Positions 1 to 64,000 of a DNA stretch of 64,000 nucleotides are shown one piece after another (the first letter of the stretch is position 1; every line of letters starts with the position of its first letter). The translations under genes were made by a program, and so were the position numbers. The stretch covers positions 19,406,001-19,470,000 of the forward strand of contig JANJGN010000022.1 of NCBI GenBank assembly GCA_026770705.1, read 5' to 3'. Below the pieces are notes generated by a model. The model saw only the letters and a program-made list of their open reading frames with translations, did not search any database and was not told the origin of the DNA. Source of the DNA: Isurus oxyrinchus (Eukaryota).

Positions 1-2618
1 CCATGAAACAATTCGGGTTGGCAGTTTCCATATCACAAACGCGTACAAGCATCCAAGTGCCAGCTGAGAACAGCAAGTTCTACCAACACTGCCTCACCCA
101 GCCACCTATATGGGAGACTTCAACAGCTACCACACTGACTGGAGTTACTCAGTACTAAACAGTGATGGTGAACAGCTCTGAGAGTGGGTCCCCCAGAAAT
201 GACCTTACCTTGATACACAACCCACCAACAGGGAGCATTCCATTCAGCTAGATGGGGCTGGAAATTCTCACCTGAGCTGTGCTGGGTCAGTTCTCTTGAT
301 TGTCACCCTCAACCAGCACGGTGCCTAGTCCTGGATGATTTCCCACATAGCCAACACAGGCCACCGCTCATCCATATTTGCCTTGGCCTTCCACTCATCA
401 ACAGTGTAAGGTATTTGCGATGGAACTTCCGTAAAGCTGATTGGCAAAAATACAGCAAGATCTTGGACCATAATATTGTAACTATACCTATCCATAACAT
501 ACCTGTATAAGATATATGTAGGTGTTTTGGTGGTGCTATTTGCAAAGCTGCTTGCTTAGACATCCCTCGTGGCTACAGACTCATCTACGTCCCATGCCTT
601 GATGCAGAGAGTGCAGCACTCCTAAAGGAATGAGAATCATCTAGCAACCCTGACATAGCAGTCCACCTCATTAAGTCACTCAATGCTCCTCACTGCGCCA
701 GGGGGGAGGAAACCACCGCAGGGCACAATTTTAATCATTCCAGTTGGATTCACCACCTTGAAGCAGCCCAAAAATGACCTGCATTAAATCACCCATTCGT
801 CACCTCAAGCCAATTGCTCACCATCTGCTCAATGTAGCAAGCGCACCATTGGATAAGAAAACAAAATGCATCATCTGTAGTGAACTGAAAAAAACAACAC
901 CAGCAACACGCAGAACATGGCAGTCCTGATCCTTTCAAGATCACAGAACTAGAGACAACATTAAGGGACCTGAAATGTGGCAAAGCAGCAGGATATGACA
1001 ACATCACACCAAAATTCCTGAAACAGCTCTGCCCCTATGCTCGTACTGACTTACTCAGTTCTACACAAGAATCATCAGCTCAGACTTGCTCCCGAAGGCA
1101 ATGATTTGTGCCATGTCAAAACCCAGAAAAGATCCCACATTGGTAGCCAGCGATCCACCGATTTCACTACCTTGTGTGCTTTAAGATCTTTGAGTGTCCT
1201 TTCCTGCAATGCATATCTCGGGAAGTAGAGGCCATCCTTAATGACGACCAAGTTGGTTTCCGTAAGGGGTGCAGCGCATGTGATCAAGTTCAGATACTCA
1301 TCACCTATATCGAAAATGACTTCCAAAAGAACTTCCAAAGGTGTGGTGCTGCTGGATCTCATAGTTGCCTATGATACAGTGTGGCATGCTGGTCTGCTCC
1401 TAAAGTTGTCCACTGTCTTTCCAACCTGGGTCAAGACAATTGTTGAAATATCCCTTCTCAGCAGATGATTTAGAGTCTATTTTGGAGAAAGGAGAAGTGC
1501 ATGGAGAAGATTGGCTAACTGACTACCACAGGGCTCAGCGCTCGCCCCAACGCTGTTGAATATATATATATATATATATATACTAATAACCTGCCAGCAA
1601 CCACATCTGTAAATTAATCTATGCTGCCAACATTTGTTGTGCCACCCAAGCTCCAATCTTCTGCACCCTAAACCAGACCCTTAACGAAGATGTTACAAAG
1701 TTGACGGACTACTGCACCACATGGTGACTTACGTTGAATTCGTCTAAAGCTATATCCAGTGTATTCTGCCTCCATAGTTCCAGTGCCAAAAGAGAATTGC
1801 ATATTTGCATGGATGGTCAGAGACTAAAGCATGATCCCAACCCAGCCTACTTAGGAGTCATTCTGGATAGGACTATGTCCTTTCAGGAACATCTGAAGAA
1901 AACAGCAACAAAAGTCAAACCCAGAAACAACTTAGTTCCAGCAAGTCTGGTTAATATGTGAGGCACAGCTGCCACAACATTCCAGACCTCAGCACTTGCC
2001 CTGTCATACTCCATAGCAGAGTACTGTGCACCTGTCTGGCACAGGTCGTCTGACACATATCTTGTTGACCAACGATTGAATTCAGCAATGCATATCATAA
2101 CTGGAATTCTCTGCTTAACACCTCTCCCTGGCTTCCTGTCTTTGCAAACATCACTCCCCCACACATCCGCCAACTGACGAAAACCCACAAGCTGGTTGAA
2201 AATATCCGTGATGCACTGCACTTGCCACTATTCAATCCAATTCTGCCTGCCTTCCATCTCGGCATCCCATGTGAGGTGAGCAAGGTCTACCAGCAGACAT
2301 TATTTGGATCAAGGAATGGGAAATACAGGAAGCCACTAATAAGCTGCTTGTGACAAACCCCGCCTGTCGAATGGCAGGCTTTAATCTACCACAGCAGGAG
2401 TGGTCCTTGCTAAATAGGTTCAGGACAGGTCAGGGTCCCTGTGCAGCCAACCTCCACTGTACAAACCCTTTATGCACTTGTGGAGAGACACAAAACAATG
2501 CTGCACATTACCAAGGAGTGCCCCCTCTACAGACCAAATGGCAGACTATTCACCTCAAATTCAGCTAATGAGGAGGTGATCGCTTGGTTCTGGGGCATTG
2601 CATTTGCTAAATAAATAA
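1..2618 (+). mobile_element. Degenerate Vingi/Ingi-like non-LTR retrotransposon (APE endonuclease + RT + C-terminal zinc knuckle); 5' end outside the window
   Basis: Broken-frame motifs: GDFNSYHTDWSY (~112-150), WNFRKADW (~421-444), QVGFRKG / DLIVAYDTVWH (RT), TSALALSYSIAEYCAPVW, WSLLNRFRTGQGPCAANLH..CTCGE; ends in a taaataaataa tail; many stops and frameshifts. Confidence 0.75.
1561..1582. repeat. (TA)n microsatellite inside the Vingi-like LINE
   Basis: Run of about 11 TA units. Confidence 0.95.
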
Positions 2619-3100
2619 CTAAGAATCAACCCTTTCTGCTCCTATGTTTCTTACAAAGAAGATTATAAGCTCAAACTTTGACTTTTTGTGCTCTGCACCG
2701 GTGCTTATTGATCTGTGTGTTTCCTGCTTTTTTTTTGTTTGATTTCCAGCACTTACTGTATTTGGTTTCATAATGTATACAGCTAGTTGATTATTCAATC
2801 AAATGCTGATTCAAATTTGTGATTTCCAGCCCAGAATTATGCTTGAGAAAAATATTTTGTTCTCGGTGGACTCAGTTGCAGTAACCTCTATCAACTTGCC
2901 TCTGGTAAACTGTGGAAACTGAGAGGAAAACTGTTTATAATGTCCTCACCAGATTTTGGCAATGTCCATGCATCCCTAGCATATGTGAATAATCATCCTT
3001 TACCTTTAAAAGCAGATACATGCAAAAAAAAATAAAGAACTGGGGTTCTGTGTACAGATACAAAATATAATTTTTTGTTTCTTAAATGTATTCGTTCTAG

Positions 3101-3248
3101 TGATGAAGCATGCACGTGTGGTCAACTGGTCATCGCTAGCCGGGAAAGTCAGTACAAGATTTTCCATTTTCACCATGGTGGTCTTGATAAACTTAGTGAA
3201 GTGTTTCAGCAATGGAAATATTGCACTGAGACCCATCAGAGGGATCAG
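3101..3248 (+). CDS. TBC1D16: TBC1D16 coding exon (equivalent to human exon 5), 148 nt
   Basis: ttctag|T GAT GAA...GAT CAG|gtatgt; encodes DEACTCGQLVIASRESQYKIFHFHHGGLDKLSEVFQQWKYCTETHQRDQ. Confidence 0.96.
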
Positions 3249-6200
3249 GTATGTAATCAACATGACCTGAAAAATTTGCATGATTATATTGAGCCTAGGA
3301 GTAAGCAATCTGTGCTAATTCTGATTCTGCTCTGGATCAGTGAAAACTATTTACACGCTTCATGGTAATTTAACTACCTGGAAACTGATTCTGAGTTTAA
3401 TTGTATTACACATATGCAGATTACCCAAATACTTTTACAGATAGTTATACTTGTTGTGACACTTTTTATAAATCTGTTGATAAATTAATTTAATATTATT
3501 GGAAATGTGGAAGTTTTATTATTTTTTCCCTCCTCTGCCATAGATTTTCCTTTAATCTTCTAGATATAACAGAAATTCAGTTGCATTATTCTAGTTTGCA
3601 AAGCATTTTGGGATGTAAAAGCATTTGGAGAAATCAATTAGCAGTTTGTTCACAGCCAGCTTTTACACAAACTGGTAACAGACCACCAGTTAACACATCT
3701 CTGGCAGTAACTATGTTTTCGGAACAATCTGGTCCCTGCATGGTGACCTATGCAAAGTGGATTTTGGTTGAGAAGGGTTCTGGCTTGCAAAGTGAATTGC
3801 TGAGGCCATTGGAATTCTTCTGAGTCAGTCTCCCTTCTCTCGCTTCTATTTGGTTTGGAGGTGGAAAATGAGGATCTGAGAAGGATGGAAAGAAAGTGTG
3901 TTGAGAAAGTAGGTGGGTTGCCTACATAACCCTCATGCATGGAACCATTCTACAAACTGAGGTTTTGGTACTTGGGTGTATCTCTGGGGAGCTGACTTTG
4001 TTAGCTCAACATCACAAAGGAGGTAGTTATGAAGTTAAGCCATATCCTCCAATCTGACCTTCAGACAAAATGACAACAAAGATGACACTGCTAGTGCCAC
4101 TAAACATTTTTGCCTCATGTTCATTCCAATATCAACAACATCAGCCAATTGACCAATACATTAAACAGGACACTGATTATATGTGTGCAAAAGTGCATGA
4201 AAATTCAATAGTTTTCCTCCCAAAATCACAACACCAGAGTGAAAGGCCTGACAATTTTTTTTCATATCAGATTCTTCAAAATTTAGGAAATTGTTCGGAC
4301 ATATGTGACCATTTGTGTTCAGGGTTCAATTCAATGCTTTCATGAACAATGAGGGTTATCAGTCTATCAGGTTAGTTACTATTTCTCACACCATTTCCTG
4401 TTAGAAACAATGCTTTTATTTGGTCCATTTTAAAAAGACAGATAGGATATGATCCTCTTCAATTATGAGCTGCAGCAGAAGAGTAAAGAAAGATGTGTAA
4501 TCAAGATCATTATTAAAACACATTATTAAAACAAAAGCATTGCTTCAAGTGACTGGACAGATTTGTGGGTGGTTTGCAATAAGCCCCGACTCAATCTCCA
4601 AGATCATTCTAATCTGTCAATAACTCCACTTCTTTGCCATCTAGAGAGACCTAGTTATGGAGGAGGTGGCACACCTACAGCCAAGGGTGCAGCAAGAAAT
4701 GTTGAATCTAAATAAGAAAGATACAGCTGGCTGTTACTGAGCAAAAATCACCTGACTACTACTGAAACATACCCTTAGTTTTGCCAACGTTCAGCTCTAT
4801 TACTTAGAGCACTTTTCATTCTTGTCTTCTGAATGCTTCTATTCAACTCAGTTAAAAAAAGACTTTGACTACATCTATCCCATGTTCATTCCTGCTCTCC
4901 TCTAGTTTAGCAAACTTCATTATATAGACATTGTATGTGGAAGTCACTGTTACTTCAACCAGTTACTTTGTTTCTGGGCACGCAGGATGACAAATGGCGT
5001 GCATGGGAGTATAACTGAGAGTGATGGTGAGATCGATCAAGTCCTATTTCAAAGTCCTTTCCAGAATGTTGAAGTTTAAATAAGACACTTGGAGTCCTAT
5101 GCTTCTATAGTATCACTGTGAGTATTCACAAGAGAAAGTCCAACTGGGTTTAGGACCTCTGTTTGTAGGGATTCTGCTACGGATGGCCCTGGAGTTGCTA
5201 CGTGCTTTGTTAAGCAATCATACACCGCTGCTGACATTCAGGCAGTGAATTCCTCATTACTTGTCATCAGACTTTGCAGGTTGCTTAATCCTTGGATAAC
5301 ATTCTTTCATGCACAAGCTCCATGAAGCTCCAGTTTCTGGCTTTAGCAGGTGAACCATGACAGCGGATGGCCCTCAAGCCTGCATGTTACCTGTTCTTTT
5401 ATTGCAGCTTCCACCTAATTCTGCTCCTTCATGCTCTGTGCTTCATCCTGGGCTCCCTCCTCAAACTGTCCTATTCATTCAGAGCTGATGTATCTGTTCT
5501 GGTGCTTGCAACATTTGAAGTCAATGGTGATTCATAGTGTGAGCTGTTGCCTTACCCTTCAGCATTTGAAACTATAACTGCTTTTAAGGGAATGCCTATA
5601 GAAATTGAAGAGAAAGTTGGGATAGAATCCTGGCTGCAAGATGTCCCTTTAATTCAAGCCTGCAGTGCGGTATACTACTTATCGTGCTGTTGTGCTGCAG
5701 TGTTTGGTGGAGATTGAGAGTGAGTAGAGAGAGAAAGAGTGAAAAGATAGAATGGTGCTAACCCTAAGGTTGAGAAAGCTTCCAATTGTACTCCCCTTAA
5801 TTCCCATATTACTTCTGTCCCGTAAACTTTTTTGTGCCTCCAAATTGACTAATAGACCTGAAGTTGCACAGCCTCTTCCTGTGTGCTTTTGCTTTTTTCC
5901 TTTATGTGCCGCCTCCTTTTGAGATATTGGAAGTTTGAGTATTGTGATATTGGAAGTTTGAAGAATACAGATGTTGACATCCAAGTGCTTACCATGCATG
6001 AGTAAATTATCGTATATCATATGCAGGTATTGTTGGAAGCTTGCTATGTTGGCACAGCTTTACAGATGCAAATAAGACAGTTGTCTTACATTTTGGGACT
6101 GGCTACCAAAGTTTCTTTTGCAACAATTTGGAAATGAACATGAATCTCTAAAAATGTTAACTGCATGATTTGCATGTGACCTCAATCAAACTGTAAAATT

Positions 6201-6513
6201 AAGAGAAAATTTATTTGGCCATGCATATTTTGCTGATTTAGTTGAATAGGCAAGTGTTTAGTATTCTGTCTTGGCCATTTTCCTGATGCTGTCAAATGTT
6301 TGGCTTATTTTCACATTTCTGTGGCAGCGGGGAATACATTTGCCTTTTAGACCATAGCTTCTCACACAGTGCATTTGGTTGCTCAATGAGGTGGGTGCTG
6401 TTCTGCCCAAAATACAAACCCCCCTCTTTCCTGAACCTCCACTCCTTCATTTGAGAGTAGGTTAGTTTTCCTGTTTTTTTTTCTGTGCTCTGGATGAAGC
6501 ACCGAACTGTGCT

Positions 6514-7192
6514 GGAGGGGATTTTGTGGCTGACGCATAGAAAATCAGCAGCAATCATTTGAGCTGTTGCTATTGCAGGACATTCCACCCTACATTAAGT
6601 GAGCTGCCAGTTAACTGGCAGTTAAGTTGAGGCCCAGTTCAGGCAGGATGCCGATTGTGGATATTTCATGCCAAACTCAAGTTTGTGCAAGGTCAGCCTT
6701 TTTGCAAACAGCGGGAAAAATATTCACTATGAAAGAAAACAAGGGCTGGAATCTTTTCTGGAGGTGGTGACTTTGCCCAGTGTTTGAAAAGTTGCAGCCT
6801 ATCTCACCTCCGCTGACCCAGGAAGCCACAACCAATTTACAGCTGTTAACTGCCTGAGGTTGTGGTTTCCACTTGCAAGAACTTCCAGCCACTCAGGTGA
6901 CTGGAAGTTCTCCAGTGTCAGCAGCGTCACTGAGACCTTTGACCAGTGTTGGGACTGTGGTCAGAACAGCGATGGAGGCCAGATAAGCAGGTAAGTGACC
7001 GCCAGGGCCAGTTAGGCAGGTCCCATGTTAGGGGTGGCATTCAAGAGGCCAGGGTGGGAGGGATAAGCAAGGGTGGAATACAGGGAGCCTGAACAGGACG
7101 GCCCGCTCTCCTCCGCCTCTCTCTTTCTCTCCCCTCCCCCCACCCACCCAGATGGCAGCCTGCTCCTGTGGTGGGCATGTAAAATTCTAGCC
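6514..7192. mobile_element. PIF/Harbinger-type MITE (non-autonomous)
   Basis: Degenerate terminal inverted repeats ggaggggatttt ... aaaattctagcc, GC-rich body, no ORF, internal 18-bp palindrome. Confidence 0.55.
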
Positions 7193-7196
7193 AAAG

Positions 7197-7625
7197 GCTT
7201 GCTGCATTTATATAGCGTCTTTCATGATTGTAGGGCATCCTAAAGTGCTTTATAGCTAACAAAGTACTTTTGAAGTACTGTTGTTATTTGGCATTGTGAC
7301 GGCCGATTTGTGCACAGTAATGTGATGATGACTCGATGATCTGTTTTTATGATGTATTTAAGGGATAAATATTGGCCAGGACACCAGAGATAATTCTCCA
7401 GCTGTTCTTCAAAATAGTACCATGGGACCTTTTACGTTTAGAGGACTGACAGAGCCTCGCTTTAACTTCTCATCTGAAAGCCAGTACCACTGATAGCATA
7501 GCACATGTTGTACTGAAATGGGCCCTTCTCGGTCATGTGCTCAAGTCCCTGGAGTGGGACTTGAACTCACAACCTTCTGACTTAAGAGATGAAAGTGCTA
7601 TCCACTAACCTATGGCTGACACATG
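7197..7625 (-). mobile_element. tRNA-derived Deu-domain SINE (SacSINE1/AmnSINE1-related)
   Basis: Minus strand reads a tRNA-like head ggttagtgg...gttcaagtccc, a Deu-like core (gatgagaagttaaagcgaggctc...gtcccatggtactattttgaaga...tcctggccaatatttatccc) and a tail ending ctatataaatgca. Confidence 0.75.
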
Positions 7626-9839
7626 ATCCAAAGCCACTGGATCAGAAAATCCTTCTGCAGAAGGCCACCAACTCTTTTGGATTCATAACCCAGTGTAGTC
7701 ACCACGTTCAGGAGAAACCACCTTCCAGAGAAACTGAAAGAAAATTGATAGCGCCAGATGGTGGGGTGGAGGGGGAATGAGCGTAATCTTAATGTGGATA
7801 TACTTTCATTACACAGTGTGTTCCTGATCATAATTCTCCAAGGCGGTGTTCAATACAGTTATACAATAGTAGAACAAATAGGCTCACTCCAAAATGAGAG
7901 GGCATTTTATTACCTATAATTTAAGAAAGATATAATCATTTTTCTCATTTCATTTGTTCATTAATTTTCTAAATTCACAGGAAATTGATGCAATGTTTTG
8001 TAAAGAAAGTAGAGTAAACATTGGAGCCAACAAATTTACTCAATAAATGTCAGTCCATATTGGCTTTTAGAAGGTGTACTTTTACACGGTGGGATTGAGT
8101 GAAACAGTTTTTCTTTCCTTCCTTTCTCCACCCCTTTAAGCTGTTCTATCTAACAAACTGTGAAACCTCACCAAATGCTGTTAACCAAGTCCAAATATTA
8201 TTTAAGCTAGGATTTAGACTTGGGGCATCTTTGTTAGCAATCTGATGCTGATGCTCCCTAATTTAATTTGCATCTCCCTAATTGATTTTAGGAGAGCAAT
8301 CACCGAGGTGTTAAAACACACAATTTTAATTTAGTATTTTGTGAAATCCCTTTGGCCTGAATTTATAGCCTGGACCATATGTGGCTTTGTGGAGACCTAT
8401 TTAACTTTAGTCTCTAGAAATGATTGCCCATTCCTTTGCAGTAATATTTGTTAGTATGCTGTTGTACCTGGACATCCAGCTTTTTGTTTTTAATCAAACA
8501 TTGATTCCTTTGTAGGGTTTGAATTATATATTAATTATTTACTAGTTTCTGGTGATGGGCATTTACTGGAGATTTACCTGTGAAACTGGTTGTTGGATTG
8601 GAAGTGCATATGTGAAGCTCTGCAAGTAAGTGTGTAAAGACTAGGCTCAAGTTCTGTCTTTTGTTTCTTGGCTATCAGAGTTATAATTAGATCAGATGTG
8701 TTTAGTGTCCTTTTTTGGTTTGTTTGGTTCAAGGCATTACAGATACTTTAGATTGGCAAGGCTTCCCACATGGTGAGTTCCCACTCCCATCTCAGCAATC
8801 TATGGTTGAGGCCAGTAGAGCCTTGGCATTTCATTGAAGGAAGGAAATATGGGAACACCAGCATGCAAGTCAAGTCATTTTAAAGTAATTTCTGTGTCTT
8901 TTAAAAACCAGCAGGCAAATCAAGTCACTGTAGGCCATTCCTGTATGTTTATAGCTGGGTCGCTTGACTCTGCTAAATGTCCAAAAGCAGATTGTCAATC
9001 TGCATCTTGGATGTGGAACCCTAAAAGGAACAAAAGAGCTTATACTTCTGATGCATTCTACCCTAAACATTATACAACGTGAACAGAAGAATGGGTGGTC
9101 TATGAGCATGTTGTACGAATACCAATCCTACAGATGTGTCCAGGGGTATCCAGGAATTAAAAGATTAATCTGCACACTGCTGTGAACAACCCAGGAGAAA
9201 AATCACAGGGGAATGTTTTTTAAAAAATGTTTACGTTTTCTTAACTGTTAAATGAAAGTGTTCAAAAAATATTGGCAATGACGGAGAGAAAAGGCTGACC
9301 AGTTGGAGGTGACAAGTCATGTGATGAAGTCTCCAAGATTATGTACAAACAGAACTGGCAATGCTAGCATGTAGTTTTTTTGATGACAAGAATTAATGAT
9401 GCCTCACTGTGTGTACTATTTGATTTTTAATACTATCTAGACATTCACACTCATGATGCTGAACTGAACTGCATTTGAGTCTAGTAAGAGGTTGCTGCTT
9501 GAGGTCCTGCAACCAGAAAGGAGTTACCAAGTTTGACAATTCAATTGTCAAATCTCCAACAGTGAATTAGGAGTTTAAAAAAAATCACCAAAGCAAGAGA
9601 GCTTAAGCTTAGGGTCAACATATTCCAGGGATTCACTGGTCTTTGGAATGAAAATAGTCCATTATCAAGGTGCACGTTTCATGCTTTGTTGTTTTCTGTG
9701 TCTCAAAGAATGCTGAAGTCGATTGAAATTTTCTGAAAACCATATCCTGCTTATTTGTATATCATGTAAAATGAACCAGATTGTTGGTTTACTGTTGATT
9801 TCAACTCATTCCTCTTCCTGAATTCTCTGCCCGAAGGCA

Positions 9840-10012
9840 GTCCTTAAAGATTATTCACCAAACCACAGCAAAGTTGCTGTGATTTTTGCTATGGGTAGGA
9901 TGAGGGGGCTGGCCCCGAATCAACATCAGCCGGAATGGGGATCGAATTCCTTGCTGTTGACACTAATCTGATTCACATGCTAGTCATCTAGCCAACTGCC
10001 TAACACAGCACC
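9840..10012 (-). mobile_element. tRNA-headed SINE fragment
   Basis: Reverse complement has an A-box-like ggcagttggctag and a B-box-like aattcgatccc. Confidence 0.5.
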
Positions 10013-10416
10013 CCAATCTCAATAGTGTTTATAATTCTGCATGGAAGAAAAATGGAGACACACATAATCTTGTAGTATGCAGTATAGACAAGAGGTTTCA
10101 TTGCATACAACAGTTCCTATCATATGATTATGTATTGGGCAGTAAGGATAAGTTTCTGATCATGGTAGACTTGAGGTTTGGTTACAAGAGCGATTGACAA
10201 TGCTGAAACAAGCGTGGACCTGTAATAATTAGTAGCCTATCCAAACGGAACAAAATCCATTCACCTCAGCTCCAATTCAAATCCTGTCAATGAGAGTTTG
10301 CCAGCCACACTGAGTTACAGATGGGCAGCAATAGCTTTGATTACTTATTGCTATCTTAGCCAGTTGATATTTTCCATTTGTATTTTGTACCCCTTATTCT
10401 GAAGGAGTGGTGCAGT

Positions 10417-10529
10417 TGCATTTTTTTCACCTGTGTCGGGCGATATATCTGGTAAATGATGTAACTGCATTTTTTTCACCTGTGTCGGCAATATATCTGG
10501 TAAATGATGTAACTGCATTTTTTTTTCAC
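10417..10529. repeat. Tandem duplication, 48-49 bp unit, about 2.3 copies
   Basis: tgcatttttttcacctgtgtcgg(g)cRatatatctggtaaatgatgtaac starts at 10417 and 10466, with a partial copy at 10514. Confidence 0.95.
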
Positions 10530-10562
10530 AGCCGTGTAACTAGTCTTTCTCATCCCCTCCAG

Positions 10563-10727
10563 GTGTCTGATGTAAAGGCTTGCATGCAGTTCTCAATAAA
10601 ACGCCCTAATTTGCCATCATCAGAGACTCACCCAGAAGAGAATATGTACAAGCGGTTAGATGTCACTACATGGTTAAACCATCTGAATGATGCTGGCCAA
10701 GTGGAAGAGGAATACAAACTCCGCAAG
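10563..10727 (+). CDS. TBC1D16: TBC1D16 coding exon (human exon 6 equivalent), 165 nt
   Basis: ctccag|GTG TCT...CGC AAG|gtttga; VSDVKACMQFSIKRPNLPSSETHPEENMYKRLDVTTWLNHLNDAGQVEEEYKLRK. Confidence 0.95.
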
Positions 10728-13037
10728 GTTTGAGAACTGCTTAAATATTCAGTGTCTTTACCAACAGGTTAGGCAGGTCAAGGATGTTGCCCATGGTTTC
10801 CCAGTGATTAGGTTCTGATTTTTGGTTGGATTGACCGCAAAGAATTGAAATCCAAAAAGCTTCCTTCTCGCATGAAAGAGGAGAGAAAATCCTGTTGCTG
10901 GTTATTCTTAGGAGCCATCTCCAAAGAAACCTAGGCAGAGGCCTGGGGAAATGTGTTTTTTGTGAAATGGGAGTGAAGAAAGGGTTTGGGGAAAAATAGA
11001 GATGGATTAAGAGTTAGTTAGCTGCAACTCATTCTGGGCATCGAAAGGGAGAAGTGATATCGTTCATCAATTCATGCTGCTTCGCTGCATTTCAGACTGG
11101 ACCATAAAATGTCAGTGAGGCACATTAAGTTGAGCTATCGAATTCTCACCACGGTGAATTTCATGGCTCCACCGTAGTAACATCACAAAAAAAGGTCGTC
11201 CAAGATAATCTTGAAGACCTACTATCAGCTACCTGGAATGACATTGAGAAACCTTGGAACTGGTTTCTCATCTATCTTATTGTCCTCTTGCGTTTATGCT
11301 TCTCTCTCTCTCTTTTCCCCCCACCACTTCACTCAACCCACACCCCCAACTTGCACGTGCCTGCCTTGTTTTTCCCCCCCCCCCTGCAAGTTTTCTTCTG
11401 TCTCCATTTTAGCTACTATAGGAAAGACAAAACCTATAATGCAAGTGACTTGGGGAAGAAACTAAGTGCTCTGATTCTGATTTAGCAGATAACCCACAAT
11501 TGAGAATTCTTGTACTGCTATTGTGCTGGAGTATAGAGTAGAAGTTTGTTTAGAAAGCTAAGTCTATACACTGTAGTGAAACTGGTAATAGAATGTACCT
11601 GTGCAAATATGTTGTCTGTATGCAGAAGTTATTCGTAAGTGATTCGTACATACTTGTGCCTCTTCAATTCTTGAAATAAAGGAAATGCTAATATTCTTAT
11701 TCTATTTGCCTTTTTTGTTCAAGAATGTCCCTTCTGGGCTGCTTGAGGATTTGTAGTTGAAAATTGCCCAAATATGGTTTCATATTTGCTGTCAAAACAG
11801 ATCAAACCTTTCATTTCCCCAAATAGAACTTCAATTGGGGAATAATGAAATAGCTCAGCAGTGTAACATGTTTAGTACGTTGTGTCCATGGGCTGGAAGA
11901 TTTTTGAAACTTAGCCATGAGTAATGTTCCTCCAGGCAACTAGCTGCTGATCTTGGCTTTATCATTGGACACAGTACTGAAATGAGGTGCCTTGTTGAAA
12001 GGAAGCAAGAAAATTTGGCTGTGCCTTGTATCACAATCTAGCTCTAGTATATCATACCAGCTGGCCACAAATGAGCATTGGCAGAGAGACCATGGAGAAG
12101 TCTGCAGTTTTCTACCCATCCTCTCACCCTGATTCTGTGAAGCAAATATTAAGTACAGGATCTTAAGAATTAAATTATATATTTGTCCTGCTTCATTTGC
12201 TGTCTGTGCCATTTTACTTCCTGTTGCCTTTTGAATGACTATTGAAGGAATGCAAGGATATATTCAGCTACAAAGCTTTTAGTTTTATTACAGTTGATCT
12301 AGTATTTCTGCAACTTTATAATAAAACTTGTACTCCATGCCTCCAAGTATTACCCGTTGTAAGACTTAACTTTGAGAATGATGCTGAATTAAACTCAGAA
12401 CACTTAAGAGTTTTTGTCGCTTTTTTTGTCAACTTTTCCTCATCATGTTCACCTTTGATTTGGGGTTTGCCTATATGAACTGTGTCATTGTCAAGGCGCC
12501 TCCAGTTCAGCTTTAATCTTCTCCCTGCTAGTACAGAATTCCCAGCTTTTGTTGTGGAAATTTAGTGCATATGTGGACCCTTCCAATGCTGATATCCCTG
12601 CAGCACACCTCTGTTCTTGTGCCCAGCTCTGTAAAGATAGTGGTGGTTTTGTAGTACCTGTTCCTAACTATATAGTGTTCCACCTCCCAATGCACAATTA
12701 ATCAACCATGTTGCTGAAGACCTTGCTGCAAAAGAATGATCTTTTCTTTGAAAAGTTGTCCCTTTTTTTATAATCAAATGGCCTGACTTAGAGCAAGAGT
12801 TGTGACTAGTGTAAAATTCTAATTACTATATATCAACTAGCTTCTGAGGTGCATGATTTTTTATAGCAAAATGTATGCTTGTTGATATTGATCCATTCTG
12901 AATTCCACCTTTTGTATTTTTAAAGTTATTTGTATTAGTCTTATTTAAAGTGCTGGCAGGCCTCCATTGAGTATTCTTTCTGATCAGTCAGCCCTGGTGT
13001 TATCCCATATGGCACAGTTGCTGGTCGCTGCCTTGCT

Positions 13038-13265
13038 TTATCAGCATGTGATGGCTATGGTGATAATTGGGTTTGGGAAAGTATTACATTTCCACAACAA
13101 GACCTGGGAGTTCTGCACCAGCAGGGAGAAGATTAATGCTGAACTGGAGGAGATGGATGGCCTGTGGAGCTTTGACAATGACACAGTGATGCATCTGGTC
13201 ACAGCTGAGGTCCTAGCCAAGACTGGCAAGATTCTAGTATGTACCATTGCTCGAGAGTAACATAT
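13038..13265 (+). pseudogene. ADP-ribosylarginine hydrolase (ADPRH/ARH1-like) N-terminal pseudogene fragment in a TBC1D16 intron
   Basis: HVMAMVIIGFGKVLHFHNKTWEFCTSREKINAELEEMDGLWSFDNDTVMHLVTAEVLAKTGK aligns to the recalled ADPRH start ([23 protein letters not shown]...GEKIH.QL..LGGL...SDDTVMHLATAEALVEAGK); GDALG and SDDT are altered; stop at 13258-13260. Confidence 0.75.
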
Positions 13266-13364
13266 GGATTTGAAGAGATTCCCAAATATAAGTAATTAAG
13301 GCCAAATGCACTCTTACAGGGTAATTCATTTAGTAATTCAAAAATGAATGAAATCAGCCTTGCC

Positions 13365-14630
13365 TCTCTCAGGTGAGACATAAGAGTGGTGAAACTCTGT
13401 AGTATTAAGTTTAATAGATCTTAGTACAGAATCTAGGCTGACACTTAAGTTCAGTACTGAGGAAGAGATGCACTGACTTTTGGATGAGATGTTAAACTGA
13501 GTCCCCAAATGCTTGCTAAAGTGAACATAAAAAATCTAATGGCATGATTCACACACAGTAGAACAGGGGAGTTTTCCTAAAGCCTGGGCAACATTTATCC
13601 CTCTTCCAACAACACATTTATCTCAGCAGGTCTGCCTGGAACTTTGGAGAGAGCAACAATGTTTGAAATGGTGACCATTGGTCAGAATTCTAATGAAGGG
13701 TGTCCAACCTGAGATTTTAACAGTGGGATGGATTTACTGCAGCCCATCATGGCAGGAAATATGGCAGGCAGGCCCCCTTACTCGCAGGAGAGGCCCCATC
13801 AGTTTCCCGGCAGCAGCAAAATCTTATGGGATTAAGGCAGAGGGCAGAAAGGGCTGATGCGGGATTCCTAGCCCCTGATGGCAGGATGTCAATTAGGCTC
13901 ATTAATGAGCCAAGTGACACCCATTATCACTGTGTCCACTGCAACTTAATGGTGGCTAAGGGATTAACTAGGAGCCACATGGCTCTCCCGTGCCCTCGGA
14001 AGGCAGCCCAACAAACCCCATTGGCCACCTGGGTGAGGGGAGGCACCTGACATTGGGAGGGGGGAGGTCCAGCAAGTGCCCCACTCTCCCGTGACCCCCA
14101 TCCAGCCTTTACTCACTTCTGAACTGGAGTCGCACGATGATTGGACCCTGACCCCTGGTTGGTGCATTACTGCCAGCTGCTGGCGCTGGTGGGAATGAGG
14201 AGCTGGAGATCTCTGATTGGCCAGCAGCTCTTCGTGGACTTCAAGATCTTAATCACAAGGAACCCCCAACAGTGGAACTTAAGTGCCTGAAGGGCACTTG
14301 ATTCCGTTGGGTTTCCGCGATAGAACTGACAGGGTTTCCCCACCAGTTCCCTAACCAGTGGGTGAGACCCCATCGGCCCAACAGAATTCCGGCCTCTCTC
14401 TCTCCCTCCGCAGATTTTGACATAACCACTAAGCACTTCTAGCAATTTCTGTTTTTATTTCAGATTTCCATCATCTGCAGTATAATCTTCACCTCATTGG
14501 TGTTGGTGAAATCTTGCAATGTGCAAGTTAGATGCTACATTTACCTACACAACAGAGACTACATTTCAGAGGTGTTGCCTGTGAAGCATTTTGATGACAG
14601 CCTGGGGACATGAAAGATGTTATATAAAAA
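13365..14630 (+). mobile_element. Deu-domain SINE interrupted by a Penelope-like 3' fragment (~13685-13722 and ~14394-14482), which is itself split by a MITE
   Basis: Deu core ttggatgagatgttaaactgagtcc...cctgggcaacatttatccctc; SINE tail resumes at ~14495. Confidence 0.6.
13724..14393. mobile_element. PIF/Harbinger-type MITE
   Basis: Termini gggatggattt ... gaattccggcc; internal block ctgctggcgctggtggga...ctgattggccagcagctct resembles the MITE at 32076-32773. Confidence 0.6.
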
Positions 14631-14631
14631 C

Positions 14632-14830
14632 ATCAAATATACTGTTATGTAGACAAATGCAACAACCATTTTTCACACCAAGGCTCTACAAATGGGAGTA
14701 GGATGAATGATGAGTTGATCTGCTTTTTGAGATGTGGTTGATGGAAGAATGTTTGTCAGGACAAAGGAAGAGTTCTGTGTTCTTCATCAAAACAATTTTG
14801 TAGAATTTTTGACCTTCATCTAAAGAAGCA
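14632..14830 (-). mobile_element. Degenerate Deu-domain SINE fragment
   Basis: Similar to 7270-7450 in the same orientation. Confidence 0.45.
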
Positions 14831-15104
14831 CATTTTAAATTAATCCTGGGTCAGATTGCTATGATGCATTGGGGCATTCTAAGTTTCATTAACAAGCACT
14901 TATATAATTCCTCCAGAAACTCTTATTTTAACTATAACACTATTTATCACTTCTTTATAAGAAACACTTTGGCTTTTGAACCACAGAGATTTGTTCAGAC
15001 TAAATGGTTTAGTTAGCTCCTTGCAAATTACATCTAGACCACTTTATTGTGCTGTGTAATATTCATTTGTATTGCATCCTTGTGAAAGCAATTCTGTTAT
15101 TAAA

Positions 15105-15240
15105 TTAAAGCAAAATTCTGCAGATACTGGCAATCTGAAATAACAAATTGCCAGTGGTACTTAGCTGGTCTGGCAGCACCTATTGAGAGAGAAAAACAGA
15201 GTTAACGCTTCGAGTTTTTCCAGCACTTTGTTTCTATTTC
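15105..15240 (-). mobile_element. Penelope-like 3' tail fragment fused to an inverted piece of its own tail
   Basis: ...aaacagagttaacgcttcgag (half hammerhead, minus strand) directly followed by gagtttttccagcactttgtttctatttc (plus-strand tail). Confidence 0.55.
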
Positions 15241-15738
15241 CGTTTTTAAATAAATCTGACCAAAGAACCTTCTAAAATATGATGGTGAAATTCTACATAA
15301 TTATCAAATAGCAATTTTACTGCTAAAATTGTTAACCTTGATTCACACTACTCCCGATCATTGCACATTCCAAAATTGAATGTACTAGCTCATGGGGGGT
15401 TGAAAATTTGTTTGTCAGAATTGTACTTTGCTGTGAACCTGAATAAGAGATCCTGTATTGTAACAATTAGCTCTTTCCAACATTTGTTAACAGTAGTAAT
15501 AAACAGCTTAGTTAGAAGTCACGTCTTACAGGTTTAATTTAAAAAAACTTTGGTTCACTTTGCTTGAATTAAGGCCCCAAAAGTTTGTATAGATTCCCAA
15601 GAAAGTGAAATATAAGCACCTACCTAATTGTTTATGTTTATATTTTCTGTGTATGTTACAATTGGGAAAGAACCAGCTGCCAGATGATAGAGAATAGTTC
15701 AAATAAAAATTGTGAAAATTTCTATGTTTCCTTCAAAG

Positions 15739-15887
15739 GCAATATTTTTTGGAGGTATCGATCCTACTATTCGTGGAGAAGTCTGGCCATTTCTGTTACG
15801 ATTTTATAGCTGTGAAACAACATCAGAAGAAAGGGAAGCTCTACGGATTCAGAAACGTGCAGAATATGAAGAAATTCAGCAAAAAAG
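15739..15887 (+). CDS. TBC1D16: TBC1D16 coding exon (human exon 7 equivalent), 149 nt; start of the TBC domain
   Basis: ttcaaag|GCA ATA...AAA AG|gtaact; AIFFGGIDPTIRGEVWPFLLRFYSCETTSEEREALRIQKRAEYEEIQQK (not in the supplied ORF track). Confidence 0.96.
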
Positions 15888-16029
15888 GTAACTTATAATT
15901 CATGTGCAAATGACCAGTACTGGCTTCTTGGGTATTTCTTCAGAACACAGGAGTTATTTACTGTTGACCAATTGCACGATGATCAGCTGAGCACCAACCT
16001 GAGATTGGCAAACTTTAAAACGTTTTGTG

Positions 16030-16650
16030 CAGTCCTGAGGGAGAGCTGCACTGTTGCCTTTTCAGATAAGTCATTAAACCAAGAACACACCTGCTCTATC
16101 AATTTTTTTCTTCATTGATTGGATGTGGGCATCGTTGACATGGTTAACATTTATTGCCCATCCCTAATTGCACTTGAGAACGTAGTTGTGAACCACTGTC
16201 CTAAAACACTGCATTTCATGTGGATTACAGTTTCTTGTAGCAGTTTTTGGTGTAACTGAGTGACTTGCTAGGCTTTTCAGAGGGCAGTTAAGTACTAACC
16301 ATATCACTATGGCTTTGGAGTCACATAAAAGCCAGACTTGGCAAGACTGGTGGGTTTCTTTCACTAAAGGATATTAGTAGATACAAAAAGATTCCATTAC
16401 ATATTTCAAAGAAGAGCATGGGAGTTCTCTTTGGTTTCCTGGCCAATATTTATTCCCCAATCACATTACAAAAACAGATTATCTGGATATTACCACACTG
16501 TTGTTTGTGGGAGCTTGCTGTACACAAATTGGCTGCCATGTTTCCTACATTACAACAGTGATTGCACTTCAAAAATACTTCATTGACTACAAGCACGTTG
16601 AGATGTCCTGAGATCCTGAAATGTACTATCTATAAATATAAGTCTTTTTT
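16030..16650 (+). mobile_element. Deu-domain SINE with a nested minus-strand non-autonomous LINE derivative (~16103-16380)
   Basis: Deu core is split between ctgctctatc (16100) and aaaagattcc (16386); the insert matches both ends of the 55530-59321 LINE. Confidence 0.7.
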
Positions 16651-17019
16651 TCTTTTACTACTGGGACAAAAATAAGCTGTACAGTTGAGACAGTATACAT
16701 GCGCAACACACTGCGACCAGAAGAGATGAGTAGAACTGTAGAAAAGGAATTTTCGTAGGGGAAAGGAGGATTCAGGTGGACATGATAATAACCTCAAGAT
16801 AAGAAAAGAGGGCTATATACAGGGCATCAGCAACCAAATGGGGGAATTGGAGGAAGTAATTAGAAGAGATAACAAAAACGTAGCAGCAGATAAAATAGGA
16901 TTTGGAATTAAATATTGCAGGATATAATGTATTTAAAAAAGATAAAAACAACATGGTGTGGTGGGCTGGCTTTGTTAATTAGAAATAACAATGGTAATAA
17001 TAAAAAAAATTAAAAATAT

Positions 17020-17460
17020 GAAATCATGGAATCGTTAGTGCAAAAAGAGATCATTAAGCCCATCGTGTCTGCACCAGCTCTCCAAATGAGTAATTCACTG
17101 AATGCCATTCCCCCGTCTTCTCCCTGTAACCCTGCACATTGTTCCTTTTCAGATAACAGTCTAATTCCCTTTTGAATGCCTCGATTGAACCTGCCTCCAC
17201 TGTACTCTCAGGGAGTTCATTCTAGACCTTAACCACTCACTGCATGAGACAGTTATTCCCCATATCACTTTCTTGCTTCTTTTGCTAAATACTTAAAATC
17301 TGTGCCCTCTCATCTCAATCCTTTCACAAGTGTGAACAGTTTCTCCCTATCTACTCTGACCAGACTCCTCATGATTTTGAATACCGCTACCTCCTCACAG
17401 CTTTCTCTTCTCCATGGAAAACAGTCCCAACTTTTCCAAGCTTTCTTCATAGCTGGTTCC
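17020..17460 (-). mobile_element. CR1 LINE 3' fragment; a degenerate plus-strand CR1 endonuclease piece lies at ~16690-17000
   Basis: Reverse CR1 3' end atcatggaatc...gagatcattaagcccatcg...gattgaacctgcctccac. Confidence 0.6.
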
Positions 17461-18731
17461 AGGAATGAGGAACTTCATTCTTGTGAACAGAATACATATG
17501 GATTGAAATGAAGGATAGGAAAAGATTACAGGTAGCCAAGAAATGGAAAGGAAATGGAGGGAAAAATATGTAAGAAAATGAAATGCAGGGAGAAATTAGT
17601 CAATTTGCTGTAAGCTCTTTTTGCACTACTTGCATAGACAAATTTCACCTCCAAATTCTTTCGAAAAGGTCAGTGAATGGGGGGCTTATTAGTTAGTGAA
17701 GGCTCAGGTTCACATTACTAGTAGCCTTTTGTTTCATACCTTTTTTTTCACAGCTTGTTATAGTAAATACGTTTGGAACTATCTGGTTGTCACTAATTCT
17801 TTCTACAGTATTTATCTTCCTGTTATTCAATACAACCTTTTGGAGTTAAGAGAAAATAAGTGCCACAGTGTGGTAGAGTAGGTATGTCATCTGTAGCTAA
17901 TGTGAAATACAGCCTCTGTTGGGCCATTGTACAGAATAGTTTCTAAAGGAAAATGAAAAGCATGTCAACACAAGCGACTCTTAAACCTCTCAGTCATGAC
18001 AGGAATTAGAATGCCTATCAATAGGAATGATTAGATTAAAAGTGGGAGAGCAAAAACAATTTTAAAATAGGGAGAAAAAACCAACAGTCGGTAGAGTTAT
18101 AACTGTAGCATTAAAGATGGTTACAATTTGAACAGAAAAAGGTTTCCAAGTGAAACTTTGAATATGCATGTGCCAAGTATGAGTGTTTTTTGTACATTTT
18201 GCTGGTGGCCTTTTAATGCAAGCTTATGAGAAACCTGAACTGAGGAAATGTCAAGAACAGTAAAACATTTGCCTTGTTTACCTAAAATCATATTTTCCAT
18301 TATAAATTTTTAAAAATCAAACCTTAAAATAACACTGAAAAGAAATGTTAGATTTCATAATATATTCAGGGTGGTTCACCTGGGTTCAATTACAACTTGC
18401 TCAAAAGGAACAATTTTGCTTTTCAACATTTGTGCTTGTTCGCTCTGCCATTACCAACATTGTGTCAAAAATATAACTTTTATTATTTGACTTCTCAATA
18501 TATTTTAGAAATTACTTGCGTTGATTTTTCACATTTTAGCTGAAGAAGCCCAATCATAATTGTGATAGGTTCATTCAACATCTGTCATTGCGCCAGATCT
18601 GAAGGAAGGAGCGGTAATAACAGATCCTTCTCCAGCTTGTTGCTGGATGGCTAAAAGCAGCTCGACAGAATTAAGGGAGGTGAGCTGTGTGAGTTACAGG
18701 AATTGAGGCTTAAGTTATTTTCCTTTTGCAG

Positions 18732-18866
18732 ATTGTCTATGACTCCAGAGGAACAGGAAGATTTTTGGCGGAAAGTTCAGTTTACTGTTGATAAAGACGT
18801 GGTTCGGACTGATCGATCCAAACAGTTCTTCAAAGGGGAAAACAATCCCAATGTGGAAGCTATGAG
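18732..18866 (+). CDS. TBC1D16: TBC1D16 coding exon (human exon 8 equivalent), 135 nt, with the arginine finger
   Basis: ttttgcag|A TTG...ATG AG|gtaagg; LSMTPEEQEDFWRKVQFTVDKDVVRTDRSKQFFKGENNPNVEAM (xxDxxR motif). Confidence 0.96.
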
Positions 18867-20046
18867 GTAAGGTTGTTGTGTGTGACTGTGTAGATTGGGT
18901 AGTTTTGAAGACAATGTCACAAAGTGGCAACATGAAACTACTTAAATTTAAGAAGTGCTTGGCAAACAATAGTCTGAATTACAGTTTAACTACTTTCAAT
19001 TTTACAATGTCTTTTGTTTAGCAGAAAATTAAATTTTGCATTAAATTACATTTGATGCAACTAATGTTTGTGCTGTCTATGTAACATTAACTGCATTTCA
19101 AAGTAGTTTATTCCATATTGTGATATTTCAGAAAAATTTGATAAACCAAATCAATGCAAACCTTTCCTTTTTATATCTGATACTCGACAAGAAAAATGGG
19201 CTGACAATTGGTGACATTTCATTGATTCATGGAAATGCCCAATGGCTAGCTTTGTGGAGACTGTGGAAAATGTCATGAAGACTACAGGAAATGGTTTGAG
19301 TTATGCAGAGCTATGTTGTAATTATGCAGAAGGCCTCCATCCAATTTTTAAAAAATGACTTATTGTTACAAGTTCAAGTTCTTGTCTGAAATATTGTTTC
19401 AGGTATAGAGGTTCCAGTCACTTCCATAAGCAGTCTGAGTGTTATATGTTTGAGGGCATGGCCATTTTGCCCAATATCTAATTAAAGCATAACCCAGCAG
19501 TGTAAATAAATATTCATGTCTTTTGCACATGTTCATTGGAAAGATTGAAGAACCAGTACTTATTGAGACAAGGCCAGATATGAATCATCTAAGCTGCTTT
19601 ATTTCACAGCACCAGAACATAGAGGCAAAGATTATGATCAGATTTCCTTATTTAAAGTATTACATTTGCATTTGCATAATAATACAAGTGATGAATATGC
19701 TATGCCTCATAAACAGCAAGGCATCTTGTTCCATTAAGGTAATTTCTAACTATCCCTTCACTCTCTAACCTTCTCATAACCTTCACTGGATTTGACTTCT
19801 TTGTTGCTTTTGTTTTCATAAACCAAGCTGACTCCACAGCCATGCTGGTCCTGGCTAACTGACCCCTCATATGTAGGTCTCTTTTACTTCTGCCACATCA
19901 TTAATTGGGGCTTGGTTCCTGCATTCCCCACCCATTTGGGGTTGACCAAAAAACTGCCAACCATGACTACTACTGCATTGCCCCCACACCTTGAAACCAG
20001 CATCATGCGAAACTCATCAGGAATGGCCTATCCAACTCTTGACATG

Positions 20047-20151
20047 TAATAAAAACAGTAAATGCTGGAAAAACTCAGCAGGCTTGACAGCATCTGTGAA
20101 GAGAGAAACAGTTAACGTTTCGAGCCCATATGACTCTTCTTCAGAGCTTCA
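20047..20151 (-). mobile_element. 105-bp Penelope-like hammerhead + tail insertion
   Basis: Flanked by the direct repeat tgacatg (20040-20046 / 20152-20158); tail resembles 39235-39300. Confidence 0.75.
20110..20148 (-). ncRNA. Minimal type-I hammerhead ribozyme motif with canonical core
   Basis: Minus strand AGCU-CUGAAGA-A-GAGUC-auaug-GGCUC-GAAAC-GUU-AACU: CUGANGA/GAAA core, 5-bp stem II, palindromic ACGU in place of stem III, stem I 3 of 4 pairs. Confidence 0.7.
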
Positions 20152-20391
20152 TGACATGCTTATGTTTGGGAGCACCTGTGTTTAACAATTCCCCTGTTTT
20201 GTGTGGTAATAGTTTGTGTTTGGCTTTGCTACACAAGCTCCAATACATGAAGCTTGTGGTCTTCTTCTTTAACTTGTGAAAATTCACAACGCTTAAGCAT
20301 AATTGAATCCCACATCCTTTACATGAATAAAAATATGATAAAAATTCTGGAAATGTGTCACTTATGCATATTTATTTGAATATCTTCACAG

Positions 20392-20578
20392 GAGAATTTT
20401 GCTGAACTATGCAGTTTACAGTCCTGAGATAGGGTATTCCCAAGGAATGTCTGATCTGGTGGCTCCAATCTTGTCAGAGGTCAGGGATGAATCTGACACA
20501 TTTTGGTGTTTTGTCGGACTAATGCAGAATACAATTTTCATCAGCTCACCACGGGATGATGATATGGAAAGACAACTG
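20392..20578 (+). CDS. TBC1D16: TBC1D16 coding exon (human exon 9 equivalent), 187 nt, with the glutamine finger
   Basis: ttcacag|G AGA ATT...CAA CTG|gtaggt; RILLNYAVYSPEIGYSQGMSDLVAPILSEVRDESDTFWCFVGLMQNTIFISSPRDDDMERQL (YxQ motif). Confidence 0.97.
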
Positions 20579-21301
20579 GTAGGTGCTGAGTCAGCTGGGG
20601 AAAAATATCTTTGAGTGACAATGAAAATGATTGAAGGGATCTAAGTTAGTTTTTGGAAAAATGTTTAATTCTAATATGACTCTTCAAATTTCAGGTAATA
20701 CAAATCTTTGTAGCAAGATTAGCTGCTGCCTTAAAAATCCTTTACAATGTAGGATGCTTGGGAACAAATCATGTTTCATGAAGTATAGTATTTATTTTTC
20801 TTTCGTGCTTTCTCAATTTCCAGCAGTTTTTATGATTTTCGATGGGAACTTACAATTAATTTTGGATACTTGGAGCAGAAACCACTTGAACACTGAAAGT
20901 TAACTTTGTAGTTTCATGTGAATGGTTTAGAAAGTACCAGTATTTCAATTATTAGGAATAAATCATTCCCACTTCCAGTTATTCCACTGTTGGTATTGGT
21001 GTTCTGAATCCTTCATACAGAGCTAATTTAGAGCACTTGTTGCCCTACTATTTCATGCATTGTAAATGGGGCATGATTTAGGTTGCCTATTATATGTACA
21101 TATATAAATATATAAAATATGACAGATTTTTAAAATAACATTTTTTTTCTTAAATTATATGAAATGCACTCTTCTTTGACCTTGATTTTTTTAAATTATG
21201 GCAAATTTCATCTGTTTAAGAACATTGTACAGGTCATTTTTTTTTAAATATTCATATTAGATATTTTTAAAAATGCAGTGTTTGTTTATTTTTTTTTAAA
21301 G

Positions 21302-21481
21302 CTGTACCTGAGAGAGCTACTGAGATTGATGCACCTCCGTTTTTACCAGCACCTGGTGTCCCTGGGTGAGGATGGGCTCCAAATGCTGTTCTGCCATCGG
21401 TGGATTCTCCTCTGCTTTAAACGCGAGTTTCCTGAAGCAGAGGCACTTCGCATTTGGGAGGCATGTTGGGCTCATTACCAG
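21302..21481 (+). CDS. TBC1D16: TBC1D16 coding exon (human exon 10 equivalent), 180 nt
   Basis: tttaaag|CTG TAC...TAC CAG|gttagc; LYLRELLRLMHLRFYQHLVSLGEDGLQMLFCHRWILLCFKREFPEAEALRIWEACWAHYQ. Confidence 0.97.
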
Positions 21482-22299
21482 GTTAGCATTTGCTCTTTTA
21501 GGCATTTGTTAAGTCCAGTAGATTGGATAAATGCTGATTGTGGGAGTAACAAACCTACAATAGCTTTATTTTTAAACTAGGGCATTTGAACATAGTTTGC
21601 ACCAATAATTGAATTGGACACTTTTAGGTTGGTATTTACACTTAACAGCATTGTGGCTGTACTAGATATAATTATAATCCTTTGCTTTTACGTGTGAAAC
21701 CATAGTTAGAATCCATCACAGATTGTCTCTGTTAGGGAGACAATTCGGCCATCTTCACTCATCTATGCAGAAAGAAGTTGCAAAATTATCCCATCTTATC
21801 CTACTCATTCCATGCGTTGAGAATCCCTGTGTGAAGAAAGACCTCTTGACGTTAGATCTATATTTGCCTAGATTGAACCAGTGCCCTACTATCCTATAGT
21901 TATAAATTAATTTGTAATGTTCTCAATCCATCCTTTCCACACAGTTTACAATATTAAATACCCCTTGAGGCCACCTTTCAGATACTTTTTTTCTTTTGAA
22001 GTTGAAAAGCCCAGGTTTCTTCATTCTGCCTAATCATGCAGTTGAAGCTTGGGATGTATCTCATGGTTCTTCTCTGAGCTTTTTTGGCTTGAATTTCTGA
22101 ACAAAGTCGGATGTAGTAACCAGAGCTTTGAACAGCTCAACTTCCACCATTTTTTAATATTTTGCCTATATAATTCAGCATTCTAATTGCTTTGTTGGCT
22201 ATTGTGCTGCTTTGACACATGCTTCATAGCTGTACTAGGTACATAAAGGACAAATTCATGTTTACAGTGCTGTTACCTTTTTCTAAAAAGTATTTTCTG

Positions 22300-23835
22300 G
22301 AATCATTGAATTGGTAGGTAGAAAAGTAACACCATTGTTCAAGAAAGAAAGAGAGAAAACAGGGAGCTACAGGCCAGTTAGCTTGATGTCAGTTGTTGAG
22401 GAAATGCTGGAATCCATTAGTAAGGAAGTGGTAACACAGCACTTGGAAAATTGTAATATGATTAGGCACAGCCAACACAATTTAATCTTAGGGAATAGTG
22501 TTTGAAAAATCTATCAGAATTTTTTGAGAATGTTACTACCAGTGGATGCAGTATATTTTTCAAAAGGCATTCAATAAGGTGCCACATGAAACATAGCTGC
22601 ACAAGATAAGAACTCATGGGGTTAAATTAGTTAAAAGATTGAAAGCAGAGAGTAGGAACAAAAAGCTCAATTGTTTAAAATCTGTGTTAATGACTTAGAT
22701 GAGGAGACCAAGTATAATGCATCCAAACTTGCTGATGAAGCAAAGCTGGGTGGGAAAGTAAGCTCCGAGGAGGATACAAAAGAGTCTGCAAAGGTATATA
22801 CATAGATGAAGTTATTGGGTGGCAGATGGCATATAACTTGGGGAAAGGTAAGCTTATTCACTTTGGTAGTAAGAATAGAAAAGCAAAGTACTTTTTCAAT
22901 GGTGAGAAACTATTAAAATTTAGCCTTTTGTCAATTAATTTCTCTTGTCCTCACCCTATCAGAGACCTTCCCTTTTATTCTTTACCTCTTTCCCCTTCCA
23001 TTGACTCAAAACCTATTCCATTTCTATCTTTATTCAGCTCTGAGAAATGGTCATCTCAGCCTGAAACATTGCTTTTGTTTCTCTCCACTGACGCTGTCTG
23101 ATTTCCTGAGCATTTCCAGCATTTTTTGATTTCATTTCAGATTTCCAGTATCTTGCTTTTTGAGCTATCAAATGTTGCTGTTCAAAGATTTGGGTGTCCT
23201 TGTACAAAGTTGGTGAATGCAGGTACAAGAAGCAATTAGGAAGGCAAATGGTATGTTGACATTTATTGCAAGGGGTTTGGAATAAGGAAGTTTTGTTGCA
23301 ATTCTAAAGAGATTTGATGCGATCACACCCAGAGTAGTCTGTGCAGTTTTAGTCTCTGTAACTATGGAAGGAAATGCTTGCCTTATAGTGGGTACAATGA
23401 AGATTTACTAGACTGATTCCTGGAGTAAGAGGGTTGTCCTTATGAGGAGAGATTTCATTGAATAGGCCTATTACTGTCTGGAGTTTAGAAGAATGAGAGG
23501 CGCTCTAATAGAAACATTTGATAGGATAGATGCCGAGAGTTAAAGGGGCATTGTCACAAGGTAAGGGGTTGCCCATTTAGGACGCTCATATAAGGGGAAA
23601 TTACTTCACTAAGAGGGTTGTGAATCTTTGGCATTCTGTACTTCAGAGGGCTGTGTGTACTCAGTCATTGTGTATTCAAGACTGAGATTGATAGATTTTT
23701 GGACTCTTAAGGGAATCAGGGGCTATGAGGATGGGCGTGAAAATTGATTTGAGGTTGTAGATCAACCATGATTTTATTGAAGGGCAGAGCAGACACTAAG
23801 GATCGTATGACCTACTGCTCATATTTCTTGTGCTC
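22300..23835 (+). mobile_element. 5'-truncated, degenerate CR1 LINE (RT and 3' end) with a nested Penelope-like fragment at ~22918-23163
   Basis: VTPLFKK..KTGSYRPVSL, SKLADEAKLGG, CR1 tail gatcaaccatgattttattga...cctactgctcatatttctt; nested insert flanked by ctattaaa/ctatcaaa. Confidence 0.8.
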
Positions 23836-25064
23836 TTGCGAAAAGCTGAGTTTAACACTTCTGAAATAATCATTATGGATAACTTTGTTTAATGGTGTTT
23901 TAAATTATAGCATATTAGCCAACAGCAACACCAATTTTGGTAATTATGTGATACGGTTAATATGGTGGTGGTGCTGCTCCTGGATGCATTGATGGACTAG
24001 AACATGAGTTTTTTTCTTGTTTCACTGAAGGCAACATCGCCAGACACACATTATATTAAGTTGTGAGTTGTGGATGGCCTGAGTGTTCAGTTCACGTACA
24101 GGCCAGCAATACAGTTTGTCAATCATTAGTCTGTATGAACATCTTCCCACCCCCCCCCCCCCCCACTCTCTTCTTCCCCTCAACCTCCTCCACACACACA
24201 CACACCCCCCCCCCCCACCCTCCATCACTATCTCCTCCTCCCCTGCAAACGATAATAAGTTAAAATTGCTGATCTTGGTTTTCTAACAGCGGTGCTGTTC
24301 TTTCTTTCTTCTGGTACTGTAGTGCAAAGAGGGTGAATTCTATAATGACAGCACCTTAAGAGTAATAGAAAAATATTGTTGCTTGAAATGGTTCTTTAAG
24401 ATAAATGCAGCATAAAATAACCCAGTTACATTCCATTCTGTCAATGTTGCCCTCTGGCCTAAATGGCATAATTGCTCAAACTGCTGTCCTTTTAGACAAT
24501 GCACACTTTAATTTTAGTCCCAGATTTCAGTTTTATTAATAGAGCAACACTGAAATGCCAAAATAATTGTACAAAAATCGAGCAAGTCTGATACTGTTTC
24601 ATGCAGATTTAATCAGTAAATCAATAGATTTTTAAAAATACAAACTAAAATGTTGGAAAAAGTGCTGGAAAAGAGAGACATTTTGGTTGTATTATTTCAT
24701 ACCAAAACATATATTTTCACTTTTTAAACAAAACCTTTTTTGTCCTTTCTGACATGCCCATTAACTGGCCATTATTCTCCACCAGATGAAATGACCAGAA
24801 TTATCATTGTTGTAAACTTATCCATGAATTTTACTACCATGCTCCATCTTGACTCATCAACCAGAATTTAAATAGGATGAGCTGTCCATAGCTCAGTTGA
24901 CTGAATTTGATCAATTGTTAAGTGACTAAAGTGGCAAGGCGACTAGGAATTTAACTTCCAATCTTTTGATCAGGAATTGATTTACTTCCACCAGTTTAAG
25001 TACTATGTCTGCTTTTTTGCACTTTGTGCCCTGAGATCCTCCCCCAGACCCCTCGTGTGCGCAT

Positions 25065-25127
25065 GCACACACGCACGCACACACACGCACGCACACACAC
25101 ACACACACACACACGCACACACACACA
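25065..25127. repeat. Imperfect (CA)n/(CACG)n microsatellite
   Basis: cacacacgcacgcacacacacg...cacacacag. Confidence 0.95.
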
Positions 25128-25905
25128 GCATTTGATCACACTAGTAAACTCTCAACTATCCAATCTTTCAACCACTTGCAGCTGGGGAAGAAATTCTGGA
25201 TATGCTGGAGGTACTCTGTGTCCCAATCCCAGCAGCTAAGTATGTTAATATTTTAATATGCTGATGGTTATGCTGATATGAATATGAATGATATGGCAGG
25301 AAAGAAGCACTTTGAGCCATAAGAATGCCTTTCCTTGCTCCCATATTAAATGCAAGATGAGGCAGCCACTTATTTCTCCCCTCCTGGTTAATGTTCTGCC
25401 TATCCTTCAAGTGTTGCCTATTGTTTTCCCATAGTCGCCAGTCTTCGATAGTACTTGGCTGCTATGCCTGGTTTGATTCCATTTCAATAAAAGCAACAAT
25501 AACTTTTTCCCATCATTATGCTGGATGCAGTGAGTTTTAAATATTGCTCTTAAGTACAGGCAGACTTACGGTTTCTGGCTAGGATGACACATGCCTTTGT
25601 TGTCTATCCACAATGCAACTTAACACGTTAAATTTTCTTCCTGTTTCCAGCCAAAATATCAACACTATCATGCAATTTTCGAGGAACATTTGCAATGTTA
25701 TTCCAATGTTGAATTTGCCATCATAACAGACCCAACTCTTCTCCTGCACAACCGAGCCTCAGGCTTAATCTGACTAGGAGAGGCTGCAGCATATCTCTTA
25801 AGAGCCCCTGTTTCAGCAGTTTACAGGGTAGCCAACTGTTTTTACTCCAGGGCTGTCAAGATCTATTACTGTTAATTTTTCCAATTGAAAATCTTCAGGC
25901 TCAGA

Positions 25906-26543
25906 GTTATGACCACAGCCGGTGTTAATTGCTGCACAAACCAAATCCCAGAGGGGGAACTTGGCTTACGGGCTGTAACCTTTTTTGTATTCTGAAACCA
26001 AGAAGAAGACATACTGACCTCAACAGTAAGAGATCCAGTAACACTTTTGGGATTTTATAAGTTAAAAATAAAAGTTTTATTAAAAAGAATAAAAGAAAAC
26101 TTAAGCACACAAGATTACAGTTACACAATTAAGGTTAGTCTTACAAAACATTCCCCCAAGAACTCTCTACTTGGTCAAACCAAAGTAAACACTTTCCAGG
26201 CAATGCTTTCTTATATATGTCTGCTATGAAATGCAGTAGTATTACACAAGGCAAACTGCTGTAGCTTCAGTAAAGGCATACCACTTGATCATTGCCCTCT
26301 TTCACTCTGCAGTGGAATCTACTTCAGCATGAAACTGCTTGCTACAACCCAAAACTTTTCTGGCATGACTGGATGGGTGATTCAAACTGCATCCTCTCCC
26401 AGCCCAGCACTCCAGCTATTTCCACCTATCTTGAGCTCAACAGCTATCCACAGTAACGCTAACATCCCCTTCATCTCCATTCCATTGTTCTCACACATCT
26501 CTTTGAAACGCAAACCCTTTCAAATATAAGATCTTTCATATCT
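25906..26543. mobile_element. Possible degenerate solo LTR
   Basis: Ends gttatga ... tcatatct resemble TGTTATGA...TCATAACA termini; no ORF. Confidence 0.35.
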
Positions 26544-27089
26544 ACCTCTTGTCTTTGCTTTTGGGTCAATAAAATATAATATCCACACGATATTATGGCA
26601 TAAGCCATAATTAGCAACTCTCAGTCTATGAGGGCGCTGCATGAAGGGAGATATAATGTAGTAAAATATCCCATAGTGTTTCACAGGAGCATTATTAAGC
26701 ATATTTTGATACTGAGCCATATAAGGAGTTATTAGGACAGGCCAAAGTGGTAGGATCTTGAAGAAGAGGAAGCTGGAAGTATTCTTCAGCTGGAAGCTGC
26801 TCAGGCCCTTTCATAGCGCAAATAAAATGGCTCTTCTTGGAGTCTTGCGATTTAGCTCACCTTTTTATATAGTGTTGATAAGGTAAAGATTATATGGAAA
26901 ATGTTCTTGGCATCCTTGCCCAAAGTAAAGTTGCCCCATGTTTCTGCAATTTCTCCAACACCTCCAGAACTTCATTAACTGAGTTATAGAGATGGAACTG
27001 CACTTGTTTTCATTAAAGCAAAGGTGATAAAGAGGGCATGATACAGATCGTGAAAATTATTTTAAAAGCTGACATAGTTTCTGCTTTAA

Positions 27090-27740
27090 TCACCAACTGT
27101 AGAAATGCGTTCCACAGTCTTATAACCCTCTGTGTAAAAATGTTTCTCTTGCTCTCTATCCTAACAGCTTGTATCTAATTTTGTGTCTATGTTCCCTTGT
27201 TTAAGCCGCTCAATCTCTAAGTCTGTTTCTCTATCTAATGTGTTCCATCCCTTCATAATTTTCACTTCAATAATTTTAAGCACCTTTATCAAATCACTCT
27301 GTAATCTCACTTGTTTTGGGGGAAAAACAGCCCTCGTAATTCAAATACTTTTATATATTTGCATTATTTATACTAGACACAATCTGAGTGAATCCATACT
27401 GCTTTTTCAATTCTCTCAACATCTTTCCTTAAGTGAAGAGCCCAAAGCTGAACTCACTACTCCATCTGTTGTTTTAAAGTTTTATATAAATTAATCATTA
27501 TACCTCAACTTTCATATTCTATCCCGCTTGCTATAAAATTTAGTAATCTTGTTGGCTTTTTAAAAATTTCCTCATTCACCTTGAGGTGCTATGTGTAAGA
27601 TCTTGTAAACCTGAGCCCCTAAATCCCTCTGCTCTTGCACATCACCCAACCTTCCTATTCAAAGCATAATTGTTGTTTTGATCAAAATGTACCACCTCAC
27701 ATTTTACTGACATTGAATTTCATCTGCTACTTTTATGGGC
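27090..27740 (-). mobile_element. Old CR1 LINE 3' fragment; a similar piece lies at ~21690-22200
   Basis: Reverse CR1 motifs ttccacagtcttataaccctctgtgtaaaa and aaaatgtaccacctcacatttt. Confidence 0.5.
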
Positions 27741-28904
27741 ATTTTATCGTTCTACTCATGGGTTGGATAGAGTCCATGACAGTGCAAATGTGACAGGCTC
27801 AATGGGTTGTTTCCTCCCATACTTCCTGATGAAACTTGTCAATTCAAATTTTTTTAATGAAGTTATTTTGTTTTTTGCTGCTGAAACCATCTTTCAACAA
27901 ATACTCCTTCACATGAGTTGTGATTGTTAGTTGAAGAGGCAAAGTTCAGTGAAAGAGCAATAAGGCCTAGTAATTGCAACAGAATTTTCTTACTGCACTT
28001 CTGGAAAATAGCAGAATGCCACACCCTAATACACTACTAGAAAACAGCCAAGACTGTGAATAGTATTCAGCCTGGTAACAATGTTGTTTATAAAAGACGT
28101 TATAAAACATTTGTACAAATGGTTCATCATTATAAAACAAATTATACAACTTTACAAATGACACTGAATGAAATGCAGATAAAGATCAATGTCTTGCAAT
28201 GGTGAAATAAAGTTCACCTAACTGATATATACCAATAGGACCAGTAGTAAATTTCACTTGTGTTCTGGTTCGTTTGAGTTGTTGTTATTAGTCAAACCTG
28301 TTCTTCAGAATCGTTATTATTTCTCTTTACTGATTTTGAAGTAAATAATACACTGCAAATTTTAAGAATAACTATGCATTCCCTGCCTATCCTTTCTATG
28401 TTTTTTATTTGAAGCGTTGGGCTTACATCCCTTGCACAGAAGTGGAGATGTGCAATATACTTGATATCAGCATATGTGAATTTAAAAGCTAGCCCAACCA
28501 GAAATGACTGGTTTGTGTTTCAAGACAATTTCTTATTGATTATTTAAGTTTTATTCATGAGTAGACAGCTATAAGATATGCTGCATGAAAGCAAGGATGT
28601 CTATTCCACTGAGGAAGAGGAAGACGATTCTACTAGCTGTGTTTGTTGCAGATGTATACAAAGCCTAGAACCATTCCCACTTCCATGTTTAATAGAATCA
28701 AGTGACCTTCAAAGGGAGATGTTTGGAGGATTGTGATGGGTGCATGGGAAGAAGTACAACGAAATGCTGGTAGTAATTAAGCTACTGACAAATCAATGCA
28801 TTGGCTATCAGTATTGCAAATCTGATATTTGTAATGGTGAATGATTATTATATACCTTAGATTTCTATCTGTTAGTGAAGTTATAATGAATGTGTGTCTT
28901 GCAG

Positions 28905-29051
28905 ACTGACTACTTCCACCTGTTTGTTTGTCTGGCCATTGTTGTGATTTATGGGGATGACGTGATTGAACAACAGTTAGCAACAGACCAGATGCTACTT
29001 CATTTCAGCAACCTGGCCATGCATATGAGTGGGGAGATTGTGCTAAGGAAG
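28905..29051 (+). CDS. TBC1D16: TBC1D16 coding exon (human exon 11 equivalent), 147 nt
   Basis: cttgcag|ACT GAC...AGG AAG|gtaggt; TDYFHLFVCLAIVVIYGDDVIEQQLATDQMLLHFSNLAMHMSGEIVLRK. Confidence 0.97.
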
Positions 29052-30559
29052 GTAGGTACCCATAGAAATATTTCTGTTTATAAATTATGATTGAATGCAA
29101 CGTTTTCAAATGCAATAGATTATGTGTAGCACACTGTTTAGAAATGTGAAAATCCCTCTCAATATAATGAAAGGTAGTGAAAATTTGAAGGGCGTAGTAA
29201 GAGATTGTTCAGAAGTCTTGATAGAGCTGTACTATTAATGCAATGATGAATTGTTTGTTTTGTTTCCTTTACAACATAAGTTCCTTGCAGCCACCCAATT
29301 TTGCACAAGGAAAACAAACAAAATGAACAATACCTTATTGGTAATGCCTTGTTCACTGATGTGTAGCCAGAATTCACAGAAACCATTTTGGTGACAGAAT
29401 TATTTGCTGCCTTAATTGTAAATATATTTTTCAGGCATTGCAGCAATACGAGCATAGTGGTACTTTGACATAATGCCAGTGTCCTTGTTCTGTTTTTGTG
29501 TTAAAGTGGGGAAGGATCCCTTGCTTCGTTTTTTAAAAATGGCTGCAAGCTGTTTTTTTTCTGTTTGTAAGATATTATACACAAGGCAGGGTACATGACT
29601 TTAGAATTCTGTTCTATGAAGTGGGGAAAGTAACAGTTATTAAATTGCAATAATCACATTTTAGTAAATGTAAGTGTTGTGAGCCATCTGTGCAGATGTT
29701 TGATCTCATTTCATATAGCTATGATATTCGCAATGCATAGAAAGTGAAATTAAGTGTGTTCAACAAATACATTCTTATTAAAAATGTTGTGAGTTGTATC
29801 ATCTGTTTCTTTTATAAGTCTATGAAATGAGCAGGTTAAAATTACATAAATTGTGAGTTTTACTTTATTTTAAAGTATGTATTAAAACCCAATATTTAAT
29901 GACATTTAGTTTGATTGTAAAGTAAAAGAATTTATCCCATTTTTCCTGATTTGTAATATATTTACCCAGATTCACAAGGAATATTTGTATCATGCTGCCC
30001 TAATTTCCAGATTTTTTTTTTACTTGGGTATGGTTCTTAATGTTTATCCAAAGTATAAAATAAGACTTTTAAAAGTGCACCGAAAGCACTTGACCGTGAC
30101 CATCTTTTCTCAACATTGGAGTCAATGAAACATTTGGACTTAAATAATATGAAATTTGTGTATTGATGCACGCGATAGTTTTGACGTCACAAATGGGAAT
30201 ATGAGTCATCAAGCATTATTTTGGTCAGTAAGTGGTGGGCTGGGAGAGGAAAATCTAAAATGAGAAAAATATACATTTTAAAAAGTTGGCAAGTAAAGTA
30301 ATTGCTTGGCTTGACTATGTTGGTCCTCTTCATATATCTCATGCAGTCATTTAGGACCAGATTGATGCTTCATGTTCCTCATGAATAGAATTTCCAGTAG
30401 CAACTGTATTATGGAAGATGTGGTGAGTAAAGACCAAGAAACAATCTAAAGGAAGGAGAAGTGAATGTAAGCGTGCATTGATCAAATCCAAACATTGGCA
30501 ACTCCTAGGCTTCAGCAGAGTCTATGGCAATGCCAGCTACATGCTGTCTGTGCTGGAGA

Positions 30560-30862
30560 ATAATACAATAGGAATAGGAGTAGGTCATTCAGCCCCTGAA
30601 CCTGTTCAGCCATTCAGAACATGATTGACTTAATTGTATCTACCTGCCTTTGATCCAAATCCCTTGATGCCCCTACCTAACAAAAATCTGTCGACTTCAG
30701 TCTTTGAAAAGTTCAATTGACCCAGCTTCCACAGCCTTTTGGGAAAAGAGTTCCAGATTAGCACTACTCTCTGCCTGAAAAAGCACTTTCTGATTTTACT
30801 CCTAAATGTCCAAGCTCTAACTTTCAGATCATTCTCTTTTTTTCTGGATTTTCCGGAAGTCA
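30560..30862 (-). mobile_element. CR1 LINE 3' end fragment
   Basis: Minus ORF RKCFFRQRVVLIWNSFP...FSKTEVDRFLLGRGIKG (CR1 ORF2 C-terminus) followed by the tail. Confidence 0.8.
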
Positions 30863-31770
30863 TTTAGAAGTTATTTCTCTATACTAAGCTTTAAAAAAAT
30901 ACTTAAAGAATAACTTTTGTATGACTGATGCTATTTCTTCCAGTTTTAACATGAGCCTTTTGTGTTTAGGCCTCAACCTGGTTTGAAAGGAAAGATTGTA
31001 GCTTAAGGCCTTTTTCACAGTAGTTTATTTCCATTTATCTTAAGGACCAAAACATTCTTACAGTACTCTTTTAAAAGATATCTTGAGTTATATGGGGAAT
31101 TACCTATAACGGTCACTCAGTTAAAAGAAAGTATTTATAATTACATTAATTACAGGTAACGACCTAGATTGACAAAGTGACAACACCCTGTTCTTGCGAT
31201 TTAATTAGAGCCTTGTATCTATATGTTTGTTTAGGAATGGGTCTTAGCAACCTGGTTTTCCACTTTTGCTTGCCGGTTCTTGATTTGTTTTGCATTTATT
31301 TCGATGGATGGAAAATTGCAGACTGCCAAGTGCAGTAGCAGAAAACCTCAAGTCAATGTTTTTACAATTGCTGTATCTGCAAATTGTCTGCAATATTTGT
31401 GTGGAAGTGTTGAAGTGGATGTGGTTATTGAGGTGAGACACCTTGTTTTTAAATTATCAAAATGTGCACAGGCTGTACAGTACAAAATTCAGCTTTTCCT
31501 TGAAAATAATTGTGGTTTAATCTTGACTTTTTTTTGTCAATATTGTTTAGCTATAGATGAATTAAGATTAGCTTTAGTGCTGATTAGCCGGACTGAATTA
31601 TACTGCCATCTGATTTCATTAGTCATCAGTGTTGTCAAGAGGAGACTAACAGCACCACTTGCATTATTCTGCACTAAAAAAAACATTGACAAATATGTGT
31701 AGAATTATATAATTGCTACCGTCATAGTTGTGTTTTCTGGTGTAGAAATTTTTAGCAAATATAGATGATA

Positions 31771-31861
31771 GCGAGGATTTTGCGGCAGGACCAGAAATTC
31801 CCACCCGAAGTCAATGGACCTTTGGCAATTCCCCCAGAGGCGGGACCAGAAAATCCCAGCC
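31771..31861. mobile_element. About 90-bp Harbinger-type mini-MITE
   Basis: gcgaggatttt ... aaaatcccagcc inverted termini. Confidence 0.5.
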
Positions 31862-32075
31862 GAAGTGTGTGATTGTATATAGGTATGATATTAGAATGAA
31901 TTTTACTATATATTTTTGCTCCTTCACAATACTACGTTGAGCAATTCATCTAAGCCAAAGCATTCCTTGTTTCACAAGCAAATTTAACATTTTTGTGTAA
32001 GCAACAATAAAAACAAAATTAAAAATCATGCATTATGACAAAACGTGAATTACTTTTAAGACTTATAAATGCATG

Positions 32076-32773
32076 GGGAAATATTTTACAGTCCCCTGCT
32101 GGTGGGGTTGCTGGTGGGGAGGCCTGTAAATAGCCCGAATGACCTTCCTGTTGACCTGTTCACAGTTTTCATGGTGGAGGCAAGGCCTAGGCCCCAATTG
32201 AGGCCCATACACAGCCAATTTTGATGCTGGTGGGTGCAGTTCAGGGGTAGAGGGAAGCCAGGCCGTTCAACCTTCATAGGCTTCAGCTGGAAAGGGGGGG
32301 GTGCCTCCCTCAAGGACCCCCTTTCCGCATTTGGGTACTTCCACCCCCCCCCCACCCCAACCATGGAGATGCTTCCTTCACCAGCACCACCCAGCCCTCC
32401 TCCGCCCCCCCCCCCCACCACCTCCCGCCTCCATGCATCTCTATTAAGCCCTGCACCCCCCTCTGCACACATTCCCAGGCTTCACCCTTCCCTGTCATGA
32501 GACCCCCCCAACCTTGCATTTAGCTGGTCCTGCATTCTGGGACAGAATTTGGGGACTGCTCGTAGTCCCAGTCTTGGCCACTGCTGCTACTGGCACTGCT
32601 GGGTGTACAGAGCTGCCAGCCAAACTGATCAGTTGGCAGCTCTCTGAGGCAGGATGGGTGGACATCCTGTTTCCAGCCAGTTGCTGTGGGCCTTCAGTGA
32701 TCAGTGGGAATGCATTTCCTGTTGGCTGTTTGGGTGGCAGAGTGGGAAACCCTACCACCTGAAAAACCTTGTT
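32076..32773. mobile_element. PIF/Harbinger-type MITE with a 3-bp TSD (ATG)
   Basis: atg|gggaaatatttt ... aaaaaccttgttc|atg; C-rich body; resembles 13724-14393. Confidence 0.6.
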
Positions 32774-33999
32774 CATGGTTTCTTTAGTTCTGTCACAATA
32801 ATTAAGAGATTAAAACAGTTTTATTCGTTTCGCCTGAGCTAGATGTTCAAAGGGGGGCCAGTGCTGTTGAATTCAGCTGCAAACATTTTGTGGTTTTTGT
32901 TCAGCTATGTGTTTGGCAGCGTTTCATTTTAATTACCTGTTTTTTAAACCTGTTTGGCCCCAGTTTTTCTGGACAGTACAGTATTTCTTAATTTGACTGG
33001 TTGTACTTGGAAAGTCTTTCTAAAGCATTTGGAAAGGGATAGGACAGATAACTTAGAAAGGAAAAGAACTGCCATGTAAGAATGCATGATTTAGCATTGT
33101 AGTCACAATTATCTGTTTTTTTTTTTCCTCCTTGCCCTAAGAAATAGTTAGGGTTTTGCAGTTAAACTTGTGTTGCATCATTGCTACTGTTGATTTATTC
33201 TTTTACTGTTTAATAATTTTTGGCTGTTAAAGCCTAAGTCAAAGTCTAGTTATACAGTAAAGTGCTGCCTTTTGCAACTTCCTTGTTCGCGTTTGCACTT
33301 ACCTGCACTTTTTATTTGGTACATTGCATCATCCATCTTGTGAGCCATGTTCACTAATTTGGGTTTGAAATGTCCAAATCTCTGCACTGATTCTTTGACA
33401 AGCACACTCTTTGAGCACAGCTCAAACGTGGGATTGGTTAATTTACCCTAAGATATCAGTTTCATCATTAATTAACTTTGCAGAAGATCTTTGAAAGCTG
33501 AGTTTAACACTATTAGACGTGATCTCCAGAGTATTGAAACGTCAGTAAGGAACTCTGATGGATTGGAATGCTATGTTGAAATGGAGGATATAACAAATAA
33601 TTGTTGGGGCCAGTTACTCACAGACTTACTGACATCTTTGTGAATTTATTCAATTGGTCTTAGAAATCAACTTTCCTGCTCCAGACCATTATCCAGTAAC
33701 CCTGGTAGAAGTGCATGCTCGTAGATATAGTGAGAACAATTTGCTGCAGAGTAACTGCCCAAACCAGTGCTCCCCTCGCATGGCTGGAACTTATCTAATT
33801 GAGTCCCATTCAAAAGCATGTTCCTGGTTCGCGATTTCGCTGTTTGCAAGGTTTCGCAGAAATGTAACCCCCGTGAACAGCATGACTTTACTGTACCAGC
33901 AGAAACTGTTGGAAATACTCAGCAAAGTCAGGAAGCATTTGTGAAAAGAGAAATGGTTAATGTTTCAGGTCAGTGACCTTCCATCCCAGCCCAGTATAT

Positions 34000-34359
34000 T
34001 TTTAGTCCGCTGCCTCCCAAAGTTGAAGAAGAAAATTCGCCAAGGCTCCTTAGCACCTTCCAAACCCACGGCCACTACCATCTAGAAGGATAAGGGCAGC
34101 AGATACATGGGAACACCACCACCTGGAAGTTCCCCTCCAAGTCACTCACCATCCTAACTTGGAAATATATCGCCATTCCTTCACTATCGCTGGTCCAAAA
34201 TCCTGGAACTCCCTAACAGCACTGTGGGCGTACCTACACCAAATGGATTGCAGCGGTTCAAGAAGGCAGCTCACTGCCACCTTCTCAAGGGCAACTAGGG
34301 ATGGGCAATAAATGCTGGCCCAGCCAATGAAGCCCACATCCAGTGAATGAATAAAAAAA
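34000..34359 (+). mobile_element. 3' end of a CR1-group LINE (same family as 55530-59321), preceded by a degenerate minus-strand Penelope-like tail at ~33897-33990
   Basis: ...gggatgggcaataaatgctggcccagcc...cccacatccagtgaatgaataaaaaaa. Confidence 0.8.
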
Positions 34360-34689
34360 CTGTGAATGCAAGCGATAAAAATAGTCATGAAATTACAATG
34401 AAGGTGTTTCTCTGTACGATTCTTGGGAATGGTACAAATAATTGGATATCTGTGCAAAATAAAGCACTCTCTAGTATAGAAGACAATGAAGGCTTACTTG
34501 CAGATGGATCTGAGATGTTGAATCCCAAAAATGTAATGAGGGTGAGAGATTTATTTTTTAAATATACTTAGTGGATTATTTTTTATGCTTATCACCAAAA
34601 GGAATATCAGTCCTTGGAGAACTCAACACTTTTTTGTCCAGGCATCAACATCATGCACTTTCAGGTCAACAACTTGCACATTTATTTAT

Positions 34690-37480
34690 TAGGAGGAGTA
34701 TTAAAAGCTTGGTCAAGAGTTAAGTTCAAAGGAGGGTTGGTGAGGTGATGAGGCAGAGATTTAGGAAGGAAATTCCAGAGTTTAGGCCTAATCGCCTGAT
34801 AGCACAGTGCCAGTGTGGGAAAAGGGTGCAAAAGAGGCCTGAGTTGGAGAAGCATAGCGATCTGGCGGGGGGTGAAGGAGCTGGTATGGCACTGGTGGAG
34901 ATTATAGACATAGGAAGCGACAAAGCCATGGAAAGTTTTGAAATGAGGTTGAAAGTTTTAATTTTGAGGCATTGGTGAACCAGGAGCCAATGTAAGTCAG
35001 TGAACACCGGTTTTAAGTGAGCAAAGACTATTTGGGTTAGGATATATGAGCAGAAGAGTTTTGGAATAGCTAAATTTTGTGAAGGGTGAAAGAAAGATGG
35101 TTGGTTGGACAATGAACTTTTAAAATAGTAGAGTCTGAAAATAACAAAAGCACAGATGAAGACTGATGGGATGAGGTAGGGGGGAAGAAGATTGATGTTT
35201 CAGAAATCGAATAGAAGTAAGTGGTCTTTCTAAGGGAGTGGATATGAGCTCGGCAAGGTTGCAACCATATCAGCATGAGACCAAAGAGGGGAATGCAATT
35301 AATGAGGAGGGAATGGAGTTTGTGGCAGGAGCCTAAAACAATGTTCCTAGTTTTTAAAAGGAGAAAATTGTGACTCCTCCATGATTGGATGTCGAACAAG
35401 CAGGTTGAGGAGGCAGAAGCAGTGGAGGGGCTAAGAGCAGTGGTAATAAGACGGTTTAAGCATTAGGGTATGTGTGGAACCTGATGTCACTGAGGGGCAG
35501 CATGTAGAGAGAGATACACTGGTTGGATAAGTAGGCAAAAACATGGCAGATGGAATACAATCTAGCAAGTGTGATGTTTTCCATTTTTGCTAGGAAAAAT
35601 GAAAAAGCAGAATATTTTTGAATGTTGAGGGACTGAGAAATGTGTGCATTCAGAGTCCTGGGTGTCCGTATACATGAATCATGGAAAGTTAACATGTCAG
35701 TACAGTAGGCAATTAGGAAGGCAAATGGTATTTTAGGGGCCAGTGAATCAGAATAAGGGATTGACTATTTGGGACTGAGATAAGGAGAAATTTCTTAACT
35801 CAAAGGGTTGTCAATCTTTGAAATTCTTTAACCCCAAAGAGGTATGGATGCTCAGTCGTCGAGCACGTTCAAAACAGAAGTCAATAGAATTTTTGGGTTA
35901 TAAGGGAATTAAGAAATGTGATGGTGCAGGAAGCTGAAATTGAGGCACAAGATCAGCCATGATCTTATTGAAAGGCAGAGCAGTTTGAAGGTCCAAGTGG
36001 CCTACACCTGCTCTTATGTCTGAAATAGGATGGGCCAGGGATAGATCTCTGAGTCCAGAGGTAGTGGTTCAGTGGTGGAAAGGGTAGCCATTGCAGGAGA
36101 TTGTGACTGTGACAGAATAGTCAGGAGTTGAACCAGACAAGGGCAGTCCGGTTCATCTGAATAACGGAGGTAAAAACACGATGTCTGCAGAGAGGTTAGG
36201 AATGATAATCAGCTGCCAATAGAGGAAAGAAGCTGGGGGTTATCATAATTTTCCGAGTTGAATGGAAAAAACTTGCACATCTACAGGGAAAATTTGCATG
36301 CCTCAGGAGAGGAGCTAGCTGAGTTGTTCTTGCAGGAAGCTGGTACAAACATGATGGATCTAAATGACCTCCTTCTTTACTGTAACCATTTTATGATCCT
36401 GTATTGTGGGCAGATGAGATCAGAGCCTGATAATATTTGATGCGATCCAGCCAGATCTGCTGATGAATGGCTCAACCAGTTGTGTGCTCAATACATTCAA
36501 ATTTGAATCCCTGTGACTGTAGAGAAAAAAACTGGGGGCCACAGTAGGAGGAAAGATCAAGGAGGGACAGAGTAGTGGCCTTACTGTGGAGAAGGGCATC
36601 AGATATGAAGACGAGGAGGTGATTGAGCAGATCAACAACTGCAGAAGTATTGTGGGGAATGGCTGGCCAAAGGCTAGCTCGTTGGGAATTTAAAAGTACC
36701 ATTATAAGCAATGGGGCAATGATGGGGTGAGTGGGGGGCAGTTTTCCTAGGGACCAATGAAAGGCATTTGGGAGGCATGGGTGCTGACTGATGTTATTCC
36801 GATCCCAAGCCAGTTGGTGAAGTAGGAAACTAGACACTAATACTTCACTTGATCATGGGTTTATTCACTGAATGCAGCATTACATGTCTGTTGCTTACCT
36901 ACCAATCCAGTGTCCCAACAGTCTCTCTTTATACTCTTTTGAGAAAATCAAACTAACAAATAAAATAAAATTAAAGTGCTAGCCCCTTAAAGGGGCAATG
37001 TAACAAATGACAGAAATCTTAAAGAAAACATCAAATCAAAACAGAATGTCATTTTGGGGGCCAATGATGCACTCAAGCCCCTGCAGTGCAGTCTCTCTTT
37101 TTCAGTGCTCTAAGTACTTAATTAAACAATGCCCTTCACCTATGTATCTTAGCAATATAACTAATATACCATTAACAAGGGATGCAAGGAAGTATTGAAA
37201 GGCGGCCTTCTTTGTGATTGAGACAAAGGGAACAGAAAGGCCACACAAGATGGTAAAATTGAGGGGATGGGCATGGGTGGGAGAGTTTTCATTATGTGCA
37301 GTTAACTTTTTTAAAAAAGGACAAAATGAGTTGAGATAAAGGTTGAAATCCACTAGGATGAGGAGTTGTTCAATGTAAAGGCTGAGGGAGAAAGAAATGA
37401 CTGTTTTAGGGAGAAGCTCACTATGGGGTCTGTAAGAATCCAGCAAAAGGTGACAAACGTGAAAGTTTCCCCACACTGTC
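34690..37480 (-). mobile_element. Fragmented L2 LINE interrupted by plus-strand CR1 3' pieces (~35520-36020 and ~36260-36400)
   Basis: HLKPVFTDLHWLLVHQCLKIKTFNLI (L2 ORF2 C-terminus) and LLILVDFNL (endonuclease GDFN) on the minus strand. Confidence 0.65.
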
Positions 37481-39234
37481 AACTGTGTTTCTATGTAAAT
37501 GAGCTTTAATTATGTACCCAGCCCCTATATTAATCAATCTTCTAGGCCCATTTTGTGCATGTATCTTAACTGCCAACTTAAATCAGACCATTTTACAAGT
37601 TTCTGCCTCCTGTTATTACATCTCTTAATCAAAACATCAGATATAACAAGGCCTGTGGTGATGGGGAAGTGACAACAGGAACAGGTTGAGGATGATACTG
37701 GCAGTCTTCAGTCATAACCCTGCACACAGGCAGCCTCAGGGTGATGGAAGGACTGCACAGATCAGGGCAGATGTGGAGTTTGTATTCTCCTGAGACAACA
37801 GAGCAGACCTGTTCAGGTTCCGTGCTGATCTCCCCAATCCGGGAAAGGAAAGGAACCCTAAAAACAACCTGCTCTCCCTGCACCTGCCAGGTTACTGCTC
37901 CTGGCTAGTCACCTGTTCACTGTGGTCGAAATGTAAAGACATTATATGAAGCTTGGTTTATTGAATGTCTGAACACTTATAGACAACAATATGAGACTAG
38001 AGCACAGAACAGTCCTCATGCTGGGCAGGTACGACATTGACATAGCCACCCGAAGTGAAACGAGGCTTACTGAGGATTTTTGACGAGGTTGGTGCGGGCT
38101 ACTCATTCTACTGGATTGGCAAGTCCAGGGATCAATCTCAACAGTCAGGCGTAGGCTTTGCTATATGATCTGAACTGGCACGCAAACTTGACTCACTTCC
38201 TACAGGGATCAGTGATTAACTCATGGTTCTTCATCTGCGCCTTGCCAATAACCAGCTTACAACACTCATTTGTGTCTATGCTCCGACGATGACACATACA
38301 AATGAGGTCAGAGAAGCATTCTATGATGACATCAGCAAGATAATTAAAGGAGTACCCCATCAGAACAAATTCATTATTCTTCGTGATGTCATTGTCTGAA
38401 TGGGCATAGGCTGTAATACATGGAGGGGAGTTCTGGGACACCATGGTATTGGAAGAGCAAACTCCAATGGCCAGCTCCTTCTCTCCAAGTGCAAGGATTT
38501 TGACCTGACCATCCCTAGCACAGTCTTCCAGCAAGTACACAAACTAAAAACAACATGGATGCAACTCATAGATGGCACATGGTGGGCTATGTAATTATGC
38601 CACCTCAACTACATGCACTCCACCCATTGCCTTGGAGGTGAAGAATGCTGGTCTGACTATTTATCTTGGCTTGTTAGGAGTATTGTATCTTTGAAGAAAG
38701 ATTCTAAGGCATTTCGGCAGAGTGTCAAGCCACAAGGGAAGCTTGATGTAACTGTCCTTGAAGCTATAGTCGAGAAAAGAACTGGAACACAAACTAGCCA
38801 CAGGAATTGCTAATATCCTGGAGGATAATATTGCTATTGAAGATATTGGAAGAAGTTAAAGGATGTTACTTACAGAATAGCAGCTGAGGTCCTAGGATTC
38901 GTTAAACAGAAACACCAAGACTGGTTTGACAGCAATGACCAAGACACAGGCAAGCTTCTAAATGAACACTCACAGATCTTACATACCTGACAAAAAAATC
39001 ACCAGCAAGGAACACCAGATACCATCACACAAAACACATGCTGCAGGCGAAGCTAAGAGAAATCAAGAACTGATGGTGGGAAAACAAGGCTGATGAGCTA
39101 CTAATAAAAAAAATGACCTAAAGGTTCCACACACAACTCTGCAATCAGTCTGTGGCCCCAAAACCAACAGTGTGACACCCATCCTCCCAGCAGATGACAA
39201 TCAGCTCCTAACAAATAGACATGAGATGGTCTCT

Positions 39235-39807
39235 AACACAAAAGAAAAACAGAATTTCTTGGAAAAACTCAGCAGGTCTGGCAGCATCGGCGGAGAAGAA
39301 AAGAGTTGACGTTTCGAGTCCTCATGACCCTTCAACAGAACTGAGTGAATATTAGGAGAGGGGTGAAATATAAGTTGGTTTAAGGTGGGGGGGTGGGGAA
39401 GGAGAAATTGGGGGAGTGTGTGGTTGTAGGGACAAGCAAGCAGTGATAGGAGCAGATAATCAAAAGATGTCTCAGACAAAAGAACAAAGAGGTGTTGAAA
39501 GTGGGGATATTATCTAAACAAATGTGCTAATTAAGAATGAATGGCAGGACACTCCAGGTACAGCTCTAGTGGGGGTGGAGTGGAAAGGCTAACAGGGCAT
39601 AAAAGATATAGATTTTAAAATAATGGAAATAGGTGGGAAAAGAAAAATCTATATAAATTATTGGAAAAAACAAAAGGGGGAAGAAACAGAAGTGGGGTGG
39701 GAATGGAGAAGAGAGTTCAAGATCTAAAGTTGTTGAATTCAATATTCAGTCCGGAAGGCTGTAAAGTGCCTAGTCGGAAGATGAAGTGCTGTTCCTCCAG
39801 TTTACGT
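39235..39807 (-). mobile_element. Penelope-like element 3' fragment: end of GIY-YIG ORF, pseudo-LTR, hammerhead and tail
   Basis: Minus strand RKLEEQHFIFRLGTLQPSGLNIEFNNFRS* (stop 39717-39719); flanked by the 8-bp TSD tggtctct (39227-39234 / 39808-39815). Confidence 0.85.
39304..39342 (-). ncRNA. Minimal hammerhead ribozyme motif with variant core CUGUUGA
   Basis: AGUU-CUGUUGA-A-GGGUC-augag-GACUC-GAAAC-GUC-AACU; stems I and II fully paired, GUC triplet. Confidence 0.6.
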
Positions 39808-39824
39808 TGGTCTCTTGTTGGGCA

Positions 39825-40925
39825 TGTTATGATCCTAGACCAGACCTCCAAGTTTTCAGTAAGATCTGTTGGGGACCAATGAAGTTTTGTTTAAAGTAAA
39901 CAAAGTTTGAGATTCAGTGCATTTACTAAGAGAATAAAGCCACAAAATTCCATGGGTTTTGAACAAAGGAAAATTAAATTTTTCGATACAAGATCAGAAA
40001 CTTAAAACACTTACGATATCTATCTTAGAGTATAACATTCAGGGTAACAATGAGGTACATGGGAATTAACAGGCAAACAGTTGTTGAACACACCACACTG
40101 CATTATAAATGGCAGGTGCAACCAAGACAGAGTCCAGAGATTTTTCAACAACCCAGCTGTCAGTAAACAGAGTCAACCAATCTGGTTGAAACTCTGTCCC
40201 CGTCATGAGGGATCCCAGTCTTCACCTTCGAAGATCTAACCTTGGAATTCGCTCCAAAAGTTGCTCCAACTCGGATGGCATCAATAACTGCTCACATTGC
40301 AGGGTTTCAGTCTTGCCTCCTGAGATTCTGTTCCTCTGGATTCCCGACTATGCAATCAAGCACCAACTCACAAGCACAACTTCTGCTTTTTGGCTGTGCC
40401 AAGCAGGATGCTACTGCTCCAAAGGGGTACCTTTTGCCCCAGTGGTCCACAGCTTGGAATCACTAATCTTCAGCTGCCTTCCTGGATCTTCAAGGCTTCT
40501 CCTGAGCCCTTTTCAATTGCCAGGGCTTCCCCTGAGCCCTTGCTACTTAAAGTCTGCCAACTGCACCCCTTTTGTTTGCTTGGAGCCTATTTCTCTGCTC
40601 CTCATTGGCCTTAACTGGGACCTGTCTCTGTCTCCCGTCTCTGTCCCCTGCCTGGGACTTCCTTTGGGACCTCCCCTTGTTCCCTGCCTTGGACACTTGT
40701 CTGCAGTGGTTCGCTGTTCCCGGTCACATGACCTGGGCTTGTGTGTTGATATCCCTTCCAGCACAGGCGTGCTGGGCCTGTCCTCGGCCCAAAGAACTTA
40801 AATGCTGAATTGCACAGATGCAGCCCGCTCCCAGTCCGTGCATGCGCGGAAACGCTGAAGCCTGTTGAAACTTGGGAGTACCCGACCTTTGCTCTCGACG
40901 AGATGGTAAATTGGCTTTCATAATG
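39825..40925. mobile_element. Probable solo LTR (about 1.1 kb) inserted in the RTE
   Basis: Starts TGTTATGA and ends TCATAATG; near-TSD ggca/agca; the RTE-like peptide (W...SNLLNQLS) continues across it. Confidence 0.6.
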
Positions 40926-43715
40926 AGCAGGGCCCATCAGCAATCTCTTAAACCAACTATCCATAGTGAGCAATGAAACCAGCAGCTGATGGCACCCTGC
41001 CTTAAGTACTCAAGTTTGGAGGGACTCGCATGGAAACTCACTAGTCTCTTCTGCCTAATCGAGAATCCGGGCTCTGTACCTCAAGCTTACAAAGATGCCT
41101 CCATAACTCGTCTCTATAAGCAGAAAGGGAGCAAGTCCATCTGTGACAGTCATTGTGGAATATCTCTTCTTTCGATAGCAGGAAATATTCTTGCAAGGGT
41201 TATTCTTAATTGGATTATCATTCATATCATAGATTGTGTACCCAGAATCAGTGTGGCTTCCGTGCAGGATCATGAACAGTAGACATGATCTTTGCAGCAT
41301 GTCAAATTCAAGAAAAGTCTCACGAACAGAATAAGGACCCCTTTTATGTGGTGTTTGTTGAACTGACAAAGACTTTTAAGACAGTAAGCCAGAAAGGCGT
41401 TTAGAAGATTCTGTACAAACATAGCTGCCCTGAAAAGATGATTAGTGTCATCTTTTTCATGATAGCATGATGGCCAGCATGATGCAAAGTGGTACATCAT
41501 CAGATGCTTTTCCTGTCACCAACAGCACTGAGCAAGACTCTGTTTGCTCAATATGCCTCGGCCTTGCTGCAGTACACTCAAAGATCTTGACACAGGAGTA
41601 CACGTTCAATTCAGGACAGACAACAGCTGCTTCAAATTGCAAAGGCTCAAGGTTTGCATGAAGGTTACTTAGCAGCTACTGAGTGAACTCTTGTTTGCAG
41701 ATGGCTGGGATCTCTTGGCACATACTCGGGAGGACATTCAACTATTTGTTGATCACTTCGTCCTAGGCTCAAAACACATTGGCTTGACAATGAGATATTT
41801 TCTCAACCCACCCCTGGCCACATACTCCAAAACCCTTCAGTCACTATCACTAACACACCCCTCCATTCAGTATAGAAGTTTTACTATCTTGTGAGCATCC
41901 TCTCCAATAACACTATGCTGGATGACAAAATCAACCATCACCTGGCAAAAGCAAGGTCAGCGTTTGGCAGGCTCACCAGCAGACTTTGGAAAGAACCACT
42001 ACCAGGCAGTGGTTCTTGCATCACTTCTTCAACGGTGAGAGATTTGGACACCCAACCAGCATCACGTAAAGCAACTAGAAGCATTCCATCTGTGCCATCT
42101 GAGATCTATTTGCAACATCAGGTGACAGAACAAAATCCACAACACTGAGGTTCTTGTAAAATGCTGCATACCTGGCACCGAGAGCATGCTCATCAGAGCT
42201 CAACTTCACTGGGTCGGTCATGTGGTTCACATAGAGGATTTCCGCATACCAAAGGCAGTACTCTACAGCCAGCTGAGCATGGAAACCTGCACCACAAGAC
42301 ATCCCAAATTTGGATATAAAGACAATCTGAAAGCCAACCTCCGAACTTGCAAGCTAGATCCCAATACATGGGGGAAAAGACAAACTTGGACAGACCCAAA
42401 TGGAGAAGTCTCTTCATCAAGCAGTTTTGACATTTGAGGAGAGCAGAGTCAATACCTTCAGGACAAGTGAGCATGGCACAAAACCAATGCCTCCATCCAT
42501 CCCTCCAACACTGACAATCAGTTATGCAAATTGAGACTTGGTCTAATGTCACTCATCAAAATAGACTGAAAACCGTGTTTTTTTTTGCTGAAAACTCATG
42601 TGTCGAAGTGATGGGAAAATCCATCACCTAGGCTGCATAAATAATATAACAATATCCTATCCCAGTATGCCACTCAATCAATCCTTTTAAAAAAAACTGA
42701 AGTATTCGCTATAACTTTTTTTAAAAGATACTGATTTTAGCACTTATCCTTTTAAACAAAAAACTTACCGGAATATAGTATTAAACAAGTGGTATTCTTG
42801 TAGCAACAAGCTGGCACGTAATATTTTATTTCTACTGTTTTTTAGAAAAAAGACGTTGAATCTTACGATGATGTACAGCTGTTGGCAGAATGTTGTTTCC
42901 TGCTGATTTCTCTGTATGAGGAAGTAGTTCCCTTTGTGGTATTTTTGTGCATTTTTTGGTTGTTTACTAGTTTGCGACTTACTCTTTTGTGGGGAGAATA
43001 AAAATGGGATAAAATTATATGACAAACATTGTCCTACATTGTGCTCAGTCTTCTAGTTACTTTGCCTTAATGTGAACTGTAGTCCAAAACCGTATTTAAT
43101 GTATAGACAGCTGGAGAAGGCTTGAGGAATTGTTGTCAACAGCAGCTAGACTCTAGTAGTCGTTGAATAGCTGAACTGACTTGGTTAGGCAAACAACAGT
43201 GTTTTTAAATGTTTCAGTGGGCCCTGTTAATCTCCAGCATTGGGGCATCTTTTCTATGAATTGCAAAACAGTCCACTAAGAGGGTAAAAAATTCTTAAAA
43301 CGATTTCTGGAGAATGATGATTTCTGATTTATGTTTCCATTTTCTTTGCGGGGTGGGATAAGGAGGCTTGTGTGTGCGGTGCCACTCAAGGAGGAACTGC
43401 AGTGCTGCAGTTGATGTAAGAAAAAAGTGACTCTGCTGTCTTTCTCACCAATGGTGGCATGCTGCTAGGCACAGACAAAAAACATGATCATTTGTGTACT
43501 GAATAATTGCAGCATTCCCCTCCACCTTAGATTGCTATTACAGGTTTTCTCCAGCCATTGGGGAATAATCATCATGAAATTTGATGTTAAACAGAGTTTT
43601 ATGTAAAAGGAAATTTGATTCTTTTTCACTGTTCCCAAATAAAAGCTTTGAAAGGCGAAAATCTCATTCAATCCTGTTTGTCTTATCTGACCCAATTTCT
43701 TCTCTTCTCTTACAG

Positions 43716-43955
43716 GCACGGAGTCTTTTGTACCAATTTCGTCTCTTGCCCAGAATCCCCTGCAGTCTACATGACTTGTGTAAGTTGTGTGGCACAGGAA
43801 TGTGGGACAGCGGATACATCCCAGCTGTGGAGTGTACATTAAATCACTTGGATTTTGATGATTGCCCGTATGGAGGGACCTCTGCTACACCATCTCCAAG
43901 ATCAGCACATGAAGGCAAAAGAGGGGCAAAAGATGTTTTCACTTTCCTGAGATAG
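43716..43955 (+). CDS. TBC1D16: TBC1D16 last coding exon (human exon 12 equivalent) to the TAG stop
   Basis: cttacag|GCA CGG...AGA TAG; ARSLLYQFRLLPRIPCSLHDLCKLCGTGMWDSGYIPAVEC...CPYGG...EGKRGAKDVFTFLR*. Confidence 0.97.
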   Translation, partial: ARSLLYQFRLLPRIPCSLHDLCKLCGTGMWDSGYIPAVECTLNHLDFDDCPYGGTSATPSPRSAHEGKRGAKDVFTFLR

Positions 43956-44874
43956 TCTTTCTAATTAAGCATATTTTGTGCTCAAAGTCCAATTACTAGG
44001 CATTGTTTTGAAGGTAGTTACTTGATAGGGGCTGAACCTGATTACTTAGTAACTATATATTTTTTAGTAACTATGAGCTAGTATTGATATTTCTCCCGAT
44101 ACAGTTTTGGGCATCCCTAGGATTGATACAGTTGCTCAAAACTAATTATTTAATACAATTTTTCTGAACTTAGGTGATTTGAGTTGAAGTGGAAAAGGCA
44201 CACAAGGAGGGAGATGATGGTGACCTGAGCACTTTAACCTATTGAAATATAAATGGGTATCTTGGGGATTCCCTCAATTGGCCTAAACATAGTGTTTGAT
44301 TTGAATGATTTTTAGGGAAGGGAAAAGTCAATTTTCTGGAATGCTTATGATGTGTTGCAAAAAATGCAGTTGACCCTTGGGAAACTCTGCGTGAAAGTAT
44401 AAATATGCAGCTTATTTGACAATTCCCATACAATGAAACACTTCAGTGTTGATTTAAATATATTTTTAAAATTGCTGGCACCCAGCAATTTACAGTGTTG
44501 TCTGTAAATATCACTTAACCACATCCCTATCAAGGAAACGTTATACCTGAAAATGCATTGCCCTTAGCACAATAATAGCTTAAAAATAGCTAAATGCATT
44601 GCCTTTTCACATGATGGTGTTACCTAATTGTATGCTGTTGGCTAAACTTCAGTCCAGCTGTGGATTTGTGACAGTCGTGAGAATTCAGACTTTTCTTGCA
44701 AAGGTAAAGCTTTGATGGAGAAAACTAAAACACCTCATTTACCAGATTATCTTGTTTAAATTGCCACATCCTGGTATAACCATTAATTGTACAACCAGAA
44801 AGCATCTTGAAATCTGTTAGTATTTCAGCCGTATCACTGGACATTAACTTCCATTTTAAAAAAGCACCTTATGT

Positions 44875-47613
44875 CAGTGGTTCTCAAGCTTCTTTGATTA
44901 AAGGACCCCTTTTCAAATAGATTAGTAATCATGGACCCTCCCATCTAAATTATAATACTGCATAATGCTCATAATATGAAAATGCTGCATGTAAAGAGTC
45001 TTTTAGTAATGCTTTTAAGAAAACAGGTGTTTACTTACAGATATCTGTGAGGTGGGTGTCCCTGTTTCTCACTGCAGAGTCTACCAGTTCTTGGTGTGAT
45101 GTTTGGCAATGACATTCGTAAGTCAAATCTCCACTTTCAGATCAACCTGCACTTTGTCTTGAATGCTGTCAAAGCAGAAAATGATGTTTAACAAATTGTA
45201 AGTTTTTGGGAAAGGTAGCAACACATTCATTGTTTCATTCACTAATTCTGGCTACTTTGCAGCAGTGGATGGCCAAAACTGTGAAGGTGTTTGTTTTTGC
45301 ACGTTAATTTTCAGTGAGTGGTCACAGGACAGTTCCACCCATTCCTCTTTCACTTTTCCACTTCAGCCACAAAATGACATAGCAAATGTTGAAAATGAAT
45401 CCTAAACCTGATCGGACTTATCAATTTTTATATTTTAAAAATCGACGCTGAAGTACTCTGCCAATGTTGCAAGATGAGCAATGGTCCTTTCTTTCATGCA
45501 ATTAGCTGTCATCGTGTTTGCATCCAAAACACAGCCAGCAGCAGGAACATGCCTGAAACTCCGTTGCTCAGTCTAATTTTCCAAATCTCAATTTTGTTCC
45601 TCAATGTTGCAGTCTTGTCACTAGCTCGAGCATGGTTGTATTGCCCTTTGTATTGATTTGATTCAGAGTATTGACAGGTTAAAAATGTCAGCGACGTATG
45701 CAAAATTTGTTACCCATATGTGATCAGAGAAGTTTTCAGCTAATGCAGGATTGTGCTTAAAAAAAAGTTAGAAGCTGTTTATGAAGCTCAAAAACTTTTA
45801 CTCTGCCCCGAGATAACCAATGTTCTACAATGTGAAACAATTTTCATGTCCTGCACCCATTTCTGAACACTGCTTTGCAAACAAACATGAATTCACAGGT
45901 TTGGACTTCACAAAAGTAACAGCTCTCGTATTTGCATTGAAAAGAGCATGTAATTCAGCTTCCATGCTTTTTGAAGTAAGGGCTTGGCGATTCAGCATAG
46001 TTTTTGTCACAATTACCTGCTGCTCTTTTTTTCTTGCAACACCATTCCTTTTGCCTGCCATAGAGTGAGCACCGTCTGTGCAATGCAGCATTCCCACTTA
46101 AGCTCCCACTCTGATTCCATGAAATTATTCAGTAACTTGATATTTCCTCAACAAAAACAGAAATACCTGGAAAAACTCAGCAAGTCTGCCAGCATCGGTG
46201 GAGAAGAGCAAAGTTGATGTTTCAAGTCCTCATGACCTTTCAACAGAACTGAATATTTCCTCACCTGTTGTTAATTCTGGTAACGCCTGACAAAAATGAA
46301 AATCTTTGAAAATTTCCCCTAATCAAACAAAGCACGCTTAAACTAATAATTGTGCTGTACCACCAGTATCCATTGTCTCATCCAGCTGAATTGCAAACTG
46401 CTCACATTCACAAAGCCTTTCTGACAATTGGCATTTTATGTCTAAGTTCCTTGATTCTTCTACCAACTCGGCCATTAGAAAATGGTTATGGCCTTCACCT
46501 TTTGTGCTGCCTTTCAGTCACCATCACAATTTTGCAGCAGCTTTCTACAGCAGCTGGAAGAATCAGCTCCTCTCCAATAGTGTGGACTTGCTTTCTTTTA
46601 GCAAACCAAATCCTGTTAAGAGAGATGTTTTCGGGGCCTTTTCCAGAACTGATGTGATATTCGTCACTTGAGTTTTCTAACTGTTGTTTTGCTTTCTTCA
46701 TTCAAAGAAGTCTTTCAATTTATCTTCATATTCCAGCTGCTTTGTTTTGGGGTGTCAATGCAGTTTTGCATATTTCATTGCTTCATTGGATAAAATATTG
46801 AAGTACACAACATATTGCAGCCATCCATCACTGAGATCCATAAATCCGAATCCCGTATAACTCTCCTCACACTTTCTGTTCTTCATTTGATCCTCATTAA
46901 TGGACTCCATATTGTCCGTGGCTTCAGCTGAACTACTTGCAATGGCACTTTGAGGCCGTTTTAAGTACTTTTCTATTTTAAAATAATTTACTCAAAGACT
47001 ATCATCAATCAGCTTTTTTAAGGGTGTAACTGTTATACAGAAGCACAGAGTTGTCAGAATGACATACAACAAAACATGTTCCAAAGGTAATGTATACTTT
47101 TATTTGTTTTTGCATTTGCTCTATATGGCAACTGTGAACTTTCACAGTGCATGTTGGGGAGTTTATAGGTGCTGTAAACAAGAAGTCACTTTTGCAGCTA
47201 CACTTGTTAATATGGCTGACTTTAGGAAAATGGTGCTCTCGGCAAACTTGTATTTTGGCATCTTTTCTTTGAGTTTAAATATATAGTACCTTTGACGTAA
47301 AACTCACCACCAATCTTGGTAACTGTGATTCAAGATGGCAACTTTGTGTTGTGCTCAGCACTCATCTGTTCCTCAACCACCCCCCACCCCACCCCAACCT
47401 GCTGCCAATTTGGTGGGTGCATTCCGCTCCTGGTTTGTACCAAGCCCATCTCCACCCATTGCTCATTCTTTTAATCTTGATCATGGCCCCCCTGACCATT
47501 GCACACTGGGTGGCTGCTCACCCTTAAGGCCAACCCTGCTTAGTAAGCACATTATTTCATAGACCCTGCAGAAAGTCCCTCGGGGTCTATGGACCCCAGT
47601 TTGAGAACCATTA
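44875..47613 (-). mobile_element. hAT Charlie/Buster-family DNA transposon with a degenerate transposase
   Basis: TIRs cagtggttctcaagct / agtttgagaacca; minus-strand motifs LSNEAMK, HTIGEELILPAAV, CTDGAHSMAG, NRQALTSK; TSD not recovered. Confidence 0.85.
46151..46252 (-). mobile_element. 102-bp Penelope-like hammerhead + tail insertion (hammerhead at 46212-46250)
   Basis: 11-bp TSD atatttcctca (46140-46150 / 46253-46263); minus strand AGUU-CUGUUGA-A-AGGUC-augag-GACUU-GAAAC-AUC-AACU. Confidence 0.8.
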
Positions 47614-48389
47614 TATAAGGGTTGACCTTCCCCTCAAATTGTAGTTCTTGCAATTGTAAATGCTATTTAGATATTCAAAAATAAGTATTAGTTTTGCATG
47701 TGTGTTCTTGCCATTCAAATAGGTTGTCAGTGAAAGAATAGGCATGTCTTCAACTTGGCAAATCTGCTTCTGTAACCTAAGTGCAACAAGCTAAAGATTT
47801 TTATAATATTGCTTCAGTTCTCTAGTATTTAATGATTTTACCAATTATTTTGATCTTTAAGCAGCTTCACCTCTGCCTTTCATTAATCAGGTATGGAACT
47901 GTGGGCCCGATATCGTTGACATCTTCAGTCAAATTCAACCTCCTCAATGAATTATATGGCATATTTTGCAGCAGATCAGATTTCAGTATTCAAATAAGTT
48001 TTGGCTGACTAAAAATATCTCCTTTTTTATGGCAATGAAACCATTTGAGGGAGCTGTTTTGCATTTAGTATTTTACATAAAAAGAATAATAGTACAATTG
48101 AACAATAGATTCCAAAAGTAATTTCTCTGATGAGAAAGGTAAACTTAGAACTTGGGGGAGATTTTAATGCCCAGTGGCACATGGGGAGCCAGGAAGTAGC
48201 TGCAGCAGGTCTGTCAGTGACTTTTTAACCCAGCTACTGCTCTTGCATATGACTTCTGGGTTATTGAACAATTAGTGTGAACAAGCATGATGGCAGCCTG
48301 CATCATTGTATTTCAGCTGAACTATTTAAAGGGACACTGCAAACATGATGAATTGTGGAGGTAAGGGAACAAAGGACGCAATTGTCGTA

Positions 48390-48625
48390 ATGAATTCCCA
48401 GTATGGCAAGGTTGTCCCTCAATTCACAGCCTCCTAGACTTCATGCTGTAGTGTGCAAGGGTCTGCAGGAAGATACTCTTCCCTGCAGACAGGAGGAAGA
48501 AATTTGCCTTGGAGAGCAAGAAGGCACAGCTGGTGATTGCTGAGGAGGTTAGCAACAGTAATGTGGTGCCACACTCCTGGATGCAGTGTGGGAAGCAGTT
48601 TAATTACCAAATCAGGTCTGGAAAG
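48390..48625 (+). pseudogene. Harbinger Myb/SANT-like DNA-binding ORF, first exon remnant
   Basis: LFPADRRKK...KKAQLVIAEEVSNSNVVPHSWMQCGKQFNYQIRSGK followed by the donor gtgagt. Confidence 0.65.
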
Positions 48626-49600
48626 GTGAGTTCAAAGGCACATTCAGCCGCAACCTGTATGTGCATATAAGCCTGATGATCTTCTACCTTCCAAAGCCTA
48701 TTCCTGAACATCATTCCTCATCCCAACTTTCTTCCAGGTGCATCAATTCCTCTCCTGGCACTGCCCCACAATTTACCACTGGCATTCACCCTTATCCTAA
48801 TGCAATGTCACACCTTTCTCTCATAGTGACCTTCAAGAAATTTTGTTCATCCATCCAACTGTCACATTCCATCATTCTTACCTATAGGTCTCTCCCTCTT
48901 TGCTGTTGAAAAAAGCACAAATACCAGGTAGAGGTAAAGAGCCAGAAGTGGCCCTCTCAACACTGACAGCTGGAAAGGAGGAAATGCTGGAGATAAGCTG
49001 AGCTTCTGCATGAAGGAGTGGGGGGTGTGGGTCGGCTACCAGGTGACAGAATTAAATATCTCTCAGCCTCATGGTATACAACAATCATTTGGTTGCTGGC
49101 ATCAAGTCAACATGTGGAAAGCAATCATGTGCATAATGTACACTTAATGAATTCTCACTTTGAGAGTTATGATTCACTTTTTTAAGCTTGCATAGTCTCA
49201 TCAAGCACCCTGCAGGAGGCTGTGCAAGATGAAGACAAAGACTCCTTTGAAGTGGTCACACACTCTGAAGGTATACCATTACAGGACTCTTGCAGACCAT
49301 GCACCAGCTCAGGTACACACATTTTGGTGGGACTGGTAAGATATAGTTAAGTTTTGACCAGGTGTCTCACACATCACAACTGAGCAAGAGCAGATGGTGG
49401 AGACAGGGAGAGTAATGAAGACTCCACATCAGAGAGCACAATTGCTCCAAGCTCTGCTCAGCTCAGCTGGATGCAGATACTGAACCCATTGGGTTGTTGA
49501 CGAAGAATAATTCTGGAGCAGCAGCAAAAAAATGTGAGGTACTGGAAGACTCTCCAACTGCATGCTGCAAAGTGATTGGAAGGATCTGTCCGGAGCATGA

Positions 49601-51187
49601 GTCATCATTGACAATCACTTGTGCTGAGAATGATTCTTCCTTGCAGATGGTTGGATGGAAGGGACATGTTAGTGTTGGCTAAGGATTCACAGATGGCTTG
49701 TGAAGTTTATCTTAGCCTTATACACTTTCCTACAGTGAAGGCATCAGTTGTTAGCTGGTATAGGTGGTGGTAGATTATTGGCTCAAACAGCTGCCCTCTC
49801 TTTCCATCTCTCTTGTTATTCTCTCTCGGTGGTTGCTCTTGTTTGAAAGGTCTTGACACCATTTTTGACAATGGATTGCCATTTTGGCCATGATTGGGCA
49901 ACTGCTTCCTATGTATTGATGGCAATAGAGCAGTTCTTCGTGGGGGCTTTGAGATTGCTTTTGAAATGTTTTGGCTGCTGTGTGAGTGGTCTCCCTGACG
50001 TAACTCTGAGTAGAGCACCTGTTTGGACAGTCTTGACATGAGCATTCTGATAACACGCCCTATCCATCTCAGCTGACTTAGATTATCATGGTCTCTGTAT
50101 AGTTAGTATGTCTGTGACTTGGAGGATGCTCATGTTTGTTCTTTTGACCTCCACTTGAGGGATTTTTCTAAGACAATGTTAATGAAATTGTTCTGGGGCC
50201 TTGATATAGCATCTATAAGTTGTCCAAACTTCACCATAGAGAAGTGTTGGGAGAATTACTGCTCATTAGACTTTGAGTTTGGTTGCAGGTCTGATAGCAC
50301 GATTCTCAAAAACTCGAGCTGGTAACTTACCATAGGCTGAGCTGGCACATTGGATTCAGTGGTGTCTCATCTCAGGCATTCCTTCAGGATTGAGGATAAC
50401 TTGCTTCCATCTAACATGAGTGGAAGATACCTGTGCATGATTCTTTTGGAACATGGGACCACATGGTCTCGACAGAGCGGGGCCTTAGTTCAATGGCAAG
50501 GGGTTTCTAAGATGAATGGAGGCCAGAATCTGCAATGAGTATCTGTCACGCCCATAAATTGTGGAATCCCATCATTTCTGGCCAATGCCATAATCAGTGA
50601 TGTACCTCTTCTTCAATATTTTGGGATAGATGGCTTCCAAGAAATCGCAATGTGGTGCCAGTCATGGGTGGTGGTCAGCTTCCTGACTGCCCCTGCTGAG
50701 CCCACTCACCAAGGGCAAAATTCTGCCCCATGAATCACAATTGAAGGCATTGGATTTGATGCATTTGGTTGGTAGAGGACTTTGGTGGTCTTGGCATTCA
50801 GGGCAAGTCTCGTGCTCTCGTAAGCTCTTGTATGCCCAGCTAAGTTCATAGATCTCATCGGTCTCCGACATGACAATATGCAATCACAGTAATGCAATCA
50901 CTTCACTACAGATTCCTTCCCTGTCAAAAATAGCACCAAACATGGGTGCGTCTTTGTACCAGCACTATTCTCAATCTTTCTTGCAGCAACACTGGCTTAC
51001 CACAGACAGACTCCACCCCCCCCCCCCGCCCCCCCCCCCCACCCCCCCACCCAGGTGTGGTAATAATTTATTGCACTGATGGTAAACCCTTCAACCTCAA
51101 CTGGATAACAACCATTTCTGTAATAGGACTACAGTATGTTGATGACACACGAGTTAGCTCTCACTCCCATGAAGAACTGCAACAGAT
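49601..51187 (-). mobile_element. 5'-truncated RTE LINE with an inverted 5' segment, inserted in the Harbinger element
   Basis: TSD cggagcatga / cggagcttga (49591-49600 / 51188-51197); minus-strand KTTKVLYQP, IQCASSAYG, KQVLYSEL; plus-strand KHGCVFVPALFSIF and LQYVDD. Confidence 0.75.
50366..50593 (-). mobile_element. Short non-coding retroposon with an RTE-type tail, nested in the RTE
   Basis: TSD tcagtggtgt / tcagtgatgt (50356-50365 / 50594-50603); minus-strand tail ggaagcaagttatcctcaatcctgaaggaatgcctgag. Confidence 0.6.
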
Positions 51188-51989
51188 CGGAGCTTGAATG
51201 CCATGATGTCGTAGATCTTTGCGATGATGTTCTTGTCCATGGAAAGAGTGACTCCGTGGAACGACTGGTATATGCAAGCTTTCACCAATGGTTTTCATGT
51301 CTTTTTGCTGGGATGAAATAGGATAAATAACTCTAGTCTAAACTCTTCAGTCCCCCACTGGTGTGTAACAAAGTTCTTTCCAGCTCATTGCTAGCAGGAA
51401 AGTGCAGTGGATCATGAAAAGGAAGATGGAAAAGGGGTCATGGAGTAAGAAGTCTGCTCAAAGTGCTTCCGGTCAGTGCCCCACATGCTGCCTGGTATCC
51501 AAATGGCCAAGTCTACCACTGCACAGGTGGATGCAGAACCATCTTTGACAGAACCCTCATGGGCTTCAATGTCCAAAGGGTGCCTGCCAAGAGCATCTGA
51601 GCAGTCAGTGCTGAGAGCTGAGCTGCCTGCCTCCTCCTAGCTCTGCTGAAGTGACAGGGGCTGCATCATTTTGGAGTAGCAGAAAAAGAGCCAAGATTTA
51701 TAGTTGCACAAGGATATGCATATGGGTGTGTTGTACAATGTTATTAAATTTCTGTTTCATTTTTGAGACGTGGTAAAAATTATCTGTTCGCACCAATTTC
51801 CCATCTTGACTGTCTTTGCCTGCTGCCTGGCAAGTGGCCTTCTCACTTGTGATAAAGGGTAAGACAAAACTAAGGCGAGCAATGGGTGTTTATGAAAGGG
51901 ATGTTTTGTTGATTGTTTTGCTGTTGTGTTGGTGGGTGGGGGGCTCTCTCAGTGGGCATGGTAACTGGGTTCAGCACGTGGCTGCCAGG

Positions 51990-52960
51990 TGGATAGCATT
52001 ATGCCATTATGAGAGCATCCTAGGCAACCATGTGAGCTGCTGCTGGTGCCATGGCCATGTCATGTTCCTCCTCCTTTCTACATTGCTGCACCTGCAACTC
52101 CAATCCTTGCTGGTTTGTATTGAAGGGTGATTACAAATCTGTCAAGGCACCCAAAGCTTCAACATGCCTATTACTTGCTCTAAAACACATCTCGTCATAT
52201 TATGGCTTTGATTATAGCACTCTTGCGTCTTATTGCTTGAGCTCCTCCCAGGTGTCACCAGCCACACCTAAGTAGATAGTCCTTGTCTTTAAGCAACCAG
52301 TTGGTAATTCTGTTCCGAGGTGCCAGCATCTCTGGGAGGGTGAGCTGGCAATGAATGTATCATAGCAGTTGCCAGGGAAACTTGCACACACCTGTGAAAT
52401 GCTTTTGTGGTTGCGGGCAAGCTGCACATTGACGGAGTGGAAACCTTTACTGTTCACAAACTCATTTGAATGCCTTGATTACCATGTGTGCAGACAATGC
52501 TGTCCTACACCTTTGGGGAGCCAGCCAGAGCTGCAGACTTAAGCTTCCGCTCATTCTGACTGTTTGCATCAGTAGCAAAGCGTATATAACTGCCTTGGCT
52601 GGCAAACATGGCATTTCACATGTGTGATGCATTTTATGGGTGACTAACTGCAGATTCCTGCAAATATCTCCTGCAGGTCCCTGGAAGGAGCCTGTGGAAA
52701 AGAAGTTGAGAGCAGTGACCATTTTGACAGTGACTGGTAAAGCATGACCATCAGATCCCCTTGGCAGCAGGTGGTCTTCCACCAGGTTGCTAATATCTGC
52801 GAAAACCTGACAGGATATTCTAAGCTTCCTGAGGCACTGGTATTCAGACATGTCCAGGACACTGGTCCTGTGCCTATATATACCCTGTGTTGTCGGTATC
52901 ACCTCTTGCAAGCTGTACCTCCATGCTCATCTGAGATCCAAGGTAAAGCAGCGTAAGCAG
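51990..52960 (-). pseudogene. Harbinger DDE transposase (HARBI1-like) remnant
   Basis: [59 protein letters not shown] (GDxGY-like); frameshifted. Confidence 0.85.
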
Positions 52961-54481
52961 CACCATGCTGAATTAAGGCAGATGGAAAGTGGAGATCAGG
53001 TGCACAAACCTCCAGTGTAGCGAAAGTCACCTCCAAAGCAGTGGAAGTCACTAAAAACAAACTTTCAGAATGACTCCTGTGAGCAAAAGCCTTTCATTAG
53101 GCAAGGAGGCAGGTGTGAGATCTGAGCACTTGGGGGATCTTTTTCTTTCGCCTGTTATATGTTTAGCCCCTTTAATTGCTGCTGTTCTCTTGCCTTGCTT
53201 TCACTGGAGAGTTCCAGGAATCCTGGAACATCTGTGTGCCCACAGTTAAAGTTGAAAACCCCTGTTAAAATAACTGTTAATTGCCTCTTAACATATTTAA
53301 ATTGGCAACCTGCCTCTCCCAAGGGGTTTTCCTGCTTGCAGCTGAGCAAGCTGCACTTAAATACAGAAATCGGCAGGTTGGAACCAACTTCCTGACATGG
53401 TCAATTACAACACTTTTAACCACCCATTGTTCCCAAACCAACCTGTTGTATGAAGTAAAAATTTCTTCCCTTGTCTTTTAAAGCACAATTCCTTCAAATT
53501 TCGCTATGATCTCAGTAACATAAACATTGTAAAATACTTCCCCTGTCACTACTTTTATGACTATTGCTGGCATTTAACTTTTACAACTAAATGGTTCATT
53601 TTAATATTGTTTCAGAAATCTTGAAAGCTTTTGAAAATCTCTGGAGATTTTGGGCAAAAAATTCAATTGATGATTGTATTTTTACAAAATATTGATGGTT
53701 GAGAGAATAGCAGCAATAGCAAACTAATTCAAACATCACAGTAAAAAACATGGGTACAGATATCTGGATGTTGTGGAAATTTCACAGATGTGCTTATTAT
53801 CAGAGTCCTGCAGTTTCAATATAATTGTGCCCAGAGAACAGTACTGGGCTATGTTGGCATTTAAACCCTCTGGTCACACCCTAAACGTCAGAAACCATTG
53901 TTCTAATGCAGCACAATTTATTCACTTGTCCTAACTGGACTTAATTTGGAATATTTCAGGGTTACATGTTTGAACTTCGAGATTCTCACACACTCCAAGT
54001 GACACAGGATACCTTGAAAATAAAAGTCCTTGCAAATTCTCCAGGGTTTTATGTTTTGATGTTTAAGATAACCTAGGCTCATCACTGTTAAAGTAGTTGT
54101 GAAGCAGCTGGTTTGTATGTGGTTCAAAAGAGGTGGCTAATGGGAAAAATAAAGATGAAAACTGGTCATCGTAAATATTTTGAAGTGAACAATGTGGTGA
54201 TTGTATCTCACCTGCTTTAGTTTGGATATAGCAGTCACATCATTGTGTTGCAAATCAGATCTTGCCCCTTTTCAAATTGGCCACTGAAATTGAAGGTATT
54301 ATGTTTTAAACTTTAGTCTTAATCTTTTGGCAAACTGACAGCAAAGTGCTGTTGTTTTAATAAATCTAGCAGTAGATTGTTTCAAATATTTCACTCTTTC
54401 AGTATGTTTAGTTACACAATGTCTAGTTTCTTCAGTAATAGTGCTTTTGAAATTTTCTTTTATTGTTGATCCTATTTGAGT

Positions 54482-54885
54482 AACATCCAGAGTTATAGTG
54501 CATAAAATCAACTTGGTATCCTATTGCACCTCTTCAGTTGCTCTCCAGTCATTGACTGCAAAACTAGGAAGGAACAGTGTGCAGACTGATCTTCATACAA
54601 AGTTTGAGGCCAGTCTAAATGTTGATTTAGGTCAGTAAAAGGCTTTAACGTTAATATTTAACATTAAAGGTGAATTTTGTTCTTTAATAGTTGAAACCAG
54701 TTTCATTATTATCTAACAGAGAGTGCTGGACCACCTTCAAACTGTGCACTTATTGTACATCAAAGTATTTTATTGTTACATTTGGAAATCTGACTCTACC
54801 TATCCAGTTATGAATCAAAATCAGTTGTAAACTTGTCACATTAGGGTTTCAAGCAACACCCAGAGTTATAGTGCTTAATATCAAC
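54482..54885. repeat. 31-bp direct repeat pair 373 bp apart
   Basis: aacatccagagttatagtgcataaaatcaac (54482) vs aacacccagagttatagtgcttaatatcaac (54855), 28/31 identical. Confidence 0.85.
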
Positions 54886-55682
54886 CTTAGCAAAAGGGGG
54901 ACTGGCTGATAGCTTGTATTAGAACATTACCTTTTCATGTCTAAAATTTAAGTTGTTAGATCTGATGGTAGTGTGTGAAGAAGGACTGGGTAAAATGCAC
55001 TCCAGGAAGGTTGGCTTTTTTATCTGATGATACCTGCCTCATGCAGCGTATTGGACCAATGCCCTCAACTAGAAATCAGTTGATATCAAGGTTAAAAAGA
55101 CTGTGTCTTTTGTAGCAAGCTGACTTGTCATCTGTTCTTGAAACTTCTGATTGCTTTGAAGCTCCCTGAATGAAATTTATAATGAGTTTATTTTTTAAAT
55201 GATGTGTAACATATCAATGAAAATAGAGATTGGCAGTGAAACCTAAATGACAAAGGGGAAAAATCTATATGTGAGCATTTATGCAATACAATTCTGATTT
55301 CAAAACATTTAATCTTGCCAAAAGAAGCATTTAAATTGATGCATCTAACAAGCTGAGATCATTATTTATGTTCCTACTTGTAGGTGCTGTTTCTGAGCTC
55401 CAAATTGCAGTTATTTTGTGGCACTTTACATTTTTGGATCATTAAAAACCTGTCTGGCAATTTCAACATGTTGAAATGATGATGACTTTTCTACCCATAC
55501 AGTTCGTGGCAAGCATCTAGTATTAATTTTTAAAATTCATTTATGGGTTTTGGACGTTGCTGGCTAGGCCAACATTTATTGCCCATCCCTAATTGCCCTT
55601 GAGAAGGTGGTGATGAGCTGCCTTCTTGAACCACTGCAGCCCATGTAGTGTAGGTACAGCACTGTTATAAAGCACTGTTATA

Positions 55683-55942
55683 TATATTGTTTGTCTACAC
55701 AAGCACCTCTGTCTCTCTCTCTATCTCCCCACCCCCCCCCCCCCCCCCCCCCCCCCACACCTTAAACCAGCTTATATTTCAACTCTTTCCTGGACTCGAA
55801 ATCAAGTTCTGTCGAAGGGTCATGAGGACTCGAAACGTCAACTCTTTTCTTCTCCGCCGATGCTGCCAGACCTGCTGAGTTTTTCCAGGTAATTCTGTTT
55901 TTGTTTTGGATTTCCAGCATCCGCAGTTTTGTTTTGTCTTAT
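55683..55942 (+). mobile_element. Penelope-like pseudo-LTR 3' fragment with hammerhead
   Basis: Tail nearly identical to the reverse complement of 39240-39390; TSD cactgttata (55673-55682 / 55943-55952). Confidence 0.85.
55805..55843 (+). ncRNA. Minimal hammerhead ribozyme motif with variant core CUGUCGA
   Basis: AGUU-CUGUCGA-A-GGGUC-augag-GACUC-GAAAC-GUC-AACU. Confidence 0.6.
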
Positions 55943-56598
55943 CACTGTTATAGAGGGAGTTGCAGGATTTTGGGAGTGAAAGAATGGTGATATATTTCCA
56001 AGTCAGGATAGTGAGTGGTTTGGAAGGGAACTTGCAGGTGATGATGTTCCCATGTGTCTGCTGTCCTTGTCCTTCTCGATGGTAGCAGTCATGGGTTTAG
56101 AAGGAGCCTTGGTGAGTTTCTGCAGTGCATTGTGTAAACAGTACAAACTACTGCCACTGTTCGTCAGTGTTGGAGGGAGTGAATATTTGTGGAAGGGGTA
56201 CTACTCGAGCAGGCTGCTTTGTCCTGGATAGTGTCAAGCTTCTTGAGAGTTGTTGGAGCTGCACTGATCCAGGCATGTGGAGGGTATTCCATCACACACC
56301 TGATTTGCCTTGTGGACTGGCTTTGAGGAGTCAGGAGGTGAGTTACTCGACGCAGGATTCCTAGCCTCTGGCCTGCTCTTATAGCCACAGTATTTATATG
56401 GCTAGTCCAGTTCAATTTTTGGTCATGGTAACCCCCAGGATGTTGATAGTGCAGGACTCAGCGATGGTAATGCCATTGAATGTCATTGGGGATGGTTAGA
56501 TTTTCTCTTGTTGGAGATGATAATTGCTCGGCACCTGTGGCGCGAATATTACTTGGCACTTGGCACCTCAAGCCTGGATATTGCATTTGGACATACAC

Positions 56599-56880
56599 TG
56601 TGTGGTTTTATCTAATGCGTAATATACCTTAAGAAGAATGCTGCAAAGGAAGATCACATGATCTTTAGTAATCAATAGGAAAGTAGCGCGGGCTACCTCT
56701 AGTCAGTCAGTAGTGTGGAGATAGTGTTTGAAGTAAAAGCACACGTGTAGTTGCTGCTGAGTACCTTTGTAAATAAACATAATGTTTTCCACCTAAGAAG
56801 TGCCTGCTGATCAACTCTATCTACAGTACCAACTTGGGCACCACTTACAACAAATGTGCAACAAAGATCCACAAGATCCA
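56599..56880 (+). mobile_element. Possible short solo LTR inserted in the LINE
   Basis: Non-LINE segment starting TG, with an internal AATAAA (~56772) and an ACAACA near its end; TSD unclear. Confidence 0.4.
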
Positions 56881-59800
56881 ACTGACTGCTTCAGTATCTG
56901 AGGAGTCGTGAATGGTGCTGAACATTGTGCAATCACCACCAAACATCCCCACATCTGATCTTATGATGGAAGGAAGGTCATTGATGAAGCAGCTGACAGT
57001 GGTTGGGCCTAGGACACTACCCTGAGGAACTTCTGCAGTGATGTCCTGTTACCAACGGATCAGATCAAAGCTCTGCAGTCCTGCCACACCCAGTTGTGAA
57101 TGGTGATGGACAATTAAACAACTCACTGGAAGAGGAGGCTCCACAAATAACCCCATCCTAAAAGACAGAGGAGCCCAGCACATCAGTGTACAAGATACAA
57201 TTGCAACCATCATCCTTTGTGCTAGGTATGATTCTGACTAGCGGAAAGTTTTCTCCGGGATTCCCATTGACTCTAGTTTTGCCAGGGCTCCTTGATGCCA
57301 CACTTGGTCAAATGCAGCCTTGATGTCAAGAGCAGACACTCTCGTCTCACCAATGGAGTTCAACTCTTTTATCCATATTTGAACCAAGGCTGTAATGGAG
57401 TCAGAAGCTGAGTGACTCTGGAGGCAGCTAAGCTGAGCACCAGTGAGCAGATTATTGCTAAGCAAGTGCCACTTGACAACAGTGCTAATGACCCCTTCCA
57501 TCACTTTAATGATGATCGCGAGCAGACTGATGGGGCGGTAATTGCCCAGGCTGGATTTGCCCTGCTTTTTATGTACAGGGCATATCTGGGCAGTTTTCCA
57601 CATTGCCAGGTAGATGCCAGTATTATGGCTGTACTGGAACAGCTTGGCTTGGGGTGCGGCAAGTTCTGGAGCACGAGTCTTCAGTACTATTGCTAGAATA
57701 TCGTCCAGGCACACAGCTTTTGCAGTATCCAGTGCCTTCAGCCATTTCTTGATATTATGTGGAGTGAATTGAATTGGATGAAGACTGACATCGGTGATGC
57801 TGGGAACCTCCGGAGGATGCCAAGATGGACCATCTACTTGGCACTCCTGGTTGAAGATTGTTGTGAATACTTCAGCCTTATCTTGTGCACTGATGTGCCG
57901 GGCCCCTCCATCATTGAGGATGGGGATATTTGTGGAGCCTCCTCCTCCAGTGAATTGTTTAATTGTCCACCACCATTCACAACTGGATGTGCCAGGACTG
58001 CAGAGCTTTGATCTGATCCATTGGTTGTGGGATTGCTTAGCACAGCCTATCATTTGCTGCTTATGCTCATGCAAGTGGTTCAATGTTGTAGTTTCACCAG
58101 CCTCACACCTCATTTTTAGGTATGCCTGGTACTGATCCTGGCATGCCCTCCTGCACTCTCCATTGAACCAGGGTTGATCCCCTGGCTTGGTGGTAATGGT
58201 AGAGTGGGGAATATATCAGGCCATGAGGTTACAGATTGTAATTGAGTACAATTCCGCTGCTGCTGATTGCTGACAGTGCCTCATAGATGTCCATTCTTGA
58301 GTTGCTAGATCTGTTTGAAATTTGTCCCATTTAGCACGGTGGTGGTGCTACACAACAGAATGGAGGGTATCCTCAATGTGAAGATGGGACTTCGTCTCTA
58401 CAAGGACTGTGCGGTGGTCACTCCTACCGATACCGTCATGGACAGATACATCTGCGGCAGGCAGGTTGGTGAGGATGAGGTCAAATATGTTTTTCCCTCT
58501 TGGTTCTCTCACTACCTGTTGCAGTTGTGTCCTTTAGGACTCAGTCAGCTCTGTCTGTGGTGGTGCTACCGAGCCACTCATAGTGATGGACATTGAAGTC
58601 CCCCACCCTGGCCCATGTTTGACCTGATGCCATGTGACGACTTGTGCGCCAGAGTCGATGTTGAGGACTCCTAGGGCAACTCCCTCTCGACTGTATATCA
58701 CTGCCGCCACCTCTGCTGGGCCTGTTCTGCTGGACCTGTTCTGCTGGTGGGACAGGACATATCCAGGGATGATGATGGTGGTGCCTGGGACATGATCTGT
58801 AAGGTATGATTCTATGAGTATGACTATGACAGACTGTTGCCTGACTAGTCTATAAGATAGCTCTCCCAATTTTGGCATAAGCTCCCAGGTGATGGTAAGG
58901 AGGACTATGTAGAGTCAACAGGGCTGGGTTTGCCATCATCGTTTCTGGTGCCTAGGTCGACCCCAGTGGTCTATTCAGTTTTGTTCCCTTTCATTTACTT
59001 GTTAGCGGTTGGGTACCATTGAGTGGCTTGCTAGGCCATTTCAGAAGGCATTTACGAATCAACCACATTACGGCAGAACTGGAGGCACATGTTGGCCTGA
59101 CCAGGTGAGGGTGGCAGATTTCCTTCCCTAAAGGACGTTAGTGAACCAGATGGGTTTTTACAACAATCAACAATGGTTTTATGGTCGTAATTGGACTTTT
59201 AATTTATTGAATTCCAGTTCCACCATCTGCCCTGGTGGGATGCAAACCTGGTCCCCAAAGCATTACCCTGTCCTCTGGATTACCAGTCCAGAAACAATAC
59301 CACTATGCCAACGCCTTTCCCTATTATGGACAGAATTGCCACTTTAAATTCTATGGATAAAATTTCAGTCAATATTCACTTATCATGTATCAAAATGGTG
59401 AACCAAGTATCATGTTACAGTCCATTCTTTATTTTTTTTTATTAACATCATGTTGTAGCTGAAACTTTTAGTACTGTACAATAAATCCTTCAGAATTCTG
59501 TATTTGGAAGACATGCACAAGTGTATGCTGTTGTGAAGGGAGTGTTGCAGAGAGTGATTTTTTTAATAGGACTTGTTAATAAGGGAATAGTAAATGATGT
59601 CTGTTTCAAGTGATAGTTATTGTGATTTACCAGAAAGAAATGTTCTGTGAGCCCCAACCAGTACTAATTTCATGTCAGGGTGTGGACAGCGGCAGATTTA
59701 CAGTTAGCAGGGCCCTGTGCTCAGTTTCATTTTTGCCCCCACCCCACCGAGACACAACCCAAAACTACAGGGCACTGGTAATATCACCAGCTTTTCTCAC

Positions 59801-59922
59801 AGTCACGTAACTACTTCCATACACTATTGTATAACCTCCGTTCTTTCCACTCAATCGAAAAAATTTAGTGCCTCTAACGAGGTAATACCACTTAGAACAT
59901 GTATGCAAATGAGCGCAGCTTT

Positions 59923-60018
59923 GCTCTTGTGGCGCAATTGGTTAGCACATGGCACATTAATGGCAGGATTGAGGTGTGTGCAATGCCAAGGCTGTGAGTT
60001 CAAGCCAAACCTAGAGGA
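59923..60018 (+). tRNA. Intron-containing tRNA-Ile(UAU)-like gene, probably a pseudogene
   Basis: GCTCTTGTGGCGCAATTGGTTAGCACATGGCACATTAA-[tggcaggattgaggtgtgtgc]-AATGCCAAGGCTGTGAGTTCAAGCCAAACCTAGAGGA is colinear with recalled vertebrate tRNA-Ile-TAT; CpG decay, damaged anticodon loop, acceptor stem 5/7. Confidence 0.75.
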
Positions 60019-61339
60019 ACTTCTGTTGAGCAGCTCATGTTCCAAAACACATGAGGTTTCAGCTGGCTGTGGAACAGGACACGATGCAATCTTGAGCAAT
60101 AAATGAATTTAATTAGAAGGGATCAATTTCTGTAGATTGAGAACAGATCTGTTCTGATTAAATGTCACAAGTATGAACATAAATCCTGCAAATACTCAGC
60201 AGATGAAGCAGCTTCTGTGGAGAGAGAAACAAAGACGATGATCCTTCTGATATCGCTGATCCTGCACTGTGTGTTTCATCTTGGTATTGACTCTTTAACT
60301 CGTTTCATGTTGTTCAATTTGTTGCCAGTTTCTCGGATTGAAAAGAGTCACAGTGACGATTGCCATAGTCTAAACCATCCGATGTTTATTGGTAAGAGAA
60401 GATTCTATTCAAGTTCAGGATAGAGATTAAAGTCCTTGGTTAAGCTCGATCTTACAAAACAGTTAATTTGTACCCAAGCTCACATCAAAACCTATTTATT
60501 GCCCTTTAAAATGTAAGAATATATGAAGTAGGCAATAGAATTCTCTAAGTACTTTAGGCAGTGTGGGCAAGAGAAGGGAGGTCATCATATAGTGGTCCCC
60601 AGGTTCATTTAACCTCATTTAATCTTCGATCTCTCCCCCCATCTTTATGCTGGAGTTTTAAAAAAGAGACTGAAATGTAATAACACTTTGAGACATCTGG
60701 TGGTTGTGAACAATGGCAATACAGCCAATAAAGTACTGTTGAGTTGCAGTCACTGTTGCACACAGGAAGCTCCCACAAATAACACGTGACCTTTACCGGT
60801 TAACCTGCTTTTGTAAAGCTGGTTGTACAGGGAAAATTCCCCTGCCCTTCTAGAAAACAGTGCCAGCCTGAACCCCTATTAACACACACAACAAAAGGGC
60901 TGAAGCTTCAAAAACATCAAAGCTGCCCCCTTTCCCACCCAGTTCCCTCTGAATGAATAGCATCCCTTTGCCTCTCGTTCCGTTTCCCCCACCCCCGCCC
61001 TACCAGTCAGTGTTCAATTCAACTTGGATCCCCAATCGGTTTTAGCAATATTCAGGCTTTCTTTTCCTGCCGCCGTACTGCCTACAAAGAGAAGGGCTTT
61101 TATGCAGTAATATGAATGTGCTGTGCATCCAGATTGTTTCTCTCTCTTCCCCCACCCCTCTCGTTTTATAACCTAAGTTGAAAACTAACTGCCCAGCAAT
61201 GCAATCTGGTGCCTCTGAAAGCTGGAACAGTGACACCATTCCACTCCCTAGAACCATGTTGCATTCATTGTACACACCCTGCACGACTGAAACCTGAAGC
61301 ACACACACTATAACTGAGCAAGCACAGCAGGGTGAATCT

Positions 61340-61670
61340 AAAAGCTGTAAGAGGTGACATTATTACAGGGACATCACTGGAGAGTGTTTCCCATCTCTCA
61401 GATCTCAGCCATTCATCCACATTGCCTGGAGCACTGAAGTGTAGGGAGGAGTTTGCTGCTTACCCCAAAACCTCCCCCCACCCACCTCCCTACTCTCTCT
61501 CTCCTGCCCTTTCACACCAGCCGCATCAAGCTTGCAAGTCATGTAATGGTTTATTTTAGTGTCTTGAGAAGGGGGAGACTGTCGGTGGATTTTTTGTGTA
61601 CAGCCGAGCAGACAGTTTAATGTCTCACCTGAAAGGCGGTACTTCCAACAGTTCAGCACTCACTCAGTTT
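61340..61670. mobile_element. Deu-domain SINE remnants in both orientations; another lies at ~60670-60870
   Basis: gacagtttaatgtctcacctgaaaggcggtacttccaacagttcagcact is the reverse Deu core. Confidence 0.5.
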
Positions 61671-64000
61671 TGGGGCCCCCTTGTCATTTGGGGGCCCCAT
61701 GCCATGGCACAGTGTGTTTCATTGTAAATCCATCCCTGGGTGTGGAGATCGCCCCAATTCCCTGGAGTCCTCGGGCTCCTGGCCAAATTTCTGTTCCAGC
61801 CTGACAGTCCTCATCGCTCCTGCCTGCTTTAGGCGGGAGACAGTGCTACAGTATTTAAGTGAGGCCAGGGTGTTAAAATTGCCTGATACATACCTCTCCA
61901 CGTATGTTTCCTTCCTATCTGCCGAAACATACAACCATACCCCACAGAGTTAAAGTTGTCCCATGTAGTTTGAAAATATATTTTGGGTTTCTTTTTAAGA
62001 CAATGTGAAATGTTGCAGCTTTCAGGATTTGAGAACTGTATTTGTTGAACACTTTAAAATTGCAGTACAGTATTTGTCTTGCTTGTAAATGCCACTTACT
62101 TAATGATCTGCTTATATAAATCTTTAAGCCAGAGTGTCCATTCTATTCAGGAATTCCTATTTTACATCTATTTGTGGAAAATCTAAATATACTGTCTAAC
62201 TGTTCAATTTAACCTTTAGACTGCCTTGTATCTTGTAATCATGAAACCATCTTTGAAATCATGTAGTATATGGTGGTCCAAAAGTTAAATAAAATCCAGA
62301 ATGTGTTTTGTCAAATGGAAATAATTACTCTGTTTTCTACCTTGCTCCTGTTGCAGTGGTGGTATTATAAGGGCATTTATTTAGGTCATTGTGTAAATGT
62401 TAATGTCTGTGCTACACTGGCAACAAATACATATAGAAATAGTTTTTAAATAAGTTTAATCCTGTTAATAGGCTAGATGCTATGTTGAAATATTGTGGAA
62501 TTTCAGATTAAATTGAACTTTGATTTAGTAGAATGAAGGTGTTCTTTGTCAGATGGATGTTAAGGGTATTCATTGAAATGACTAGTTTCAGTTCAGTTCC
62601 TAATGAACATGAGTCCACAGCACAAGACTGTTTTAGCAATCAGCTGAGCACTGTGCTCAGAACATAATGAAGTGCATGGCGTTGTTAGGTGTTACTGTGT
62701 GTTTATAGATATGGACTTCAGTTTAGCACATTGCTTGAAATATTCTTAGAAACTATTGTTGTAGGCCTGAGAGAAAGCAAAGTTTGAATTTGGGCTGCTG
62801 CAACTTGCGCTTTCTCCTAGCCCCAACATGAAATTTTATTAACACTACCAAGTGTTATCAGATGCAAGTGCCAACTGGGGATTTATTTATATAGATTGTT
62901 GCCAGCATGCCATATTATATCCGTATAAGACTGTTATGGAGCAGGAATCTATTTTGGTTTTATGTGGAGGTTGGGAAAAACCAAAGAAGAAAAATTTGGG
63001 TGGTGGGGGTGAGGTTTCCAGGTGCTGCGTGATAGTATGTAGATCTTACACGAGTAATAATACTGTACATTTCATTTACAATGACTTTTGTTTCAGAATG
63101 CTTGTTATAAATCCAAGAAGTTTTATATCGAAGCATTATGTTCTGGTTCTTCAGCACAAGCGAATATTTTGTCCAGCCCTACCATTCATTGCTATCTCAT
63201 CATAGCTACAAAATGTATTTTTTAAAAATGCTTTCAACATAAATTCTTCCATGAGCACATTTAAATAGAAGCTGTTGGTACTTAAAGTTGTCTGTTTTAG
63301 TTATAAAATGGGTGGAAGTAAATGTGCTGAGAGTGGCCCATTCTTACAACGGGATTTACTTTGCCCGAAAGACTGAAAACCTAAAGCTAAACCTCAACCT
63401 ACATATCCTGCCTGCTAACTTAATGTGCTTTTACTGAAGTTTGATGAGAGATTTTATTTTGCCCTTTCGCGGGAAAATCTAAATCATGTTACATTGTGGA
63501 GATGCACATTTCGGCAGCTGGACATAAATTTGATTTTGATATTCCCCCATTTTAAAAATGGGACATGCTTTGTATTTGATCATTCTCTTTCAAGCAAACA
63601 TTGTGGTCAACAGACTGCATGTCTGTCAAACGCAGTATGAAGGAACCAAAAGGAAGCTAGTGGTTTTAGCAAATAGATACAGAAGCTTAAAGGAAGCCTG
63701 GCTCTTGATTCACATAAACATGTTAGAGAGCTGTGATCCAGTACTAATTAAGCAAAGGAAATTTTCTTTCATGTCTTAATGCCTGGTCCTCAAATTCCTT
63801 CTTAATCAAAAACATGACAAAAGCTTAATTTATCTAACCTTGCTTCCAGTAAATATCCCTGTAGGCAAAAAGAGATCTTTTTGAAGTGACTGTTTTGTTT
63901 AAAATGCTTTGCTACATCAGCTGTTTTTATATAAAAACCTAAGTAATTGACATATCCAAACTACTATTTTTAAATAAATTGGATAAATTGGACTGTTGTT

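Follow-up and report, generated by a model that had tools for sequence, protein, structure and literature searches.

Minimal hammerhead ribozymes were described by Cervera and De la Pena in 2014 in the pseudo-LTRs (pLTRs) of Penelope-like elements (PLEs) across metazoans, with no activity for monomers and low activity for dimers (PMC4209133). These motifs are of type I with an extra base after A9, and the criteria given for them include a stem II of 3–7 bp and a stem I no shorter than 3 bp; Table S1 and Fig. S3 of that survey list no cartilaginous fish (PMC4209133). The role of PLE hammerheads in vivo is still considered open (PMC7761336; PMC8557442). Type-I hammerheads related to those of PLE terminal repeats are also carried by the non-LTR retrozymes of vertebrates, which Li, Clavereau and Pollet reported in 2026 in one chondrichthyan; of nine Xenopus dimers that they tested, eight showed no cleavage (bioRxiv 10.64898/2026.07.22.740005).

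The 64-kb stretch of shark DNA analysed here (hereafter the window) holds a dispersed family that resembles the PLE motifs of the 2014 survey in its type-I topology, its short stem I, the additional base after A9, G10.1–C11.1 closure, GAAANNUH stretch, palindromic positions 15.2–16.2 without a stem III, location 3' of an ORF, mostly dispersed solo copies and several subfamilies (PMC4209133). With the Neptune EN+ PLEs as presented by Craig et al. in 2021, it shares a C-terminal GIY-YIG domain, a hammerhead close to its 3' end, truncation on the 5' side, neighbouring copies in inverted orientation and an optional tail of 30–40 bp (PMC8557442). It is unlike the described minimal motifs in that the focal subfamily carries U at position 6 (U6), whereas CUGANGA is required by the 2014 descriptor and A6 is what Fig. 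S3 shows (PMC4209133). A natural change at this same core position is known from the hammerhead of phage Bcep176, but there the base is C and not U, in a single phage motif with demonstrated low, Mn2+-favoured activity (PMC3088659; PMC7151607), while the focal family is a high-copy minimal motif known here from its sequence alone. The tandem arrays of non-LTR retrozymes also differ from the window copies, which are dispersed, flanked by TSDs and linked to a PLE ORF (bioRxiv 10.64898/2026.07.22.740005).

The element type and the motif are already published, and what is added here is a high-copy shark example with a U6 subfamily. As the focal motif lacks one defining feature of minimal hammerheads, A6, it is a variant and not a proven ribozyme. 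Our best overall explanation, in which we have good confidence, is that the copies are truncated PLE 3' ends with a hammerhead of inherited U6. We found no literature on PLE hammerheads in sharks beyond the 2026 preprint, and shark or U6 motifs may be included in the supplements of that preprint, in Repbase/Dfam or in a 2017 study by Lunse, Weinberg and Breaker. The last of these, going by its title, reportedly concerns small PLE-associated hammerheads that cleave as dimers.

The focal insertion and its protein relatives

The focal insertion, at 39235–39807 on the minus strand of the window, is a 5'-truncated PLE copy that lies antisense within the last intron (29055–43703) of TBC1D16, a gene with eight coding exons at 3099–43952 on the plus strand. 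The protein encoded by these exons in the window was identical to that of the basking shark at 96.8%, the bamboo shark at 93.8%, a chimaera at 92.0%, a marsupial at 85.2% and human at 81.5%, these being five of 120 listed homologues, which marks the host as a shark. An 8-bp TSD around the copy had been proposed and was indeed found, with AGAGACCA on the minus strand at 39815–39808 (39808–39815, 5' copy) and again beyond the element tail at 39234–39227 (39227–39234, 3' copy); the element shares the last three bases of the 5' copy, as microhomology at the truncation point. From its 5' end the insertion consists of the last 29 codons and stop of a 5'-truncated PLE RT/GIY-YIG ORF (39717–39806), recognised by homology to the whale-shark protein P0018 and elasmobranch relatives, followed by a pyrimidine-rich 3' UTR (39343–39716), part of which is common to the copy at 55805, a minimal type-I hammerhead-like motif (39304–39342), identified by descriptor and by pairing of its stems, and a conserved tail (39235–39303) without the final unit of ~30–35 nt that is found in the 55805 copy and in ~16,000 reads. 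The stop codon lies ~374 nt upstream of stem I, in agreement with the ~370 nt originally given between the GIY-YIG C-terminus and the motif, but the peptide does not end after NIEF as had been stated, its frame running on via NNFRS to the stop.

Read on the minus strand from 39342 to 39304, the motif comprises AGUU (stem I), CUGUUGA, an extra A, GGGUC/GACUC (stem II), GAAAC and GUC, and AACU (stem I). Positions 39342–39339 pair with 39307–39304 in stem I and 39330–39326 with 39320–39316 in stem II, with C3 at 39338, the U at position 6 at 39335, the extra A at 39331 and G12 at 39315; cleavage is predicted 3' of C17 at 39308.

A search with the 30-residue peptide from the window yielded 17 proteins among 1.84 billion representatives, and of the seven that were looked up, five belonged to whale shark, skate or ray and two were unrelated repetitive proteins; P0001, P0003 and P0016 were set aside as such. 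Using residues 24–104 of P0009 to look for longer proteins, we obtained four matches, including P0018, which combines an RT stretch (RVT_1, below the Pfam cut-off) with a CX4CxxC linker and, above the cut-off, a GIY-YIG domain. In PLEs a CX2-5CxxC linker marks the Neptune and Nematis clades (PMC8557442), and the linker of the Neptune EN+ type is seen here in the relative P0018, the window holding only the last 29 codons of the ORF. Zinc-finger-like linkers of this form were found in the relatives P0018–P0020, the corresponding region of the element lying outside the window, and no PLE-type RT, zinc-finger linker or second terminal repeat was present within it. Pfam matched no family to the window peptide alone. 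The proposal that this peptide is the C-terminus of a Penelope GIY-YIG protein was nevertheless borne out, as 17 of 28 residues (61%) were identical to residues 424–451 of P0018. Judged from this relative, the element appears to be an EN+ PLE, probably of the Neptune clade.

The PLE endonuclease peptide was also contained in P0006, P0007 and P0008, predicted proteins with VKOR, GPCR and ATP synthase c domains, being C-terminal in the latter two; in these elasmobranch annotations it would be due either to faulty gene models or to PLE ends that became exonised.

Copies of the motif across the window

The four copies of the 39-nt motif first noticed as well preserved, at 39304–39342(-), 46212–46250(-), 55805–55843(+) and 20110–20148(-), were all confirmed, with stem II pairs exactly as initially given. 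The second U6 copy (55683–55942, plus strand, 260 bp) contains UTR, motif and full tail between 10-bp TSDs at 55673–55682 and 55943–55952. The third (46151–46252, minus strand, 102 bp) begins 2 nt ahead of stem I between 11-bp TSDs and has lost the stem III palindrome (CA). The fourth copy (20040–20151, minus strand) belongs to another subfamily, begins 3 nt ahead of stem I, has a canonical CUGAAGA core and is flanked by a candidate 7-bp TSD found by eye. All four have GAAANNUH, a 5-bp stem II and an unpaired base between A9 and 10.1; three of the four have G10.1–C11.1 closure, replaced by A–U in 46212, and three have the palindromic CG at 15.2–16.2. Each U6 copy has a stem I of 4 bp, the published criterion being at least 3 bp, and in 20110 this stem has a C–A mismatch. 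No copy of the four begins at the predicted cleavage site.

With a profile trained on these four copies, which match it by construction, we found ten matches of at least 13.6 bits in the window including the training copies, the best match in 20 locally shuffled windows having 5.7 bits. The earlier figure of about ten copies in 64 kb thus stands for the element tail but not for the hammerhead, the full motif being kept in only four. Six further loci had been listed as decayed, and two of them do retain a decayed motif, namely 23040(+) (profile match at 23031–23141, with G8 changed to A, stem mismatches and upstream UTR present) and 33960(-) (profile match at 33898–33994, with stem II AGGUC/GACCU), whereas the other four need correction. 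Only the 3' half of the motif or the tail remains at 15200(-) and 60220(-), with neither CUGANGA nor stem II, the first being a profile match to a motif 3' half and tail at 15158–15237(-) that adjoins an inverted tail fragment (15212–15237, plus strand), and the second a decayed, tail-only profile match at 60177–60231(-). The locus given as 13690(+) matches the profile on the minus strand (13621–13689), head to head with a plus-strand remnant, so that 13621–13730 is a fold-back of a minus-strand motif with tail and a plus-strand decayed motif. The locus at 2650(+) was rejected as a family copy, its 4.4 bits falling inside the shuffle range, and a tail-only profile match at 14398–14465(+) had been overlooked. 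No full-length or tandem copy of the element was found within the 64-kb window, all copies being solo and dispersed.

Some further features of these copies were noted. At 13621–13730 and 15158–15237, the 5' end of a truncated copy abuts an inverted piece, an arrangement known from PLE insertions, and 46151–46252(-) and 20040–20151(-) are short TSD-flanked copies starting 2–3 nt before stem I. The leader of the 55805 copy (55770–55804, plus strand) repeats part of the 3' half of its motif (the GGACTCGAA stretch) and could pair with the 5' strand of stem II in competition with the hammerhead fold; the leader of the focal copy differs. Among the few copies within TBC1D16 introns (3258–43703), the well-preserved ones at 20110 and 39304 are antisense to the gene and the sense ones at 23040 and 14398 are decayed.

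A near-equivalent of the published minimal-hammerhead descriptor gave no match in the window, and one (20110) when a stem I mismatch was allowed. With position 6 freed, there were three matches with perfect stems, all of them U6, against 0.03 expected per shuffled window. U is thus found at position 6 in three of the four good copies (39304, 46212 and 55805) and the canonical A6 core in 20110 only, and none of the ten window matches combines a canonical core with intact stems. The core as it had been written, CUGNNGA, does match the copies but conceals that U replaces the conserved A6 in three insertions.

These counts bear on whether the likeness to hammerheads could be a matter of chance, which we consider highly improbable. 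In favour of chance, an Rfam scan of the window gave no hammerhead family among 12 matches with E up to 10, a plain CTGANGA...GAAAC pattern occurred at chance level (two matches against 0.97 expected) and stem covariation was not significant. Against it, the structural descriptor gave three to four matches against 0.03 expected, all within the PLE-end family, the three U6 copies being related and not independent; in an alignment of six copies, 90.7% of the stem cells are paired, compared with 13–51% when the stems are slid; and the position at the PLE 3' end, the extra base, G10.1–C11.1 and the palindrome fit the published consensus (PMC4209133). The minimal motifs simply fall outside the Rfam hammerhead models. 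As for covariation, double changes at two of nine pairs were reached by 40 of 500 shuffles in these six related sequences, and the covariation score by 10 of 500, a level attainable from kinship without structure, so that the covariation over the six copies is no more than suggestive. It is likewise suggestive that subfamilies have G–U, G–C or A–U at the second stem II pair, and the change of C11.1 to U in 46212 sits in a CpG and is compatible with CpG decay.

Beyond the window, a 29-nt tail pattern had no match in viral, metagenome or GTDB contigs, and a 21-nt tail pattern gave nine and four loci, all 13 of which were rejected as chance, having no upstream hammerhead and no matching tail.

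U at position 6 and predicted folding

The three U6 copies differ from each other at 3–13 of 101 bases and each lies inside its own TSD (8, 10 and 11 bp). Because all three diverged copies in separate TSDs share U6, this base was very probably inherited from the source element. Among the 40 of 162 variant rows from the reads that were listed, none fell in 39260–39342, which by our reading only limits any alternative base at position 6 to roughly 58% of reads.

Deep mutational scanning found low activity for all changes to the CUGA turn apart from a C3–G8 swap (PMC9901934), and A6C lowered kobs in 0.3 mM Mg2+ from 0.30 to 3.6e-6 per min (PMC7151607). The A6C variant is active in Mn2+ and in higher Mg2+ (PMC7151607), and U6 therefore need not be dead. 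A search of the literature found no measurement of an A6U hammerhead, the term being met only in a twister paper. By analogy with these variants, we would rather expect U6 dimers to cleave far worse than A6 dimers.

We also used structure prediction on the motif, which contributed little. For an isolated 39-mer with U6 and U7, stems I and II were predicted with the core paired into a rod (P 0.87), the probability of which dropped to 0.13 with C7, as found in 55805. In a context of 100–190 nt, stems I and II were predicted for none of the U6 copies, while 20110 retained stem II. The idea of a core locked into a rod by U6 was accordingly weakened, as the rod hinges on U7 and U7 may be CpG decay.

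An alternative to a slow or dead core is that U6 represents an active natural variant, with tandem or trans dimers cleaving after GUC in vivo, aided by Mn2+, chaperones or an element protein, and thereby processing the precursor RNA. All three U6 copies keep the rest of the core, and their two stems are intact or still paired, which could mean continued selection for catalysis, and in 39304 and 55805 the other core bases, G10.1–C11.1, the ACGU palindrome and both stems are all intact; the natural A6C variant, moreover, keeps low activity with Mn2+ rescue (PMC3088659; PMC7151607). However, canonical minimal-hammerhead dimers are themselves weak in vitro (PMC4209133), stem I is just 4 bp with no evident loop–loop contact, and the foldings predicted above, namely the U6/U7 core rod and the missing stems I and II of U6 copies in longer context, also speak against an active variant, which we hold to be unlikely.

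Copy number in reads and spread of the family

Reads from four of 24 listed runs were aligned to 39200–39850 at 80% likeness. In two raw DNA runs, the depth was ~65,000 and 61,000 over the tail, 40,000 and 39,000 over the motif and 23,000 and 25,000 over the ORF end, with 0–11 in the flanks, and it was at repeat level in every bin throughout 39222–39815. Scaled per million letters read, this corresponds to at least 33–35 copies per Mb of the tail, ~21 of the motif and 12–13 of the ORF or endonuclease end, these being lower bounds with older copies left out. Contigs with the element are present in two runs presumed to be RNA, which says nothing on its transcription, strand or level.

Together with the homology to P0018, this depth upholds the claim of a high-copy family of Penelope-like ends bearing minimal type-I hammerhead motifs, and we assign the repeats their PLE and hammerhead identity with high confidence. 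Of the term high-copy ribozyme family, used in the preliminary description, the copy number (~21 per Mb) stands; activity is doubtful, since the main subfamily is U6, a canonical core and intact stems are not combined in any of the window copies, and each of these is a lone copy of a motif needing a dimer. The label of anonymous SINE, which repeat annotation had been expected to give, is not supported either, the focal copy having ORF sequence and ~12–13 read copies per Mb reaching the endonuclease end.

The reads also extended the element on both sides. In run X23, 10,541 reads continued past 39810 into one upstream sequence (agreement 0.96), which on translation by hand was in frame and contained an LGLLHC stretch resembling P0018; as the reads continue the ORF beyond 39810, the focal copy is therefore 5'-truncated. 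At the other end, 15,963 reads ran 3' of 39239 into a unit that is missing from the focal copy and present in 55805, resembling the optional 30–40 bp tail of PLEs (PMC8557442). At 39342, 11,384 reads changed to the leader found in 55805; at 39296, 7,205 departed into the 20110-like subfamily; and opposite-strand joints were seen at 39341–39342. No start or end place in the reads, the cleavage site included, held one fifth of the molecules. That copies derive from cleaved RNA ends was thus unsupported for want of a dominant read boundary, with six loose ends per run listed from more than 2,000 rows.

The uneven depth, with tail (33–35 per Mb) and motif (21 per Mb) above the ORF end (12–13 per Mb), would also fit an independent, non-autonomous SINE or retrozyme family sharing only its end with PLEs, as would short copies of 102–112 bp with their own TSDs. 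However, 5' truncation and tail sharing among subfamilies give a 3'-rising depth as well, the copies in the window are not in tandem arrays, Rfam finds no tRNA or other RNA-gene head at the copies, and the ORF is continuous with the focal copy inside one TSD, which makes such a family improbable.

The junctions are also relevant for another possibility, in which the hammerhead fold persists because it serves a non-catalytic task, such as marking the 5' end of a short template RNA, stalling the RT or binding a PLE protein, with U6 tolerated or even favoured as a hairpin stabiliser. Of the four well-preserved copies, two have their 5' end 2–3 nt ahead of stem I, with no copy starting at the cleavage site; the reads have inverted joints at 39341–39342, and in silico A6/U7 in the focal stem II background favours a misfold whereas U6/U7 forms stems I and II. 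On the other side, only two copies start near stem I, the joints at 39342 may just mark the end of homology to the reference, where the 11,384 reads switch leader, and the predicted rod depends on U7 (0.13 with C7), itself perhaps the result of CpG decay. We regard this explanation as doubtful, although a non-catalytic role can coexist with a dead core.

For truncated PLE 3' ends with an inherited U6, the preferred explanation, the following course can be proposed from PLE biology. The GIY-YIG nuclease would nick the target and the RT would copy the RNA starting at the tail, with an early stop leaving a TSD-flanked stub; the TSDs and the truncation are what we observe. Each stub bears the minimal type-I hammerhead located in PLE terminal repeats, and as its stem III is only the self-complementary ACGU, it could presumably act only where two copies meet, for example in a tandem precursor RNA, as has been published for other PLEs. 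Several subfamilies have a common tail and different stem II, and the abundant one would have received U6 from its source element, most likely as a slow or dead ribozyme. Because the U6 subfamily spread anyway, efficient cleavage was probably unnecessary for its amplification. PLE clades without canonical hammerheads likewise reach high numbers, as noted by Craig et al. (PMC8557442). We take the solo copies of the genome, among them the focal one antisense in its intron, to be most likely inert.

A successful subfamily with a changed core, next to A6 subfamilies having the same tail, offers a test of whether cleavage matters for PLE mobility, and genome counts based on CUGANGA can overlook an abundant family. 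It is conceivable, if rather doubtful, that U6-core source elements gave ~20 copies per Mb with selection still acting on both stems, on the rest of the core and on the palindrome. The motif would then be an active natural U6 hammerhead, the first of its kind, or else a fold retained as a non-catalytic RT signal. If true, the A6 subfamilies in the same genome would serve as controls in a natural experiment on the need to cut.

Other repeats and open frames were also present in the window. Another dispersed repeat family occurs at 16097–16223, 34053–34362, 55521–55657 and 55954–56107, and the 55805 PLE stub appears inserted in one such repeat, as 55535–55657 and 55954–56107 match adjoining parts of 34053–34352. 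An open frame of 325 codons at 57241–58215(-), which resembles a LINE ORF2 remnant, is accompanied by an inverted duplication (57051–57197 and 57879–58025, 147 bp, 90%), and one of 154 codons at 52465–52926(-) resembles a decayed PIF/Harbinger transposase. A tRNA-like Rfam match under the gathering score (24.1 of 29 bits) at 59256–59317(-) is possibly a tRNA-derived SINE head, and an inverted repeat of 66 bp (89%) is formed by 12499–12564 and 13085–13150, ~520 bp apart.
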